Program-made: the position numbers and the translations under genes | Notes under the pieces: generated by a model | Database searches by the model: none | Told to the model about the DNA's origin: nothing | What the model saw: the letters and a program-made list of their open reading frames with translations, nothing else | Sequence record: NC_052652.1 | Source of the DNA: Escherichia phage vB_EcoM_PHB05 | Reading direction: 5' to 3' (one strand) | Length of the DNA: 64,000 bases | Part shown: positions 1 to 64,000 of the stretch, in pieces | How positions within the stretch are numbered: the first letter of the stretch is position 1 | Layout of the letters: each line of letters begins with the position of its first letter

Positions 1-561
1 TACTCTGCGATCTTTTGGTTGGATTTCCATTACCTTCATTGCTACACCAATGAATAAAAACTGTGGTGATTCAAAAACAACATCATTGATCGCATCTTTC
101 ACAAGATACTTATCAACCATCTGGCGCAGTACGGAATAACCATAAGTTAGGTTTTTATCGTGATTGACAATTTTACCAATCTCAATAATTTCTTCTTCTG
201 TATAATCCATTTTTCCCCAATAGCCTTTACTTACAGACATATTGTAGAAATCCAGGAGGGAGGGGATATTGTGATATCCCCCATGAGCCTGTTTATAAAT
301 CATACCAAGAAGTAACCGACCTGCCATATCACTATATGCCTGATCTTTCTTATCAATACATGCTGCTATCATAGCTTTATGTAAATCACGAGTAGGCACA
401 CCGTCGTAACAACGTTTAACAGCTTCAAGTTCAATTTCAGACCAATTTAATTTACCAGCAGCAAACTCTGACCATTTACGAAGTTTTTCTGGATTAAATT
501 CTTCTTTCTTGCCGTTTGTTTTTGTTACATAACGGATAGATTTGCTTAGATACTGAGTCAC
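1..561 (-). CDS. ribonucleotide reductase large subunit-like protein, N-terminal part with ATP-cone; CDS continues beyond window start
   Basis: Minus-strand frame open to position 1; GTG start at 561-559 after GGAGAGGA; translation VTQYLSKSIRYVTKTNGKKEEFNPEKLRKW looks like an ATP-cone. Confidence 0.4.
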   Translation of the reverse strand, partial: MTQYLSKSIRYVTKTNGKKEEFNPEKLRKWSEFAAGKLNWSEIELEAVKRCYDGVPTRDLHKAMIAACIDKKDQAYSDMAGRLLLGMIYKQAHGGYHNIPSLLDFYNMSVSKGYWGKMDYTEEEIIEIGKIVNHDKNLTYGYSVLRQMVDKYLVKDAINDVVFESPQFLFIGVAMKVMEIQPKDRRV

Positions 562-572
562 TTCCTCTCCTA

Positions 573-821
573 TTAATTGTGCATGTTTAGAACATCTACA
601 TCATAACCGCCACGCATCTCATTATATAAGCCATTTGCGTATAGAAAACCTTCAAAATGATCTATACCTTCAAAACCTTTTGCCTTTGCTTTGCGGTCTG
701 CTTCTTGTCTTTTTGGGGATAATCTTTTAGATGTATCAAGGATAACTGTTACATTGCAACCTAATGTTTCATCAAAATAGACTTCAATTTCACAGCCTTC
801 ATATTTATTACTTTCTGTCAT
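573..821 (-). CDS. hypothetical protein
   Basis: ORF 573-833; in-frame ATG at 821 preceded by GAGAGG. Confidence 0.4.
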   Translation of the reverse strand: MTESNKYEGCEIEVYFDETLGCNVTVILDTSKRLSPKRQEADRKAKAKGFEGIDHFEGFLYANGLYNEMRGGYDVDVLNMHN

Positions 822-833
822 TTGGCCTCTCAA

Positions 834-1244
834 TTAGAATTCAGAATCATCATCTCGTGATGGATCATGTTCATTTCCGAAGTCTTCCATTTTGATATGA
901 GAGCTACCCCAACCTGTAAAATCTTCTTCTCCAAAGTGCAAAATATCTACACCTTGATAGATTCGCTTATATTTATAGTCTTGTCGAACTGGGAAAGTAT
1001 ACAATGTAGTATTTGCAAACACCACACGTCGATTGTTGTTACTACGAATATTAACACCACGTTCTACTGTATAATGTCCATCGGTAGACATACCAAGCAT
1101 TACTAATGCTGCTCGCAATGTGGTGTTATGATACTCGTGAGGAATTTTTCCTCCGTGTTTTTTAGCCATTTCTTTCCAGATCGGTGTAGCCTTAATGGTA
1201 GACATACTTACGGTCGCCCAAATGGTTGTATTAATTAGTGACAT
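834..1244 (-). CDS. hypothetical protein
   Basis: 136-aa ORF, ATG preceded by AAGGAGA. Confidence 0.45.
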   Translation of the reverse strand: MSLINTTIWATVSMSTIKATPIWKEMAKKHGGKIPHEYHNTTLRAALVMLGMSTDGHYTVERGVNIRSNNNRRVVFANTTLYTFPVRQDYKYKRIYQGVDILHFGEEDFTGWGSSHIKMEDFGNEHDPSRDDDSEF

Positions 1245-1310
1245 AAATTCTCCTTCTCTCTTTTAAGGAGAGCATAGCTCTCCTAACGTTAGCCTATACT
1301 ACACGAATCT

Positions 1311-1342
1311 CAATTAAAAGTCAACTATAATTTTAAGTTGAT
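1311..1342 (-). terminator. stem-loop GTCAACT/AGTTGAT followed by U-run on minus strand
   Basis: 7-bp inverted repeat 1320-1342 with TTTTAATTG downstream on minus strand. Confidence 0.35.
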
Positions 1343-2313
1343 CACCATTTTGTATGGTTCGTCAAAAGTTGACGATGTTGAATCCAACCACAGAAGTTTC
1401 CACTCCACAAACGATGTTTACGATCCATATGTGTAATACCTTCTTCCCAAGAGGAAGGGAACGGAGGAATATTAATACCACCTTTCTGTTGTTTTAATCC
1501 TGACAAATCCATTTCTTTCATTGGCGTTGCCTGGTGTTCAAACGGAGATGCATGTACCTTTTGTCCAGACAGCAAACGAGAATAGATATCCAATGCTTTA
1601 TCTTTAGTATCATTCAACTTACGATAACTTACCTGAGCGCAACAAGAAGCTGAAATAGCTTTTGCTTCATCTTCTGTCAACATTTTCTCGTTGGAGAAGG
1701 TTTCACCCAAGAAATAACGGATCATACCAGTTTCTGGATCTCGATCACGATTAACGTAAGGTGTATGCCATTCTCCTGGGAAAAGAAGATATGGTTCAGA
1801 AGATTCATACAGCTTTTTAATTTCTTTAGCAAGAGCCTCAATAGTAGGATCTGCATCAGCATCTACGCGCAACCACAAGAAGTTTTCTAGCTCTGTAGTG
1901 GTTACTACAGTCTTCATACGCTGAAATGGTTCTAGTAGGCGGTTTGCAACCTGTTTATGATAACCAGCAAGGGCAAACTCTTCTGCAAAACGTGCAGCAC
2001 TTAGTGCAGCCAAGTCCCACCATTCTTTTGCAGTATAACCTGCATCAATCAGGGCATCGTGATCTGTGCCTTTATCTTGCATACCTGGTTGGTTAGCACC
2101 AAAACGATAAGGACGTGCTGGAGATTGCCGTACCATTTCAATTAGAGTTTTAACAGGGATAGCTCGACTTGATGCAGCATTACGAGAAAACAAACGATGC
2201 GTCATCAATTCAGAGTGAATGATTCGAGGATATTCAAGTTCAAAGGTAACAATATCCTTACCTTCGGATGTTTGAGAGTGTGCAATAATTTTTGCTGAAA
2301 TAGAATTCGTCAT
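1342..2313 (-). CDS. thyX: flavin-dependent thymidylate synthase (ThyX)-like
   Basis: 323-aa ORF with AAGGAGA RBS; segment THRLFSRNAASSR matches the ThyX RHR-x7-S-x-R signature except first R. Confidence 0.5.
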   Translation of the reverse strand: MTNSISAKIIAHSQTSEGKDIVTFELEYPRIIHSELMTHRLFSRNAASSRAIPVKTLIEMVRQSPARPYRFGANQPGMQDKGTDHDALIDAGYTAKEWWDLAALSAARFAEEFALAGYHKQVANRLLEPFQRMKTVVTTTELENFLWLRVDADADPTIEALAKEIKKLYESSEPYLLFPGEWHTPYVNRDRDPETGMIRYFLGETFSNEKMLTEDEAKAISASCCAQVSYRKLNDTKDKALDIYSRLLSGQKVHASPFEHQATPMKEMDLSGLKQQKGGINIPPFPSSWEEGITHMDRKHRLWSGNFCGWIQHRQLLTNHTKW

Positions 2314-2322
2314 TATTTCTCC

Positions 2323-2913
2323 TTAAGGTAGTAAAATACTTTCAATTTCTTCCCACTGATTATCTAAACCAGTGATAATTACATTAGGAAGTTTCTTTAA
2401 CTCTTCCAAATATGGATCTTCGTAAATAGTGTTGAAATATATTTTCAACGTTTCATCTGGAAACAGAACAAGATTTTCAGCCCTATCGTCAATAGTTACA
2501 TCGCAAGGTAATAAGTATTTTTCTTTTGTTGCGAAAAAACCATTACCAGATGTTCTACTAAAATCCACTTTATCTAAAGATCGTGTTACGTGTCTATATT
2601 TAGAACTAAGGTGTCCACCCTTAGTGTGACTCGCTATAGATATATTAGCTCCATTTGCAATTATACGATGAACAACATCTGTACTATTAGGTACTACTCC
2701 CATAGTATCATATAGATGTTGGTTATCCCAAAAAGAGTAAGGATCTACACCAAATTGCTTTTTAAAATCAGGGAAATATTTCGTAATATCATAGTGCACA
2801 GTTTTATGTGTCTTATCAAATTTGATATTAGATCTACTTACCGCATTTAACCAATTTAACCATTCTATATCCGCTGGAGCTATTACTAAATCCCAATCAC
2901 ATACTAGACGCAT
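2323..2913 (-). CDS. HAD-like phosphatase / 5'(3')-deoxyribonucleotidase-like protein
   Basis: Internal ATG at 2913 preceded by AGGAGA; N-terminus MRLVCDWDLVIAPAD has a DxD motif; longer ORF 2323-3027 would overlap tdk. Confidence 0.35.
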   Translation of the reverse strand: MRLVCDWDLVIAPADIEWLNWLNAVSRSNIKFDKTHKTVHYDITKYFPDFKKQFGVDPYSFWDNQHLYDTMGVVPNSTDVVHRIIANGANISIASHTKGGHLSSKYRHVTRSLDKVDFSRTSGNGFFATKEKYLLPCDVTIDDRAENLVLFPDETLKIYFNTIYEDPYLEELKKLPNVIITGLDNQWEEIESILLP

Positions 2914-3460
2914 TATTTCTCCTGTTATAACATTTTCTACACATTGTTTCGTAAATGTCTTCTCCTCCAATAACAATCTGTTCTTTAGAGTCGATAAGTC
3001 TAGCATTGAAAATAGCTTTTCTTCCACATTTACAAATGCTTTTCAATTCTGTAATTGAATCTGCTATGGCTAATAACCGTTCAGAACCTTCAAACAATTC
3101 TGTAGCAAAATCTGTTTTAAGTCCATAGCAGAATACAGGAATATCGTAATTATCTACCACATCTCCAAGAATGTCAACCATATCTTTAGTTAGGAATTGT
3201 GATTCATCCACAAATACTGCATCTACTGGATTTTCTTTAAGTTGTGTATAAATTTCCAGCATATCTTCTTTTGTTTTAACTGGTTTTGCTTCCTCTTTAA
3301 TACCTATCCTGGAAGCAATAGCACCACCAGATCTGGTATCTAAAGCTGAAGTTAAAAGAAGAACTTTCATATTTCTTTCTTTATAGTTCCAAGCTGTTTG
3401 TAGAAGATGTGTGCTTTTACCACTGTTCATCGGACTATATCGGAAATAAAGTTTAGCCAT
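2897..3460 (-). CDS. tdk: thymidine kinase
   Basis: P-loop MNSGKST, VFVDESQF, C-terminal Cys-rich zinc motif (CKCGRKA...CRKC); GAGGAGA RBS. Confidence 0.85.
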   Translation of the reverse strand: MAKLYFRYSPMNSGKSTHLLQTAWNYKERNMKVLLLTSALDTRSGGAIASRIGIKEEAKPVKTKEDMLEIYTQLKENPVDAVFVDESQFLTKDMVDILGDVVDNYDIPVFCYGLKTDFATELFEGSERLLAIADSITELKSICKCGRKAIFNARLIDSKEQIVIGGEDIYETMCRKCYNRRNNASSM

Positions 3461-3505
3461 ATTTTCTCCTCTAACGCTCCCATTTGTGGGAGCGATAATA
3501 CTTTA

Positions 3506-4081
3506 TTATTTCTCTTCGTCAAGAAGAATTTTTACTATTTGTTTTCTTCGCTTACTTACTGTACTTTCTGGTGAAATTCCGCGCTTCGTTAGCCAATTTT
3601 TATCCTTTTTAGACTGGCATAAAGCTATCGCTTCCTTCTCCGCTTTTGCTTCCCTGAATGTCATATCGTGCTTGTCAGCATAAGCTAGGATAGCGTTACA
3701 CTGCTTACAAACTACACGCAGGTCGTCTTCTGTTACATACAATAGGCGTAAAACAAAACTTGGGATATCTTCATAACAGGTTAATGTACCTGCTGCATTA
3801 ATATGGTCTACTTGAAAGTCTTTCATACCTCCTGTATGTCCACACAATTCACATTTACAATTCCAAACCTGTTTAGGTTTGCCTGTTTTCTTATCTAAAA
3901 CTACATTGCCATCTTTGTCCAACCTATCGGCTTTAAATCGTACAGATTGGATCTTTTTTATCTTATTCGGGTGTCTCACCCATGCTTTCCTTAAGCAGCC
4001 CCTTAAATATGTATAAAAGGCTGCTTGAGTTTTCCAAGGTGTTCCATCTCCCCAAATAACTTTAGGTTCTTTATTTTCCAA
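3506..4081 (-). CDS. HNH-family homing endonuclease
   Basis: CKCELCGH...DHINAAG...CKQCN HNH-like Cys/His motif; free-standing between tdk and replication genes. Confidence 0.55.
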   Translation of the reverse strand: MENKEPKVIWGDGTPWKTQAAFYTYLRGCLRKAWVRHPNKIKKIQSVRFKADRLDKDGNVVLDKKTGKPKQVWNCKCELCGHTGGMKDFQVDHINAAGTLTCYEDIPSFVLRLLYVTEDDLRVVCKQCNAILAYADKHDMTFREAKAEKEAIALCQSKKDKNWLTKRGISPESTVSKRRKQIVKILLDEEK

Positions 4082-4265
4082 TAGTGCTCACCTTTTTAGC
4101 TACATAATCTCCAGGTGGAATGTTATATTTAAAGAAAAGCATACGGTCTAAACCAGCCTTACACATGTTTTCTGGGATTGTGATTGTATATAGGAGTTTA
4201 TCTCCACGTTTATTGTATATTTTATATACTTCACCCTCTCCGTATTGTTTACCGTGAGAAGCCAT
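4071..4265 (-). CDS. hypothetical protein
   Basis: 64-aa ORF overlapping neighbours by a few nt. Confidence 0.3.
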   Translation of the reverse strand: MASHGKQYGEGEVYKIYNKRGDKLLYTITIPENMCKAGLDRMLFFKYNIPPGDYVAKKVSTIGK

Positions 4266-4650
4266 CTACACTCTCCTTCAATTGTTCAATAGCATCTGCT
4301 GCTTCAATATACTTACCTTTATACATTGCTTTTAAAGCCTTACGAACAAGATCATCGTCCGTGTATAAATCAATTAGCTGATTAGCTAACTCAATTTTTA
4401 CAGGATTTTTTAAGTTAGGGTAGGCTTCATACAACATATTGTAATATTTATCACTCAATTCTTTTTCAATATGAATAACGTGAATCGCTTTGTTTAGGTT
4501 GATCACACGATCACCTTTGTTTCGACAAGCATACTTAGCTAACTTAGTGAAACAAGGAGTTGCACCAATTAGATATGCAAGTTCCAAAGGTTGCATACGC
4601 ATACGTTTGTAGTGATCACCATCAATTTGAATATCCAGTGCTGTAGTCAT
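4249..4650 (-). CDS. hypothetical protein
   Basis: 133-aa ORF. Confidence 0.4.
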   Translation of the reverse strand: MTTALDIQIDGDHYKRMRMQPLELAYLIGATPCFTKLAKYACRNKGDRVINLNKAIHVIHIEKELSDKYYNMLYEAYPNLKNPVKIELANQLIDLYTDDDLVRKALKAMYKGKYIEAADAIEQLKESVDGFSR

Positions 4651-4665
4651 AAATCCTCCAAAAAT

Positions 4666-4687
4666 AAAGGGGCTTTCGCCCCTTTTT
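4666..4687. terminator. bidirectional intrinsic terminator hairpin
   Basis: AAAGGGGC-TTTC-GCCCCTTTT, A-run upstream and T-run downstream. Confidence 0.6.
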
Positions 4688-4688
4688 A

Positions 4689-5651
4689 TTAAATTCCAAT
4701 AACAGTGTTTACACGCTTCTCTTTGCTACGCAAATTAACACGTCCACGAGACAGGCTATTACATGATGTGCATCTTAGCACTTGGAATGTACTAACCGCT
4801 GTTGTGTAAACCTTACCAGGAACAACTTCAAGGTGCTCTTTACCGCAACGAGGACAACGAAGTTTTTCATCGTCATAGAATGCAGATACGTTAGGATGTT
4901 GTGGAATCCACGCACGAAGTTTGATGTAAAGATCTCTAAGAGAAACAACATCACCATCGTTGTATGTTTGCATACGGAAGAAGGCGTGTCTGTCTCCTTC
5001 ACAACATGCTTTCCACAAAGGAAAACCTTCATTATCAAGTTTAAAGTTTTCTGTATCAAAATACAAACACATTTCTTTAAGCGCATTAGAAGGTAGTGCA
5101 AACTGCTTCTTAGCTGCCTTGAGTGTATCAATTACAACATAGTGTGATGGTGGCTCCATACCGTGAAAAGCAAAACGTTGGTTAATATAAGCCTTATCAA
5201 ACTTAATACCGTTGTGCGCGATCACAATATCTGCATCGTCAAGCAAGTGCCACAGATCTTGACATAATTCCCAATCATCTGTATGATCTATGTCAAACAG
5301 AGGGTAATTGCTAAGGTTCTTACCTTCTACTTCTCCTGTTTCTAAATCAGCAGATGAATAGGAAAGCAAGTAACCTCGACGAATAACTTGTTCAGGTGCA
5401 ATAAAGGCTTTGAAACGTGAGAAGCTATACACAATCTCCGGTGCTGTCTCTACGTCAATAATTTTAATTACTGGCCCACCTTTATCTTGCGGAGCACCGC
5501 GATGTGGTGAATTTACACGAGCTAAGTAATCATTTACTGTGCTCTTCTTAGTAGAACTTCCCAACACCTCTTGTGCAATCTTACGCGAAGAATAACCTTG
5601 TGCTTTCATAGATACAATCAAGGCTTTCTGTTCGTCTGTTAATTTACTCAA
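4689..5651 (-). CDS. DnaQ-like 3'-5' exonuclease with N-terminal HTH and C-terminal zinc ribbon
   Basis: TTG start after AGGAGG; IIDVETAP, HNGIKFD, YNDGD exonuclease motifs; N-terminal GYSSRKIAQEV HTH-like; C-terminal CPRCG...CTSCN. Confidence 0.5.
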   Translation of the reverse strand: MSKLTDEQKALIVSMKAQGYSSRKIAQEVLGSSTKKSTVNDYLARVNSPHRGAPQDKGGPVIKIIDVETAPEIVYSFSRFKAFIAPEQVIRRGYLLSYSSADLETGEVEGKNLSNYPLFDIDHTDDWELCQDLWHLLDDADIVIAHNGIKFDKAYINQRFAFHGMEPPSHYVVIDTLKAAKKQFALPSNALKEMCLYFDTENFKLDNEGFPLWKACCEGDRHAFFRMQTYNDGDVVSLRDLYIKLRAWIPQHPNVSAFYDDEKLRCPRCGKEHLEVVPGKVYTTAVSTFQVLRCTSCNSLSRGRVNLRSKEKRVNTVIGI

Positions 5652-6682
5652 TGTTCCTCCTGCTCTGAAATATATGCTTGTAGCATACTTTCAAAAGTTG
5701 TTTCATCATTCGCCCAACGTTTCATATATACCAACTGAAAAATTGTCTCTATCCATTCGTCAGTTGTCATCTCTACTTCTTCACCATCCCAAGAAGTAAA
5801 TTTAACGCCATCTGGGAACCATTCATAATACTGATCTTTAACTGTCTGAAAAAGTTCAGCCTGTGTTTTACATTTGGAAATAAGATTAAAGCAAGTAATA
5901 TCTCCAAACTTAACATCGAAATCTTGGTAAGGTCGAATACTATCTGTCTTATCGCCCATTAACATTTGATAAGCTAACCAGTAACTACCCCAACCCTTAA
6001 TTTCTTTTTTCTTACCTTTTTCTACGATCCAGATATCACCGATAGATTCATCAATCAGAATAATGCAAGGATTTTTATAAACACCATCCTCTTTATAAAA
6101 GTTAAAGAGTAAACTTGGTGTGTGCAAGCTATCTTTGTCGATAGATGCTACAATATGAGAAAACTTACCAGTTTCCTTGTAGGCTTTATACCCTGCATAT
6201 CCATAGATTTCTAAAGCATCATCTGCCTCAATACCAGTAACAACGTCACCGTTATGTTTTTCAACTAGATAATCTTTAGTATCTGATAAATGGATTGGTC
6301 TTAAATCTGATCGTTCTGATTTATATTCTTTTGGCATTTTGAAAGAATGCCGGAAGGTTTTTCCTACCCCGATGACACCGCAATACTTTTGAAGTTTTAG
6401 GTGATCCATCATCTGGGTTATTTTTGTCTTTGCAGCTTGAAACGTAAAAGAAATATTATCTGGAACTATTTGAACGTCTTTTATTTCAAAATCTTCTCTA
6501 GAGAACAACTTCTTACCAGCAGCTTCGCGTTGCGCGTTAAGTGCTCCTAGCCATCCTCCAATATTTTTTGAAGATTTACCCCAAAAGTCTGTTCTTGTTT
6601 CAAACTCTTTTACATTACCGGAAGCCTTATGTACAGCGTGGATTTTTCTTTGTTCTAAAGCTGAAGATGCTTGGAACGCCAC
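5648..6682 (-). CDS. FEN-like 5'-3' exonuclease / flap endonuclease
   Basis: GIEADD, IVASIDKD and LMGDKTDSI motifs resemble T5 D15 / T4 RNase H family; start codon uncertain (GTG at 6682 or internal ATG). Confidence 0.5.
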   Translation of the reverse strand: MAFQASSALEQRKIHAVHKASGNVKEFETRTDFWGKSSKNIGGWLGALNAQREAAGKKLFSREDFEIKDVQIVPDNISFTFQAAKTKITQMMDHLKLQKYCGVIGVGKTFRHSFKMPKEYKSERSDLRPIHLSDTKDYLVEKHNGDVVTGIEADDALEIYGYAGYKAYKETGKFSHIVASIDKDSLHTPSLLFNFYKEDGVYKNPCIILIDESIGDIWIVEKGKKKEIKGWGSYWLAYQMLMGDKTDSIRPYQDFDVKFGDITCFNLISKCKTQAELFQTVKDQYYEWFPDGVKFTSWDGEEVEMTTDEWIETIFQLVYMKRWANDETTFESMLQAYISEQEEH

Positions 6683-6774
6683 TTGATCGTAGTCTATTGC
6701 AAGAATTGTGTTCTCGTCAACATATTTGTGCAGGTCTTCCGGTTGGATTAAAATGTAACCGCTAATATTACCTC

Positions 6775-6987
6775 CTATTCATCATCTGAACTCTCTGTTG
6801 AGAATGTTCGTGTGTAGGGACACTGACGACTTGCAGAAACCTCTATAACCTTGTCGTACATACCGTTAGAGTAAAAACAGTATTTTGTACTTCCAGAAAC
6901 TTGTTCTCCAGAATTAATTAAAGTTATTTGACCAGCATAAGAATAAGAACTGATTACTAAAAGTAAACCGACAAGAAGTTTTTTCAT
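6775..6987 (-). CDS. small secreted or membrane-anchored protein
   Basis: N-terminal signal-like MKKLLVGLLLVISSYSYA; AAGGAGA RBS. Confidence 0.4.
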   Translation of the reverse strand: MKKLLVGLLLVISSYSYAGQITLINSGEQVSGSTKYCFYSNGMYDKVIEVSASRQCPYTRTFSTESSDDE

Positions 6988-7004
6988 GGTGTGTCTCCTT
7001 AAAA

Positions 7005-7028
7005 GCCCACCTAACTAAGTAGGTAGGC
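7005..7028 (-). terminator. stem-loop with U-run on minus strand
   Basis: Inverted repeat GCCCACCTA/TAGGTAGGC; TTTT downstream on minus strand. Confidence 0.35.
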
Positions 7029-7061
7029 ATATTAACACATATTAAATTAGTAAGTCAAGTA

Positions 7062-7946
7062 TTATTTTTGAATAGTTGACTTGATAAGGTCTTGCATAAT
7101 ACCACGGATTTCGTTAAAGCACAGAAGGACAGATGCTTCAAAAGATCCTTCTTCATCATTAAAGTATTTAGGGAATTTAATACCACTCAACTTAAATTCT
7201 TTATCAACAATAAAGTTAACGAAACCGTCATATTCCAGGCCAATGGCAACAACGTGCTTACCATCTTCCATAAGTTCTACTGCACGAGATTCATAAAGGG
7301 ACTCTTTACTCCATACAACCACACCTTCCGAATCTTCAAGTTTAATATAATTACCCAGGGTCAGTCGTTCAGCCTCATGTTCTTCTAAGATGGTATCAAA
7401 ACCTTTAATAATGGCTTCTTCGTGTACACTAAACGGCAGAACTGGGAAAGTACCCAACACCTCACGAAGAAATACAGCAATATCTTCACTAATTTTCTTA
7501 GTACCATTAAGAACATAGGTAATACTGTTTTCAGTGTCTACAACAACATAGTTATAGAAATCATCTGCCTCTGTTTCTGGGAGCAGAGAAAACACAATAT
7601 CAGCCTCAATTGCTTTTTTGCTTTCTTTGTCCAAGAAGAACTCTTTAGTAGGATTTGCAGCAATAAACTCTTGTTCCATCTCCTGGAGTTTTTCATTAAG
7701 AATGCGTTTAACTTTCTTCTTATTAACTTTCTTAACAGACTGCCCTACTTTAATAACCTCTAAACCAGAGAACACTTTTACATAGGAACCATCATCTTCA
7801 AAACGAACAAGACCAATGGTATGTGCTTGTTGCCCCTGTGCCACAACAAAATCCAGCGGTTTGTCTGTTACTGTGTTCAGTGCTGAAATAGACAGACCAT
7901 CACCAGAAATCAGGGTTACGCAAGATTTGAAATTTTTAGCAAACAT
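7062..7946 (-). CDS. RdgC-like recombination-associated protein
   Basis: ATG at 7946 preceded by GAGGAGA; LLPETEADDFYNYVVVDTENSITYV and FPVLPFS resemble RdgC segments. Confidence 0.45.
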   Translation of the reverse strand: MFAKNFKSCVTLISGDGLSISALNTVTDKPLDFVVAQGQQAHTIGLVRFEDDGSYVKVFSGLEVIKVGQSVKKVNKKKVKRILNEKLQEMEQEFIAANPTKEFFLDKESKKAIEADIVFSLLPETEADDFYNYVVVDTENSITYVLNGTKKISEDIAVFLREVLGTFPVLPFSVHEEAIIKGFDTILEEHEAERLTLGNYIKLEDSEGVVVWSKESLYESRAVELMEDGKHVVAIGLEYDGFVNFIVDKEFKLSGIKFPKYFNDEEGSFEASVLLCFNEIRGIMQDLIKSTIQK

Positions 7947-7956
7947 AGTTTTCTCC

Positions 7957-8235
7957 TCAAATAACAACTACAAAATATTTTACACCATCATATTCGACAA
8001 TATGATCAGGATATTTAAATCCTTTATAAGATTTACCAAACAGACTAACAGCTTCATTAGCTTTGTTTTGCGGATTACTCAACCACTGTTCTTCTGTGTA
8101 AAACTTAAATTCTGTTCTCTTACCTTCTTTTTCTAAACCAACAATTTCCTGTGTGATATCTTCAATACCTGCATTCTTCAAGGATTTGATCACCTGACGC
8201 AAACCGTGTTTAAAGATATCTTCTGCTGTTAACAT
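7957..8235 (-). CDS. hypothetical protein
   Basis: 92-aa ORF with GGAGG RBS. Confidence 0.4.
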   Translation of the reverse strand: MLTAEDIFKHGLRQVIKSLKNAGIEDITQEIVGLEKEGKRTEFKFYTEEQWLSNPQNKANEAVSLFGKSYKGFKYPDHIVEYDGVKYFVVVI

Positions 8236-8244
8236 AATACCTCC

Positions 8245-8270
8245 AATAAGCCCCCGAAGGGGCTTTATTT
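8245..8270. terminator. GC-rich hairpin AGCCCC-CGAA-GGGGCT
   Basis: Perfect 6-bp stem with tetraloop, T-rich flank. Confidence 0.45.
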
Positions 8271-8271
8271 C

Positions 8272-8994
8272 TTAAGCAATGATTGCTGCGATATTAGGTT
8301 TAACAAAGGTAGATGGCTTCATAATTTTACCTTTGTCATCAAAGAATACGTATACCTTTTGAACTTCGTTATATACAGCATGTACTCCAGTATAAGAACC
8401 TTCTGCACGATCTTTGCTTCGCATCTCGATAGCATCACACTCTTTTTCAAGAGCTTCAACAATATCCTTAGTTTCCCAAATAGCCAGGAGTTGCTTCTTG
8501 GTAGGATACTTGGACTCATTGCTATTCAACACTTCACGCATAACCTTCTTCTCGTTATAAACAGAACGCACCAAAGTATCTCGTGCCATACGTGTAAGTG
8601 TAAGAGACATTAGGGCAAATTGCAAGTCATTTTCTACCATTTTATCAAATTCAATGATAACATCGTAAATGTTTTCTGCCAGAACATCTCCTGTCGGCAT
8701 TTCCAGAGCTTTATCAACACCTTCTTTACCAAAGAACATAAACGCCAAGTAGGATGCTACCACAAAAATATCTGCTGCTGCATCAAGTAATTCAACGTGA
8801 TCATTTTCCTGCGCTGCTGCTTGGAACTCTTTTAGTTCTTCTCGTACAAAAGAAAGTTGAGCTTCAAACATCTCTTGAGTAAATTCTGGAGTCACTCCAC
8901 CACGTGCCTTAGCATTCCAAGCAACAATTTGATCGGCAGCTTTGATAAAGAAGCTATTGTCCACTTTTACTTGTTTGAAAAAATTCTCGATCAT
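8272..8994 (-). CDS. MazG-like nucleotide pyrophosphohydrolase domain protein
   Basis: ELKEFQAA...ELLDAAADIFVV pattern typical of MazG/HisE-like all-alpha NTP pyrophosphatases; AAGGAGA RBS. Confidence 0.35.
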   Translation of the reverse strand: MIENFFKQVKVDNSFFIKAADQIVAWNAKARGGVTPEFTQEMFEAQLSFVREELKEFQAAAQENDHVELLDAAADIFVVASYLAFMFFGKEGVDKALEMPTGDVLAENIYDVIIEFDKMVENDLQFALMSLTLTRMARDTLVRSVYNEKKVMREVLNSNESKYPTKKQLLAIWETKDIVEALEKECDAIEMRSKDRAEGSYTGVHAVYNEVQKVYVFFDDKGKIMKPSTFVKPNIAAIIA

Positions 8995-9003
8995 TGTTTC
9001 TCC

Positions 9004-9183
9004 TTATTTAAAATATTGTTCTAACAAAACACTAATGCGAACTACCGATTCGCCCATATACGCCCCAGCACAGAGGAAAACAACAAATCTACAAAAATTG
9101 CAGTACCATTTGTTCACTGGAAACGAGGCTAACATTATAATTGCAATAGCAATTAACATCATAAGAAATGTTACTAATACCAT
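9004..9183 (-). CDS. small hydrophobic membrane protein
   Basis: 59-aa ORF MVLVTFLMMLIAIAIIMLASF... below the ORF-track cutoff; AAGAGG RBS. Confidence 0.3.
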   Translation of the reverse strand: MVLVTFLMMLIAIAIIMLASFPVNKWYCNFCRFVVFLCAGAYMGESVVRISVLLEQYFK

Positions 9184-9192
9184 ATTTACCTC

Positions 9193-10308
9193 TTACTCTG
9201 CTGGTTCCCAAGTACCTGGAATCATCTTACGTACACGTACACCTGTTGGTTTAGTAGGTATTCCACCATCGGAAAACTCTTCATACTCAATCTCAACAAA
9301 TTTACCAATTAACATTTCGGCATTTTCTGCTTTACGATAGTTAATGGTTTCATCTGAATCCTTACGCATCAGGAATTCGACTACTTTACCATTTTCCATC
9401 TCGCCTGTCAATACCCCGTCACCATTTTTATCACGTTTTGCACTTACCACCTTAACTTCAAGCGTCTGCCGTGGTTTACGTTTAATAACATCATAAGAAC
9501 GTTTATCAAACTCGTAAACACCTTGTGCATTACGATAAACAACACCTTCAGCTTTCTCACGCAGAGCTTTTGCATAGAACGCATCAAACTGCTCTTGGTT
9601 TTCAATGTACTCTGTATGCACTACACAAATAAGTTCATCTAAACCTTTATCTTCAACAACTTCTTTTAGAGCAGCCAAAACTTCAACCCTCTTCTCAAAT
9701 GGTACAGATGGTACAGGAACATCATATACATAGTATTTAAGAAGCGGAGTGTTAGCATTATGCTTTTTCCACGCACTATTAATTTGTTGAAGGCTAAGGA
9801 CACCCAAACCAGCAAAAACTTCACCGTCAAGAGGATGACCAACTACTTCTTTAATGAAGGTTGGAATTTCTTTCCAGTGAGGTGGAAGTTTATATACTTC
9901 CCCAGCTTTAGATAAGCATTCACCTTGCATGTTAATCATTGAACGTAGACCATTCAATTTATACTGTGCATAACCTGGGAACAAAACACGATCAGCATAA
10001 TCTTTATAATCCTGACATTTCATGGGCGTGGAAGGAACATGGTTTTCAGCTTCCTCTTTTGTTTTATAGTACCCATTCTTAAGTTGTTTTGTCCATTTGG
10101 CAAGAGCTTCTATTTCAGCTTGTTCTTCTGCTGTTGTTTCATTTGAGCGACCAATATTTTTAGGTTCTGCCGTATAAGATTTGCTAGTAATCTTTCCACC
10201 TAATTGACCATGAGCAACAGTTACAACACTACCTTCGGTATAGACTGACCACTGTTTAATTTTACCTGTAGAAGTTTTACCATATAGTGTAGGATTAGTT
10301 TGTTTCAT
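9193..10308 (-). CDS. ATP-dependent DNA ligase
   Basis: Nucleotidyltransferase motif YKLNGLR (KxNG); internal ATG at 10308 preceded by GGAGG. Confidence 0.55.
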   Translation of the reverse strand: MKQTNPTLYGKTSTGKIKQWSVYTEGSVVTVAHGQLGGKITSKSYTAEPKNIGRSNETTAEEQAEIEALAKWTKQLKNGYYKTKEEAENHVPSTPMKCQDYKDYADRVLFPGYAQYKLNGLRSMINMQGECLSKAGEVYKLPPHWKEIPTFIKEVVGHPLDGEVFAGLGVLSLQQINSAWKKHNANTPLLKYYVYDVPVPSVPFEKRVEVLAALKEVVEDKGLDELICVVHTEYIENQEQFDAFYAKALREKAEGVVYRNAQGVYEFDKRSYDVIKRKPRQTLEVKVVSAKRDKNGDGVLTGEMENGKVVEFLMRKDSDETINYRKAENAEMLIGKFVEIEYEEFSDGGIPTKPTGVRVRKMIPGTWEPAE

Positions 10309-10498
10309 CTTTAACCTCCAGTTGCGAAAGAACCCATTTAGCCATTTCAATTTCACCGTGTAGTCTGCCTAGTTCATAGGCATCATCAATATTACCACCA
10401 GTGTAATCATCCACCATAAAGTAAGGATCTTCACTACTGTTAGGTGCGTTTGCAATTCTCGTTAGTTCTTCAATAAATGTCATAGTTACCCTTACCAA
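10295..10498 (-). CDS. hypothetical protein
   Basis: 67-aa ORF. Confidence 0.3.
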   Translation of the reverse strand: MVRVTMTFIEELTRIANAPNSSEDPYFMVDDYTGGNIDDAYELGRLHGEIEMAKWVLSQLEVKDETN

Positions 10499-10716
10499 TT
10501 ATACACAAGAGTTTGAATCTCTTCCATCAAGTCTTCAAGATCTGTATCAACGTATTCAGAAGATGTTGCCATAAAGTATGTAATCATTGTGAACCCTTCC
10601 GAAGAAAGGGCATCAAGGATATCATTAAACATATCTTCCATTTCAGTATTCTCACCAAATGAGAATAACATTTGTTGATCTTCGCTTACACCTTTAACAT
10701 AGATAGCTGTACTCAT
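10492..10716 (-). CDS. hypothetical acidic protein
   Basis: 74-aa ORF. Confidence 0.3.
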   Translation of the reverse strand: MSTAIYVKGVSEDQQMLFSFGENTEMEDMFNDILDALSSEGFTMITYFMATSSEYVDTDLEDLMEEIQTLVYNW

Positions 10717-10719
10717 ATA

Positions 10720-11040
10720 TTAATCCTTAAGACGTTCATTTAAATCTGCAATAACATCACCTAAATCTTCACATTCCAGTGTTAACTCTGAAACTTGTCC
10801 ACTCAAATAACAAACTTCTTCATTTAAATCTGAAATAATGTTTTCTAATGAATCTACTTGGTCATCATACGAACGTTTTGTTTCTTCAAGTTCTTCCGTA
10901 AGATCATTAATCAAACGGAGCAAAGATAAGATATAGCCGTCTCCTGTCTCGTTCCTCCACTCACTTCCGTAGCGATAAATAATAATTTCACCATTATCGA
11001 CTACTGTAAAATACTTACCTTCACCAGAATAAATTTCCAT
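10720..11040 (-). CDS. hypothetical protein
   Basis: 106-aa ORF. Confidence 0.35.
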   Translation of the reverse strand: MEIYSGEGKYFTVVDNGEIIIYRYGSEWRNETGDGYILSLLRLINDLTEELEETKRSYDDQVDSLENIISDLNEEVCYLSGQVSELTLECEDLGDVIADLNERLKD

Positions 11041-11049
11041 ACACTCTCC

Positions 11050-11454
11050 TTATTGTAGCTTAAGTGAACTGCGAAGACGTTTCTCTTGCTGATCACGAAT
11101 ATGTTGTGGAACCTCATGAATTGAGTCGTTACCGTGCCTATTTTCAACAACTAAGGAGATAACTTGATAACCAAACTCTTCAGCAAGAGTTAAATAAGGT
11201 TTAAGTTCTTTCTCTGTGGTTGAAGTGTTAGAGACAATAATCTTTTTAATATTAGATGCCATAGCATCACGAACAATACTCTGACACCATGCGTGTGCTT
11301 TACCTACATTCTCTGGCTTCCAATCGTAAACACCACTTTCTGTGTAATGATATTGATCTGCCTCACAGATAGGCCAATAACCTTCAGAAATAATTTCTGC
11401 TACTGTAGATTTACCTGCACCTGAAACACCACGTAAAATGATAAGTTGTTTCAT
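11050..11454 (-). CDS. P-loop kinase, polynucleotide kinase-like
   Basis: Walker A GVSGAGKST at N-terminus; start abuts stop of upstream ligase-like gene. Confidence 0.5.
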   Translation of the reverse strand: MKQLIILRGVSGAGKSTVAEIISEGYWPICEADQYHYTESGVYDWKPENVGKAHAWCQSIVRDAMASNIKKIIVSNTSTTEKELKPYLTLAEEFGYQVISLVVENRHGNDSIHEVPQHIRDQQEKRLRSSLKLQ

Positions 11455-12387
11455 TTAGCCTCCAAAGAAGTTTTCTATTTCTTTACGTCGCTCTTGTGGA
11501 TCTAAAGCAGCCCATTGAGTCTTAGTAAAGTTGTTTCGAAGCCATTCTAGCAAAGTATAATATTCTTCGTCAACAATTTGTTTAGCATTTTTTGGGTTGT
11601 CCCAAATCATATCCCACTTCTTATTGCCACCACGCATAAGGAATTTCTTAGCAAGATAATATGGTGACTTAATCTTTAACAGCAAGTTAAACGGATAGTT
11701 TGTTTCCCGAACAACAAACCCTTCGTGCTTACAATGTTTAGACATTTCAACAACATCTGAAAATTTAATCATCGGATAAACTTCAGGACGTTTAAATTTT
11801 GTAATAGATGCAATCCCATCAAGCACACCTTCGGGTAGCATGAAACTTGTCCCATCAAGATTTTGAATTCTTGCTCCAATTAAGTATGCGCCTGGTTCTT
11901 CTTCGACAATATGTGGATCAGAAGGATCACAGATTTCAAAAAGGAAAGTTGCTTTTGCACTTTCTGTCCACTTAATGAAATATTCTATGTCATCACACTC
12001 GGAAACAATATGGTTCTTGGCAAGAGTTGCAAAATCTGACTCTAGGCTCCCTGTTGTTGATACAATAAGTTGCCCTTTGTACACACCTACAGATGCCATA
12101 AAACCGTTTACTTTACGGACAGCATCTACAAGCTGGTCTGCTGGAAGATCTGTACCATTCTCAAAACGATTAAAGATTTTAGTAAAAGGCCAGATAACAA
12201 CATTGTCTTCTGAGTCAACAACCAACCCACGACAATCTAGGAGTCGTTTGTCAACGTTCCACAAGTTATCCCAGAATACATTGTTTTTGTATTTAAGTAC
12301 AGCAAGACCAGCATACTCTCCAGATTTAACTTCTTTTTTATGCACTAAACCTTTTGCAATCAGGTCATCACAATTGAACTTAGCCAC
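11455..12387 (-). CDS. RNA ligase-like nucleotidyltransferase
   Basis: Motifs RKVNG (I), EGFVV (IV), LLKIKSP (V); GTG start after AAGGAGA. Confidence 0.5.
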   Translation of the reverse strand: MAKFNCDDLIAKGLVHKKEVKSGEYAGLAVLKYKNNVFWDNLWNVDKRLLDCRGLVVDSEDNVVIWPFTKIFNRFENGTDLPADQLVDAVRKVNGFMASVGVYKGQLIVSTTGSLESDFATLAKNHIVSECDDIEYFIKWTESAKATFLFEICDPSDPHIVEEEPGAYLIGARIQNLDGTSFMLPEGVLDGIASITKFKRPEVYPMIKFSDVVEMSKHCKHEGFVVRETNYPFNLLLKIKSPYYLAKKFLMRGGNKKWDMIWDNPKNAKQIVDEEYYTLLEWLRNNFTKTQWAALDPQERRKEIENFFGG

Positions 12388-12388
12388 C

Positions 12389-12940
12389 TTAATCTCCTTT
12401 GATTATCTTATGATGGTCTACAACAACAATATCACGCTTATCCATAATAGAGATGATTTCGTCAAAATGCAAGATTTTTCCGTGTGCATCCCAACCAACA
12501 TCCAACATTTTCCCATACAAATGATCAGGGAATGATCCGTGAGAGTGCCCGTGTAGCATGATTGATCCATGCCCTTGTTTATTCCAAGCAGCCATAGGGT
12601 AATGACTTAAGACGAAGAACAGTTTCTGATATTTCACTTCGTCATAATACACCACCTCGCCATATTCTGCAAGCACTTCTCGGTGTTTGCTGTAATCATG
12701 GTTCCCAACACAGTAAGTGATATCACCTTGAAGACGTGAAGCAATTTTACGGGTATCTTCTTCAGTCCCGAAACAGAAGTCGCCCAAATGCCACATCTTG
12801 ACACCAGGACTCGTAGCACATTTATTCCATGCTTCAATCAGTGCTTCTGTCATATGCTCCATATCTTCCCACGGGCGATATTCAGGAGCAAACTCTCGAA
12901 TACGTTTGTGCATAAAATGCAAATCACTTGTAATAAACAT
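12389..12940 (-). CDS. calcineurin-like metallophosphoesterase
   Basis: SDLHF, GDFCFG, GNHD, GHSH metal-binding motifs. Confidence 0.65.
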   Translation of the reverse strand: MFITSDLHFMHKRIREFAPEYRPWEDMEHMTEALIEAWNKCATSPGVKMWHLGDFCFGTEEDTRKIASRLQGDITYCVGNHDYSKHREVLAEYGEVVYYDEVKYQKLFFVLSHYPMAAWNKQGHGSIMLHGHSHGSFPDHLYGKMLDVGWDAHGKILHFDEIISIMDKRDIVVVDHHKIIKGD

Positions 12941-13344
12941 TAGTATAATCCCTCGCTGAATAGTTCACTGTCGTGACCATTTCTTTCATAGTTAATTTGT
13001 TTGGCGTTATCTGCAATGATATAAGCATCTTTGCGACTCCACCAATTATAATATTGATCAATAAACCCTTGATTATCAGGTAAGCAAAACAGTTTATCGA
13101 TCAATCCTGCATCTTTTAAAACATTAAGTTGTGCAGATAGTACAGGATTTGCATGCCTAACACAAGGAATAATTAACTCTTCGCCATTGTTGAGAATATA
13201 CTTATTCGCAGCGCAGACTATAACACGTTGAGCATAGTGATCCTCACCAATCCAAGTAAGAGGTTGGTAACAAATATCATGTTGATTAGTAGCGCACATC
13301 AATTTTCTACATACTCTTCGTCTGTATGTATATCGTAAAAGCAA
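12940..13344 (-). CDS. hypothetical protein, translationally coupled to phosphoesterase
   Basis: Stop overlaps downstream start (TAATG). Confidence 0.35.
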   Translation of the reverse strand: MLLRYTYRRRVCRKLMCATNQHDICYQPLTWIGEDHYAQRVIVCAANKYILNNGEELIIPCVRHANPVLSAQLNVLKDAGLIDKLFCLPDNQGFIDQYYNWWSRKDAYIIADNAKQINYERNGHDSELFSEGLY

Positions 13345-13454
13345 TCTTCAAAAGTTGCAAGTGCTTTTTCTACATCGGGCCAATGGTTAGTGTGTTTGTA
13401 TATATAAAACCCATCCCCTTCATCTACCCAAATAACATAAAGCATAACACCTCC

Positions 13455-13829
13455 TTAATAGTTAACACGTTTAATTTCAACACCATAGGATGAAATAAAA
13501 TTTTCCTTGGCTAACATATATTTACCAGCAGCAGAAGGATTTGATGTATGAACATAGATAGTTTTAAGAGCATCCCATTCACCCGCGTACAACATACATT
13601 CTACGTCTAAGAACGCATGATATCCTTCTTGATCTTCTCCAAGATCATTATCGAAGTGTATCTCTGAGATATTATTGAAATTATCTTCATCTGAAACAAA
13701 AGATAACCAATCCTCAAAAGATTTTAACCAAATGGCATCCTCATAACCATAATCTTTAGGATCTCTTAAATCGTCTAACCAAAGAATTTTAGCCACTATC
13801 AACCCCCTTCCTGTTTCTCTTCTTTCCAA
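13455..13829 (-). CDS. hypothetical protein
   Basis: 124-aa ORF. Confidence 0.35.
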   Translation of the reverse strand: MERRETGRGLIVAKILWLDDLRDPKDYGYEDAIWLKSFEDWLSFVSDEDNFNNISEIHFDNDLGEDQEGYHAFLDVECMLYAGEWDALKTIYVHTSNPSAAGKYMLAKENFISSYGVEIKRVNY

Positions 13830-13990
13830 GTTTTACCATTATCTACCAACTTCTTAGAAACAGCAAATCTTTCTCCATTGATATAAAACAAATAAAGAAT
13901 AAAGGATTTTCCTATAGTTACAGTATCTACTACTTTTACACGCTTCACACCTTGCATGTATTTGGCTTTACCTGAATAAATAAGGAACAT
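13799..13990 (-). CDS. hypothetical protein
   Basis: 63-aa ORF. Confidence 0.25.
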   Translation of the reverse strand: MFLIYSGKAKYMQGVKRVKVVDTVTIGKSFILYLFYINGERFAVSKKLVDNGKTWKEEKQEGG

Positions 13991-14268
13991 TACTTATTCC
14001 TTTTGTTGTTGATCACATCTAAAGCTGTGTAAGGTTTGTTTGTACCGCTGTATTCAAGAATAATTGGTACATATTCATAGACCAACTCAAAAGTACCATA
14101 CATAGAATCTGCAACTGAAATAAGCATTTCAGTGCCTTTGTCGTTCTTAATTAATGAAAATCTTGCCCCTGGTTTATTGAGCACTTCATATTTCTTACCT
14201 GCTGTCAGCAAACCTGAATACCATTCATTTTGCACAACAGACAAACACTTCAGATAAGTTTTTCTCAT
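13990..14268 (-). CDS. hypothetical protein
   Basis: 92-aa ORF. Confidence 0.3.
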   Translation of the reverse strand: MRKTYLKCLSVVQNEWYSGLLTAGKKYEVLNKPGARFSLIKNDKGTEMLISVADSMYGTFELVYEYVPIILEYSGTNKPYTALDVINNKRNK

Positions 14269-14606
14269 TTCTTTTTGCTCCTTCTTTTAGGCTTCTCGTA
14301 TAAACCTAACACAGCCGATTCTTTTGCGCAAATAGGAACTGACTTCATTCCTCGTTTTTTAGCTTCTGGTAGATTCAAAACCCACCAGCCAAACCAGTAC
14401 AATTCATCTTCTGTGAAAGGATCTGCCATAGGATCTGCATCCCGTTCTTCAAATTTAGCAAGAGCTTCTTCTATCTTTTCTATTGGAGTATCAAAGACAA
14501 AAGCCTCTGTGTCAAATTTTTGTTTCTTAGGAGCGGCTTTTGCCGCCCCATCTTTAGATGCGCGCTTTGTTACGGATCGCTTCTTCGGTGTTTTCGCCAT
14601 CAACAA
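14265..14606 (-). CDS. hypothetical protein with Lys-rich basic N-terminus
   Basis: MAKTPKKRSVTKRASKDGAAKAAPKKQK basic tail. Confidence 0.35.
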   Translation of the reverse strand: MLMAKTPKKRSVTKRASKDGAAKAAPKKQKFDTEAFVFDTPIEKIEEALAKFEERDADPMADPFTEDELYWFGWWVLNLPEAKKRGMKSVPICAKESAVLGLYEKPKRRSKKK

Positions 14607-14793
14607 CCTCCATGCGGTGTAAGAAATCTTGCTGGAATCGCCAATACTGTTGACCAGTCCTTACATCTTCGTAGATCACAACAGGATCAAATACTTTAGA
14701 TACACCCGCTGGTTTAGGAAAGCCAACTACACGATATAAACCGCCTTTGCTAATACAAGAATATGTTACATCAGTTAAAATTTCTTTTTTCAT
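14554..14793 (-). CDS. hypothetical protein
   Basis: 79-aa ORF. Confidence 0.3.
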   Translation of the reverse strand: MKKEILTDVTYSCISKGGLYRVVGFPKPAGVSKVFDPVVIYEDVRTGQQYWRFQQDFLHRMEVVDGENTEEAIRNKARI

Positions 14794-14987
14794 TTCTTAA
14801 TAAACTCCAATACAGGTACGTGATCAGCAGTTAAAGTTACACAATTGTAACTTACCTTTTCAACTTCAGAGAATGCTTCAACCCATAGCAAGAAATTCTC
14901 TTTAGCTTCTTCATAATTCAATGTTGACTTAACAACATGGAACTCACCAAGGATTACTCTATAGATTGTTTGCATAGTTTGATTCAT
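14790..14987 (-). CDS. hypothetical protein
   Basis: 65-aa ORF. Confidence 0.3.
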   Translation of the reverse strand: MNQTMQTIYRVILGEFHVVKSTLNYEEAKENFLLWVEAFSEVEKVSYNCVTLTADHVPVLEFIKK

Positions 14988-15053
14988 TTATTTTTCCTTT
15001 GTTTAAAATGTGTTAAACAATCGCAAATGCTTGTTACGCACTTTGTGATCCCA

Positions 15054-15461
15054 CTAATTAACGTCAGCACTATGATTGTTGAGAGTATAGGATACTCCAT
15101 CGCCCAAGTCAACATGAATCTCAACTCCTAACTGTCTTTCTAATGGTAAACGTTTTGAGAATTGATAATTACAAAGTTTACAGTCTAAGTCAAGCAACTC
15201 ATGTTTGCTTAAACCTGCAACGATAACTTTGCTTCCGACTGTCCACTCAATGCCTTCAAAGTTATCTTTTCTTTTCAAAATGTCAAGTAAGAAGATGATT
15301 TGTTGCCATTCCGTAGATAAGTCTTCTTCATAGAAGGCAGAACAAAAAGTTTTATCATCGTAGAAAGCATACATTATGCCTCCATCTATTGTTTCACTTC
15401 TAACGTAACGTGTGACCCTCATTATTCCCTCCTGTATAGCTCTGTAACGAGCTAATAGCAC
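15054..15461 (-). CDS. hypothetical protein
   Basis: 135-aa ORF, first gene of leftward block. Confidence 0.35.
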   Translation of the reverse strand: MLLARYRAIQEGIMRVTRYVRSETIDGGIMYAFYDDKTFCSAFYEEDLSTEWQQIIFLLDILKRKDNFEGIEWTVGSKVIVAGLSKHELLDLDCKLCNYQFSKRLPLERQLGVEIHVDLGDGVSYTLNNHSADVN

Positions 15462-15553
15462 CTAAGATATGCAATCACCTTACCTCACAGTAAAACTCGT
15501 TACAATCGTTTTTAGGAGGTTCAGGTTGTACTTAAAAATAATCTAAAAAGGTG

Positions 15554-15582
15554 TTGACAAACGCAAAAAAGTATGCTACCCT
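15554..15582 (+). promoter_or_regulatory. sigma70-like promoter candidate TTGACA-N17-TACCCT
   Basis: Perfect -35 hexamer; weak -10. Confidence 0.3.
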
Positions 15583-15763
15583 AACCCCCGAAAAACGCCG
15601 AGCGCAGCGAGGGGGTGTTATCTAATCTTGTGATACATGATCTAACAGACAACTGAGTAGTCTACATATAGCACTATGTTATGTCTATAATACTAACATA
15701 CATGCTCTATACTAACAATAGATTATTTATTAATTTTATTATTAATTAAATAATAAATATCTA

Positions 15764-15792
15764 TTGACTTTAGATCTATCTGTATGTAGAGT
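15764..15792 (+). promoter_or_regulatory. sigma70-like promoter TTGACT-N17-TAGAGT upstream of prs
   Basis: Hexamers with 17-nt spacer about 40 nt before the prs start. Confidence 0.5.
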
Positions 15793-15831
15793 AGAGAACA
15801 TAAAGTCCTAACTCAACTAAGGAGATAAAGA

Positions 15832-16725
15832 ATGAAAGTTAGTATTCTGCATGGTGTTGACTGTTATGTTACTGATGTAGACGTTAAAGTGTTTACATTC
15901 TCTGGTGGAGAACAACATGTTCAATTAGATACGAATCTATCAGGTTTCAATCATGCTACAGACAGAATCTTACTCACTTTAGAAGTAAGATCTGCTAAAG
16001 ACTTGATGACTTTGGTTATGACTAAGAATGCATTGGACAATATGCTATATCATAAACCATATTGTGTTGATTTACTCATGTTGTATGTGCCGTATGCACG
16101 ACAAGACAGAGTGTGTGAGCCTGGGGAAGCATTCGGAGTTAAAGCATTTGCTTCTATAATTAATTCATTAAATTTCTCACGTGTTATCGTTGCTGATCCG
16201 CATAGTGATGTTACTCCAGCAGTGTTTGACAGACTCTGTGTAATACCTCAAGAAGAGATTGCTTACGAAACTTTAAAGTGGAAGTTACGTATGGAGAATT
16301 TTGCTCTTGTTAGCCCTGATGGTGGTGCTCTTAAGAAAATATTTAAATTATCTAAGAAAATGTCTTTAGATGTGTTCTGTGCAGAGAAGGTTAGAGATAC
16401 CGCAACAGGTGCTATTGTTCGTACAGACATTTCTGTACAGGATTTCAATAAGCGTAACCTGATGATCGTAGATGATATCTGTGATGGTGGTAGAACTTTT
16501 ATTGAATTGGCTAAAGTGCTACGTGCTCGTAACGCAGGTAAGATTGAGCTATATGTTACGCACGGTATCTTTTCTAAAGGTCTTAAAGAGTTAAGTGAGC
16601 ACTTTGACTGCATTCATTCTCTTAATGTGTGGGAAGATAACATCCAAGAAGATTCTGGTGTTCTTGTTAAGAATCAGTCAGATTTGCAACAACAAATTGT
16701 ATCTCCATACGTGTGGAATTTTTAA
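15832..16725 (+). CDS. prs: ribose-phosphate pyrophosphokinase (PRPP synthetase)
   Basis: LMLYVPYARQDR and PRPP-binding MIVDDICDGGRTF motifs; AAGGAGA RBS. Confidence 0.7.
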   Translation: MKVSILHGVDCYVTDVDVKVFTFSGGEQHVQLDTNLSGFNHATDRILLTLEVRSAKDLMTLVMTKNALDNMLYHKPYCVDLLMLYVPYARQDRVCEPGEAFGVKAFASIINSLNFSRVIVADPHSDVTPAVFDRLCVIPQEEIAYETLKWKLRMENFALVSPDGGALKKIFKLSKKMSLDVFCAEKVRDTATGAIVRTDISVQDFNKRNLMIVDDICDGGRTFIELAKVLRARNAGKIELYVTHGIFSKGLKELSEHFDCIHSLNVWEDNIQEDSGVLVKNQSDLQQQIVSPYVWNF

Positions 16726-16735
16726 ATAATAAGTG

Positions 16736-16764
16736 TTGACAATAGGGAGTATGCTTAGTAAGAT
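16736..16764 (+). promoter_or_regulatory. promoter TTGACA-N17-TAAGAT overlapping 8-bp inverted repeat
   Basis: Spacer/-10 region contains GGGAGTAT...ATACTCCC palindrome. Confidence 0.45.
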
Positions 16765-16796
16765 ACTCCCACATTAACAAACAAGGAGACATAACT

Positions 16797-18530
16797 ATGA
16801 ATATTTTTGCACCTTTTGCTACTGATTGGTACAAACCTGGTCACAAGCAGATGTACAACCAAAATACAAAACTTATTTTCTCTAATTTAACTCCTCGTAA
16901 TGATAAAAACTTTGCGCACTATGCAGATCGTGAAGCACGTGGTGTGATTGTTTTAGGTATTCGTCGAGCAGTCACTGATGCTCTTGTAACTATGTGGGAT
17001 AGCTTCTTTAAAATGTCTCGTAGTGCAGCAGTAAATAAATTTTATCGTATGTCTAAAAATGCATTAGGTGCTTCTGCTCCTTCTGCTGAATGTTGGGGAG
17101 AATTGCACGATTTAGGTTATCTTCCGCTGGAAGTTCGATCTCTGCCAGAGGGTGTTTTGTGTCCTATTGGTGTTCCTGTGTTTACTGTGCATAATACTTT
17201 AGAAAAATTCTTTTGGTTAACTAACTATGTGGAAACACTATTGTCAGATGAAACTTGGAAGACAATGACTAATGCCACAGCAGCTTTTCAGTATAAGCGT
17301 ATCGCTATGGCATATGCGATGGCAACGTGTGATAATATTGATCACGTTAACTTCCAGTGTCATGACTTTAGCCTACGTGGTTTAAGTAATATCGAAGATG
17401 GTTATAAGAGTGGTATCGCTCACTTGGCATCGTTCACAGGAACAGATAATATTCTGGCTATTGAAACTGTGCATGACTATTATGGTATTGATTATGATCA
17501 GTTTGTTGCAGGTTCGATTCCGGCAACAGAACATTCAGTAGCAACGACTAACATTGGAGCTATTGTTGAAGATCTGAAGAAACATTTCCCACATCTTAAA
17601 GATGATGTAGATGGGCTTCGTTATGTAGCAGAAAAAGAGTTTCTTCGTCGTTATATCGAAGAAATTGTTCCAGAAGGTTTTTGTTCATATGTAGCAGACT
17701 CTTATGACTATTGGGCTGTATTGACTCGCATTCTGGTAGAATTGAAAGATTCCATTATGTCACGAAATGGTCGTCTTGTTATTCGTCCAGATTCAGGAGA
17801 TCCGGTTAAAGTTGTTGCAGGATACAATGTTGAATCTTTTGATAACTATGAAGACCTCTTAAATAATGGTATTGCGACAGCCACTGAAGTAGTTCATTTG
17901 GCTGATGTTAATAAGTATTACAATGTTCTTCAGGATTGCAGTATTGCTGACTGTATTGATGAAACTTATGAGATTCCTTATTGTGAAGCAGTAGGTTCTA
18001 TTCAAATCCTTTGGGAAGTGTTTGGTGGTACTATCAACCGAAAAGGCTACAAGGTTCTTGATCAGCATATCGGTATGATTTATGGTGATTCTATTACTGT
18101 TGAACGAGAACACGAGATCTTACGCCGACTGAAGAAGAAAGGTTTTGCAGCTTCCAATATTGTATTTGGTGTTGGTAGTTATACTTATCAGTTCAATACA
18201 CGAGATACTTTTGGTTTTGCTGTTAAAGCAACAGGTAGTATCATCGGTGAACACGAAATTTTGGTAAGTAAGGAGCCTAAAACTGATCCTGGTAAACGCT
18301 CTGCAAAAGGTTTTATTAAGGTTGTTAAGGATACCAATGGTAATCTTTCTCTTGTAGATAATCTTTCTTTTAAAGATATCCAGGATGAAGACAATGAGTT
18401 ACAAGTTATCTTCAAGAATGGTAAGGTTATTACACCACAAGTAGAAGGTCGTGATGAAACATTCACTGATATCCGCAACCGTGTTGATGTAGAGGTTCTT
18501 CGTACTATGGGAACCATCCAGGTTGACTAA
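16797..18530 (+). CDS. nadV: nicotinamide phosphoribosyltransferase (Nampt/NadV)
   Basis: 577-aa ORF; N-terminus FAPFATDWYKPGHKQMY characteristic of the Nampt family; AAGGAGA RBS. Confidence 0.75.
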   Translation: MNIFAPFATDWYKPGHKQMYNQNTKLIFSNLTPRNDKNFAHYADREARGVIVLGIRRAVTDALVTMWDSFFKMSRSAAVNKFYRMSKNALGASAPSAECWGELHDLGYLPLEVRSLPEGVLCPIGVPVFTVHNTLEKFFWLTNYVETLLSDETWKTMTNATAAFQYKRIAMAYAMATCDNIDHVNFQCHDFSLRGLSNIEDGYKSGIAHLASFTGTDNILAIETVHDYYGIDYDQFVAGSIPATEHSVATTNIGAIVEDLKKHFPHLKDDVDGLRYVAEKEFLRRYIEEIVPEGFCSYVADSYDYWAVLTRILVELKDSIMSRNGRLVIRPDSGDPVKVVAGYNVESFDNYEDLLNNGIATATEVVHLADVNKYYNVLQDCSIADCIDETYEIPYCEAVGSIQILWEVFGGTINRKGYKVLDQHIGMIYGDSITVEREHEILRRLKKKGFAASNIVFGVGSYTYQFNTRDTFGFAVKATGSIIGEHEILVSKEPKTDPGKRSAKGFIKVVKDTNGNLSLVDNLSFKDIQDEDNELQVIFKNGKVITPQVEGRDETFTDIRNRVDVEVLRTMGTIQVD

Positions 18531-18601
18531 ATAAAAACTTCGTGATAAGATTAAGGTAAGGAGAGCCTACAACTGCCCTGGATGGGCTTCACGAAGGATT
18601 T

Positions 18602-18823
18602 ATGAAACAACATAATTTTTATTTTCGTTGCCGAGCCTGTAACAGACACTTGACTAATCATTCCCGTAGAGACAGGAATGGTAATATTCAAGAGTCGGAT
18701 CTATGCTCGATTTGTACAAGTTTGGCATTCGATGACAGTCCCGAAAGGGTTTATCAACATCAAAGTGTAACTGATCTTCTTCTAAATTACACAGCACCAG
18801 AGGAGGAATTAGATTTCACATAA
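18602..18823 (+). CDS. small zinc-ribbon protein
   Basis: CRACN...CSIC paired CxxC motifs. Confidence 0.4.
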   Translation: MKQHNFYFRCRACNRHLTNHSRRDRNGNIQESDLCSICTSLAFDDSPERVYQHQSVTDLLLNYTAPEEELDFT

Positions 18824-18836
18824 TTAAGGAAACAGT

Positions 18837-18908
18837 ATGTCTACAGAAATTATTTTTGGCTTATCTGTTTTATTGCTATTGTATCTTTTGTATGCGGTTA
18901 TACACTAG
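18837..18908 (+). CDS. very small hydrophobic peptide (23 aa)
   Basis: MSTEIIFGLSVLLLLYLLYAVIH after AAGGAA RBS. Confidence 0.2.
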   Translation: MSTEIIFGLSVLLLLYLLYAVIH

Positions 18909-18942
18909 GTTACAGATCAAGAAAAAATATTGTAAAAACTAG

Positions 18943-18972
18943 TTGACAACATAGCTAGTTATTTGCTAAGAT
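18943..18972 (+). promoter_or_regulatory. promoter TTGACA-N18-TAAGAT
   Basis: Consensus -35 with TAAGAT -10. Confidence 0.45.
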
Positions 18973-19002
18973 AAGCACAAGTTAAACAAAAAGGAGAAAA
19001 CT

Positions 19003-19269
19003 ATGACAGAACGTACTTATGGTAAAGAATTGATTGAGAAGCACGTATTGATTGATAATAAAGGTGGAGCAATCTTTATTTTTGAACCTGAATCAGTTCT
19101 TACTGAAAACGAAAATGGTAGCGTTAGCCTTAAAACAGAAAGTTTGGTAATTGACTTCCTTGCTCTTCTGGATGAAATGGGGCTTCCTCACGAAGAAGAA
19201 GCAGCTATTGCTTTGATTACAGTTCTTCTGGAGAAACGCGAAGCTGGTGAAATGACCCAGTATGCTTAA
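19003..19269 (+). CDS. hypothetical acidic protein
   Basis: 88-aa ORF with AAAGGAG RBS. Confidence 0.45.
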   Translation: MTERTYGKELIEKHVLIDNKGGAIFIFEPESVLTENENGSVSLKTESLVIDFLALLDEMGLPHEEEAAIALITVLLEKREAGEMTQYA

Positions 19270-19276
19270 TATTCAA

Positions 19277-19349
19277 GGTTCCATAGCTCACTGACGAGAG
19301 CGCACACCTCATAAGTGTCGAGGGCAGGGATTGTAACCCTGGGGAACCA
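19277..19349 (+). tRNA. tRNA-like, anticodon CAU (Met/Ile2-type), atypical D and T loops
   Basis: Hand-folded cloverleaf; anticodon loop CTCATAA; T-loop ATTGTAA and D-loop without GG; CCA follows. Confidence 0.35.
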
Positions 19350-19383
19350 CCATTTAAAAGGAGGTGCTATGCATCTCCTATAT

Positions 19384-19469
19384 GCAAGTGTGGTGGAATT
19401 GGTGATACACATTGTGCTTAAAACGCAACGCTTAAATGATTGAGGGTTCGAATCCCTCCACTTGCACCA
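19384..19469 (+). tRNA. tRNA-Leu (anticodon UAA), type II, CCA encoded
   Basis: Acceptor GCAAGTG/CACTTGC, T-arm GAGGGTTCGAATCCCTC, anticodon loop CTTAAAA. Confidence 0.65.
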
Positions 19470-19471
19470 AC

Positions 19472-19577
19472 GCCTAGTAGGGTATTTGGTAATTCCGAGG
19501 CCATCAAAGCCTGAAAAATATGTTAGACCGCTTTGTCTAACTAAATACGAAATATGGTTCGATTCCATAACTAGGCT
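19472..19577 (+). tRNA. 106-nt tRNA-like element, anticodon loop CATCAAA (UCA), 6-bp D-stem with 4-nt loop, 39-nt extra arm
   Basis: Perfect acceptor GCCTAGT/ACTAGGC and canonical T-arm TATGGTTCGATTCCATA; internal 7-bp hairpin GTTAGAC/GTCTAAC. Confidence 0.35.
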
Positions 19578-19610
19578 TCAATTTAAATAATAATTTTTAG
19601 TAAAAATATC

Positions 19611-19639
19611 TTGACATTCACTTAGTTTTTTGTTATAGT
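19611..19639 (+). promoter_or_regulatory. promoter TTGACA-N17-TATAGT inside tRNA cluster
   Basis: Strong hexamers immediately upstream of the tRNA at 19651. Confidence 0.5.
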
Positions 19640-19650
19640 TGCTTTGAAAA

Positions 19651-19729
19651 CGGGGTGTATCTCACCTGACTTCTAATCAGGCGTTAACCGAGTAATTGGA
19701 GTATGCAGGTTCGAATCCTGTCACCCCGA
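19651..19729 (+). tRNA. tRNA-Arg-like (anticodon UCU) without a conventional D-arm
   Basis: Perfect acceptor CGGGGTG/CACCCCG, anticodon arm CCTGA-CTTCTAA-TCAGG, T-arm GCAGGTTCGAATCCTGT, CCA encoded; only 5 nt where D-arm should be. Confidence 0.4.
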
Positions 19730-19751
19730 CCAAAAAGTTTTTAAAAACTAC

Positions 19752-19781
19752 TTGACAAGCAAGATAGTTTTATGTTAGATT
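19752..19781 (+). promoter_or_regulatory. promoter candidate TTGACA-N18-TAGATT
   Basis: Consensus -35, moderate -10. Confidence 0.35.
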
Positions 19782-19796
19782 TAAAGTATGATAACG

Positions 19797-19883
19797 GGAA
19801 GGTAGGGCGCAGCGGTGCGCAACCAGGTTTGAACCCTGGCCCATTGTAGCGATACGGTGATGGTTCGACTCCATTATCTTCCT
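19797..19883 (+). tRNA. tRNA-Ser (anticodon UGA), type II
   Basis: Acceptor GGAAGGT/ATCTTCC, anticodon loop TTTGAAC, long variable arm, T-arm GATGGTTCGACTCCATT, CCA encoded. Confidence 0.65.
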
Positions 19884-19904
19884 CCAAATTCAACTAGGAG
19901 CTTT

Positions 19905-20057
19905 ATGAATTATAAAACTATTGGACAGGTTGTTACAGGAGTTAAGATTGTAGATAATAAGGTTGTTTATGAGTATTCTAATCTTCAACAATCTGAAGAT
20001 GGTAAGAATATTCGTATGGTAAAAGCAGAACAAAAAGACTCCGGTTGTTTTGAATAA
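19905..20057 (+). CDS. small hypothetical protein embedded in tRNA cluster
   Basis: 50-aa ORF MNYKTIGQVV... after AGGAG RBS. Confidence 0.35.
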   Translation: MNYKTIGQVVTGVKIVDNKVVYEYSNLQQSEDGKNIRMVKAEQKDSGCFE

Positions 20058-20065
20058 TTAAGAAC

Positions 20066-20148
20066 GGTAGATTGGTGAAATGGTAGCCACAACAGTTTGC
20101 TAAACTGTCGTCGGAAACGGCGTGTAGGTTCAAGTCCTACATCTACCG
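20066..20148 (+). tRNA. tRNA-Ser (anticodon GCU), type II
   Basis: Acceptor GGTAGAT/ATCTACC, anticodon loop TTGCTAA, T-arm GTAGGTTCAAGTCCTAC, CCA encoded. Confidence 0.65.
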
Positions 20149-20277
20149 CCAAGTTATCTTTAATGTAGCTTGTAATCTTACTTTAATAGAGTAAATCTTC
20201 GGCAAGTGGCGGTAACCACTTTACCGATATCCCATAGTCAAGTGCCGCAAACACTGGCTATTTTAAAGATAATTTAT

Positions 20278-20350
20278 ACATCGTTAGCTCAGTTGGTAGA
20301 GCAAGGGGCTTTTAACTCCAAGGTCGAAGGTTCGAATCCTTCACGATGTA
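20278..20350 (+). tRNA. tRNA-Lys (anticodon UUU)
   Basis: D-arm GCTCAGTTGGTAGAGC, anticodon loop CTTTTAA, T-arm GAAGGTTCGAATCCTTC, CCA encoded. Confidence 0.65.
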
Positions 20351-20358
20351 CCAAACAC

Positions 20359-20442
20359 GTAGGTATCGCATAGCGGCAATTGCTGGAGACTGTAAATCTC
20401 CTGCCCTTCGGGGCTTCGTTGGTTCGAGTCCAACTACCTGCA
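20359..20442 (+). tRNA. tRNA-Tyr (anticodon GUA), type II
   Basis: Anticodon arm GGAGA-CTGTAAA-TCTCC, T-arm GTTGGTTCGAGTCCAAC, CCA encoded. Confidence 0.65.
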
Positions 20443-20452
20443 CCAAATTAAA

Positions 20453-20534
20453 GATGGATTGGCCTAGTGGTTGGGCGACGGACTGTTAATCCGTGAACGA
20501 AAGTTCTAGCAAGGTTCAAATCCTTGATCCATCG
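20453..20534 (+). tRNA. tRNA-Asn (anticodon GUU) with unusually long variable arm
   Basis: Perfect acceptor GATGGAT/ATCCATC, anticodon arm ACGGA-CTGTTAA-TCCGT, 15-nt variable region with GAAC-GAAA-GTTC hairpin, T-arm CAAGGTTCAAATCCTTG. Confidence 0.5.
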
Positions 20535-20544
20535 CCAGAATTAT

Positions 20545-20621
20545 GGACTTGTAGAGTTAAGGTAAACCCCCAGTCGCCAAGAGGCTTCTGGAATTGCAGG
20601 TATCGAATCCTGCCGAGTCCA
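20545..20621 (+). tRNA. tRNA-like element with T-arm and acceptor pairing but no clear anticodon arm (possible pseudo-tRNA)
   Basis: Acceptor GGACTTG/CGAGTCC, T-arm GCAGGTATCGAATCCTGC with 8-nt loop; no CCA. Confidence 0.25.
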
Positions 20622-20627
20622 AGTATT

Positions 20628-20698
20628 GCTCCTATCGTATAACGGCTATTACGGTTGCCTTGTAAGCAACTTATCAGGGTTCGAGTCCTTGTGGGAGC
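20628..20698 (+). tRNA. tRNA-Thr (anticodon UGU)
   Basis: Anticodon arm GTTGC-CTTGTAA-GCAAC, T-arm CAGGGTTCGAGTCCTTG, CCA encoded. Confidence 0.65.
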
Positions 20699-20719
20699 AC
20701 CAATTTTAACTCTAAAGGA

Positions 20720-21049
20720 GTGTATGTGACAGAAAAAGAGTTAGAGAAATATTTTAATATCAATGTTTTCGATGGTTTTGATGATATTGAAGATGTTGAA
20801 AGATATTATGAAGTAGAGTTAGATAAGGATAACATTGTAATTCTTTCTGCCACTTATGATTGTGCATATTATGAAGGTGAATCTCACGTTTATTTTTATG
20901 ATATGAAAACATCTTTGTTTTATGAAGTACACGCATATCATTGTTCTTGTTATGGCTTAGAAGGTCAGTGGGAACCTGAAGAAATAGGTGATTTGGATTT
21001 TACTATTGCATATCTAAACAGACGTGGTGCATCTACTATTTTAAAATAA
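20720..21049 (+). CDS. hypothetical protein
   Basis: 109-aa ORF with GTG start after AAAGGAG. Confidence 0.45.
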   Translation: MYVTEKELEKYFNINVFDGFDDIEDVERYYEVELDKDNIVILSATYDCAYYEGESHVYFYDMKTSLFYEVHAYHCSCYGLEGQWEPEEIGDLDFTIAYLNRRGASTILK

Positions 21050-21063
21050 ATATCAAAAGCCTC

Positions 21064-21093
21064 TTGACAAAGGGGCTAATAATATGTTAGAGT
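21064..21093 (+). promoter_or_regulatory. promoter TTGACA-N18-TAGAGT
   Basis: Same hexamer pair as the prs promoter. Confidence 0.45.
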
Positions 21094-21104
21094 AATATTG
21101 TTAA

Positions 21105-21176
21105 GCGGGTATAGTGTTAATGGTAGCATATGAGGTTTCCACCCTCCAGGTGCAGGTTCAAGTCCTGTTACTCGCT
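21105..21176 (+). tRNA. tRNA-Gly (anticodon UCC)
   Basis: Anticodon loop TTTCCAC, T-arm GCAGGTTCAAGTCCTGT, CCA encoded. Confidence 0.6.
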
Positions 21177-21278
21177 CCAAGATTATTTAAATGGAATCGC
21201 TAGAGAAAATTTCTCTTTTCGCTCATGGTTTTCTCCTTCAAACTCTAGCGGTTCTTTTTAAGTGATTTTTAGTTTTAT

Positions 21279-21350
21279 TGGAGATTAGCCTAGTGGGAAG
21301 GCAACGGCCTTTGAAGTCGTGATGACTAGGTTCGATTCCTAGATCTCCAG
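21279..21350 (+). tRNA. tRNA-Gln (anticodon UUG)
   Basis: U1-A72 acceptor, anticodon arm ACGGC-CTTTGAA-GTCGT, T-arm CTAGGTTCGATTCCTAG, CCA encoded. Confidence 0.65.
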
Positions 21351-21360
21351 CCAGTATTTA

Positions 21361-21433
21361 CAGTGCGTAGCGCAGTTGGTAGCGTGGGAGCTTTGGATGC
21401 TTCGGGTCGCAGGTTCGAGTCCTGCCGCACTGA
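21361..21433 (+). tRNA. tRNA-Pro (anticodon UGG)
   Basis: C1-G72 acceptor, D-arm GCGCAGTTGGTAGCGT, anticodon loop TTTGGAT, T-arm GCAGGTTCGAGTCCTGC, CCA encoded. Confidence 0.65.
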
Positions 21434-21441
21434 CCAAATTT

Positions 21442-21513
21442 GCAGAGATAGCTGAGACGGATTAGTGCTACCCTGAAAAGGTAGAAAGGATGGATCGTTA
21501 CCATCTCTCTGCA
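21442..21513 (+). tRNA. tRNA-Phe (anticodon GAA)
   Basis: Anticodon arm CTACC-CTGAAAA-GGTAG, T-loop ATCGTTA (non-canonical), CCA encoded. Confidence 0.55.
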
Positions 21514-21593
21514 CCAAATAACACCATCCAAGGAGTAGACTTGGTTAACTGTCAATAGCACATTGAGGCTTCTTACAGTGGTGTGCTTATTAT

Positions 21594-21674
21594 GGCTAAG
21601 TGGTGGAATGGTATACACGATACGCTTAGAACGTATTGCCCCAAGGGATTGTGAGTTCGAGTCTCACCTTAGCT
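21594..21674 (+). tRNA. tRNA-Leu (anticodon UAG), type II
   Basis: Anticodon arm ATACG-CTTAGAA-CGTAT, T-arm GTGAGTTCGAGTCTCAC, CCA encoded. Confidence 0.6.
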
Positions 21675-21765
21675 ACCATATCTAAGAGATATCATAGGGT
21701 TTGCAACGGATATCTACCGTCCTGTTAAGGATACCACGCCAAGACGGGTTATAAAGGGTTAGCCA

Positions 21766-21838
21766 TTGATAGTGTGAAGCTGGCGTTTCGAGTGCTTTCA
21801 TAAGGCATTGCGAGAAGAGTTCGATTCTCTTACTATCA
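21766..21838 (+). tRNA. tRNA with anticodon CAU (Met or Ile2)
   Basis: Anticodon loop TTCATAA, T-arm AAGAGTTCGATTCTCTT, CCA encoded. Confidence 0.55.
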
Positions 21839-21856
21839 ACCAAATTACTACAGATT

Positions 21857-21932
21857 GCGCGGGATAGAGGAGTCTGGTCGTCCTCGCCAGTTTCATATGC
21901 TGGAGATCATCGGTTCGAATCCGATTCCCGCC
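21857..21932 (+). tRNA. tRNA with anticodon CAU (Met or Ile2)
   Basis: D-arm GAGG...CCTC, anticodon arm CCAGT-TTCATAT-GCTGG, T-arm ATCGGTTCGAATCCGAT, CCA encoded; position 1 mismatched. Confidence 0.55.
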
Positions 21933-21993
21933 TCCATTAAATACCTCCCTTCTGGTGTAATGATTAAATTGCATTGACACTTCAAGGAACTCA

Positions 21994-22073
21994 TAGCCGG
22001 GTAGATTTAAAAGAGTATGGTACTCAATATGGCTCCAAACCATAGATCAAGGGGTTCGATTCCTCACCTTGCT
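21994..22073 (+). tRNA. tRNA-Trp-like (anticodon CCA), atypical 5' half
   Basis: Anticodon arm TATGG-CTCCAAA-CCATA and T-arm GGGGTTCGATTCC are clear; acceptor and D region do not fold canonically by hand. Confidence 0.4.
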
Positions 22074-22081
22074 GCCAATTA

Positions 22082-22154
22082 TTGTGGTATCGTACAGATG
22101 GTTAGTACACTCGACCGATAATCGAGAAACAACGGTTCGACTCCGTTTACCACG
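22082..22154 (+). tRNA. tRNA-Ile (anticodon GAU)
   Basis: D-arm GTAC...GTAC, anticodon arm CTCGA-CCGATAA-TCGAG, T-arm AACGGTTCGACTCCGTT, CCA encoded. Confidence 0.6.
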
Positions 22155-22159
22155 ACCAA

Positions 22160-22236
22160 ACTCCGTGCCAGCGGTGTCTTCGAAGAACAAGCCTAGTTCC
22201 TTCTGAGATGGAGGGGTGCGACTCCTTAACGCACAT
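22160..22236 (+). tRNA. tRNA-like element (T-arm variant GGTGCGACTCC); anticodon unresolved, possibly GCC
   Basis: T-arm differs from neighbouring GGTTCGACTCC by one substitution; CCA-like end at 22237-22239. Confidence 0.25.
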
Positions 22237-22269
22237 ACCACTACTACTAAATACTTATCAGGAGATATT

Positions 22270-22539
22270 ATGTATACTTTAAAAGTAATTCGCAAGTTTC
22301 CTCAAGAAGAGGAAGTAAGAATTTATAACACTGTACCCTTCGTAGTAAATGAAGAAGAATTCTTTTATTGCTTAGAAGATGAAGTAATTATTCAATATCA
22401 TTGGGAAGGTTACGACAGACAAGATGGTGTTGTAGCTTCTGTGATTGCTGGTGAAAGAGTGTTATTCATTCACAAAACTGAATCAGCATATTTAATGAAT
22501 GATAAAGGACAAACTGTTAAAGTAATTAACAGACCATAA
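22270..22539 (+). CDS. hypothetical protein
   Basis: ATG at 22270 after AGGAGA; 89 aa. Confidence 0.45.
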   Translation: MYTLKVIRKFPQEEEVRIYNTVPFVVNEEEFFYCLEDEVIIQYHWEGYDRQDGVVASVIAGERVLFIHKTESAYLMNDKGQTVKVINRP

Positions 22540-22552
22540 AGAATTTTATAAA

Positions 22553-22576
22553 AGCCTCCTTTTTGGAGGTTTTTTA
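22553..22576 (+). terminator. intrinsic terminator
   Basis: GCCTCC-TTTTT-GGAGG hairpin followed by TTTTTTATT. Confidence 0.6.
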
Positions 22577-22645
22577 TTATCTGTAAAATAAAGATCTTTA
22601 CAAAACGTATAAAATATGTTATCCTTAAGTAAGGAGGTGCATATT

Positions 22646-22936
22646 ATGCCTAAATTGAAAAGAGGTCGAGGTAGACCTACAGCCGAAATGCAACAGATTT
22701 ATGCTATGGATGCTGCACAGGCGCAAGTAAAAGAAATTTTTGCTGGTCGTTATTTAGATGCTATGCGTTACATTGCAGATCTTGTTGTAGATGAAAAGGC
22801 TTCTGCTAATATCAAGTTGACTGCTTCTAAGATCATCAAAGAACAAGTAGAAGAATGGCTGGAAGAACATTATGAATCTATGGAAGAAGAAGATATTCTT
22901 CCAGAAAATTCTCCCCCTCAAAAAATCGTTATCTAA
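22646..22936 (+). CDS. hypothetical protein with basic N-terminus (candidate small terminase or DNA-binding protein)
   Basis: ATG at 22646 after AAGGAGG; MPKLKRGRGRP N-terminus; lies upstream of lysis/packaging genes. Confidence 0.35.
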   Translation: MPKLKRGRGRPTAEMQQIYAMDAAQAQVKEIFAGRYLDAMRYIADLVVDEKASANIKLTASKIIKEQVEEWLEEHYESMEEEDILPENSPPQKIVI

Positions 22937-22983
22937 TTCTCCTCTCTTGGGAACTTTGTTCCCCCTCTCCTTGTTAATTAACA

Positions 22984-23012
22984 CCCCTTTCCGAAAGGTT
23001 AGGGGGTTTTTT
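22984..23012 (+). terminator. intrinsic terminator
   Basis: CCCCT...AGGGGG stem enclosing CC-GAAA-GG, followed by TTTTTTATTT. Confidence 0.55.
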
Positions 23013-23073
23013 ATTTATACCTATTGCTTTTATATATGTTTTTATGATATGATTAATACAGGAGGACTATAAA

Positions 23074-23247
23074 ATGAGAAACTATGTAGCTAAACACGAT
23101 TTCAATAGGGCTTCTTATCACAGAGATAAGAAGAATAGTTATTCGCGTAAATGGGATCTGGAGGAAGAGTTAGATTATGATTACAGAAGAACAATGGAAG
23201 GAGATTTTGGAGAATGCACAACCGATGGTAGTGAAGAAGATAGTTAA
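23074..23247 (+). CDS. small hypothetical protein
   Basis: 57-aa ORF after AGGAGG RBS. Confidence 0.25.
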   Translation: MRNYVAKHDFNRASYHRDKKNSYSRKWDLEEELDYDYRRTMEGDFGECTTDGSEEDS

Positions 23248-23282
23248 TAATTCACCGAGTCTCCCTAAAGTAAAATTTAAAG

Positions 23283-23714
23283 ATGATGATACTGACTATG
23301 TTAATAAACCTACTGAAGAATAAATGGGTTAGGTATTTTGTTCTTATTATAGCATTGTTTGGTGGTTTGTATGTTGGTTTAAACAAATTACACGATGATG
23401 TGTATGCACAAGGCTACAACGCAGGTGTTGCTAAACAAGAACAAATATTACAACAAAACCAAATTAAAGCAAAACAGCAATTCGATATTTTACAAGCAAA
23501 AGCAGATTCAGAAAGATCTAAATTGAATGAAAAAATTCATTCATTAACGAAAGAAAAAAATGATCTTCTTATACAATTGGATAAGAAGAGTAATAACATA
23601 ACACAAGAGAGAATAGATTATGCGAAAACATCTTCTGGCGCTATGTCTTGTTTTAGCCCTAATGATGACGGGTTGCGCATCATCAACAACAGCTTCCCAG
23701 CCTCTACTGATTGA
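23283..23714 (+). CDS. i-spanin (Rz-like)
   Basis: N-terminal transmembrane segment WVRYFVLIIALFGGLYVGL followed by coiled-coil-rich periplasmic region; contains the start of the o-spanin gene in another frame. Confidence 0.5.
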   Translation: MMILTMLINLLKNKWVRYFVLIIALFGGLYVGLNKLHDDVYAQGYNAGVAKQEQILQQNQIKAKQQFDILQAKADSERSKLNEKIHSLTKEKNDLLIQLDKKSNNITQERIDYAKTSSGAMSCFSPNDDGLRIINNSFPASTD

Positions 23715-23949
23715 GCAGTGTAAAGCTGTAGCAACACAACAAATAAAAGCCCCTGATTCTGTTAGTATGGAGAAACCATCTACCCCTGTTTTATATACTC
23801 CTAATCAAATAAAGAAAGGAGTTACAAGATCAGAGGTAGTTGATAATCAAACTTTAAACAACGCTTTGTGGGAAAAAGATAGGATAAAACTTATCAGTTT
23901 GCAAAACTATATTAAAACATTACAAAGCGAAGGAATAATTTCTAATTAG
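23620..23949 (+). CDS. o-spanin (Rz1-like outer-membrane lipoprotein)
   Basis: Lipoprotein signal LALMMTGC with lipobox Cys; start embedded in i-spanin gene. Confidence 0.5.
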   Translation: MRKHLLALCLVLALMMTGCASSTTASQPLLIEQCKAVATQQIKAPDSVSMEKPSTPVLYTPNQIKKGVTRSEVVDNQTLNNALWEKDRIKLISLQNYIKTLQSEGIISN

Positions 23950-23957
23950 GAGGAGAT

Positions 23958-33451: not shown

Positions 33452-34858
33452 ATGGCAACTTTTCGTGATAAGGTAGTTTCCGTAACCCTTACCTACGGTG
33501 CTACTTCAATTAGTGAAACACAGTTTGATATCCCTCTAATTCTTACAGGGCATAACGTTACTGGCAATCTTGTAGATTATTTCACTTCTTCAGACGCACT
33601 TCTGCAAGCAGGTTTTGGCACTGCCGACCCAGCTTATAAAATGGCAAAACTACTATTTGACGGTCTGTTCGCACCAGAACAAGTTATCGTCGGTAAGCGT
33701 GATGTTTCTAAAACAACTCTAACTCCAGTAGTTGAAGATAGTGCAACTTACGTTATCACTATTAAAGCAAATTCAAAAAGCAAGGACTTCAAGTTTGTTG
33801 CCGATGATACTGCAACTGCTCAAGAGATTGTTGTTGGTTTAACAGAAATGATCAACGCAGACATGGTGTATAAAGAATTCTTCACTGTGTCAAACGATGG
33901 TAGTGTTATCACTGTAACCCCAGTTGCAGGTAAATACGCTACTATGGATAGTTCAGGATTCACAACTAAAGTAGAATATGCAAATGATATCTTAGAAGAT
34001 ATTGCTAAAATTGCAGATTATGAAAACAGTTGGTTCTGGTTACTATCTGATTCTCACGCAGAACAAGATATTATCGATCTAGCAGGTTATGTAGAAGAGC
34101 ACGATAAAGTGTATTTCTTCTCTACCTCGCAACCAGGTGTTCTAACTAAAGAAGAAGATAACATTCTAGAACGCTTAGGTGATATGGGCTACAATAACAC
34201 TTGTATGGCATTGTGGATGACTAACGCTGATACAGTGTTCCCAGAGGCTGCTGTAGTTGGTTCTATCTGCTCTGCAACACCAGGTACTACTACCCTGCAT
34301 GGTAAAACCCTTGTTGGTATCGAGATTGAAAAACTTGGTCAGACAGCAGAAAACTTTATCGTTCAACAGAATGGTAATATTTACCGTAAAGAACACGGTG
34401 TTCTGTTCTACCGTGATGGTTTCATGGTTAGTGGTTTCTATGTTGACTATGTGGTACACGCTCTGTGGTTCAAAGCTCGCGTAGAAGAATCTCTGTTTGC
34501 TCTATTCAAACAGCAATCTATGCTTGGTAGTGGTGTTAGAGCAACTTCTGCTGGTCTTGCTTTGATTCGTCAGGCTGTTACTGCAAACCCAATCCAAGTA
34601 GGTATTAACAATGGTTCTATTGCCAATGAGGTAGTAACTTCAGAGGAAACAGGACTTCTGGTAAGCCTTAAACCTACTATCTATATCCCATCTCGTGCAG
34701 ATATGACTGATGCTCAAATCAATGCACGTTTGGTTGATGGTATGGTTATTGAATACGTATATGCTGGATTCTTCCACTATGTTAAAGTGCAGGTAAACGT
34801 TCTGACGAACCGCACTGCAAATAGCCAGAATTCCAATAGCTCTACTGTATCTTCATAA
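33452..34858 (+). CDS. tail sheath protein
   Basis: 468-aa ORF immediately upstream of tube, chaperone and tape-measure genes. Confidence 0.5.
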   Translation: MATFRDKVVSVTLTYGATSISETQFDIPLILTGHNVTGNLVDYFTSSDALLQAGFGTADPAYKMAKLLFDGLFAPEQVIVGKRDVSKTTLTPVVEDSATYVITIKANSKSKDFKFVADDTATAQEIVVGLTEMINADMVYKEFFTVSNDGSVITVTPVAGKYATMDSSGFTTKVEYANDILEDIAKIADYENSWFWLLSDSHAEQDIIDLAGYVEEHDKVYFFSTSQPGVLTKEEDNILERLGDMGYNNTCMALWMTNADTVFPEAAVVGSICSATPGTTTLHGKTLVGIEIEKLGQTAENFIVQQNGNIYRKEHGVLFYRDGFMVSGFYVDYVVHALWFKARVEESLFALFKQQSMLGSGVRATSAGLALIRQAVTANPIQVGINNGSIANEVVTSEETGLLVSLKPTIYIPSRADMTDAQINARLVDGMVIEYVYAGFFHYVKVQVNVLTNRTANSQNSNSSTVSS

Positions 34859-34865
34859 TTAAAAG

Positions 34866-34886
34866 CAGCGGGGGCAACCCCGCTTA
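34866..34886 (+). terminator. GC hairpin GCGGGG-GCAA-CCCCGC (attenuator-like, weak T-run)
   Basis: Perfect 6-bp GC stem after sheath gene. Confidence 0.35.
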
Positions 34887-34916
34887 TATGAAAAGTAGTA
34901 TAAAAGGAGATCCACT

Positions 34917-35396
34917 TTGGATAAAATGCTTACTGGCGTAATGGCCTATGATCCTTCTCAAGTAATCCTGTCTTTGGGTGGTTGGGAACCTTGGGGTTTC
35001 GCCGCAGATACCAAAATTGTTATTAACAAAACTAACGATATCATCAACCCATATTCAGGTACTGATGGTGACGTTTCCTTGGCGCTTAGTCGTAACCGTT
35101 TAGGTACGCTAACAATGTCACTGCAACGTACTTCCCCAGCAAACGAAGTTCTTGCTGCTTATGCACAAACGATGTATTCTACTCGTCAAGTAGCATTTAG
35201 CGTATATCTAGAAGACCCTCGCGGATATTATATCAGCACAATTGGTTGGATTCAAAGCCAACCGGACGATACTATTGGTGAAACTATTCAAGAAAACCAA
35301 TGGGTGATCGGTCTTAAAGATGCAAGCCTACTTCGTTCTACTGTAGGTGTTGGTGTTAACGCACTTAACTCTATTAGTGCTCTAACTATTCAGTAA
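34917..35396 (+). CDS. tail tube protein
   Basis: 159-aa ORF after sheath; TTG start 6 nt after AAGGAGA. Confidence 0.45.
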   Translation: MDKMLTGVMAYDPSQVILSLGGWEPWGFAADTKIVINKTNDIINPYSGTDGDVSLALSRNRLGTLTMSLQRTSPANEVLAAYAQTMYSTRQVAFSVYLEDPRGYYISTIGWIQSQPDDTIGETIQENQWVIGLKDASLLRSTVGVGVNALNSISALTIQ

Positions 35397-35400
35397 TAAA

Positions 35401-35426
35401 AAGGGCAGAAATGCCCTTTATTTTTA
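35401..35426 (+). terminator. intrinsic terminator
   Basis: AAGGGCA-GAAA-TGCCCTT hairpin followed by TATTTTT. Confidence 0.6.
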
Positions 35427-35441
35427 AAGAGAGAGGAAATA

Positions 35442-35924
35442 ATGGAACAACAAAAAGATAATACTATTGCAAAATTTGCTCGTCCAGAAGTAATGGTTGA
35501 AATTGATCTGGATGAAGGACGCAGTGTAAAATTTAGAGTTCTCAAGTGGAGTCCAACTAAAGTTTTTGAAAGGATTCCAGAACTAGGTAGTGTACTGGCT
35601 GTTCCTATGACAATGTATAATACTGCTCTTATGTCAGCAGACGAAGATCTAGAAGCTCGTATTGCTATGGCACTGATCCAATTATTCAGTGGTCTGGAAG
35701 AAAAAAACTTAGCTGCATTCTTACGTAAAATTTTAGATGAAGTTTACACAGAAGCAGGACACAGTGTTTCCGATAATTTTGATGAATTGTTTTTTGCTCA
35801 CCCAGAATTAGTTGTTGACTTAGCTGCAAAAGTTCTTGAGGTGAACTATGCCCCTTTTTTCAAACGAGGTTTCGGAAAACTGTTGACCCAATTTCAAGGA
35901 ATAGAGACTCTAGCGAAGAGTTAA
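35442..35924 (+). CDS. tail assembly chaperone (upstream frame)
   Basis: Between tube and tape-measure genes; contains slippery heptamer near its 3' end. Confidence 0.5.
   Translation: MEQQKDNTIAKFARPEVMVEIDLDEGRSVKFRVLKWSPTKVFERIPELGSVLAVPMTMYNTALMSADEDLEARIAMALIQLFSGLEEKNLAAFLRKILDEVYTEAGHSVSDNFDELFFAHPELVVDLAAKVLEVNYAPFFKRGFGKLLTQFQGIETLAKS
35855..35861 (+). promoter_or_regulatory. -1 programmed ribosomal frameshift slippery site T_TTT_TTC
   Basis: X_XXY_YYZ heptamer in frame of 35442-35924; -1 frame is open from here through 36199. Confidence 0.5.
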
Positions 35925-35971
35925 GTCCGGCAATTAAATCAGCAATTGAAATTGCCTCACAAACCCTTAGC

Positions 35972-36199
35972 TTGACATGGTATGAAGTAATTCTTTGTAA
36001 GGTAATTAAGAATACCTCCGAAACCTTGTCCTCGTTAGATAATTATGGTGTAGATTATCTACTTAAAATTTATGAATATTTAACATTCGAAGACTATGTA
36101 CAAGATCTTCACGTTAAAGATGCGGATATTAAACGTGGTCAACAGAGAACAATAAGAGAACTGGATACGGCTATGAAAAAATTAATTCCAGATTCATAA
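35972..36199 (+). CDS. tail assembly chaperone, -1 frame extension (frameshift product C-terminus)
   Basis: In -1 frame relative to 35442-35924 with no stop between slippery site and this ORF. Confidence 0.45.
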   Translation: MTWYEVILCKVIKNTSETLSSLDNYGVDYLLKIYEYLTFEDYVQDLHVKDADIKRGQQRTIRELDTAMKKLIPDS

Positions 36200-36218
36200 G
36201 TAATACGGAGGATTACCC

Positions 36219-38201
36219 TTGTTAGAAATTAACACTTCCAAGATTAAGAATACAGTAACGTTTACTGTAGATAAAGACAGTTTAAAAAATACTAAAGACG
36301 CAATTAAAAACCTTAAAACTTTTACAGAATCTATTGAACCATCTTTAAATATGACTAAAATGCGTCGTCAGTTTAAAAGTATGGAAGAGTATGCTAAAAG
36401 AATAAGGCAGCAAATGTCAGGTCTTGGCGGCGGTAATCCTCCACCAATCCCACCAACCGGAGGTTCAAGGGGCGGTGGTGGAAAAGGAGGAAGTGGTAGA
36501 GGTGGTTCTGGATCTTCTGGAGGACGTAAAACACCAGAGGAAAGAGCCGCAGAAGCCGCCGCTAAACGTGCAGCACTTGCTAATATGAAGCAAGACGATT
36601 TTAGTTTTAAAGCTATGCCTTTTACAAAAGCAGACAGCAGAATTCTAGAAAAATCTAAAAAGATTGTAGAAGAAACTGTTGAACTTTATCGTAAAGGCGT
36701 GATCACTAGCCAACAAATGAATAATACTTTGGCTAGACAGTTAGAAGAACTACGCAGATCTCATAAAGAGAAGAATGCACAGCTTCTTGATGAAGAGAGA
36801 GCTAGACGTAGAATTGCCCGTCTGCAAGAAGCAGAAGATAAAAGAAGACAGCGTATCCGAGAAAGAGAAAGAAAGGATTTCGAACGTCAGCAAAGAAGAG
36901 AGAAAGAAGCAAGACAACGCGACAGACAACGTAAGCTATCTGGTGTAGGTAATGCTGCCATTGCTCTTAACCCTGCTATGTTCGGTGCTGCTCTTTTAGG
37001 TGCTGGTTTATATCAAGGTATAAGTAAAATTGCCGAAAGTATTACTGCATCGGCAGAGCGTGTTAATATGGTTAGTAGAGGTGGTCAGAACGTACAGGTA
37101 AACCCTAACGCAATCTTAACAATGCGTACTTGGGGTGAAATGAACGGTGTAGACTCTGCTAGTATTATTAAAGCTATTGATAACCTTAAAGACGTTCGTG
37201 AACGTTTAGGTAACACTGTACTCCACTCTGAATTTGATGAAAAATCAGGTAAATGGAAAGGTGGAGATAGTGGTATTAATGAAATCATGAACAAATTTGG
37301 TTGGTCGAAGGAAGATGTTGCTAAATTCCAGAACAGACCTTTAGACTTTGTTCAAGCACTTGTTAATGAAGGTCAAAAAAGAGGAATGAACTCTGCGCAA
37401 ATTGGTCGTCTGATGGAAAACCTTGGTGATGACTTAATGCACTACCAACGTATGTTTTTGGACAATGGTAAAGAGTTTATGGAAGTCCTGAGAATGTTAA
37501 GTAATTCAGGTGCAACTCTTAACGATGAAAACATCAAAGCAGCACAAGATTTTGTTAAACTAAGAGCAGAAATTAGTGCAGCAGGAGAAGGTTTTACCAA
37601 TAACTTACTTGTAGGTTTTATGGATGGTTTAAAATCTGCACCAGATTTTGCAGAGAATATGAAAACTTTCCAAGAGGCTGCTCGTGGTCTTGGTGAAATG
37701 TCTGGTAGTATTGTAAGTAGCCTTGCAAAAATTGCAAAATATTTCCTTGATTTTTCAAATAAGGTTGGGCCAAAAAACAATACTAAAGAAGCTGTAAGAG
37801 ATTATTATAATGGTACGCAGTATGGGTACGATGCACAGGTTGGTGGTAATCCTTGGGCTTATTGGCCTATTGGAAGAGATCAACATAAACCTGAAAATCA
37901 ACCTTTAGGTGACTTTGATAGTAGTTTCTTAACTAGCGCCTTAAATCCAAGTGCTTCTAGTATTGGTTACAACAGACCTGATTTAACAGCATCTATGCTA
38001 ACACCACGCCAAGGTGTTCCAATACCGTTAAATCTACAGAATACGGTTGTTATCCCAGACAACGCATTCCAGATTAATGTTATTCCAGATGGTTATGGTT
38101 TTAGTAATTATCTAGATGCAACAATGAATACCAGTTTTAGTAACTTCTCACAAGGTTTAACTCTTCAGTTAAGCAGTGGACAATCTTCTACTGGTGGTTA
38201 A
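36219..38201 (+). CDS. tail tape measure protein
   Basis: 660 aa; Gly-rich segment, Arg/Glu-rich coiled coil, hydrophobic segment MFGAALLGAGL; TTG start after ACGGAGGA. Confidence 0.55.
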   Translation: MLEINTSKIKNTVTFTVDKDSLKNTKDAIKNLKTFTESIEPSLNMTKMRRQFKSMEEYAKRIRQQMSGLGGGNPPPIPPTGGSRGGGGKGGSGRGGSGSSGGRKTPEERAAEAAAKRAALANMKQDDFSFKAMPFTKADSRILEKSKKIVEETVELYRKGVITSQQMNNTLARQLEELRRSHKEKNAQLLDEERARRRIARLQEAEDKRRQRIRERERKDFERQQRREKEARQRDRQRKLSGVGNAAIALNPAMFGAALLGAGLYQGISKIAESITASAERVNMVSRGGQNVQVNPNAILTMRTWGEMNGVDSASIIKAIDNLKDVRERLGNTVLHSEFDEKSGKWKGGDSGINEIMNKFGWSKEDVAKFQNRPLDFVQALVNEGQKRGMNSAQIGRLMENLGDDLMHYQRMFLDNGKEFMEVLRMLSNSGATLNDENIKAAQDFVKLRAEISAAGEGFTNNLLVGFMDGLKSAPDFAENMKTFQEAARGLGEMSGSIVSSLAKIAKYFLDFSNKVGPKNNTKEAVRDYYNGTQYGYDAQVGGNPWAYWPIGRDQHKPENQPLGDFDSSFLTSALNPSASSIGYNRPDLTASMLTPRQGVPIPLNLQNTVVIPDNAFQINVIPDGYGFSNYLDATMNTSFSNFSQGLTLQLSSGQSSTGG

Positions 38202-38208
38202 TGGATAA

Positions 38209-38236
38209 AGCCTCGCTTCGGCGGGGCTTTTTATTT
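38209..38236 (+). terminator. intrinsic terminator
   Basis: AGCCTCGC-TTCG-GCGGGGCT hairpin followed by TTTTATTT. Confidence 0.65.
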
Positions 38237-38239
38237 GTC

Positions 38240-38269
38240 TTGACAAAGAGTTGTTTTTCGTGATAAAAT
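38240..38269 (+). promoter_or_regulatory. promoter TTGACA-N18-TAAAAT with extended -10 TG
   Basis: Immediately after terminator, upstream of baseplate genes. Confidence 0.5.
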
Positions 38270-38316
38270 GAGTGATAAGGGAGAATGTTTCTTATCACAT
38301 TAAGAGGTAAAATTAT

Positions 38317-39033
38317 ATGGCAGCAAACACTCCAGAACAACACGTTCAAGCGGTTTATAAAGCGGAACAAGATATAAATTCTACAAAAAACACAAATAAC
38401 TCTGCCTCTACTGTGAAAGGGGAGAATGGTTTTTGTATTTTAGCAAGTGTTTACAATAGTGCAAGTGATCAATATATTCAAAACTACCAAGCTATAGTTT
38501 TTGATGCTGTGCCAAATATCGGTGTAAAACGCCAAGCAGATGTTACTAGCTATCCTGTAGAAAATGGTGCTAATGTGTCGGATCACGTTCAAGTTAAAAA
38601 TAATACTTTCTCTTTATCCGGGATGATTACAGAGACACCTGTAAGATTGATGCGGGATATGTTATATAGTGCTGGTGTTAACGGTACTCGTATCAGTCAA
38701 GCAATTACTTACTTAGATAAAATATTTGATGAAAGACAGCCTATCATTTTAATAACAGAACATAAGGTGTATGAGAATGTTATTTTGAAAGGCATATCAT
38801 ATGAATATCAAACAGAGTATGCAATGCAATTTGACTTGGAATTTGAACAAGTAAGATTAGTTTCTTACGGAGAAACCAACGCTATTGCACTTAAGACTCA
38901 ACCAAATAAAAACACAGGTGTTAAGAACAAAACAAACGCAACAGGTAGCAAACCAGATGCTGATTTGAACAAACGAGCAGGACAAGCAACAGGCACTGAA
39001 CATTTAAGTAATGACAGTCCAGACGGTAAGTAA
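38317..39033 (+). CDS. baseplate/tail structural protein (hypothetical)
   Basis: 238-aa ORF with RBS. Confidence 0.35.
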   Translation: MAANTPEQHVQAVYKAEQDINSTKNTNNSASTVKGENGFCILASVYNSASDQYIQNYQAIVFDAVPNIGVKRQADVTSYPVENGANVSDHVQVKNNTFSLSGMITETPVRLMRDMLYSAGVNGTRISQAITYLDKIFDERQPIILITEHKVYENVILKGISYEYQTEYAMQFDLEFEQVRLVSYGETNAIALKTQPNKNTGVKNKTNATGSKPDADLNKRAGQATGTEHLSNDSPDGK

Positions 39034-39047
39034 TAAGGAGTAATATT

Positions 39048-39467
39048 TTGGCTATTTCATCTTATTCAAGAGTAAGTAGAAGCACTTCAAACAGCGGATA
39101 TAACGCGGTATTTATTGATCAAAAGTTAGGTTATTCTTCTTGGTACTTACCTACAGAACAGTACCCAGATCAAACATATACAGTAACTCTCGATGGAGTA
39201 GATTATGACATACGTTTGAGATGGAATACAAGAGATCAAGCGTGGCAAATGCAATTAGGATTATCAGGAGACAATCCTAGTGTAACTTTTAAAGTAACCA
39301 ATGGTTTAGATCTTCTAGAACCATATAAGTATATAGAATCTGTGCCGGATGGTCAACTTTATTTGGTAGATACTGTTAAAATAAACGGTAGACCTAATTA
39401 CTATGACACAGGTGTAGATAAAAGATTTGCTTTGGTTTATATCGACGCTCTTCCATATCAAGCATGA
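39048..39467 (+). CDS. baseplate/tail structural protein (hypothetical)
   Basis: TTG start after AAGGAG. Confidence 0.35.
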   Translation: MAISSYSRVSRSTSNSGYNAVFIDQKLGYSSWYLPTEQYPDQTYTVTLDGVDYDIRLRWNTRDQAWQMQLGLSGDNPSVTFKVTNGLDLLEPYKYIESVPDGQLYLVDTVKINGRPNYYDTGVDKRFALVYIDALPYQA

Positions 39468-39483
39468 TAAAAGGAGTTTTTAA

Positions 39484-40494
39484 ATGGCAGAAGAAAGAAA
39501 TTACACAAAAGCTCCTGCACCCAATCTAAACAGAGCATACAAACTGTTAATAGGTACAGCTACTAATACTAAAGAAAAAAGGACAAAAAATTCCTCTTTC
39601 AAATCTACAGTAGACTTAGATACTAAACTAGGGGATGCTAAAAAATCAACCCCTAATTTGTATGTTATTACGGAGCACCAAATATCTTTCACAATAAGAA
39701 AAGATAATAATAAAGATCCTAATCAAGCCGAGATAACTATTTATAACCTAAGTGATGATACTGTTAATTATATTAACAAAGGTATTCGTAACAACTTGGC
39801 TGTTGCTTTGGCAGTAGGTTATGAAGGTCAAGAGTTAATTATGATCTTTAAGGGAACGGTGCAGTGGGTGAGTGATACCTTTAACAATACAGACAGACGT
39901 ACAGTGTTACATTGTCTGGATGGTGGTATTAACATCTCCGAAGCAAGGACAAGCAGAAGTTATCCGAAAGGTACAAAAGTAAGTAAGGTTGTTAAAGATT
40001 TAGTTAAAGATTTAGGTACTACAGAAGGTAATATTCACGTAGATACAGAGAAAACTTTATCATCTGCAACAGCTATGTGTGGGAACACATCACATTACTT
40101 AGAAAGTATCTGTAAAGGTATTGATCATAATGTGTCAATACAAGACGGATCTGTTTACGTGACACCAAGATCACAAATGTCTAGTGCAAGATGTGCATAT
40201 ATTAGCGCAGAAACAGGTTTAATTGGTAGTCCAGAACCTTTCCACAATGATATTAAACCGACACAAAAAGTAACCAAATCTTCTAAGAAAGCTAAAAAGC
40301 CTACAGATGGTGTTAAGTTCAGATGTGAAATGAACGGTGCTATCTTACCAGAAAAAACTGTTTGGCTCAAGAGCCATAACTACGATGGTGGTTTTAAGGT
40401 GGTGTCTGTTGTTCATACAGGCGATAGGGAAGGTAAAGACTGGACAACTGAAGTAGAGTCTGTATCTGTATCTGCAATTATTAAGAAGGGCTAG
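39484..40494 (+). CDS. baseplate structural protein (hypothetical)
   Basis: 336-aa ORF with AAAGGAG RBS. Confidence 0.35.
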   Translation: MAEERNYTKAPAPNLNRAYKLLIGTATNTKEKRTKNSSFKSTVDLDTKLGDAKKSTPNLYVITEHQISFTIRKDNNKDPNQAEITIYNLSDDTVNYINKGIRNNLAVALAVGYEGQELIMIFKGTVQWVSDTFNNTDRRTVLHCLDGGINISEARTSRSYPKGTKVSKVVKDLVKDLGTTEGNIHVDTEKTLSSATAMCGNTSHYLESICKGIDHNVSIQDGSVYVTPRSQMSSARCAYISAETGLIGSPEPFHNDIKPTQKVTKSSKKAKKPTDGVKFRCEMNGAILPEKTVWLKSHNYDGGFKVVSVVHTGDREGKDWTTEVESVSVSAIIKKG

Positions 40495-40496
40495 AA

Positions 40497-41234
40497 ATGG
40501 ATGCTTTAAATTTTGTAACAGCAATCCGTGGATTAATCAACGAACAAGTTGCGGAAGTACATACATCTTTACCTGTAAGGGTAATTGGTGTAGATTATGG
40601 ATCTAAGACAGTAACTTTAGAATCTATTGTAAAAAACACCAGATCTACTGAAGATGAAATAGATTACCCAACATTCCACGATGTTCCTTTTATGGTAAAT
40701 GGTGGTGGTACAGGTAGAATTTCATTTCCAATTAAAGCAGGAGATATTGGTGTTGTTGTCTTTTCGGAAAGAGATCCGTCGAATGCTTTCCAGACAGATG
40801 GAGATACAGCCAGCAGCGGAACATTAATTCAACCTTGCGGTTTGTATCCAGCCTGTTTTATTCCTAAGATAGCAACAGCTACAGATTCTTCAGAAGAAGT
40901 AGATTCTGAAAAAGTTGTTATCTCAAATAATAAGCAAACTTACGCTTCGTTTGATCCTAACGGTAATATATCTGTGTACAACACACAAGGTATGAAAATA
41001 GATATGACACCAAACAGTATCGTTCTTACTGATGCAGGAGGAGGAAAACTTACACTGCAAGGTGGGACTATGACATATAAAGGTGGCACTGTAAATTTAA
41101 ACGGTTTAACAATCACACCTGACGGTCGTATGAAAGATAGTGGTGGCATTGGTTTACACACACATACACACCCTGTACGCGGTGTTGAAACTGGTGGTAG
41201 CACTGTTACTTCCGACAAACCAAATGGAGGTTAA
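40497..41234 (+). CDS. baseplate central spike protein (gpV-like)
   Basis: C-terminal Gly-rich beta-helix-like repeats and HTHTH metal-binding-like apex motif. Confidence 0.45.
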   Translation: MDALNFVTAIRGLINEQVAEVHTSLPVRVIGVDYGSKTVTLESIVKNTRSTEDEIDYPTFHDVPFMVNGGGTGRISFPIKAGDIGVVVFSERDPSNAFQTDGDTASSGTLIQPCGLYPACFIPKIATATDSSEEVDSEKVVISNNKQTYASFDPNGNISVYNTQGMKIDMTPNSIVLTDAGGGKLTLQGGTMTYKGGTVNLNGLTITPDGRMKDSGGIGLHTHTHPVRGVETGGSTVTSDKPNGG

Positions 41235-41237
41235 CAG

Positions 41238-41873
41238 ATGGGAATACCATTTGATTTAAAACTTGATGGTTCTAACGATTTAGTAATGGTGGATGGTGAT
41301 TTAACACTAACCACAACTAAAAGTGAAATTGCAGCACAGACGCTTGGAATAACACTTAGAACTTTCCGTGGAGAATGGTTCCTCAATTCTAATTTTGGGG
41401 TTCCATATCTGCAAGAGATTATTGGTGTTGCCAAGAAGAAAGAGATTGTTGATCGCATTTTCTTATCAACTATCGCAAGTAATGTTTATATAGATAATAT
41501 TAATTCCTACACGTCCTCTTATGATAGAGATGATAGGTATTACTCAATGAACGTTACTGTTACAGTTGGTGAACAAGTTGTTAGTGCGCTGTTCAGTACA
41601 CAGCCGTCTGAAGAATATATTTATCCAGAAGCTGGTGATGATAATGCAGCAATCACTTGTGAAGCATTTGAAATTGTTGAATCTGCAAATAGACTCTATC
41701 GCTTTATTAACATTGTTGGTCTTCCTAAAGATACTTATTCTACTTGGTGGAATGAATGGTCTAACGAGGCATTGCTTGAAAAATACCTTGTTAACGAAGC
41801 CAATAAAGGTCTTGCAACCAATTACAACTATGCTATAACAGCAACAATGGGAGCTACAAATAATAATGGCTGA
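41238..41873 (+). CDS. baseplate wedge protein (gpW/gp25-like)
   Basis: N-terminal GIPFDLKLDGSNDLVMVDGDL...FRGEWFLNSNFGVPY pattern typical of the gpW/gp25 family. Confidence 0.45.
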   Translation: MGIPFDLKLDGSNDLVMVDGDLTLTTTKSEIAAQTLGITLRTFRGEWFLNSNFGVPYLQEIIGVAKKKEIVDRIFLSTIASNVYIDNINSYTSSYDRDDRYYSMNVTVTVGEQVVSALFSTQPSEEYIYPEAGDDNAAITCEAFEIVESANRLYRFINIVGLPKDTYSTWWNEWSNEALLEKYLVNEANKGLATNYNYAITATMGATNNNG

Positions 41874-42339
41874 TTTAACTACAATCAAGGTGTCTGATCT
41901 ACCTGTAACAACATCTGTTTCAGACACAGATTATTTTGTAACAGATCAATCAGGTATCACTAAGAAAACATCGTTACGTGTTCTTCTTGCGGGTGCTGGT
42001 GTTACACGAAATCGTCTTTCTGCAAGGGGTACTGTCACAAATACCCTAGCTTTAGATATTAGCACGGCAGAGTATTTCTCTGCCACTTTATCTAGTCCAA
42101 CTTGCAGTATTTCATTTAGTAATGTTCCAGTTACAACTAACATTGTTCAAAACTTTACTCTATCCCTACGTCAAGGAAGTGGAGCAAATAAAGTAACGTG
42201 GCCTCAATCTGTTAAATGGAGTTTTGGTCGCGCTCCTGTTTTGAGTTATAAACAGGGAGCTACAGATATTTTTGAATTTGTTAGTTATGATAATGGAGCT
42301 ACCTGGATAGGTAGTTTAGTGATGGCAGGAGTGATTTAA
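41866..42339 (+). CDS. tail fibre-related protein (hypothetical)
   Basis: N-terminus resembles that of the tailspike at 47392. Confidence 0.35.
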   Translation: MADLTTIKVSDLPVTTSVSDTDYFVTDQSGITKKTSLRVLLAGAGVTRNRLSARGTVTNTLALDISTAEYFSATLSSPTCSISFSNVPVTTNIVQNFTLSLRQGSGANKVTWPQSVKWSFGRAPVLSYKQGATDIFEFVSYDNGATWIGSLVMAGVI

Positions 42340-45215
42340 TGTCAAGAATTAAGCACAGAATTGACAATGTTTTTCAACTGATCGATGGACATATTCAGTT
42401 CTTAGATCGTAATACAGGTTTAACTGTAGATCCTACAGTGCAACACTATGTATTAAACCCACAAAACGTTCTAGCTAATAACAGACACTTTATAAACTGG
42501 ACTGCTCAAGAAGGGCAACCAAACGGGGATGCTACAACAGAAGGTCAATCCGTGCTTATTCTTGGTTGCGCTTATGCATACCTGGCTTCCGGCGATACAA
42601 AGTATTTAGACTCTGCTAAAAAATATTGGCAAGCCTATATAGATTACTTCTTTGGTGGTCAACCTATCCCAGATCCGCCAGCAAAATATCGCCCTAACTG
42701 GATTATTAACGGTAAAGAACCACGTCTTGCACACTATCCTCTTACAGATGATGGCTACCCTACACACGGAGGTTTTAAGGGTAGCTTAATGACGTGGACT
42801 AACGGTAGAACAGTTATTCCTCATGGTGCTCCACATTGGGGAGAATACCTTGACAAAGCATGGTTTGCTTTTAATGGTAATCTAGGATGGAACTCTGTAA
42901 ACGCTACAGTATATGCTGTTAATGCAGATGGAACAACAGATTGGTCTAAGAATGGAGATCAATGGGACGTTGATTGGATCATTGATCGTCTAGGACGTAA
43001 AGTTGATTGGGATGGAAATATCTTAGAAGAAGGTTTTCCAACATCTCAATACGGAACAGTTCAACTAAAAAATACTTCTGTAAACGGTACATATAAATTT
43101 AACTACGCAACTTGTAACCCTGTTGAACACGGTGGTTATTTAATGGAGCGTAACACTATGTGGCATAACAGACCAGTTAACGTTCCGGTAGAAATGGGCT
43201 TTCAGGATAATGCGTCAGATGCCGAAACTTGGTGGTGTGATGCTAATTACCTGATGTACCAAATTACAGGAGAAAGAAAATATTGGCTATGCTGGCAGTC
43301 TTCACTGTTAGTGTGTCAAGATTACTCAAACATTGATATGTTTGATAAATTCTTCCGTAAGTCTACATATGCAACTATCCCGTTTACAGATGGCATCTCT
43401 TACGATTATTCGTATCCATCTACAGCAATACCTAAATATTCAAGAGATACTTTAGGTTATATTGTTATTAGACAAGATGTTGCTGCTCAAACAACATTAG
43501 AACAGCAAGCCATTTGGTTTAAAGTTGATCAGAACTCTAAGTTACGAGTCCAGTTTCAAGGTGTAGATGACGCAGGAGATGGTATTCTTTTCCGTCCAGA
43601 GTTGGAATTAAGTAAGACCAAAGATGAAAATAACACAGTAACTTACCGTTGTGGCTTACCACTGGGTACAGCTAATATGACAAGCATGGATATTCCACTA
43701 TCCAGCTTTATGAGAAGCACCCCTCCGAATGGTGGAACATATATTATCGCAGACCCGCGAATTATTGTTGACTGGGGTGACAATACTGTGGTACAATATA
43801 AGTATGTAACAGGTATTGCTGGAACTAATAATGACCAGATTGTTACTGCATCAATGGATACGGATGGTGGTGTTACTGTTGGTTTTTGGTTAACTCCTAC
43901 ATCAAAAGCTAATGTTAAGTCTATTACATATAGAACATATGAAGATGACTTTAACATGACTATCACGGATGCTCAAGGTTGGAGATGGTGGGCTATGCTT
44001 CCTAAAACGCAAGGGGCATGGAGTACGAAGACTTTATCAGCTTCTGATTTTAAGTTAAGTGCTTACCAGCCTAATCATCCAGAAACAGATCCTAAACCTT
44101 CAGCAATAAACCTTACTGCTGTAGATCAGGTAAATTTAGTTCTCGATACGGCTCCTGTCAATGGTTTAACAGGAACAATAGATTTCTATTGTATTAACGA
44201 TGTACCTGAAAGATATTCGTCATCTTCTGGTGATGATTATACCATGTACTTCCGTATCACTGTACAGGCTTCAAATCCTCATACTGCTAAGTTAGGTGAT
44301 TGTACTATTATTGACTATAAGTTAAACAGTCTTAATTACACACCAGGAATAATTCCATTCTCTAATATCAGTGACCCAAACACTGCATTGTATGATGGTT
44401 GGCGTGGTATTCCATATCCAGGATACCAATACCCTTCCTTATACTGTTTTGCAGGTAGAGATATTGATTGGACGCGTTTAAATAACAGTATCAATTTCTT
44501 GTATGATGCTCAAATGTGGTTTTATAACACGTTTGATCCTGTGATGCCTGGGCCTATGGCACAAGCGTATGTGTGGGATCGTTGGGATGCAAGAAAATAC
44601 GGTGAACCGAATACGTTCACAATGAAACACTGGAATGAAAAAGCGTGGGATGGTTATGAAGCTCGTGCATTCTACTGTGCTTGTCATGCTGTATACGAAC
44701 TTGTACAAAGAGGAGAAACACCTCCTGAAAAACTGGTAACAGTTTGTAAAAATTGGATCAACTATCTTAAATGGTTCCAAGACAATAATGATGGAAGAAC
44801 ACCAACTATCTTTAACCCAGATGGTACAGTTCTTGCACCTATAGATGACTTTACTAGTCATATGTCGGCACTGTTTATGGCGGGTTGTTCAATCATGGGC
44901 TTGGCAGGTTATGATTCACAAATTCCAAACATTGGTATTGTAGCAGACAGATGTTTTGATCTGATTCAGCAAAACTATATTGTGCTTTCCCCTAACCATC
45001 CGATGAATGGTTGCTGGAGTGTTGCACCACGTCCAGATTCAGATAACGGAATGTTCTTTGGTTTCCATGCTGGAGAACTATTACGTGGTTTTGGTTTATA
45101 TGCCTTATATCGTAAACTAAATCCTCAAAACGCCTTACCAATTTTGGACAATAGTAACATACCGACACTAACTGTTCTAACTATGAATGATATTAGTGTT
45201 GATGTAACCAAATAA
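42339..45215 (+). CDS. large virion protein (958 aa), baseplate/tail-associated
   Basis: Long ORF in tail module with AGGAG RBS. Confidence 0.4.
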   Translation: MSRIKHRIDNVFQLIDGHIQFLDRNTGLTVDPTVQHYVLNPQNVLANNRHFINWTAQEGQPNGDATTEGQSVLILGCAYAYLASGDTKYLDSAKKYWQAYIDYFFGGQPIPDPPAKYRPNWIINGKEPRLAHYPLTDDGYPTHGGFKGSLMTWTNGRTVIPHGAPHWGEYLDKAWFAFNGNLGWNSVNATVYAVNADGTTDWSKNGDQWDVDWIIDRLGRKVDWDGNILEEGFPTSQYGTVQLKNTSVNGTYKFNYATCNPVEHGGYLMERNTMWHNRPVNVPVEMGFQDNASDAETWWCDANYLMYQITGERKYWLCWQSSLLVCQDYSNIDMFDKFFRKSTYATIPFTDGISYDYSYPSTAIPKYSRDTLGYIVIRQDVAAQTTLEQQAIWFKVDQNSKLRVQFQGVDDAGDGILFRPELELSKTKDENNTVTYRCGLPLGTANMTSMDIPLSSFMRSTPPNGGTYIIADPRIIVDWGDNTVVQYKYVTGIAGTNNDQIVTASMDTDGGVTVGFWLTPTSKANVKSITYRTYEDDFNMTITDAQGWRWWAMLPKTQGAWSTKTLSASDFKLSAYQPNHPETDPKPSAINLTAVDQVNLVLDTAPVNGLTGTIDFYCINDVPERYSSSSGDDYTMYFRITVQASNPHTAKLGDCTIIDYKLNSLNYTPGIIPFSNISDPNTALYDGWRGIPYPGYQYPSLYCFAGRDIDWTRLNNSINFLYDAQMWFYNTFDPVMPGPMAQAYVWDRWDARKYGEPNTFTMKHWNEKAWDGYEARAFYCACHAVYELVQRGETPPEKLVTVCKNWINYLKWFQDNNDGRTPTIFNPDGTVLAPIDDFTSHMSALFMAGCSIMGLAGYDSQIPNIGIVADRCFDLIQQNYIVLSPNHPMNGCWSVAPRPDSDNGMFFGFHAGELLRGFGLYALYRKLNPQNALPILDNSNIPTLTVLTMNDISVDVTK

Positions 45216-45223
45216 GGAAAATA

Positions 45224-47383
45224 ATGAAACAGGCTATTTTTACTGTAACTCGAAATACGAGAGTAAATGCCAGTTCATTCAGCTATAAGACCGTCGATGG
45301 AACGGCGGTCGCTGGTAGAGATTATGTAGCTAAACAGGGAACAGTAACGTTCCCTTCTGATGCAGATTCTGCTACTGTAGTGGTTGATGTATATGAACGT
45401 CCGGCAAACTCTTTAGATCTTTATTTTACTCTTGAGATTACTAGCATAAGTCAAAATAACATGATGATCAACGAAGAAATTCGTTGTGTTATTACGACTG
45501 ATCAATCGAATACAACCCCGCTAACTTGGCCTGTTGTGAAGTCTAGAATGTTTGATCCTAAGTTTTGGACAATAGATTCTCAAGCAACAGAAAGTTGTTC
45601 TATTATCTCTAATGGTGATTCTTTCACAGCAAGAATGGTTAATAGGACAGTGGCTGGTCTTGCTGGGATTATTTGGTCAACTTACGATAAATATGATCAC
45701 AAAGGATTAGGCTACCAAGAACATTCTGACTTAAGTAAAGAGAAACTTTGGTTTAAAATGGAACTTAGTCAAGGTGTTCCTGGATTAAAAGAAGAAAAAT
45801 TAATACCATCCTTAACAGTGACACTGAAGGATGAAACAGTTCATTATGTATCTCTAAACTTTTATGCAGAAGAAGTTTCAGAAGATGGTAAGACAGCAAC
45901 AATCAAACTAGATTTCTCAAATTTAAAATCTGGGTCAGAAAATGATATTGTTGTTGACACTACACAGATAGATAATATGTTCTTCTCCTTGATCTCCACA
46001 AGGTATCAAGAAATTGAAGAAATTATTCCTGTAGACAATGTGGATCTTTCCTTTAAATTTACCATACTGGAGCCTGACACTGGTTACAGTATGATGAATA
46101 TGGGTAATTTAAATGTTCCAGCACACACCATAAGAATGTGCACATCTTATGATGATATGTATAACCTGACCCCAGAGCGAGTTATTTCTAACACCTACAG
46201 ATTAGGTTATAGGGATATGATTAACCACTATAATGGTATGTCACACTATTATCAGTTTAGTTGGGATGCTGGTTCTAATAAATGGGTTTTGAATAGAACA
46301 GAATATTTAAACCCAGCAACAGAAGCATGGTTTGATAATTTCCACGCTAATGCAAAAGCTATGGGCTACACAGTAATGAATTCCTTAAGTTTTGAACTTA
46401 TGAGTACAGTGTGTCCTGTAGAATGGGTACAACATACTTGGAATGATGATCTGGCTGCTACAGGTTATGAGCCACCAAGTTATGTTTTATCTCCTTCAAT
46501 TGATGAAGGGATGAATTATTTACAAGGTGTAATAAATAAGATAGCTTCTATATCCGCTGCCAATGATCTTCCTGTTATTATTCAGGTTGGTGAACCGTGG
46601 TGGTGGTATAACACAGCTACCAATCTACCGTGTATTTATGATTATACAACCAAAGTTGCATTTAATAATGAAACTGGATTGTATGCACAAGATGTTGGTA
46701 CAGTTAAAAATTATAAAACTGGTACACCATATGATGAATATTATGCATTCCTATCTAAAACATTAGGACTGCGTGTTGCTAAATTTGCAACAGATACCAG
46801 ATTAGCATATCCTGGAGCTAAAGTTACATTATTACCATTTGTGCCATCCATTTTGGGTAATGGTATGATGGAGTTTGTTAACTTCCCTAAAGATTATTAT
46901 ATCCCAGAGAACTTTGACTTTTATTGTTCAGAATGTTATGACTGGTTGTTGGAAGGTAAGATGGAAAAATCTTTCGACGCTATCACAATACCTAATGAGC
47001 AACTAGGTTTTAGTTACGATAAGATACACTATCTTGCAGGGTTTGTTCCAGACGCAACTCTAGCACCATTATATGGCTTTGATCCTGAATCAGACTACAG
47101 AACATATTTGTGGAAAATGATTATAGGTAATATTGTATTGAATGATCAGAAGTTTGTTGGTTTATATCAATACATATGGGCTTACCCACAAATAATGCAT
47201 GATTCAATAACTGTTCTTAATTCAAAATCCCAAGTGTTTTATATGGGTAATGTGCCTTTGAATTGCTACTTGCAAGATATCACTCTTAAACAAGTAAATG
47301 CTGAGATTGCCACCATAAGTGGAATTACATTAGCCACTAAATCTGGAGAAGATTTAGTAACAACACAAAAATTTTATATATAG
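45224..47383 (+). CDS. tail fibre/baseplate protein (719 aa)
   Basis: Long ORF in tail module with AAGGA RBS. Confidence 0.4.
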   Translation: MKQAIFTVTRNTRVNASSFSYKTVDGTAVAGRDYVAKQGTVTFPSDADSATVVVDVYERPANSLDLYFTLEITSISQNNMMINEEIRCVITTDQSNTTPLTWPVVKSRMFDPKFWTIDSQATESCSIISNGDSFTARMVNRTVAGLAGIIWSTYDKYDHKGLGYQEHSDLSKEKLWFKMELSQGVPGLKEEKLIPSLTVTLKDETVHYVSLNFYAEEVSEDGKTATIKLDFSNLKSGSENDIVVDTTQIDNMFFSLISTRYQEIEEIIPVDNVDLSFKFTILEPDTGYSMMNMGNLNVPAHTIRMCTSYDDMYNLTPERVISNTYRLGYRDMINHYNGMSHYYQFSWDAGSNKWVLNRTEYLNPATEAWFDNFHANAKAMGYTVMNSLSFELMSTVCPVEWVQHTWNDDLAATGYEPPSYVLSPSIDEGMNYLQGVINKIASISAANDLPVIIQVGEPWWWYNTATNLPCIYDYTTKVAFNNETGLYAQDVGTVKNYKTGTPYDEYYAFLSKTLGLRVAKFATDTRLAYPGAKVTLLPFVPSILGNGMMEFVNFPKDYYIPENFDFYCSECYDWLLEGKMEKSFDAITIPNEQLGFSYDKIHYLAGFVPDATLAPLYGFDPESDYRTYLWKMIIGNIVLNDQKFVGLYQYIWAYPQIMHDSITVLNSKSQVFYMGNVPLNCYLQDITLKQVNAEIATISGITLATKSGEDLVTTQKFYI

Positions 47384-47391
47384 GAGTAAAA

Positions 47392-49965
47392 ATGTCAACT
47401 ACAATTACTAATTTACCAGAAACATCAAAAGTTAATGATTCTGATTACCTGGTTTTAGACCAATCTGATAAGACTGTTAAAAGCACAGTTTCCAAATTTC
47501 TTGCTGACACTGGGGTGGTTTTAGCCACCCAGTTGAAAGATACAGATGGAGCAGATTTAATACAATCCTCAAATGGTAATACTGTTCAGGAAGAGTTGAA
47601 TAACAATCTTCTTAATGATCGTGAACAGTGGCGTCGTAGTCTTGCAGAGGCAGGGTTAACACTTGTCGATGGTAGCTTTGAAGAGGGGGCTACAGTGGGC
47701 AGTGTAACTGATGCTATCTGGTACATGGCAGGTGCTCAGTGCTACACATGGGATGGTGTATTACCTAAAGACGTACCACCTAAATCAACCCCGACATCAA
47801 CTGGTGGTGTTGATTCTGGTGCTTGGGTTAGTGTTGGTGATATGTCATTAAAGGATAATCTTTCAAACTCCAGTAATGATAATTACGGTGATGCGCTGGT
47901 AGCAGTTAAGCAGCCGTATACTACCGCAATAAACAGAACGCAGCATGATAAAAATGCTGATGTACTTGATATTTCTGATTTTGGTGTAGATATAACTGGT
48001 GCTTCTGATGAGGGCAGTAAGTTACAACAGATATTTAATGAGTTGGCCGCAGCAGGCAAGTCTATTCGTATGCACGGGTCTGTAAAGACTACTATTAACT
48101 TAGATATACGGTGTAATGTGCTGTTTGAACCAGGGTTTAAATTAACTGGCGTGAAGCTAGAAACTGGACCGCAGACCTACATTAATATTTTTAATCGTAA
48201 TATAGATGTAAGCCATATTGTTCTAGATGGCATTGTTATGTGTTTCTACCCTGTAAGTTCCACGACTACTGTTAGAAACAAGAGATGTATTACGTTTACA
48301 TCAAATACGTTAGAAGACTCGTGTGTCCGGGTGGGCGGTGATAACCTCTCTGTGCGTAACGTGTTAATTTCTAACAATACTTTTAAGAACTCCGGGTCAC
48401 GTGTTCCAACAGCAATTCGCCTAATCAATGTCTCAAACGTTGAGGTAAGTTTTAACCTTATCCAGGAGTATGGTAGGCCTATTTATCAAACAGCAACTCG
48501 CTCTTTCTCTAACTACAATGTCAATATACACCACAATAATGTGGTTTGTGATTATGGTATAGTTCTTGAGGGTACTACTGCTTTTAGAGTTAGTAAGTTC
48601 ACAATTGCTGACAATGACATTGTTTGTGAGGTAAGGAACACAGCAGCAGGTGGACGAGATGCGATTGATGTCCGCTATGGCACTAGCGGACAAATACTCA
48701 ATAACAACATCAGAACTAATGGCAGAAACATTCGTTTATCCAATACTAAAGCTGATGTTCTATTTAATGATATGGTATCGAGTGCAACAAGTGCATTCTC
48801 TGTATTGATGGCTAGTTGCTATGAATCATCTTTTATTGGTAATAAAGTTTTCAATAATTCTACTGCTGAAATTATTGTTGTGCATGTGCAGACAGAGGCT
48901 GGAGGTCTTTACACGAGTAACAACGTAAGAATCGAATCCAACACTATCAAAGGTTTTGGTCGTCTGATTCGTGTGTTGGACACCAAGGATTATGTTGTTA
49001 CTAACAATAGATTAATAAGGACTTCAAACAATGGTAATGCAGTTATTGTTGCAGATGGTACTAGTGACAGAGGCCAGGTGCATAGCAATGTGGTAGTTGG
49101 TCCTGCTGGGGTTGTTGTATCTAGTATCAGCGGAACCAACAATGCAACAACCACTGCTGATACACTTCTGAGTGTTGCAGCTAACAGCAAGACCGTAACA
49201 GCCGTGGCGAATGGATTAGTTGATCCAGACTTGAATAATTCGAAGGCATTCATCTTCAATGTTCAGGTATCTGATGTTCAGATGTTACGAGCTTTATCAT
49301 CAACTGGTGCATCAAACGCCAAGACAGTATCTCAATTCATGGCTAGGGTATCCGGTGCAACCTTAGCTTGGAATGGTACTGCCTCAGTATCTGAAGTGGG
49401 TGGACCACCTGACATCTTCGTAAATGGTGTTCTTCAAGACTCATACGGTGCAGAAGATTATATATTCTACCGGTCAGGTATGCTTATTGACTCACAGAAT
49501 AAACTCAGTGTCCGTGACTTCCAGTGTACTGGCGATGGGGATACTACCGATGATGGTACAGGGGAAATGACGCTCCGTAATATGGCAGCAGCACAAGCAG
49601 CTGAGGGGGCTATTCACAGCGCATTCTTCCGTTCTCCTCTGGTTATGGATGGGGTTATTTACAATCCTGACACCACAGGAATTTATAAAAAATCTTACTT
49701 TGATACATCTCTAGATCCTAGAATGGCTATAGGACAAAAAGCTGATGGAACCTACGTTATTATTTGTGTTAATGGTAGATACGCAGATGGGGTAAGTCCA
49801 GGCTGCACTATGCAGCAGCTAGCATCTAAGTTTGTAGCCCTGGGTTGTATCAACGCAATGAACTTGGATGGCGGTGGTTCAGCTACTCTTTGGTATAACG
49901 GTACTATCCTTAATACCCCGTCGGATGGAAGTGAACGCCCTGTTTACCATTGTATGTATGTGTAA
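47392..49965 (+). CDS. tailspike protein with beta-helix-like central region
   Basis: 857 aa; N-terminal anchor-like region; Asn-rich repeats (NNTFKNSG, NNNIRTNG, NNRLIRTSNNGN); last 211 nt are part of the tandem duplication. Confidence 0.5.
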   Translation: MSTTITNLPETSKVNDSDYLVLDQSDKTVKSTVSKFLADTGVVLATQLKDTDGADLIQSSNGNTVQEELNNNLLNDREQWRRSLAEAGLTLVDGSFEEGATVGSVTDAIWYMAGAQCYTWDGVLPKDVPPKSTPTSTGGVDSGAWVSVGDMSLKDNLSNSSNDNYGDALVAVKQPYTTAINRTQHDKNADVLDISDFGVDITGASDEGSKLQQIFNELAAAGKSIRMHGSVKTTINLDIRCNVLFEPGFKLTGVKLETGPQTYINIFNRNIDVSHIVLDGIVMCFYPVSSTTTVRNKRCITFTSNTLEDSCVRVGGDNLSVRNVLISNNTFKNSGSRVPTAIRLINVSNVEVSFNLIQEYGRPIYQTATRSFSNYNVNIHHNNVVCDYGIVLEGTTAFRVSKFTIADNDIVCEVRNTAAGGRDAIDVRYGTSGQILNNNIRTNGRNIRLSNTKADVLFNDMVSSATSAFSVLMASCYESSFIGNKVFNNSTAEIIVVHVQTEAGGLYTSNNVRIESNTIKGFGRLIRVLDTKDYVVTNNRLIRTSNNGNAVIVADGTSDRGQVHSNVVVGPAGVVVSSISGTNNATTTADTLLSVAANSKTVTAVANGLVDPDLNNSKAFIFNVQVSDVQMLRALSSTGASNAKTVSQFMARVSGATLAWNGTASVSEVGGPPDIFVNGVLQDSYGAEDYIFYRSGMLIDSQNKLSVRDFQCTGDGDTTDDGTGEMTLRNMAAAQAAEGAIHSAFFRSPLVMDGVIYNPDTTGIYKKSYFDTSLDPRMAIGQKADGTYVIICVNGRYADGVSPGCTMQQLASKFVALGCINAMNLDGGGSATLWYNGTILNTPSDGSERPVYHCMYV

Positions 49966-50004
49966 TTATCTGGTGGGACTGAGCTAATGGCGTAGATTTC
50001 ATAG

Positions 50005-50027
50005 CAAAAAACCCCGCTTCGGCGGGG
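50005..50027. terminator. GC hairpin CCCCGC-TTCG-GCGGGG preceded by A-run (T-run on minus strand); second copy at 50595-50617
   Basis: Perfect 6-bp stem; U-tract orientation fits a minus-strand terminator although flanking genes are plus-strand. Confidence 0.4.
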
Positions 50028-50057
50028 TAATCATTGAGAATAACAATAGGAGTACAT

Positions 50058-50156
50058 ATGGAATCTCAACTCAGTCAACCTAAGCAGGTTATCAACGTCA
50101 AAGTGAACAAGCAGAGTATCGCTCATGATTTAAAAAGTAATGAGAACGCACTATGA
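50058..50156 (+). CDS. small ORF (32 aa) translationally coupled to holin-like gene
   Basis: AGGAG RBS; stop overlaps next start (ATGA); second copy at 50648-50746. Confidence 0.3.
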   Translation: MESQLSQPKQVINVKVNKQSIAHDLKSNENAL

Positions 50157-50362
50157 GAAAATTTTTAATAGGTATGTTCTGTACATATCCTGATAATAAA
50201 GTCAGTTCTACTAAAGTTTGGAATGCTATTGGTATGATTGTTATGTCCAGTATGTTTATTTATTTGGGAATTGATAAAGAAATTCCTGAATGGATGGGCT
50301 GGGCTTTTGTTTTTATGATCACACCATCCAGACTAATGAAGAATCGTTATTATTTGTGTTAA
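50153..50362 (+). CDS. holin-like small membrane protein, copy 1 with C-terminus altered by duplication junction
   Basis: Two hydrophobic segments; reads from codon 65 into the duplicated tailspike 3' fragment (ends RYYLC). Confidence 0.35.
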   Translation: MRKFLIGMFCTYPDNKVSSTKVWNAIGMIVMSSMFIYLGIDKEIPEWMGWAFVFMITPSRLMKNRYYLC

Positions 50363-50555
50363 TGGTAGATACGCAGATGGGGTAAGTCCAGGCTGCACTA
50401 TGCAGCAGCTAGCATCTAAGTTTGTAGCCCTGGGTTGTATCAACGCAATGAACTTGGATGGCGGTGGTTCAGCTACTCTTTGGTATAACGGTACTATCCT
50501 TAATACCCCGTCGGATGGAAGTGAACGCCCTGTTTACCATTGTATGTATGTGTAA
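50345..50555 (+). pseudogene. duplicated 3' fragment of tailspike gene 47392-49965 (no start codon)
   Basis: Identical to 49755-49965. Confidence 0.5.
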
Positions 50556-50934
50556 TTATCTGGTGGGACTGAGCTAATGGCGTAGATTTCATAGCAAAAA
50601 ACCCCGCTTCGGCGGGGTAATCATTGAGAATAACAATAGGAGTACATATGGAATCTCAACTCAGTCAACCTAAGCAGGTTATCAACGTCAAAGTGAACAA
50701 GCAGAGTATCGCTCATGATTTAAAAAGTAATGAGAACGCACTATGAGAAAATTTTTAATAGGTATGTTCTGTACATATCCTGATAATAAAGTCAGTTCTA
50801 CTAAAGTTTGGAATGCTATTGGTATGATTGTTATGTCCAGTATGTTTATTTATTTGGGAATTGATAAAGAAATTCCTGAATGGATGGGCTGGGCTTTTGT
50901 TTTTATGATCACACCATCCAGACTAATGAAGAAT
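50345..50934 (+). repeat. tandem direct repeat, copy 2 (590 bp)
   Basis: Identical to 49755-50344 at every spot checked. Confidence 0.85.
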
Positions 50935-50988
50935 TTAATAGATTTACGTTGGGGCAGATCACCTGCCCCTGATAAGGAGGATAACTAA
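50743..50988 (+). CDS. holin-like small membrane protein (intact copy, 81 aa)
   Basis: Two predicted TM segments (WNAIGMIVMSSMFIYLGI; WMGWAFVFMITP) and charged C-terminus. Confidence 0.4.
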   Translation: MRKFLIGMFCTYPDNKVSSTKVWNAIGMIVMSSMFIYLGIDKEIPEWMGWAFVFMITPSRLMKNLIDLRWGRSPAPDKEDN

Positions 50989-52475
50989 TGGCAGATTATG
51001 GTTTAACAGATGCTGGTTTTGTAATTCCAACGTTTGATGATATTTTAAATAATTATATGACAGCATTGAAAAACACTTTCGGTGCAGATACAGCTACATC
51101 TGAAGATACTGTCTTTGGACAACTGTTCCGTATTATTGCATACACAGATTACACCCTTTGGGAAGGTATGCAAGGTGTTTACAATACCCAAACCTTAGAT
51201 GGTGCAGAAGGTATTTACCTTGATGAAATCTTCTCTAAAAGAGGTTTTTATCGTAAAGCTGCTTCTGCTGGTAGTGGTTATGCTTATGTTAAATCTAACA
51301 ATAAGGCAGCTTGGACTTATGAACTAAGCACAGATGTTTATTTTAATGCCGATAACGATTTGACATATTATGTCAGTGCACCAACAATGTTGAATGCTAA
51401 GATTGGAGCATATACCATTTCTAAAGCAAACGCAACAGCTTCTGGTGAAACTTCTATTACTTTCTACATTCAAAGTGCTATTGATGGTGGTCTTAACAGT
51501 AAAACATTAAGTCCTAGCAATACAAACTTTATTTTAGATCTCACGAATTTCATTAAAGCTAACGTATCAACAACAGATCGTGCTTTAGTATGGAATGATG
51601 CTAGTAATGTTTATATGGGTTATAATCCAGAAGATAATGTTAACCCAATAGGTCTAGTAACACCAGTGAAATTTTATGCATCCATTGCAATTGGTACAAA
51701 ATGGAGTGAAATTCCAGTTACGTGTTCAGACGTTGGTTATAATCCAGTAGGTACAGAAAGTATTACAGGTATTTCTTCAACGTTTACAGGCTTTTTAGAT
51801 ACAGGTAACTTCTATCCGTTCTCTCCAGGTACAGATGTTGAAACAGATGCAGAATTCCGTTCTCGTTTCAATGATAATATGGATGAAGCTAATGCTGCTA
51901 CTCGTGCTGCTATTGTTAAAGCTCTATTACTGACAGATGGTGTGACAAAGGTTAAGATTTATGATAACCCTACACTACACGATCAGGAACATGCTCCAGC
52001 TATGACATTCCAGACTATTGTGTATGGTGGTACAGCAGAAGAAGTTGCACAGGTTATTTATAATACTAAGCCTATTAACACATTAACTTATGGTACGACA
52101 GCAATTACTATCGTAACAGAAGATGGTGGTCAAGAAGTAATTCGTTTTTCTCCTGGTGATAATGCGGAATACTCACTTAAACTGGTATATCAAACTGGTA
52201 ATGGTAGTGTGTTAAGTACAACAGAAAGAGAAAATATTGTTTCTGCTCTTGCAAACTTACAGGCTTATTTTGAATTAGGGTCAACAGTAACTAACGACCA
52301 GATAAAAGGTGTAATTTATTCTGCACTTGCGTTCGGACGCTTGACTTCTCTCCGTGTTTATGTTAAACTTAATACTGAGGATGACAGTAAATATAATGAG
52401 GGAGATATCACTCCAGCGTACAATGTTGTACCATCCTTTGACCTTGATAATATTTCCTACGAGTACGGAGTCTAA
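50988..52475 (+). CDS. baseplate/tail fibre structural protein (495 aa)
   Basis: AAGGAGG RBS; start overlaps upstream stop. Confidence 0.4.
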   Translation: MADYGLTDAGFVIPTFDDILNNYMTALKNTFGADTATSEDTVFGQLFRIIAYTDYTLWEGMQGVYNTQTLDGAEGIYLDEIFSKRGFYRKAASAGSGYAYVKSNNKAAWTYELSTDVYFNADNDLTYYVSAPTMLNAKIGAYTISKANATASGETSITFYIQSAIDGGLNSKTLSPSNTNFILDLTNFIKANVSTTDRALVWNDASNVYMGYNPEDNVNPIGLVTPVKFYASIAIGTKWSEIPVTCSDVGYNPVGTESITGISSTFTGFLDTGNFYPFSPGTDVETDAEFRSRFNDNMDEANAATRAAIVKALLLTDGVTKVKIYDNPTLHDQEHAPAMTFQTIVYGGTAEEVAQVIYNTKPINTLTYGTTAITIVTEDGGQEVIRFSPGDNAEYSLKLVYQTGNGSVLSTTERENIVSALANLQAYFELGSTVTNDQIKGVIYSALAFGRLTSLRVYVKLNTEDDSKYNEGDITPAYNVVPSFDLDNISYEYGV

Positions 52476-52477
52476 AA

Positions 52478-53107
52478 ATGGCAGTGAGTGTTGACCATGT
52501 GACAACGTGGGATAGTATCAATGAAGATGTTAAAGACCTACTGATTGAAGATTTTAAATCTTCTCCGAACATTGTCAAACTACTCTATATCATTTCTAGC
52601 GAAAAACAAAAGATAGATCAGGCAATGATCTATCTTGCCAAACACCGCTTAATCTCTACTGCAACTGGTAAGTATTTAGATCTTATTGGTGAAGAGATGG
52701 GGATGGAGAGAAATGGTGCTACGGATGAAGAGTATCGTACAATATTAAAAATCAGGGCTTATCGTGTTGCGTCTTCTGGTACGCGAGATGATATCATTGA
52801 TATGTTCGCTCGTTTTACAGGAACAGAAAAAGAAACGATCAATACATACGTTGGATTAAATAAAACATTCGACGTATTCTTTTATAATTTGTGTCTACAA
52901 TCCGATCAGGCAGTAGCACAGTTACTTAACGTTTTCCCGATCCTAAGTAGTTATCGCTTAGGTGCGAAAGCGGGTGCAGCCTTTGGTTTCACTTCCTATT
53001 ATGCCACAAAGCCACCTCATGGTATAGGTGGTTTAGGTTCTCTTTACACAGAGGCTGAAGGAGATGATACAGGGCGAATGACTATGCTGATAGCTCAAAT
53101 AGAATAA
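52478..53107 (+). CDS. tail structural protein (hypothetical)
   Basis: 209-aa ORF. Confidence 0.35.
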   Translation: MAVSVDHVTTWDSINEDVKDLLIEDFKSSPNIVKLLYIISSEKQKIDQAMIYLAKHRLISTATGKYLDLIGEEMGMERNGATDEEYRTILKIRAYRVASSGTRDDIIDMFARFTGTEKETINTYVGLNKTFDVFFYNLCLQSDQAVAQLLNVFPILSSYRLGAKAGAAFGFTSYYATKPPHGIGGLGSLYTEAEGDDTGRMTMLIAQIE

Positions 53108-53120
53108 GGAGTTACTCTTA

Positions 53121-54101
53121 ATGGCAAAGCCACAATACTACCCTGACTGGGCGACACAAACAGTAACCCTCCCAGGAACGGGAAACACAAACAAGATTAG
53201 ACCAAAAGAAACCATCCGTAATGTCGGTATGGACTTTGGTCAGATTATGACTTGTGAAGAAATGAACTGGATCTTAAACAATATTGGGTCTTGGATTCGC
53301 TATATGCAAGATGAATTCTTCCCAACATTGCCTACTACATATCTTCCTATAGTCGGTACTAAAATTACAATGGCAGGTGATGCTACAGGTGAAGTTACAT
53401 GGAACGGTAATGCTGCTGTAACATTGTCTATTCAAGTCGTAGATAACAGCCATAATCACTTATCAGCTAACATTACAGACGCAACATCAAACCAAGTTGT
53501 AGGGAATGTCCTTGTTAAGCGTGATAATGGTGGTGCTATCTATGCAGGTGATATTTACACTTGTGGTACAGGTGCTACAGATCCTGCAACATTATTTTTT
53601 AGAAACTATAACGGACAAACAGTAGGCAATATGTCTTCTGAACCAGGTGCAGGTGGTCAACTCTATATTTATAGAATAAATCCATCTACTGGAGGAACAT
53701 CTTGTGGAGTTCGTTTGTATGATGCAGGTTATGTTTTAATAGACAATCCTCGTTCTAATTCTGGTCAAGACACTGGCAATGGTAATGCTCTTGTAAGATT
53801 AGATTATCTTAACTCAAGACTAAACTCATTGCAAAGTACATTGCAAAATAATATTAACAACGTTAATAGCAACTTGCAAGGCCAAATTAATAACATTAAC
53901 AATAGAGTTTCTTCTGTTGTGTCTTCTATCCGTCTAGGTACACGTATTAAAGCTGGTGTATCTGAATCTCCTTTCTATGCTGGTCACGTGATCACAGGCT
54001 GGGGTTTTGGTGATAAGAAAGAACTTCGTGGTGCTTGGTATTGGTCTGCTCCGCTACAATATTACATTAATGGTAGGTGGATAACAGTAACCAACGTTTA
54101 G
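53121..54101 (+). CDS. tail fibre protein (hypothetical)
   Basis: Asn-rich heptad-like segment NNINNVNSNLQGQINNINNRVSS; AAGGAG RBS. Confidence 0.4.
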   Translation: MAKPQYYPDWATQTVTLPGTGNTNKIRPKETIRNVGMDFGQIMTCEEMNWILNNIGSWIRYMQDEFFPTLPTTYLPIVGTKITMAGDATGEVTWNGNAAVTLSIQVVDNSHNHLSANITDATSNQVVGNVLVKRDNGGAIYAGDIYTCGTGATDPATLFFRNYNGQTVGNMSSEPGAGGQLYIYRINPSTGGTSCGVRLYDAGYVLIDNPRSNSGQDTGNGNALVRLDYLNSRLNSLQSTLQNNINNVNSNLQGQINNINNRVSSVVSSIRLGTRIKAGVSESPFYAGHVITGWGFGDKKELRGAWYWSAPLQYYINGRWITVTNV

Positions 54102-54113
54102 TAAGGAGAACAC

Positions 54114-54665
54114 ATGAAAAAAGATGTTATTTACACTGGCTTTGAACTATATCAACCAGAATTGACAGAAGAAAATGTCATGTATCTTTCAATAGGTGCT
54201 GGTTTTCTTAAAGATAAAGATGGTAATGATTGGTACGAAATTCAGAAATATTTATCCAAAAATTACCCTGATGCCTATTTCTTAACTCTAGATCACAACA
54301 ATGTAGTTGTTGCAGCTACGAAAGATGTTTCTACATATTTTCCCGCTGGTCTTACTGTTCTTGTAACATACAATGTTCCAGATAAGATAGAAGAAGAAAG
54401 CAACCTAGGATCGTGGAGATATGACAATGGTAAGTTTGTTTCTCATAATGGGTTTGCAATAGAAGATGCCAACCTTAAAATGGAAAAAGAATTAACTTGG
54501 GCCACAAATCAAATATCTGCAATTCAAGATTTAGAGGAATTACAAGGTTTATCTGAAGAACAAAAAGATTGGTTAGGAAAAGTTAAACTATATCGTGCAA
54601 CACTGATTCAAATTAACGTTGAAGATGCACCTAATATAACTTGGCCTACAAGACCTAAGAAATAG
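54114..54665 (+). CDS. tail fibre assembly/structural protein (hypothetical)
   Basis: 183-aa ORF with AAGGAGA RBS. Confidence 0.35.
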   Translation: MKKDVIYTGFELYQPELTEENVMYLSIGAGFLKDKDGNDWYEIQKYLSKNYPDAYFLTLDHNNVVVAATKDVSTYFPAGLTVLVTYNVPDKIEEESNLGSWRYDNGKFVSHNGFAIEDANLKMEKELTWATNQISAIQDLEELQGLSEEQKDWLGKVKLYRATLIQINVEDAPNITWPTRPKK

Positions 54666-54674
54666 GGGTAATGT

Positions 54675-55016
54675 ATGGAGCTAACAGAAGTATGGGATAT
54701 CGCTAAAGAGGCGATTATCCCTCTTATTGGTGTAATCTGGGTGGTCTTCAAACAGAAGATAGATGATATAGCAAGTGATTTGGATAAAATGGAAGACAAA
54801 TACCGTGAACTAGAAAAGAAGTTGGTGTTTGTTGAATCCACTTATGCTACCAAAGCAGAACTTGCTCAAATGCTTAACCAGATCAACTCTACATTAATGG
54901 CAAATAATACTGCCTTAGAACAGAAAATTGAAAAAATAATGGATTTAAAAAATGCTCCTGTTCAATTAATGCTAGAGGAGATTACGAAGCGCACACAAAG
55001 TAAGGACAAAAATTAA
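54675..55016 (+). CDS. hypothetical protein with N-terminal hydrophobic segment and coiled coil
   Basis: 113-aa ORF. Confidence 0.35.
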   Translation: MELTEVWDIAKEAIIPLIGVIWVVFKQKIDDIASDLDKMEDKYRELEKKLVFVESTYATKAELAQMLNQINSTLMANNTALEQKIEKIMDLKNAPVQLMLEEITKRTQSKDKN

Positions 55017-57430
55017 TGGCGAATTTTCCAACATATCCTGCTACGACACTAGAACAAGGTGTTGATCTGGTTATATTCTCGTCTAACCAGATGCATGATG
55101 TTATTAACGGGGATGCTACAGCAACTGTAGAAACCGAAACAGGTTTAATACCTACACTGCGTAAAGCACTTGTTGATAACTTCTTCTTTAAGAGTCCTGT
55201 TGCTTGGTCAGCAGGATCAACTGAAACTGTATTTAACCAGTTACGTTATTTTGAAAACGGCATCTTGAGTGGGTACTACTATGCCCCATCTGCCACTACT
55301 GCGAACCCTGTACCTATGCAGGGTACACCTGTAGGAGACAGTAACTGGACTCTGTATGCTCTTAAAACTGAACAGTTAGCTTCAGATGTGTATCCTTGGT
55401 ATTTTAAAGGTGCTACAGGGTATGAGACAGAAATCAGTCCTCCTTATATCTTTGATAATGCTATTGTCACCATTAACGGTGTAATTCAGATTCAGGGTGA
55501 AGCATTTACTATCAAAGATAGTAAAATTATTCTGGCAGAACCATTAGGTTTAGATCCGTCTACTGGTCTACCTAACAAATTGTTTGCTTTTATTGGTAAA
55601 ACAACAGCCTCTACTTCTTACGTAGAGAAAAACCTTTTGTCATCTACCACTGGTGCAGCAATGGTTGGTCTTCCATCTGGAGGCAATCTGTTACAAGCTC
55701 AATACTTTGTAACGCCTGAGCAGTTTGGTGCAATTGGTGATGGAGTTACCGATGATACTCAAGCAATTCTAAAAACCATTACTTTCGCTAACACGAATAA
55801 CATTCAAGTACGTGCAGATAAGAATTATAGATTCACAAGCTCAATTGCTATGTCTGGTATTCGTTGGTATGGTGGTACATTCACTGGTAACGGTGGAACA
55901 ATGATTTCTACTGTGTCCTGTTGGATTGAAAACGTTCGCTTTGAAAAATGTTATGTTAAGATGTTAGGTGGTGATTGCCGATTCTATCGTAATATCTTCT
56001 CCAACGCAACATCTACAGCAGCATTCTTAATGCAAGCAATGACAAGTGAAGGTACGTTGGACTTCAGTTACAACGAGATGTATGGTTGTAAATATGCGAT
56101 CCTGCAACAAGGTACTGGAGAAGTAATGACCTATGGGCGTTACTCTAACAACTACATTCACGATATCAAAGGTGATGCTATTGAACTTAACGTAGTTCAA
56201 AGACACTACACTGAAGGTTTGATCATCGAGAATAACCACATTGCTAACGTAGATGCTTCTGGACAAGGTGCAAACTGGGGTATTGGTATTGGTGTAGCAG
56301 GTAGTGGCCCATATGGTGTTGATGCTCCTGATTCACAATATGTACGTAACTTCAGTATCGTTGGAAATAGAGTTTACAATTGCCGTCAATGTCTACACGT
56401 TGAAATGGGTAAAAACTTCACAATACGTGATAACGAAGTTTATCCTAACACAGCAGTTTCAACAGGTACAGGTTTAACTACTTGTGGTGTTGCATTATAC
56501 GGATGCCAAGACTTTGAAGTTGATGGTTTAACTGGTTATCTGCTTAATGATCCGTCTGTTTCAACACGCATGGTCTTTATTGACTGGGGTGTTAACGGTG
56601 GAAGATATGCGGGGCCACCAATTAACTTTACAATTAAGAATTTGGATATTCCAGAATCTTCGATTGAGATTGCAACGGCTGGATCAGACGCCTGGGAAAA
56701 CTCTACAATTGTTAGTAACATCAATTGTAATGATTTTAAATGGCGTGGGCTACCATCTAGCTCTACTTTTAATAATATTCGTTGCCGTAGTATTGACTTT
56801 ATTGGTCAACACGGAAGCGGAGAAGGAAGTGGTGGCGGTTTCTATGCTCGCAGCCAATTCACTTATATGAAGTGGGTAGGATGTACAGCACTTAGCGGAG
56901 ATGAAACAACAGTTTCTTTTGCTAAAATCTACACGGATCGTTGCGATCAGGTTGGAAATAACTTTGGTGTTCCAACTGCTGTTGATGGTACAGGTCATCG
57001 TGGGCCAGTCTTAACCACTATTTCTGAACAATATTTTACAGATTATGATGAATTCCCAGGTGGGCGTGACTTCCCTACTGGAACAGTTATTCATTGTGCA
57101 AGCGGTAAAAAACACGTTGTTACAGTAGGTGGTGCTTTCTTTAGTAATAAAGAGAAAATAAAAGCAACTGTTACAGGTCAAACCTATCTACAGTCTAATG
57201 CTTTAAACTGGGCTAGTAATGGCTACGCTAAAGCGGCAGGTACTAAGATTGTTATTCCAGGTGCAGGAGCAAATGGTGGCGATCTTGTGACAACTATAGC
57301 ACGTGCTACATATGTGACAAATAGTTTGTACACAATAGATATTGCAGATCCAATTGTAACACCTACAGCAGAGAATACACAAATTAAAGCTCTGAACCCT
57401 GTTACTTTTGTTACTGTCAATAATGCTTAA
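55016..57430 (+). CDS. tailspike/tail fibre protein (804 aa), beta-helix-like
   Basis: Long ORF with Gly/Asn-rich repeats. Confidence 0.45.
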   Translation: MANFPTYPATTLEQGVDLVIFSSNQMHDVINGDATATVETETGLIPTLRKALVDNFFFKSPVAWSAGSTETVFNQLRYFENGILSGYYYAPSATTANPVPMQGTPVGDSNWTLYALKTEQLASDVYPWYFKGATGYETEISPPYIFDNAIVTINGVIQIQGEAFTIKDSKIILAEPLGLDPSTGLPNKLFAFIGKTTASTSYVEKNLLSSTTGAAMVGLPSGGNLLQAQYFVTPEQFGAIGDGVTDDTQAILKTITFANTNNIQVRADKNYRFTSSIAMSGIRWYGGTFTGNGGTMISTVSCWIENVRFEKCYVKMLGGDCRFYRNIFSNATSTAAFLMQAMTSEGTLDFSYNEMYGCKYAILQQGTGEVMTYGRYSNNYIHDIKGDAIELNVVQRHYTEGLIIENNHIANVDASGQGANWGIGIGVAGSGPYGVDAPDSQYVRNFSIVGNRVYNCRQCLHVEMGKNFTIRDNEVYPNTAVSTGTGLTTCGVALYGCQDFEVDGLTGYLLNDPSVSTRMVFIDWGVNGGRYAGPPINFTIKNLDIPESSIEIATAGSDAWENSTIVSNINCNDFKWRGLPSSSTFNNIRCRSIDFIGQHGSGEGSGGGFYARSQFTYMKWVGCTALSGDETTVSFAKIYTDRCDQVGNNFGVPTAVDGTGHRGPVLTTISEQYFTDYDEFPGGRDFPTGTVIHCASGKKHVVTVGGAFFSNKEKIKATVTGQTYLQSNALNWASNGYAKAAGTKIVIPGAGANGGDLVTTIARATYVTNSLYTIDIADPIVTPTAENTQIKALNPVTFVTVNNA

Positions 57431-57470
57431 TTAAAAGGGGCGAAAGCCCCTTTATAAAAGGAGTAGTAAA

Positions 57471-59441
57471 GTGATTTTAACACGTCCAAATAGTGCCATT
57501 GCAGACATGGTAGAGTCTCGCTATAGAAAGCGTAGAAGTTTTGCAAGTGGTTTTACCTTAAGAGATGCTCGTGAAGCATTGCTCTTTGAAGCTGACGGTA
57601 ACTACTATCAGTGGAAAGGTTCTCTACCTAAAGTTGTACCTGCTAACTCTACTCCTACATCCACTGGAGGGATTTCAGATACAGCTTGGAAAAATGTGGG
57701 TAATGCAGATGACATTGCTCAAATAGAATCAGAATTAGATGCTATTGAAGCTGAAATTGAAGATCTTAGAGAATCCATCCCAGAAGCTGGTAAATCAGCT
57801 TACCAGATTGCCGTAGACAATGGTTTCCAAGGTACTGAGACACAGTGGTTGGCTTCTTTAAAAGGTGATCCAGGTGCTCCATTAAAGCTATTAGGGACAC
57901 TATCTAATACCAACCAATTACCTACAAGTGGAAACAATGCAGGGGATGCATGGATTGTAGGCGAGGATATGTATGCTTGGGATGGTACTGCTTGGAGAAA
58001 AGTAAACTCACAGGGGCCAGAAGGTAAATCTGCTTATGAAGTATGGCTTGCAGCAGGAAATGAAGGTACAGAACTAGATTATCTTGCTTCAATTAAAGGT
58101 GATAAAGGGGAGCCTGGCCCAGAGGGGCCACAAGGTGTGCCAGGTAACAATGCTAATGGTTTTGATTACCAAGGCGCAGCTAATTCCGTTTCAGATCTTC
58201 CTTCTGCATCTCATGGAAACACATCTCAAGCATGGAGTGTTGGTACATATCTATACGTGTCAAACGGTGTAGAATGGATCAATATGGGCGCTATAGTGGG
58301 GCCAAAAGGAGATAAAGGCGACAAAGGAGATAAGGGTAACACTGGTGATTCAGCTTATCAAGTCTGGTTAAATGCTGGTAACGTTGGTACTATTGACGAA
58401 TATATTGCCTCTCTGAAAGGAGAAAAAGGTGATAAGGGAGACAAGGGTGATCAAGGTGCACAGGGTATACAAGGCTTGACGGGGCCAACTGGTGCAGGGT
58501 TGACCATTATTGACATTCTGACTAGCACTTCTGAACTGCCACAAACTGGGGAAGATGGTGATGGTTATCTGATCAATAATGAACTTTGGGTCTGGTTGCA
58601 AGGAGCCACAGAGTGGACAAATGTTGGTCGTTTAGCTGGTACTCCAATCACTGCAAAAGGACACGTTGCGTTTGCAAGTGCGCTTCCTCCTACAGCCAAT
58701 TACGGTGATGCTTATCTGACGGAAGATACAGGTCATCTTTACATTTACACCTATAATGAACAAACTCAAACTGCTGAATATGTAGATATGGGTAGTTTGA
58801 AAGGTGATAAGGGTGAAAAAGGTGAGAAAGGTGACGCTGGTACTAACGGTACAGACGGTGCAACTTGGATTGTTAAAACAACAGATCCAATCTCTAGTGA
58901 TGGTAAACAAGGTGATTATGCCTTTAATATCTCCACTGGCGAAGTGTTCTTAAAAACATCTGCAACTGTCTGGACTTCTCAAGGTACACTACCTAGTATC
59001 ACAGATGCACCTAGTGATGGTAAGACTTATGCTCGTAAAGATGGGGCATGGGAAGAACTCACTAATTCTGTAGATGGTCAAGATATAGTTCCAACAAAAG
59101 TAACAACTAATTTTATAGAGGTTACAGCATATACCAATAATTCTGTTACAGGGGACTGGACACCTCCAGGAACACATAACATGAATGTGTTGAATCTTAC
59201 TGGTAACGCTACTATAAAAGCATGGCCTGGTGTCGAAGATAGTACAAAACCTAAACCATTCTCTGCAATAGTTTATCTTATCCAAGATGCCACTGGAGGT
59301 CGTACTGTTACTTTAGATCCATCTTACAAAGTAATTGGTTCCAGTGATATTAATACAGATCCTAACGGAGTAACAATACTACAACTAACATATTGTGGTG
59401 TTGGCGATTACGTGGATGCTATTGTTGCTAAACGCACATAA
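57471..59441 (+). CDS. tail fibre protein with collagen-like Gly-X-Y repeats
   Basis: GPKGDKGDKGDKGNTGDS, KGEKGDKGDKGDQGAQGIQGLTGPTGAG, KGDKGEKGEKGDAGTNGTDG; GTG start after AAAGGAG. Confidence 0.55.
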   Translation: MILTRPNSAIADMVESRYRKRRSFASGFTLRDAREALLFEADGNYYQWKGSLPKVVPANSTPTSTGGISDTAWKNVGNADDIAQIESELDAIEAEIEDLRESIPEAGKSAYQIAVDNGFQGTETQWLASLKGDPGAPLKLLGTLSNTNQLPTSGNNAGDAWIVGEDMYAWDGTAWRKVNSQGPEGKSAYEVWLAAGNEGTELDYLASIKGDKGEPGPEGPQGVPGNNANGFDYQGAANSVSDLPSASHGNTSQAWSVGTYLYVSNGVEWINMGAIVGPKGDKGDKGDKGNTGDSAYQVWLNAGNVGTIDEYIASLKGEKGDKGDKGDQGAQGIQGLTGPTGAGLTIIDILTSTSELPQTGEDGDGYLINNELWVWLQGATEWTNVGRLAGTPITAKGHVAFASALPPTANYGDAYLTEDTGHLYIYTYNEQTQTAEYVDMGSLKGDKGEKGEKGDAGTNGTDGATWIVKTTDPISSDGKQGDYAFNISTGEVFLKTSATVWTSQGTLPSITDAPSDGKTYARKDGAWEELTNSVDGQDIVPTKVTTNFIEVTAYTNNSVTGDWTPPGTHNMNVLNLTGNATIKAWPGVEDSTKPKPFSAIVYLIQDATGGRTVTLDPSYKVIGSSDINTDPNGVTILQLTYCGVGDYVDAIVAKRT

Positions 59442-59480
59442 TCAAAGCCCCTTCGGGGGCTTATTATTTAAGGAGATTAA

Positions 59481-62300
59481 ATGTATCCTATTCCTTTATT
59501 TATGTCAACAACATCAGCTTCAGTAGTAACAGCTACATCTATAACCACTTCCTCTATTGGTATTGCAATAGTTGGTAGTAAAAAGCAACTGACATACACA
59601 GTTTCACCAGAAGATGGTGCGTTATTTGATATAGCTTTTTCATCTTCAGATAATACCAAAATGGTTATAGATAATAATGGTATGATGGAGTTTGTTGCTG
59701 AAGGCGGTTTTGATGCAATAATGACAGCTAAAAATAATTTAGGTGCTGTCTTAACTGATCAATCTGGTGGCTATGCTTCAGAATTAAGTGTGTACACTGA
59801 AAGTCTGTCTGCTATGGATGCAGGAACTACTCAACAATTGGTTGCTACAATCAGTCCAGAAGGTGCTAAAGACCTTCCAGACATGGTGATTACGTACACC
59901 ACAACAGATCCAGAAGTAGCTACTGTAAGTCCTACAGGGTTAATAACTGCTCTTAAAGATGGTAGTTGCCGTATAGGTTGTACTGCAACTTATCAAGGAA
60001 CAGTGGTGGCCTCTGATAGTTCTTATTTAGGTGTTAATGCTGTTCCTGTTATTTCTAATGTAACAGCCGTGGCAAACAGCTATGGAGACATTCGTGTTGC
60101 TTGGGATGTAGCTGATCCGCTAGATGGTGATACTTATACTGTAGAAGTATTAGATTTAAGTAATAACAGTGTCCAGTGGACTACAACAACCACGAATACT
60201 CATGCTTACTTTGATATCTCTGACTCTATTCCTCTTTATGGGTTTGCTCCAACATACCTTAAAATTAGCGTTAAGAGCACCAAAGCAGCACCCGTTATCT
60301 TTAATAACTCAATAGCTACAGATGATTCGTTCATTAAAGAAGTTATTGTCTTTGCTGGACAAGATAACGTAAATGCACACTTTACAGAACTATCTGGTGC
60401 AAATAAAGCAGTAATGAGTAGCACAACAACCCGTAATGCATATGCTACGCAACGTGGTTTAGCAAATGCTGAAGTTCTTCCGTTAAATGCAGCTTCTGGA
60501 TCATCAGCAGCAGATAAATATGCAGATGATAAAGCCGGAACAGGTACACCAGACAACTACTGGTATGATCTGGATAACGCAGCAGATGGGCCATGCTTAA
60601 CTAATTTTATCACTAAAGTCACACCTTATGCAAGTAAGGTTAAAGCAATTATTTGGGGACAAGGTGAAAATGATGCTGTATCAGCATCTTCGACTGTTGC
60701 AGGTAGATACAGTAACACTACACGTTACCATGATGCTACGATAGCTATCTTTGATAAGATGCGTACAATAGTTCCTGCTTCTCAAGCAAAAATTGTTTGG
60801 CAGATCCTAGGACGTTCTTATCTATATGGTGTAGAAGTTAATGGTGTGGATTGGCAGAAATACAGAAATGTACAAAGAACCATCTCTACAGCACGTGACG
60901 ATGTTATCATTGGTTCTTGGGTGGATGGTGCTGAACGCTACAGTGGTTATGTTTATGAAGAAGGTATTGATGGTCGTATCCATTATATTTCTTCTGTATA
61001 CCAAACAGCAGCTACAAAACTTGCTAAATCAGCAGCAGACGGTACAGACTTAACATCAACATCACCTGTTTGGGTTGATATGGCTGTTCCAACTGGAGCA
61101 ACAGCTATTTCCCAAGCTAATCAAGATACAATTTTAGCATGGGATGCTCAAGGTTATAGTAAACACTACTTCCGTAATATTAACGTCTTAACAGCATCTG
61201 TATTAACTGAACAAACGCTTAATACGAACAGTTATACGTTTACCTATGCAGATCAAGTAGAACAATATGGTTTTGCAGCAGGTACTACGATATTTGATGT
61301 TGCATATTATGACGAAGCAAATGATGTGTTATCTCCTTTAGTACGTTTTAATGTTAGCGTTACAGCAGGAAAAGTAGAAGATAAACCTGTCGTGATGGAC
61401 TATGATTTGACGCAAGAAACTCTTCCATCAGATGTTAAGGTTAATGGTGGGAACTCTTTTGCTCGTGCCTCTGGAGATATACTTGTAGCCACTAACACCT
61501 TGGTTGCTCCGTTGGAGTATGTTGGTACTACCCCTGTAGGTAGACGTGTAACAGCTAACACAGCTACACAAATTTTTGTCAACAACGCCTTAACAAGTGC
61601 AAGCCCGTGGGTAAAGACCAACTTAACTGTTGCAGCTTCATCTGATAAATCTCCGGCTGGAACTACTGCTAATGTATTCAAATTAACTCCGACTACAACC
61701 TCTGGTAGTCATATCTTAACTGCAACATATACTAACGCGTACAACATATCTGCCGGACGTAACTGGTCTGCCTCTGTTTTCTTGAAAGCGAACGGGATTA
61801 CTAAGGCCAAACTAAGATTAAAAGCAGGAACTGAAGTTAATGAGGGTACTTTTGATTTAGCAGCAGGTACATTCACAGGAAGTGAAGCTAATATTATATC
61901 TATGGGCAACGGTTGGTATCGTGCTATTCTGCATAAAACAGGGATAGCCAAACAGTCCTCCATAAGTTTTGAAATAATTGCCTTGGATGCAACTGGTGCG
62001 GAGATTTTCGCTGGAGATGGTACTAGTAACCTTGCAGTTTGGTTGCCACAGCTTGAAGGTGCTTCTACAGGAGAAACATCAAAAGCTGGATCGCCTTATG
62101 TCTGCACATATCCTGGAAATTTAGGAGGAGTATCCTTCACTATACCAAGGAACGGACATACTGGTGTGGATGTTTACTATTCCAACGGAGACGTTGTTCG
62201 TGATGTATTCTCTGGCACAGCATCTACTTGGACAATAAACTACTCCAGCTTGTACGATTGGGGATCAGTCTTTATTACAGGTTTGAAATATTACGACTAA
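59481..62300 (+). CDS. tail-associated protein with Ig-like (Big_2-type) domains and SASA/SGNH-type carbohydrate esterase domain
   Basis: N-terminal Ig-like repeats; motifs FAGQDN and IWGQGENDA match GQSN / WxQGESD signatures of sialate-O-acetylesterase-like esterases. Confidence 0.5.
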   Translation: MYPIPLFMSTTSASVVTATSITTSSIGIAIVGSKKQLTYTVSPEDGALFDIAFSSSDNTKMVIDNNGMMEFVAEGGFDAIMTAKNNLGAVLTDQSGGYASELSVYTESLSAMDAGTTQQLVATISPEGAKDLPDMVITYTTTDPEVATVSPTGLITALKDGSCRIGCTATYQGTVVASDSSYLGVNAVPVISNVTAVANSYGDIRVAWDVADPLDGDTYTVEVLDLSNNSVQWTTTTTNTHAYFDISDSIPLYGFAPTYLKISVKSTKAAPVIFNNSIATDDSFIKEVIVFAGQDNVNAHFTELSGANKAVMSSTTTRNAYATQRGLANAEVLPLNAASGSSAADKYADDKAGTGTPDNYWYDLDNAADGPCLTNFITKVTPYASKVKAIIWGQGENDAVSASSTVAGRYSNTTRYHDATIAIFDKMRTIVPASQAKIVWQILGRSYLYGVEVNGVDWQKYRNVQRTISTARDDVIIGSWVDGAERYSGYVYEEGIDGRIHYISSVYQTAATKLAKSAADGTDLTSTSPVWVDMAVPTGATAISQANQDTILAWDAQGYSKHYFRNINVLTASVLTEQTLNTNSYTFTYADQVEQYGFAAGTTIFDVAYYDEANDVLSPLVRFNVSVTAGKVEDKPVVMDYDLTQETLPSDVKVNGGNSFARASGDILVATNTLVAPLEYVGTTPVGRRVTANTATQIFVNNALTSASPWVKTNLTVAASSDKSPAGTTANVFKLTPTTTSGSHILTATYTNAYNISAGRNWSASVFLKANGITKAKLRLKAGTEVNEGTFDLAAGTFTGSEANIISMGNGWYRAILHKTGIAKQSSISFEIIALDATGAEIFAGDGTSNLAVWLPQLEGASTGETSKAGSPYVCTYPGNLGGVSFTIPRNGHTGVDVYYSNGDVVRDVFSGTASTWTINYSSLYDWGSVFITGLKYYD

Positions 62301-62303
62301 TAA

Positions 62304-62327
62304 AAAAGGAGCCATTAGGCTCCTTTT
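62304..62327. terminator. bidirectional terminator hairpin AAAAGGAGCC-ATTA-GGCTCCTTTT
   Basis: Perfect stem with flanking A and T runs between convergent genes. Confidence 0.65.
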
Positions 62328-62335
62328 CTTTTATC

Positions 62336-62767
62336 TTAATCAGTGAAAATTACGCTCACATCTTCTTTAGAGAAGAGTTTATGATCTTCACCTTTTGTCT
62401 CAAGAGTTTCATACAGGTTAAGAAGTTCTGAAACATCTTTCTCTACCAGTTTCTTCAATGTTGCAATTTTCTGTTTGCGACTCTTAATACGTTCAGCTAC
62501 GACCTTACGTTGGTATCCAGCAGTACGATAACCTGAGAAAGTTACACCAGTAAGACTTGCAGTTACAGGATCGTAGTGACGTTCAATCTGAAATTTATTA
62601 AAAGGTACAGCGTCATCACGAATAATCTTACCGCCATTACTTACTTGACGAAGACCAGTAACTTGTTCCAGTCGTGCCATAGAAATCTTTGGAGACAGAC
62701 CAGAGTCCAGGTTCATACCGTTGTTAATCAGTGCTTTCAGGGTGATTTTGCTGTTCAGTGTACTCAT
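62336..62767 (-). CDS. hypothetical protein co-transcribed with DNA methyltransferase
   Basis: 143-aa ORF overlapping the MTase 3' end by 44 nt. Confidence 0.4.
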   Translation of the reverse strand: MSTLNSKITLKALINNGMNLDSGLSPKISMARLEQVTGLRQVSNGGKIIRDDAVPFNKFQIERHYDPVTASLTGVTFSGYRTAGYQRKVVAERIKSRKQKIATLKKLVEKDVSELLNLYETLETKGEDHKLFSKEDVSVIFTD

Positions 62768-63455
62768 TTAGTCGTTCCTCCGCTTGCTTAAAAATATTTA
62801 CATCGGCTTCACAGCCTAAGTATTCTCTACCTGTTAAAAGTGCCGCAACTTGTGTTGTTGCACTTCCAGAGAAGAAGTCTAAGACTACATCTCCTTCGTT
62901 GGTATGTATATTAATAAGGTCACAAAACAAAGTCAAGTGTTTTTGTGTTGGATGAAAACGATCTGCTCCTTGATAGATAGGATACTCAAACACACCCTTA
63001 TGGTAGGAAGCATTGAAGGTTGGCTTCGAACCTTTAACACAAACAATAGCCATCTCTTTAGCGTTACTAAGGTAGTTAACACCACTATTGATGGGTACAG
63101 GGTTTGTTTTAATCCATTCAATAGTACGGAACATACGAAAACCAAGCGGTTCAAGGATTTCACGTAGCTCCTGGATCTTCCAGATATCATACCAAACTAT
63201 GCAAGTACCACCTTTTCTAAGCACCCTATAGGCTTCTTTGAATACTTCTTTAAAGTAAGGAATATCTACAACGTCCCAGTCACCAAAGTTGTAAGATACA
63301 CGGAATCTATCCGTATTTTTTCCAGTAGGCTCTCCAGATTGAAAATTTGTGTCACGAGAAATAGCATATGGTGGGTCAGTAAGAATCAAATCTACACTAT
63401 TGCTTTCGAGGGTTTGCAGGTAGTTTAATGCAGTGTTGTTTACAAATTCGCTCAT
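62724..63455 (-). CDS. DNA methyltransferase (N6-adenine or N4-cytosine, beta-class motif order)
   Basis: DPPY catalytic motif near N-terminus and FFSGSATT SAM-binding motif near C-terminus. Confidence 0.7.
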   Translation of the reverse strand: MSEFVNNTALNYLQTLESNSVDLILTDPPYAISRDTNFQSGEPTGKNTDRFRVSYNFGDWDVVDIPYFKEVFKEAYRVLRKGGTCIVWYDIWKIQELREILEPLGFRMFRTIEWIKTNPVPINSGVNYLSNAKEMAIVCVKGSKPTFNASYHKGVFEYPIYQGADRFHPTQKHLTLFCDLINIHTNEGDVVLDFFSGSATTQVAALLTGREYLGCEADVNIFKQAEERLNEYTEQQNHPESTD

Positions 63456-63473
63456 TATATCTCCTTCAAAGAA

Positions 63474-63493
63474 AAGGAGCCGTTAGGCTCCTT
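63474..63493. terminator. hairpin GGAGCC-GTTA-GGCTCC, near-identical to the one at 62304-62327
   Basis: Same 6-bp stem sequence; differs only in loop first base. Confidence 0.5.
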
Positions 63494-63515
63494 ATATTCA
63501 CACAATATTTAACTA

Positions 63516-64000
63516 TTAGAAACAGTGCAGGAAGTTTCGACCATATTGCAAACCAATAGGAGCAAACGGGATATCATCATCGAAATCTTGAACAACAGGT
63601 TCTGGTTCTTTCGGTGCTGGCTCTTTCTTCTCTACTTTTTTAGTTTCTTTCTTAACTTCTTGTACTGGGGTAGACATTCCACGGATAGCCGCAGCTACTT
63701 TATCAGACAAAGCAAGAACTTCACGAGCAGCTTCAATAATCTCTTCTGCCGTTACAGTTTTACCTGTATGATCACGACAAGCGTTAAGAATTGCGTGTCC
63801 AACTGAAGCACCAAGATCATAGTCAGTCACATCAACACCACGATCTTTAGCAATTTCAGCTTTCAGAGTAACAGTTGCAGATTGTACCACACCAGCCAAA
63901 TCGAAAGCATCACCTTTCACACCAGCACGTAGAAGCTCCAGAGCGCCGTTTACAGCGTGTCCTGTTTCAATCCCTACGGTATCACGTTTTTTGTAGTTAG
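63516..64000 (-). CDS. hypothetical protein, C-terminal part (CDS continues beyond window end)
   Basis: Frame open upstream of annotated start through position 64000; Lys/Glu/Pro-rich linker and DFDDDIPF acidic motif near C-terminus. Confidence 0.4.
   Translation of the reverse strand, partial: NYKKRDTVGIETGHAVNGALELLRAGVKGDAFDLAGVVQSATVTLKAEIAKDRGVDVTDYDLGASVGHAILNACRDHTGKTVTAEEIIEAAREVLALSDKVAAAIRGMSTPVQEVKKETKKVEKKEPAPKEPEPVVQDFDDDIPFAPIGLQYGRNFLHCF

Follow-up and report, generated by a model that had tools for sequence, protein, structure and literature searches.

An exact 590-bp tandem repeat at the edge of a tailspike cassette in a phi92-like phage record: most likely an assembly or closure artefact

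Duplicated sequence in the genome record of a large lytic phage can have either a biological or a technical origin, and examples of both are described. Phage T4 amplifies loci that are under selection, among them rII, genes 16-18 and dmd-tifA (Srikant et al. 2022, PMC9391042, and references therein), and its documented duplications form between homologies of 2-10 bp (Srikant et al. 2022, PMC9391042). Phage EfV12-phi1 evolved tail-fibre duplications of 1.8 kb, which were confirmed by a coverage spike, by PCR and by MinION reads (PMC6365445). On the technical side, artificial overlaps between the ends of contigs have been described by Philipson et al. 2018 (PMC5923482), for example overlaps of 127 bp produced by SPAdes. 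Here we analyse a perfect tandem duplication found in a 64,000-nucleotide stretch of the record of Escherichia phage vB_EcoM_PHB05 (NC_052652.1), referred to throughout as the window. Our conclusion is that an artefact is most likely and is to be favoured over a genuine recent duplication; in either case the repeat is a one-off event without sign of function.

The window belongs to a phi92-like myovirus of the genus Justusliebigvirus, and its nearest relative is phage JLBYU50. The genes that flank the repeat are structural: a Calx-beta/TIM-barrel fibre protein, the tailspike, a small membrane protein of 81 aa, a Baseplate_J-like wedge protein, and further baseplate and fibre genes. In phi92 the tailspike slot holds the endosialidase gp143, which is the distal part of fibre I; the wedge consists of gp145 and gp146, and the virion proteins that were modelled do not include gp144. 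Judging from gene order, the 81-aa gene would occupy the position of gp144 and the 495-aa wedge gene that of gp145.

The earlier note on this DNA had described a perfect 590-bp tandem duplication, and direct comparison of the two copies confirms it, with identity at 590/590 positions. The copies are arranged head-to-tail with a single novel join between positions 50344 and 50345, where …CTAATGAAGAAT is followed directly by CGTTATTATTTG…. The match extends beyond the unit by 0 bases on the left and 0 bases on the right, so that the boundaries are uniquely defined and devoid of microhomology; a short homology of 2-10 bp was looked for at the two breakpoints and was not found (0 bp on either side). 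In a repeat scan this pair was the sole long direct repeat of the window, and a chance origin is excluded, since even one repeated 20-mer is expected by simple arithmetic only about 0.002 times in 64 kb. Tandem Repeats Finder, when run on the window, did not report the 590-bp repeat, but this is no evidence against it, because the longest period considered by the program is 500. The coordinates of the repeat and of the features in and around it are collected in Table 1.

Table 1. Features of the duplicated region, in window coordinates.
Feature	Position	Strand	Remarks
Intact tailspike gene, 857 aa	47392..49965	+	Tail_spike_N adaptor and C-terminal NAGPA phosphodiester-glycosidase domain
Copy 1 of the 590-bp unit	49755..50344	+	590/590 identical to copy 2
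GC hairpin, copy 1	50011..50028		ACCCCGC-TTCG-GCGGGGT; 7-bp GC stem, TTCG loop
32-aa ORF, copy 1	50058..50156	+	AGGAG Shine-Dalgarno; stop overlaps next start (ATGA)
69-aa fusion ORF	50153..50362	+	Membrane-protein residues 1-64, then RYYLC from out-of-frame tailspike sequence
Copy 2 of the 590-bp unit	50345..50934	+	590/590 identical to copy 1
Orphan tailspike 3' fragment, 211 nt	50345..50555	+	Dead fragment
GC hairpin, copy 2	50601..50618		Second copy of the stem-loop
32-aa ORF, copy 2	50648..50746	+	Sole complete ORF duplicated
Intact 81-aa membrane protein	50743..50988	+	PHROG 1322; intact in copy 2 alone
Baseplate wedge subunit (Baseplate_J-like), 495 aa	50988..52475	+	Unaffected by the duplication

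The content previously assigned to the unit proved accurate: it comprises the last 211 nt of the tailspike gene, the GC hairpin, the 32-aa ORF, and exactly codons 1-64 of the 81-aa ORF. The consequences drawn from this content were likewise right, namely a fusion ORF with a new C-terminus (it ends in ...MKN-RYYLC followed by the stop codon), a tailspike 3' fragment, and a membrane-protein gene that is whole only in copy 2. An exact-protein look-up of the 69-aa fusion product in public assemblies found no gene. The orphan tailspike fragment includes an in-frame ORF of 51 aa starting at 50400, which is without a convincing ribosome-binding site. Downstream, the ribosome-binding site of the wedge gene, AAGGAGGA, lies within the last codons of the 81-aa gene, and the stop codon of the latter overlaps the wedge start codon (TAATG), so that the two genes are translationally coupled; this arrangement is kept only at copy 2, where it is intact. 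The duplication alters no essential gene, and the tailspike protein itself is unchanged. As for the smaller elements of the unit, the hairpin is preceded by an A6 run and is not followed by a T run, and it therefore scores as an intrinsic terminator only on the minus strand; the 211 nt around it fold no better than shuffled sequence (z = -0.7), and among the relatives it is shared only with JLBYU50. The 32-aa ORF is annotated in JLBYU50 as well, and has no match among the PHROG and Pfam families.

The 81-aa protein had been called a two-TM holin-like protein in the earlier note. Its sole family match is PHROG 1322 ('membrane protein'); it has no match in Pfam, and no match to a curated holin family in either PHROG or Pfam. 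Its sequence contains one strong hydrophobic segment (approximately residues 22-40), a second one that is short and weak (approximately residues 47-57), and a charged tail. The gene does not lie beside an endolysin or a spanin, as it would in a lysis cassette, but between the tailspike and the baseplate wedge gene; the paper on phage BME3, a member of the same genus, also places the gene for this protein far from the endolysins. The label of putative class II holin, which appears in one record and one paper, derives from predicted topology alone, and another record labels the protein as structural. The evidence for a holin is thin, and the holin label goes further than the predicted topology warrants.

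The position of the repeat relative to the tailspike deserves closer description. The NAGPA domain of the tailspike spans residues 680-857 (Pfam E = 1.3e-25). Among 50,697 phage records the full-length protein is shared only with JLBYU50 (88% at the amino-acid level), and on this basis we regard it as a rare receptor-binding module. Exact-protein look-ups of the tailspike and of the upstream 719-aa protein in public assemblies found nothing, and a literature search for a NAGPA-type tailspike found no paper. Across 21 related loci the tailspike slot contains different tailspikes or is empty. The slot, at positions 47384-50152 of the window, has the 719-aa Calx-beta/TIM-barrel fibre gene on one side and the 81-aa gene on the other and is a hotspot for cassettes, filled in the relatives by unrelated tailspikes of 436-804 aa or by nothing; in the related loci conservation restarts about 30 nt upstream of the 81-aa start codon. 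Positions 1-367 of the unit, with the hairpin and the 32-aa ORF, belong to the cassette and are shared only with JLBYU50, while positions 368/398-590 are conserved backbone. The 590-bp unit therefore straddles the right edge of the swappable cassette.

Comparison with related genomes, which the earlier note had named as a check on the duplication, was carried out at several levels, and it turned up no second copy in 21 loci and no join in 131 records. Once the repeat is collapsed to a single copy, the window and JLBYU50 are colinear from end to end of a 9.4-kb alignment with 93.8% identity. A probe of 240 bp centred on the novel join matched 131 phage records, none of which crosses the join: the matches all end there, except in JLBYU50, where both halves of the probe map to one single-copy stretch of 593 bp. 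Neither a second copy of the unit nor any repeated 40-mer was found in the related loci (0/21), and the gene tables list a single 81-aa gene in each of the 20/20 loci from assemblies. Public assemblies contain the exact 81-aa protein in 922 blocks and the exact wedge protein in 133, and at every locus shown there is a single copy. A 42-mer across the junction, the wild-type left junction and an internal 30-mer had no match in IMG/VR, in the JGI metagenomes or in the GTDB genomes, and Megablast against E. coli genomes and plasmids also gave no match.

Some other features of the window may be noted. Relative to the ECGD1 record the window is clean except for a small number of differences in homopolymers; those checked lie in the tRNA block or in non-coding DNA. 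Differences of a single base in the length of G runs occur at 20410, 20677, 21300 and 26101; the first three belong to the tRNA block, where two or more of them fall within predicted tRNA genes, and the last is between the terminase and portal genes. These sites probably reflect homopolymer errors in one of the two records. The tRNA block itself (19277-22158) comprises 16 plus-strand tRNA genes, three of them for tRNA-Met, and is located just after a switch in GC skew and coding strand near 16 kb. A segment of about 950 bp (61337-62287) is without an ECGD1 counterpart, with flanks that are 98% identical; it is a variable segment adjoining the last tail-component gene. Signs of careless assembly, in the form of homopolymer frameshifts relative to ECGD1, were looked for and none of note was seen, a result that neither helps nor hurts an artefactual origin of the repeat.

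We consider it fairly probable, if by no means assured, that the second copy is an untrimmed overlap of contig ends, left inside the record after circular closure or re-orientation. Genomes of this type assemble as circles, so that a linear contig can run on past the point at which it began and its two ends then repeat each other; were these ends joined, or the sequence re-oriented, without trimming, the end copies would become adjacent and would look like a perfect tandem duplication at an arbitrary internal position. In the present case the raw contig would have begun at CGTTATTATTTG... and ended at ...AATGAAGAAT, and would have been re-oriented later. We infer this assembly history from the sequence, which is itself no proof of an artefact. 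The artefact is favoured by the 590/590 identity combined with the 0 bp of homology at the boundaries (for random contig ends, zero homology on both sides is expected by arithmetic about 56% of the time), by the uniqueness of the repeat, which is absent from the relatives and whose collapse to one copy restores colinearity with JLBYU50, by breakpoints that lie out of frame inside two genes, by the known tendency of phage assembly to generate artificial overlaps at contig ends, and by the repeats around the ends of the BME3 record described below. Its weak point is size: the k-mer-sized overlaps of the commonest short-read assemblers measure 55-141 bp, and one of 590 bp is longer and atypical, so that it would require an overlap-based or long-read assembler, or manual closure. 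This atypical length, and the otherwise high base quality of the window, speak for the main competitor, a genuine and very recent tandem duplication that arose in the phage stock by illegitimate recombination or by template switching during replication, and that would be carried along since one intact copy of each gene remains, but would be unstable and lost by homologous recombination between the copies. We regard a real duplication of this type as a serious contender, which we nevertheless hold to be the less probable of the two. Lytic myoviruses do acquire tandem duplications and retain them (T4, EfV12-phi1), and a unit that straddles the edge of a tailspike cassette exchanged among relatives lies in a recombination-active neighbourhood. 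It is also true that each gene is still present in an intact copy, that the 81-aa gene remains translationally coupled to the wedge gene, and that such a genome would be viable; however, whether it is real or artefactual, a tandem duplication never destroys the last intact copy of a gene that it cuts, and viability is therefore uninformative in this choice. Against a real event, the breakpoints lack the microhomology of 2-10 bp reported for T4, and no trace of the duplication is present in any relative (21 loci; 131 phage records). Moreover, short-read assembly usually collapses a perfect 590-bp repeat rather than resolving it. There is no obvious selectable gain, because the breakpoints fall inside two genes, out of frame, and only the 32-aa ORF is copied whole; with no in-frame product and no other change in whole-gene dosage, nothing obvious would hold the duplication in the population.

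The remaining explanations carry far less weight. It is improbable that a real duplication has been kept by selection, acting on the 69-aa protein and the doubled 32-aa ORF through a change in lysis timing or in a membrane-linked step, or that the repeat is a frozen intermediate of cassette exchange at the right-hand edge; the 69-aa protein keeps both hydrophobic segments and loses the charged tail. Even less credence can be given to the idea that the copies are physical direct terminal repeats made adjacent when the linear genome was circularised or wrapped. Short terminal repeats do exist in the group, as PhageTerm reported direct terminal repeats of 342 bp for BME3. In the record of that phage, however, no gene is annotated within the initial 1,482 bp, a region that takes in its terminal repeat. 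In the window the boundaries of the unit interrupt the tailspike gene and the conserved gene for the membrane protein, and a packaging terminus would hardly be expected at such a site in phages whose sequences elsewhere agree with one another at 97-99% identity. Neither end of the BME3 record matches the window (the comparison used bases 1-3000 and 144372-147371 of PP239276), and a physical terminus at the 590-bp repeat was rejected on the ground that the packaging-terminus sequence of BME3 is without a match in the window. In the same record the first 788 bases are repeated perfectly at 146169-146956 and the first 342 again at 147030-147371, with the annotated 'DTR-L' at 146957-147298, which looks like untidy handling of the terminus in a published record; the perfect 788-bp and 342-bp repeats around its ends indicate that end handling in this genus does leave repeated sequence. 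Least probable of all is a locus, programmed or phase-variable, whose changes in copy number would regulate a holin or the tailspike. Its sole point in favour is the position adjoining a receptor-binding gene; it is opposed by the lack of a second copy (21 loci) or of the junction (131 phage records) in the relatives, by a neighbourhood made up of structural genes, in which neither a recombinase nor a reverse transcriptase nor short flanking repeats occur, by an unchanged tailspike protein, and by the unsupported status of the holin assignment. Programmed variation, whether as phase variation, shufflon or DGR, is effectively refuted by the comparative data from these loci and records. Hence, of the three alternatives offered earlier for the perfect identity of the copies, a very recent event and an artefact remain, with the artefact ranked first, whereas phase variation is not supported, for want of recurrence in the relatives examined and of a recombinase.

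An artefact would mean that the record exceeds its true length by 590 bp and that two of its ORFs are spurious and would be passed on to annotations and protein databases. A real repeat would represent one more transient duplication of large lytic phages, located at the edge of a frequently swapped tailspike cassette. Neither outcome changes the understanding of phi92-like phages, and the importance of the finding is mainly one of data quality.

These considerations can be placed in the light of the known systems. Like the duplications of T4, the repeat described here is head-to-tail in a large lytic myovirus and has the perfect identity of a recent event, and its loss by homologous recombination would be expected; the T4 cases, however, involve homologies of 2-10 bp and selection for gene dosage, whereas the repeat in the window lacks any such homology and duplicates no functional gene in full. 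The duplications of EfV12-phi1 and those of T4 gene 37 (Tetart et al. 1996, via PMC6365445) touch a receptor-binding gene of a myovirus, as does the one in the window; in the account given there the fibre was lengthened in frame and the host range changed, while here the tailspike is unchanged and the copied 3' end is dead. Artificial contig-end overlaps differ from our case in that the usual k-mer overlap is several times shorter than 590 bp, and in that they sit at the ends of a sequence, so that copies in an internal position require a later step of closure or re-orientation. They resemble it in that the copies are identical, their position is arbitrary with respect to genes, their boundaries are without homology, and they are absent from relatives.

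Follow-up and report, generated by a model that had tools for sequence, protein, structure and literature searches.

An SGNH-fold domain with aspartate at the nucleophile position in a modular tail-fibre-module protein of a phi92-like Escherichia phage

The window considered here is a stretch of 64,000 nucleotides from Escherichia phage vB_EcoM_PHB05 (NC_052652.1), a phi92-like member of Justusliebigvirus that infects E. coli. Phi92-like phages are valued for a very broad host range, which is credited to their 'Swiss-army-knife' array of receptor-binding proteins (PMC8594841). The gene under study (Table 1) encodes a 939-residue protein and is the final gene of the plus-strand block of baseplate and tail-fibre genes. 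The putative hairpin on its upstream side, found in a consensus scan, has a stem of 7 pairs (5 G-C) and a T-rich tail, and the downstream hairpin consists of a 10-bp stem followed by a T-run. An AGGAG ribosome binding site is annotated at the equivalent position in phi92. A preliminary description, made from the sequence alone, had placed the gene in a tail-fibre module that holds three or more further fibre or spike genes; the placement was confirmed and six such genes were identified between 42339 and 59441. Two of the genes neighbouring the 939-residue open reading frame carry a Tail_spike_N or comparable domain. Pfam searches of the 939-residue protein detected no such particle-binding domain and no recognised baseplate- or particle-attachment domain, the Big_2 region included. 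The protein matched PHROG 32204 and PHROG 11922, both labelled 'tail protein', and full-length orthologues, 97-99% identical, were found in 17 Justusliebigvirus records. It has already been named 'tail carbohydrate esterase' in two GenBank records, a name that appears to derive from automated structure-based annotation and not from an assay. Literature searches returned nothing relevant on phi92 gp152/gp153, 'tail carbohydrate esterase', SGNH domains in gp65 or Phapecoctavirus proteomics.

Table 1. Features of the gene and its surroundings (positions in the window)
Feature	Position	Strand	Remarks
Other fibre/spike genes	42339-45215, 45224-47383, 47392-49965, 53121-54101, 55016-57430, 57471-59441
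Assembly protein of the 53121-54101 fibre gene	54114-54665
Terminator-like hairpin	59445..59462	+	Putative; between collagen-like fibre gene and 939-aa ORF
Ribosome binding site AAGGAG	59470..59475	+	5 nt before the ATG; read from sequence
939-aa ORF	59481..62300	+	ATG start, from the ORF list; modular, probably virion (tail-fibre-module) protein
Conserved N-terminus (aa 1-28), then two Big_2 Ig-like domains (aa ~29-190)	59565..60050 (Big_2)	+
FN3/Ig-like beta-sandwich domain a (aa 191-280)	60051..60320	+	Beta-strand model, pLDDT >90
SASA/SGNH-fold esterase-like domain (aa 281-525)	60321..61055	+	Without Ser nucleophile; model and homology
Block I, G293-Q294-D295-N296	60357..60368	+	Asp at nucleophile position; codon GAT, 60363-60365
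Block III, W392-G-Q-G-E-N-D-A399	60654..60677	+	Canonical SASA WxQGExD; alignment
His501 (block V histidine)	60981..60983	+	Column is His in 56/81 rows
FN3/Ig-like domain b (aa 526-628)	61056..61364	+	Model pLDDT >90; aligns with gp65 FN3-like repeats
Low-confidence connector (aa 629-700)	61365..61580	+	pLDDT <50 for aa 633-741
C-terminal beta-sandwich, putative glycan-binding-type domain	61581..62297	+	Motifs GNGWYR, AGDGTS..W.PQLE; variable, swappable
Strong hairpin terminator	62304..62327	.	Common to 939-aa ORF and convergent minus-strand genes

The N-terminal Big_2 repeats recognised in the preliminary description were recovered by Pfam in two stretches within residues ~29-190 (E = 7.4e-14), and this region was modelled as all-beta with pLDDT values of 85-96. 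The PHROG families matched by the Big_2 domains include a 'structural protein with Ig domain' (PHROG 215) and two of the type 'major tail protein' (PHROGs 28902 and 885), and phi92 gp152 carries the annotation 'lambda protein V like fold'. Together with the short N-terminus, they form the sole region found in all three natural architectures of the protein. The domain that follows (a in Table 1), whose designation as FN3 is our own reading, aligns with the domain preceding the second SASA-like domain of phage N4 gp65 and shows weak internal similarity to residues 521-600. In the full-length model, the protein is laid out as a string of Ig/FN3 beads.

Since Foldseek searches with the full-length model were dominated by Ig-domain arrays, a second model was restricted to residues 281-525. 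This AF2 domain model, of alternating strands and helices, reached a pLDDT of 96.3 and a pTM of 0.93. Its top Foldseek match was N4 gp65 (TM 0.80, E = 3e-11), followed by SGNH, GDSL, SASA and CE2 esterases, and a probability of 1.0 was obtained for more than 50 SGNH/GDSL/SASA structures, among them the SASA structures 1zmb and 2apj, which were also retrieved by a profile search (E = 4e-5 and 8e-5, respectively). The proposal of a SASA/SGNH-type domain is thus upheld. The protein itself scored below threshold against Pfam SASA (PF03629; 14.6 bits versus a cut-off of 24.8, E = 0.025). Despite this score, SASA homology holds transitively, because many of the 77 relatives of residues 271-640 collected by exhaustive phmmer exceed the Pfam SASA gathering score. 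The exhaustive search of representatives was used instead of a word-indexed homologue search, which gave only 2 matches for the esterase region.

The relationship to N4 gp65 extends beyond the SASA-like domain. The family profile matched gp65 (9lc0/9yf4) with a whole-protein E value of 1.5e-132 over its two SASA-like domains and FN3 repeats, with a domain match to gp65 residues 618-1076 (E = 3.9e-75), and the full-length model aligned with gp65 over 480 columns in Foldseek (E = 1e-28). PHROG 15324 matched residues 452-632 of the 939-residue protein. Pfam searches of the 939-residue protein gave no match to NCTSP_N (PF23844) or TIM-barrel_NCTSP (PF23845); both domains are encoded in the window by a separate open reading frame, 45224-47383 (E = 3e-21 and 7e-82). 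The 'glycan deacetylase tail fibre' of the BASEL collection, which recognises ECA or NGR (PMC8594841; bioRxiv 10.64898/2026.04.02.716166), was considered as a counterpart of the 939-residue protein and rejected: that protein is the TIM-barrel homologue of gp65 and phi92 gp142, which is here the product of 45224-47383.

The preliminary description had equated two motifs, FAGQDN (residues 291-296, nt 60351-60368) and (I)WGQGENDA (residues 391-399), with the GQSN and WxQGESD signatures of SASA esterases. Both motifs are present and in the alignment fall where the relatives have blocks I and III. The block I match is, however, positional only, because Asp295 replaces the catalytic Ser of the signature. 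In the model, Asp295 sits where strand 1 ends and helix 1 begins. Over 78 related domain copies, the nucleophile column holds Ser in 59, Asp in 6 and Ala in 3. In block III, G395 is conserved in 76 of the 81 rows, E396 in 54 and D398 in 61. Two candidates were noted for the Asp partner of His501, namely D497, which lies four residues before it (three in the canonical DxxH), and D482, whose column is poorly conserved. The preliminary description had named a predicted fold lacking the catalytic residues as evidence against itself, and in the model the most important of these residues, the Ser, is missing.

Asp295 was found in every orthologue inspected (phi92, PD06, ALITA and the 86%-identical representative P0003), and Asp is also kept in a clade of 46-49% identity formed by Av-05, P0001 and P0004, one member of which, P0001, has Gln instead of His501. 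A sequencing error was ruled out, as independent genomes and this distant clade all carry Asp. The nearest outgroups retain GQSN, and in a neighbour-joining tree the Asp-bearing proteins are monophyletic and sister to Ser-bearing gp65-type proteins. Read from this tree, Asp is a single derived change that appears fixed in the phi92-like and Avunavirus clade. Elsewhere among the relatives, Ser has been lost independently, to Ala, Met, Leu, Val or Glu. The nearest Ser-bearing relatives, in which NCTSP domains are fused to the FN3/SASA-like/FN3 module, look catalytically competent from their GQSN, QGENDA and His residues. It should be noted that the good conservation of QGENDA and His501, and that of Asp295 at 46-49% identity, would also fit a functional pocket with altered chemistry.

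The C-terminal domain had been missed by the preliminary description, as had the homology to N4 gp65. It gave no match in Pfam and its identity came from searches of PDB sequences, in which phmmer retrieved the C-terminal appendage of Sf11 gp17 (9occ_C, E = 1.4e-19) and the RcGTA head-spike fibre Rcc01080 (6tb9_F3, E = 6.3e-14), with a profile match at E = 1.1e-49. The confidence of its model was only moderate. The sequence of the connector that precedes it is conserved in P0080 and P0081, and the alignment with Sf11 gp17 begins at residue ~639 of the query. Rcc01080 has been demonstrated experimentally to bind capsular polysaccharide (PMC10218006), and the Sf11 gp17 appendage is unmodelled in its structure (PMC12724387). 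The RcGTA homologue sits on the head.

Comparison of natural variants located the variation in this same domain, which alone is strongly variable: in the two long alleles it is 62% identical, versus 97-99% elsewhere. In a short natural form, represented by PD06 and related orthologues, the protein ends at residue 628 and has no C-terminal domain. A syntenic gene from a metagenomic phage (P0080) retains the N-terminus and the C-terminus and precisely misses residues 191-628, and in phi92 the gene is disrupted by a deletion and a frameshift. The C-terminal domain is the variable part of the protein and probably the one that determines specificity.

Taken together, these results are best explained, with a probability that we put at about 60%, by a modular accessory adhesin of the tail-fibre apparatus that would be non-enzymatic or at most non-canonical in its chemistry. 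The N-terminus and the two Big_2 domains would provide the scaffold or attachment part, followed by an FN3/SASA-like/FN3 cassette of the same kind as that in the C-terminal half of N4 gp65, and a swappable C-terminal domain of the RcGTA head-spike-fibre type would bind surface polysaccharide and set specificity. In the SASA-like domain the SGNH fold is retained along with block III and the His, Ser having changed to Asp in the common ancestor of the phi92-like and Avunavirus clade. Because the nucleophile Ser became Asp, the domain most likely does not carry out O-acetyl hydrolysis by the serine mechanism; it probably serves instead as a carbohydrate-binding pocket, a rigid spacer or both. We count in favour of this explanation that catalytic constraint is relaxed in the family, as seen in the independent losses of Ser, in P0001 and in the GINQ sequence of gp65, and that the cassette is dispensable, being missing from P0080 within a gene that is itself broken in phi92. 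For the 'esterase' domain, a role in sugar binding or in structure is more likely than active deacetylation.

The preliminary description had proposed a virion-borne deacetylase. This proposal rested on reading FAGQDN as GQSN and is not supported in that form, the defining Ser nucleophile being missing. An active virion-borne O-acetylesterase would have to use Asp295 or a neighbouring residue as nucleophile or general base, which we consider doubtful; we know of no description of an SGNH hydrolase that uses Asp as its nucleophile. Its substrate would be a surface polysaccharide, for instance colanic acid, ECA, O-antigen or an NGR-like glycan, an assignment held with the same doubt. The predicted SGNH fold, the canonical block III and His501 and the apparent competence of the nearest Ser-bearing gp65-type relatives are all in keeping with such an enzyme, and retention of Asp295 across a clade of such low overall identity suggests selection at this position. 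Loss of the His as well in P0001, within the Asp clade itself, argues against it, as do the absence of the entire cassette from an otherwise orthologous gene and the broken gene of phi92. The name given in the two GenBank records agrees with an esterase, but appears, as noted above, to stem from automated annotation and not from an assay. Virion SGNH esterases as such are well established, the G7C gp63.1 and Vi-phage tailspikes being examples among the works cited in PMC8594841.

An improbable alternative is a passive surface decoration, Hoc-like or resembling the C-terminal part of lambda gpV, which would confer weak non-specific adherence or virion stability. Such a protein would recognise no particular receptor, and its SASA-like domain would act simply as a spacer. 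The resemblance of the Big_2 region to decoration and major tail proteins, the infectivity of phi92 with its disrupted gene and the existence of the short form without the C-terminal binding domain are in keeping with such a role. By contrast, the C-terminal domain is homologous to a fibre that binds glycan experimentally, its allelic divergence is typical of receptor-binding domains, and the gene lies in the block of receptor-binding proteins and not among the head genes; these observations argue against a passive decoration.

There is also a slim chance that the conservation of Asp295 alongside an intact block III and His501 marks functional re-tooling rather than decay. The domain could then be an enzyme of SGNH fold in which a carboxylate acts as nucleophile or general base in a new substrate chemistry, or it could be an acetyl-glycan 'reader' working with the separate gp65-type TIM-barrel protein (45224-47383). 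If the latter were true, phi92-like myoviruses would have split the NGR-glycan recognition machinery of N4 gp65 across two genes. Finally, a soluble enzyme or lectin that is secreted or released at lysis, and not part of the virion, is hardly credible: it would accommodate the lack of a recognised attachment domain and the terminator-like hairpin after the upstream fibre gene, but the gene is co-oriented with the structural operon and terminal in it, its product has homologues among virion proteins, namely N4 gp65, Sf11 Dit and the RcGTA head spike, and no signal peptide is evident at the N-terminus when read by eye.

A domain map is now assigned to the last, previously uncharacterised gene of the phi92-like receptor-binding set, and its middle cassette is linked to N4 gp65. 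The 'carbohydrate esterase' label that is spreading in databases rests on a fold without the catalytic serine. In practical terms the gain is modest: an annotation to be corrected and a protein that may be a pseudo-esterase or a lectin. That specificity probably lies in the C-terminal domain is useful for host-range engineering.

Several known systems share parts of this architecture. SASA/DUF303 esterases (PF03629; 1zmb, 2apj), to which sialate O-acetylesterases belong, have in common with the protein the SGNH fold, the GQxN frame, WxQGExD and the His. They differ from it in having Ser at the position of Asp295, in lacking the large insertions that separate its blocks I and II, and in that its domain is embedded in a virion protein. 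The esterase tailspikes (G7C gp63.1 and those of Vi, Pectobacterium and Klebsiella phages) likewise present SGNH domains on tail appendages within an apparatus of several receptor-binding proteins. They are structural neighbours of the domain at TM 0.5-0.6, with only 11-17% identity. They belong, however, to the GDSL-type SGNH subfamily and not to the SASA type, are trimeric with N-terminal particle-binding domains of a kind not detected here, and combine intact catalytic triads with demonstrated deacetylase activity. CE2 esterases (2wao, 2w9x) are also structural neighbours through the SGNH fold; they retain the catalytic Ser and have no close sequence relationship to the protein. The entry title of 2w9x refers to an active site with divergent catalytic and non-catalytic binding functions; by analogy only, glycan binding in the active site of an SGNH protein thus has a precedent.

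Regarding the C-terminal ~300 residues, the homologous domains of Rcc01080 (6tb9) and of the Sf11 Dit gp17 appendage (in the sequence of 9occ) share with the protein GNGWYR and GDGTSG..WGAQLE-type motifs, and sit on other scaffolds, namely a head-spike base and a Dit ring. The closest counterpart of residues ~195-630, in both sequence and structure, is N4 gp65, a non-contractile tail sheath and receptor-binding protein (PMC13434306; PDB 9lc0, 9yf4, 9yf5 and 9yft), with the same order of FN3, SASA-like and FN3 domains at an identity of only ~20%. Whereas gp65 begins with NCTSP_N and a TIM barrel and has terminal FN3 repeats for binding to the tail plug, neither of which is found in the 939-residue protein, the latter begins with Big_2 domains, ends with a different putative glycan-binding domain and belongs to a contractile-tailed myovirus. 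In gp65, the second SASA-like domain, with which the cassette aligns, reads GINQ and is likewise without the canonical Ser.

The position and length that the preliminary description had assigned to the ORF were exact, and the two motifs on which it relied are both present (FAGQDN, aa 291-296; IWGQGENDA, aa 391-399). A terminator-like hairpin separates the ORF from the fibre gene before it; 3' of the stop codon lies a strong hairpin terminator, past which the genes are on the opposite strand. At least seven genes of the receptor apparatus are found within the window (see table), among them one with a NAGPA domain, an enzymatic head that is unusual in phage spikes and might act on surface glycans with phosphodiester linkages. 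At the two convergent genes, and again near 16 kb, the sign of the GC skew reverses where the direction of transcription switches.

Features of the ORF and of its neighbours in the window
Feature	Position	Strand	Details
Tail protein	42339-45215		958 aa; PHROG 2871
NCTSP protein	45224-47383	+	719 aa; Calx-beta, NCTSP_N (E 3e-21), NCTSP TIM barrel (E 7e-82); Pfam
Tailspike-like protein	47392-49965	+	857 aa; Tail_spike_N (TSP1/gp66-type) anchor, C-terminal NAGPA phosphodiester glycosidase (E 1.3e-25); Pfam
Short tail fibre	53121-54101	+	
Caudo_TAP assembly chaperone of short tail fibre	54114-54665	+	
Colanidase-type tailspike	55016-57430	+	PHROG 6117 (E 9e-270)
Fibre	57471-59441	+	656 aa, GTG start; Tail_spike_N anchor, collagen-like G-x-y repeats (GDKGDKGDKG), weak Fibritin_C-like match
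Ribosome-binding site AAGGAG	5 nt 5' of ORF start	+	read from sequence
ORF	59481..62300	+	939 aa, ATG start
Convergent gene	62336-62767	-	overlaps next minus-strand gene by 44 nt
Convergent gene	62724-63455	-	orthologue annotated DNA methyltransferase in related records

Pfam assigned Big_2 to two stretches within the first ~190 aa of the ORF (E 7.4e-14), and its own SASA match was sub-threshold (14.6 bits vs a cut-off of 24.8). An exhaustive phmmer search of 1.8 billion cluster representatives yielded 77 relatives of aa 271-640; 13 of the 20 relatives scanned passed the SASA gathering threshold, and the family profile matched the SASA structures 1zmb (E 4e-5) and 2apj (E 8e-5) as well as the GDSL protein 4k3u. 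The AlphaFold2 model of aa 281-525 was very confident (pLDDT 96.3, pTM 0.93), with strands and helices alternating as in the SGNH fold. Comparison of this model with the PDB by Foldseek retrieved more than 50 SGNH/GDSL/SASA/CE2 esterases and PatB acyltransferases (probability 1.0, TM 0.5-0.6), and the matches among viral models were the orthologues of phages alia and phi92 followed by many phage SGNH tail proteins. As judged from homology and predicted fold, the esterase-like domain of the ORF is real.

The catalytic centre is altered in sequence. In SGNH structures, the nucleophile sits where strand 1 ends and helix 1 begins, and it is there that the model places Asp295 (codon GAT, 60363-60365). 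In an alignment of 81 domain copies, the GQDN of the ORF falls in the block I column, where most relatives read GQSN; at the nucleophile position, 59 of 78 copies have Ser, six have Asp and three have Ala. The equation of FAGQDN with the GQSN signature was thus right as to position but not as to chemistry, as Asp295 replaces the serine. Block III (WGQGENDA) is canonical for SASA and His501 falls in the conserved His column, its Asp partner being ambiguous. Asp295 is also found in phi92, PD06, ALITA and an 86%-identical cluster representative, and block I reads GGDN in the Avunavirus Av-05 clade (P0001 and P0004, 46-49% identical). In a NJ tree, the Asp-bearing sequences are monophyletic, their sister group comprises P0006 and P0007 (both GQSN) and P0008 (GQAN), and both groups nest within a large Ser-bearing group, which makes the Ser-to-Asp substitution a single derived change, kept since. 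Serine was lost independently elsewhere in the family, to Ala, Met, Leu, Val or Glu, and P0001, a member of the Asp clade, lacks the His too; such a pattern suggests that the constraint on catalysis has been relaxed.

The closest relative is the non-contractile tail sheath protein gp65 of phage N4 (PDB 9lc0, 9yf4, 9yf5, 9yft), matched by the family profile with E 1.5e-132. This match takes in a first SASA-like domain (residues 430-604, FAGESQ and WGQGDQDA), an FN3-like domain, a second SASA-like domain (GINQ, no Ser) and FN3 (residues 618-1076), and further FN3 repeats. By Foldseek, the full-length ORF model gave a 480-column alignment with gp65 (E 1e-28, rmsd 4.2-4.5 Å) and the isolated esterase-like domain gave a TM of 0.80. 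N4 gp65 is described as a sheath and receptor-binding protein of ten domains (PMC13434306), a paper in which the SASA-like domains are not called esterase-like. In the nearest Ser-bearing relatives (P0005, P0007, P0012 and P0013), and likewise in P0008, with its Ala in place of the nucleophile, NCTSP_N and the NCTSP TIM barrel are fused upstream of FN3-SASA-FN3. In the window, the 719-aa NCTSP protein, a gp65 homologue corresponding to phi92 gp142, lacks the FN3-SASA cassette, which is instead carried by the ORF, so that in phi92-like phages the two halves of a gp65-type protein lie in two different genes. Phi92 gp142 has been proposed to bind the NGR glycan (bioRxiv 10.64898/2026.04.02.716166; PMC8594841). 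The metagenomic P0005 (2270 aa) combines DUF2612 (baseplate wedge), NCTSP_N, the TIM barrel, two SASA-like domains reading GQSN and GQSL, and FN3 repeats, showing that a gp65-type module can join directly to a myovirus baseplate wedge protein.

The C-terminal domain has relatives of its own. Residues ~639-937 matched end-to-end an 'extra appendage' at the C-terminus of gp17, the distal tail protein of Shigella phage Sf11 (E 1.4e-19); this appendage is unmodelled and without assigned function (PMC12724387). Residues ~689-863 matched Rcc01080, the head-spike fibre of RcGTA (E 6.3e-14, and E 1.1e-49 by profile), for which binding of capsular polysaccharide was established by experiment (PMC10218006). 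GNGWYR and GDGTSG..WGAQLE-type motifs are common to the ORF and these matches. Confidence in this region of the full-length model is no more than moderate, and it is poor for aa 633-741.

Three natural architectures occur. The short form (PD06 and others, 628 aa) consists of the N-terminus and FN3-SASA-FN3, with the same downstream gene directly adjoining; the long form, that of the window, adds the C-terminal domain; and P0080 (496 aa), encoded at the same syntenic position on a related metagenomic phage contig, joins N-terminus to C-terminus with aa 191-628 precisely missing. Two long alleles are 97-99% identical over aa 1-628 but only 62% over aa 701-939, a divergence of the kind usually seen in receptor-binding tips. 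The phi92 reference (FR775895.2, 5387-7049) has a split locus, gp152 and gp153, owing to deletion of aa 199-272 (~220 nt) and to a frameshift at about aa 335; it stops at the aa-628 boundary and lacks the C-terminal domain. The gene is therefore either a pseudogene in the type phage, and dispensable for phi92, or mis-sequenced in this record.

Taken together, these results favour, with a probability of about 0.6, the reading of the protein as a modular adhesin, accessory to the tail-fibre apparatus, in which the serine mechanism was lost. The Big_2 region would provide a constant scaffold and the C-terminal domain a variable, putative glycan binder, and the gp65-type cassette would be an optional module whose SGNH domain, devoid of the serine mechanism, probably serves for binding, as a pocket, and/or as a spacer. 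Genuine esterase activity, as the preliminary description proposed for a virion-borne enzyme, is unlikely: fold, block III and His501 are those of the family, and the nucleophile is not. Synteny and homology suggest that the protein is present in the virion; no attachment domain was recognised in it, and the RcGTA homologue of its C-terminal domain is a head structure.

The region is 97-99% identical in DNA to Justusliebigvirus (phi92-like, Stephanstirmvirinae) E. coli phages including W22, EC.P2, SD2, BME3, alia and PaulScherrer. Full-length orthologues (97-99% protein identity) occur in 17 records and the second long allele (85-86%) in eight, and aa 1-628 only are matched in many Justusliebigvirus and Phapecoctavirus-like records. 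Three records of ~146 kb labelled 'Campylobacter phage C3/A110a/A145' (MG065656, MG065689, MG065645) are 98-99% identical to the ORF and are probably mislabelled or contaminant Justusliebigvirus genomes. Orthologues are named 'tail protein', 'lateral tail fiber protein' or 'non-contractile tail sheath', 'tail carbohydrate esterase' in ALITA and KMB37, and 'lateral tail fiber protein with intimin and glycosidase domains' in Bas62 of BASEL. In ALITA (PP359570.1, 1501-4320), the orthologue is split into 'tail carbohydrate esterase' (1501-3660) and 'tail protein' (3802-4320), which suggests a frameshift or annotation artefact within the C-terminal region. A literature search found no experimental work on the protein; the BME3 paper (PMC12210895) mentions it solely as a 'tail fiber' of 939 aa.

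SGNH domains are a familiar feature of phage tail proteins, and this gene is known from dozens of deposited genomes, its product being already labelled an esterase in some records; the present analysis contributes a map of its domains, a connection with the cassette of gp65, an identity for the C-terminal domain and the absence of the nucleophile. Achromobacter NGR-like gene clusters include O-acetyltransferases (PMC8669472); therefore we speculate that Ser-bearing gp65-type cassettes may be true deacetylases in some hosts, and that those of E. coli phages (GESQ and GINQ in N4, GQDN in phi92-like phages) may have degenerated.

Follow-up and report, generated by a model that had tools for sequence, protein, structure and literature searches.

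It is customary to regard the 'orphan' methylases of phages as single genes whose function is obvious. According to the review cited in PMC12210895, orphan methyltransferases such as T4 Dam and P1 Dmt come without a working cognate endonuclease, and their role is presumed to be protective. The NlaIII and IceA1-HpyI systems consist of a PF05315 endonuclease and a cognate adenine methylase that share the site CATG; the Pfam family to which these endonucleases belong, ICEA, is the NlaIII/IceA1 family of His-Me restriction endonucleases (PMC5714182), and IceA1 itself is cited in PMC2816704 as recognising and cutting CATG. Accessory genes have also been described as morons, which are defined by a promoter and a terminator of their own and by a deviant GC content (PMC3594210), and PeSL-like mobile regulatory cassettes combine a strong early promoter with a stem-loop and are dispersed in many copies. 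At the locus described here, a methylase gene of a coliphage is accompanied by what appears to be a retained fragment of its former restriction partner.

The window, that is, the whole 64,000-nt stretch of Escherichia phage vB_EcoM_PHB05 (NC_052652.1) that was analysed, comes from a virulent phage, and over its positions 61500-64000 it shares 98-99% identity with phi92-like coliphages of the genus Justusliebigvirus, among them W22, SD2 and PaulScherrer. In the annotation of that genus the methylase ORF is Phi92_gp155, and the small ORF that overlaps it is Phi92_gp154 (Table 1). The two are the final genes of a leftward block of ~38 kb devoted to replication and nucleotide metabolism; the last ancestral gene of this block is gp156, beyond which lie the DNA polymerase, the primase/helicase and ~38 kb more of leftward genes. 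From the opposite side, lateral tail-fibre genes on the + strand converge head-on with the cassette. A sequence-only reading of the window had described the cassette as running opposite to the adjacent structural genes, which is correct with respect to the tail-fibre genes, but the cassette is codirectional with gp156 and the replication block. A comparison of GC content inside the cassette (0.37-0.405) with that of its flanks (0.38-0.44) revealed no compositional anomaly.

Table 1. Features of the cassette and its flanks in the window, and the single hairpins at the same junction in relatives that lack the cassette.
Feature	Position	Strand	Description and basis
Lateral tail-fibre gene (flank)	59481..62300	+	loses similarity to relatives at or beside H1
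H1, predicted bidirectional intrinsic-terminator hairpin	62304..62327	both	AAAAGGAGCC ATTA GGCTCCTTTT, 10 pairs; terminator scan
Phi92_gp154	62336..62767	-	143 aa, overlaps gp155 by 44 nt; ICEA N-domain homologue without His-Me/HNH
Phi92_gp155	62724..63455	-	243 aa, small beta-class N6-adenine-type DNA methyltransferase; Pfam match, motif order
gp154 ribosome-binding site	62777..62781	-	GGAGG, 9 nt before ATG, inside gp155 3' end; annotated in phi92
gp155 ribosome-binding site	63461..63467	-	GAAGGAG, directly after H2 T-run; annotated in phi92
H2, predicted terminator hairpin	63468..63493 (stem 63493-63474)	-	AAGGAGCC TAAC GGCTCCTT, 8 pairs, U-run TTCTTT; terminator scan
HNH homing-endonuclease gene remnant	63494..63544	-	11 5' codons (MVETSCTVSNS*, start 63544 in gp156 extension) plus ~20 nt of 3' end
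Phi92_gp156, 3' part	63516..64000	-	SSB-like, ...DDDIPF tip plus 15-aa extension; runs off window
Single hairpin, ECO340P2			AAAGGAGCC ATTT GGCTCCTTT
Single hairpin, PVP-SE1			AAAAGGAGCC GAAA GGCTCCTTTT
Single hairpin, KB57 and Mydo			GGCTCCC NNNN GGGAGCC
Single hairpin, ESCO13			GGGAACC CGCAAA GGTTCCC

The identification of gp155 as a beta-class DNA methyltransferase, which had been proposed from the motifs DPPY and FFSGSATT, was borne out. The protein matches Pfam PF01555 (N6_N4_Mtase) at 1.8e-30 and 107 bits (cut-off 26.7), with residues 21-227 covering profile positions 1-221 of 221, and the placement of DPPY at residues 27-30 and of FFSGSATT at 194-201 corresponds to the motif order of the beta class, in which motif IV is N-terminal to the AdoMet motif I; both motifs are invariant across eight homologues. 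The best solved relative is M1.HpyAVI (PDB 5HEK/5HFJ), with an E value of 8e-29 over 220 residues; like gp155 it is a small beta-class adenine methylase, of the same size and with the same order of motifs. In at least 33 of 79 bacterial/archaeal loci with a gp155 homologue, the next ORF downstream encodes a full-length ICEA enzyme, and gp155-type methylases adjoin ICEA endonucleases in two phage contig types as well. The specificity of M1.HpyAVI differs, being directed at a GAGG-type site, and nothing ties gp155 to that site. A 'Dam-like' (GATC) assignment of gp155 was likewise discarded as unsupported, since GATC occurs as often as expected (O/E 0.99) and the nearest linked endonucleases are of the CATG type.

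The small overlapping ORF of the sequence-only reading also stands, as a gene with a ribosome-binding site of its own. Its dN/dS of ~0.12 indicates that gp154 is a working gene and not debris, and purifying selection acts on both gp154 and gp155. Direct scans of gp154 against Pfam and NCBIfam gave no match, and a scan of PHROGs returned only phrog_20244, which is of unknown function; nor did any of 14 members of the gp154 family match the Pfam ICEA profile (PF05315) at E values up to 10. A first, word-indexed search for homologues yielded only four clusters, and after ORFs from the contigs L011 and L012 had been added to the alignment an exhaustive HMM search was carried out; the family is small, with 43 clusters at 50% identity among 1.84 billion representatives. 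The gp154 profile matches (1.6e-16) P0172, a 206-aa Pfam ICEA protein with the signature CxxC..DHKH..CxxC, whose gene lies directly downstream of a gp155 homologue. With hhalign, residues 12-96 of gp154 align with P0172 at 97.4% probability (E 1.4e-11) and with a 34-sequence ICEA family at 96.7% (E 3.5e-10), and the homology stops near residue 96. The structural model of gp154 (pLDDT 90) shows a winged-helix-like domain at the N-terminus that leads into a helix of 43 residues; a giant-virus ICEA1 protein is among its Foldseek matches (probability 0.92), and against PDB it gives weak MarR/TFE-like matches only. Counting against the link, a typical ICEA protein from contig L013 compares with gp154 at an E value of only 0.12. 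For P0172 itself, no sequence relatives were found in PDB, and its single-sequence AF2 model reached a pLDDT of 31.6.

By the profile alignments, gp154 is a homologue of the N-terminal domain found in restriction endonucleases of the NlaIII/IceA1 family (ICEA) and has lost the nuclease domain: it has no cysteine, no conserved histidine and no HNH/His-Me region. The short gp154-like form is absent beside the gp155 relatives in all 79 bacterial/archaeal loci. Since the small ORF is a nuclease-less relative of a restriction endonuclease, the cassette can be regarded as a degenerate R-M module, in which a methylase adjoins a gene in the endonuclease position, as in a Type II R-M system, and the catalytic nuclease motif is missing from gp154. 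In the absence of a His-Me finger, no cleavage activity would be expected from gp154 alone. It is because the cassette seems to be an R-M module with its nuclease disarmed but kept that gp154 is its most interesting part.

The two near-identical hairpins that had been said to bracket the cassette were recovered by a terminator scan (H1 and H2; Table 1). They have in common the core AAAAGGAGCC-NTTA-GGCTCCTT and constitute direct repeats that are identical at 21/22 positions; the pattern GGAGCCNTTAGGCTCC has two matches in the window against 0.05 expected, a count that was reached in one of 100 shuffles. H1 is enclosed by two stop codons, that of the tail-fibre gene (62300) and that of gp154 (62336), and is flanked by an A-run upstream and by TTTTCTTTT downstream; with an A-run before and a T-run after the stem, it is predicted to be able to terminate transcription on both strands. 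H2 has a good U-run on the - strand only, its T-run on the + strand being poor, and it probably terminates or attenuates transcripts leaving gp156. The predicted RNA folding energies are -15.4 kcal/mol for H1 on the + strand, -18.3 kcal/mol for H1 on the - strand and -13.6 kcal/mol for H2 on the - strand, with z-scores of -2.7 to -5.3, and the GC-rich stem-loop followed by a U-run that characterises intrinsic terminators is predicted for H1 on both strands and for H2 on the - strand. Both hairpins are annotated as terminators in phage Paula, H1 on both strands, and among eight Justusliebigvirus members H2 is invariant and H1 varies in the loop only. A second candidate for a hairpin-bracketed cassette in the window, at 50011/50601, was rejected, as its identical hairpins are part of an exact 590-bp tandem duplication.

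The proposal that the cassette was independently acquired gains support, as far as insertion is concerned, from relatives that have neither gene and only one hairpin at the same tail-fibre/SSB junction. At identities of at least 95%, gp155 and gp154 are present in 54 phage records, which are all of the Justusliebigvirus records, and the Justusliebigvirus-type end of gp156 is likewise found in 54 records; no phage record contains gp155 at 60-95% identity, and in ~100 other relatives gp156 is present and the cassette absent. Six cassette-less junctions were read (ESCO13, ECO340P2, PVP-SE1, KB57, Mydo and Tr1). In ESCO13 and ECO340P2 (Phapecoctavirus), PVP-SE1 (Seunavirus), and KB57 and Mydo (Mydovirus), both genes are absent, and one bidirectional hairpin, with nothing else, stands between the tail-fibre stop and the gp156 stop. 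It had been suggested beforehand that relatives be searched for such a junction, lacking the cassette and with the two hairpins collapsed to one, and the predicted result was obtained in all three genera. The GGAGCC/GGCTCC stem is common to several of the cassette-less single hairpins, and the outer flanks TAATAAAAAAGG... and ...TTTTCTTTTAT are common to H1 and the single hairpins of these five phages.

The tail-fibre/replication junction has also been host to an HNH homing endonuclease. In Citrobacter phage Tr1, from which the cassette is absent, an intact HNH endonuclease gene lies between gp156 and the single hairpin, and its ATG falls within the 15-residue stretch by which gp156 is extended past its DDDIPF tip; the gene is largely present in the uncultured relative L007, and a remnant of it persists in the window. 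H2 abuts the 3' remnant of the HNH gene, and the same arrangement is seen at the single hairpins of Tr1 and ECO340P2, which indicates that H2 has retained the flank of the ancestral hairpin that faces the replication genes, and H1 the one that faces the tail fibres. The continuity of the flanks thus points to a hairpin that was duplicated around the insert.

The occurrence of the module in unrelated contexts elsewhere implies that it does move. A methylase gene followed by a gp154-like ORF, usually overlapping, is found in unrelated phage contexts (PhoH/ClpP, Thy1/NT5C, RNR), and in every metagenomic context with a visible upstream gene the gp154-like gene is directly downstream of a gp155-type methylase. 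The generalisation that gp154 is always found beside a methylase had to be rejected, as the cultured Pseudoalteromonas phage J2-1 has a gp154-like gene without an adjacent methylase. The hairpins were also rejected as a part of the mobile module, since L015 has none and those of L006, L008 and L012 are unrelated. The uncultured relatives L006, L007 and L008-10 carry the cassette at the same junction as the window, with gp154 56-66% and the methylase 79-85% identical, and its presence at one junction in relatives so divergent indicates that the event is old. The hairpins that precede the methylase in L006 and L008 have other stems (AGGGGC.. and GGGGCTGC..), unrelated to those of the downstream ones, so that duplication of the hairpin is not a fixed property of the module. 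In L007, the upstream hairpin and ribosome-binding site are identical to H2 and its neighbour in the window over 34 nt, despite the saturation of synonymous sites in the adjoining genes, and this identity argues for constraint or for later exchange.

The direction of change could also be read the other way, with a cassette that is ancestral and was deleted in Phapecoctavirus, in Tr1 and possibly in others by H1-H2 recombination that left one hairpin. The direct repeats would be a ready substrate for precise deletion, and recombination between them would yield exactly the arrangement of Tr1. This cassette-less phage is as close to Justusliebigvirus (87% in the C-terminus of the polymerase, 73% in gp156) as the cassette-bearing L008 and closer than L006, so that at least one loss is likely, and if losses occur, Phapecoctavirus could represent a loss as well. 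An ancestral cassette is nonetheless unlikely, given that the outgroup subfamily Vequintavirinae (PVP-SE1, KB57, Mydo) is also without it and has one hairpin, that a module found in unrelated contexts is mobile, and that the DNA polymerase groups the cassette-bearing relatives with Justusliebigvirus (82-87%) and apart from ESCO13 (74-79%). Gain followed by occasional loss fits best. One might further suppose that no duplication took place and that the likeness of the hairpins is convergent or coincidental, good terminators having arisen on an SD-like AAGGAG stem; the different stems upstream of the methylase in L006 and L008 would agree with this, as would the recurrence of at least four other hairpin stems at separate loci of the genome. 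Convergence becomes quite improbable, however, once the surroundings of the stem are taken into account, as the match goes past it to three of the four loop positions and to the flanking A and T residues, and the outer flanks of H1 and H2 together rebuild the flanks of the relatives' single hairpin. Moreover, the GGAGCCNTTAGGCTCC stem occurs at these two places only, with no third copy in the ~145-kb genome (the window plus the remainder of the near-identical phage W22).

The sequence-only reading also took the cassette for a moron-like, independently acquired transcription unit. In its classic form a moron would be an autonomous unit of promoter, gene and terminator with a broadly protective orphan methylase, in which gp154 would be an unrelated passenger or regulator. 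As in a moron, the cassette is absent at the same position in relatives and a terminator (H1) stands at its end, and a winged-helix-like fold such as that of gp154 is found in many regulators. The start of the unit does not bear out this reading: only 18 nt separate H2 from the ATG of gp155, and these are made up of the T-run and the ribosome-binding site, so there is no room for a promoter, and the same succession of hairpin, T-run, ribosome-binding site and ATG is found in every lineage compared. A scan limited to sigma-70-like sites found none in 63456-63560(-), with fewer sites than in shuffled sequence, and no conserved motif upstream of H2 was found among the relatives. As the GC content of the cassette also equals that of its flanks, the phage is virulent, gp154 is homologous to the ICEA N-domain and is inherited together with the methylase, and phi92-like phages are reported to be highly sensitive to the RM systems tested, a classic moron is very unlikely and the designation was dropped. 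The simplest reading is that some transcripts of the replication operon read through H2 and so express gp155 and gp154; a search of the literature found no transcript data for the phi92-like group.

Of the 256 tetramers, CATG is the one that falls furthest below its maximal-order Markov expectation in this phage, with 270 occurrences observed and 519 expected (O/E 0.52, z -13.7). In the cassette-less ESCO13 its O/E is 0.76 and the most avoided tetramer is GTAC. CATG ranks first for avoidance in L006 (0.18), L008 (0.40) and L011 (0.13), and is below the baseline in L007 and L015, the baseline being an O/E of 0.65-0.77 in genomes without gp154, i.e. a mild under-representation already; L012 (0.65) and the short L018 (1.09) have little or no extra depletion. 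CATG is missing altogether from 56 kb of the gp154-bearing phage J2-1, against ~120 expected (106 expected in 50 kb). This avoidance fits CATG as the relevant site, and a CATG specificity of gp155 may be inferred from the linkage to ICEA together with the avoidance, by extrapolation from two characterised enzymes. Protected sites need not be shed, and that CATG is avoided all the same implies that protection by methylation is not the whole story; CATG sites may be lost under pressure from host enzymes that target them, or because gp154 itself makes them costly. The earlier suggestion that the methylase could protect phage DNA from restriction survives in a narrower form. It is plausible for one site, probably CATG, but in the BASEL study phi92-like phages carrying gp155 were 'exceptionally susceptible' to the RM systems tested (PMC8594841), so that any protection would be narrow. 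No methylome for the Stephanstirmvirinae was found in the literature.

The locus is thus probably best explained by a module that descended from a Type II R-M system of the NlaIII/IceA1 type and was inserted at a bidirectional terminator, with a hairpin now on both sides. The methylase gp155 would be accompanied by gp154 in the position of the restriction gene, a long helix having replaced the His-Me nuclease domain. The insertion would have occurred between the tail-fibre and replication blocks in the lineage ancestral to Justusliebigvirus and to the uncultured phages closely related to it, with H1 retaining the flank on the tail-fibre side and H2 that on the gp156/HNH side, and the direct repeats could also mediate precise loss of the cassette. 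Having presumably no promoter of its own, the cassette would depend on read-through of a leaky H2 from the replication operon, and gp154 would be translated from its own GGAGG. The methylase would modify the adenine of CATG on phage DNA, and gp154 may bind DNA as a dimer and recognise that site too. Two roles for such a protein can be envisaged: it could be an anti-restriction factor against NlaIII-type enzymes, occupying their sites or poisoning their subunits, or some other CATG-directed factor, from which the phage would shield itself by methylation and the shedding of CATG.

A bolder proposal, which we put forward tentatively and regard as rather doubtful, is that gp154 and its relatives represent a novel class of phage factor, made up of the half of an NlaIII-type enzyme that recognises the target and stripped of the nuclease. 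Such a factor would either neutralise host CATG restriction, through site masking or dimer poisoning, or direct attack on unmethylated CATG, and its carriers would have to methylate CATG, as the phi92-like phages might, or to purge it, as in J2-1. If gp154 does bind CATG, nature would have turned a restriction enzyme into a DNA-binding protein that does not cut, and a new anti-restriction or self/non-self mechanism could then be tested for in coliphages that are candidates for therapy. The locus would also serve as a clean example of gene gain, and of probable loss, at a duplicated terminator hairpin.

This returns us to the systems with which the cassette may be compared. Like the morons of the HK97/HK022 type (PMC3594210), it is extra DNA between genes that are adjacent in relatives, with a terminator at its end; unlike them, it apparently has no promoter of its own and shows no difference in GC content, and it occurs in a virulent phage and at the end of an operon. 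It resembles the PeSL-like mobile cassettes in that near-identical stem-loop terminators flank accessory genes at a mosaic breakpoint, the similarity of the tail-fibre gene to relatives ending at H1, but no promoter was found with the sigma-70-like scan and the stem-loop is present in two copies in ~145 kb and not as a dispersed family; mini-circles and exchange belong to the PeSL-like side of this comparison. The orphan methyltransferases of phages likewise have no working cognate endonuclease. The cassette differs from them in that a conserved, selected endonuclease remnant travels with the methylase, and in that the presumed target site is strongly avoided in the genome, something that would not be expected from protection alone. 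In relation to the NlaIII and IceA1-HpyI systems, gp154 holds the position of the endonuclease and has an N-terminal domain of ~85 residues in common with these enzymes, but it lacks their His-Me finger, cysteines and conserved histidine, ends in a long helix, and belongs to a family of 125-143 aa, as against 200-245 aa for the ICEA enzymes.

The gene for gp156, an SSB-like protein encoded beside H2, one of the two terminator hairpins that bracket the methylase gp155 and its overlapping partner gp154, was once directly followed by an HNH homing-endonuclease gene. This gene is intact in Citrobacter phage Tr1 and mostly there in the uncultured relative L007, and in the window and in the cassette-less phage ECO340P2 it has been cut down to 5' and 3' stubs. 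The start codon of the HNH gene lies within a 15-residue extension of gp156 (APIGLQYGRNFLHCF), just past DDDIPF, the canonical SSB tip, whose free C-terminal Phe is the usual binding point of SSB partners. In footprint-free phages (ESCO13 and the uncultured L006 and L008) gp156 terminates at DDDIPF. Where it is present, the extension would mask this free C-terminal Phe.

Coordinates of the features discussed
Feature	Sequence	Position
HNH homing-endonuclease gene or footprint	window	63494-63563
	L030	2035-2529
	L007	270-700
	L005	4960-5030
H2 hairpin and methylase ribosome-binding site	window	63461-63493
Hairpin arms, H1	window	62304-62327
Onset of similarity at tail-fibre end or H1	window	62287-62303
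Exact tandem duplication	window	49755-50934 (49755-50344 = 50345-50934)
GTAC avoidance	window	whole stretch
ICEA endonuclease gene and gp155 homologue	L013/L014	4402-5702

At H1, the hairpin on the other side of the cassette, similarity to many members of the genus begins exactly at the last tail-fibre bases or at the hairpin itself, and the tail-fibre genes have at least two types of 3' end (..TATTACGACTAA and ..AATGTTACATAA); H1 is therefore a breakpoint for exchange of the tail-fibre module. In both hairpins, one arm is in itself a Shine-Dalgarno sequence, AAGGAG, and the other is the complement of that sequence, CTCCTT. The real ribosome-binding site of the methylase lies 8 nt downstream of the 3' arm of H2 on the minus strand and could serve that arm as an alternative pairing partner; such pairing might couple hairpin formation to translation. 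Elsewhere in the window, a 590-bp unit present twice in tandem takes in the 3' end of one gene, which is tailspike-like, a terminator hairpin and the first part of another gene, for a small membrane protein. The unit is single-copy in relatives such as JLBYU50 and W22; either it was duplicated very recently or the second copy is an artefact of assembly.

In the Phapecoctavirus ESCO13 (L110 and L003) the most avoided tetranucleotide is GTAC (O/E 0.28, z -11.7), whereas the Justusliebigvirus genome avoids it only mildly (O/E 0.76), a contrast that suggests a differing restriction history or protection by another of this phage's own methylases (W22 genes 42 and 55). Pseudoalteromonas phage J2-1 has neither CATG, for which 106 occurrences are expected, nor CCGG over 50 kb (MF988720.1 1-50000, L111). 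In this phage (L111, L027) a gp154-like gene lies two ORFs downstream of a gene for an HNH endonuclease, and the gp154-like gene has no methylase next to it. Residues 7-43 of the gp154 profile also match repeatedly in two giant proteins, 22 times in P0160 (3257 aa) and 12 times in P0166 (1734 aa), in which Pfam gave weak, incoherent matches only. In phage-like contigs of ~85 kb (L013/L014), a full ICEA endonuclease gene lies directly upstream of a gp155 homologue (55% identity), which it overlaps by 1 nt, and the locus looks like an intact NlaIII-type restriction-modification system within a phage genome.
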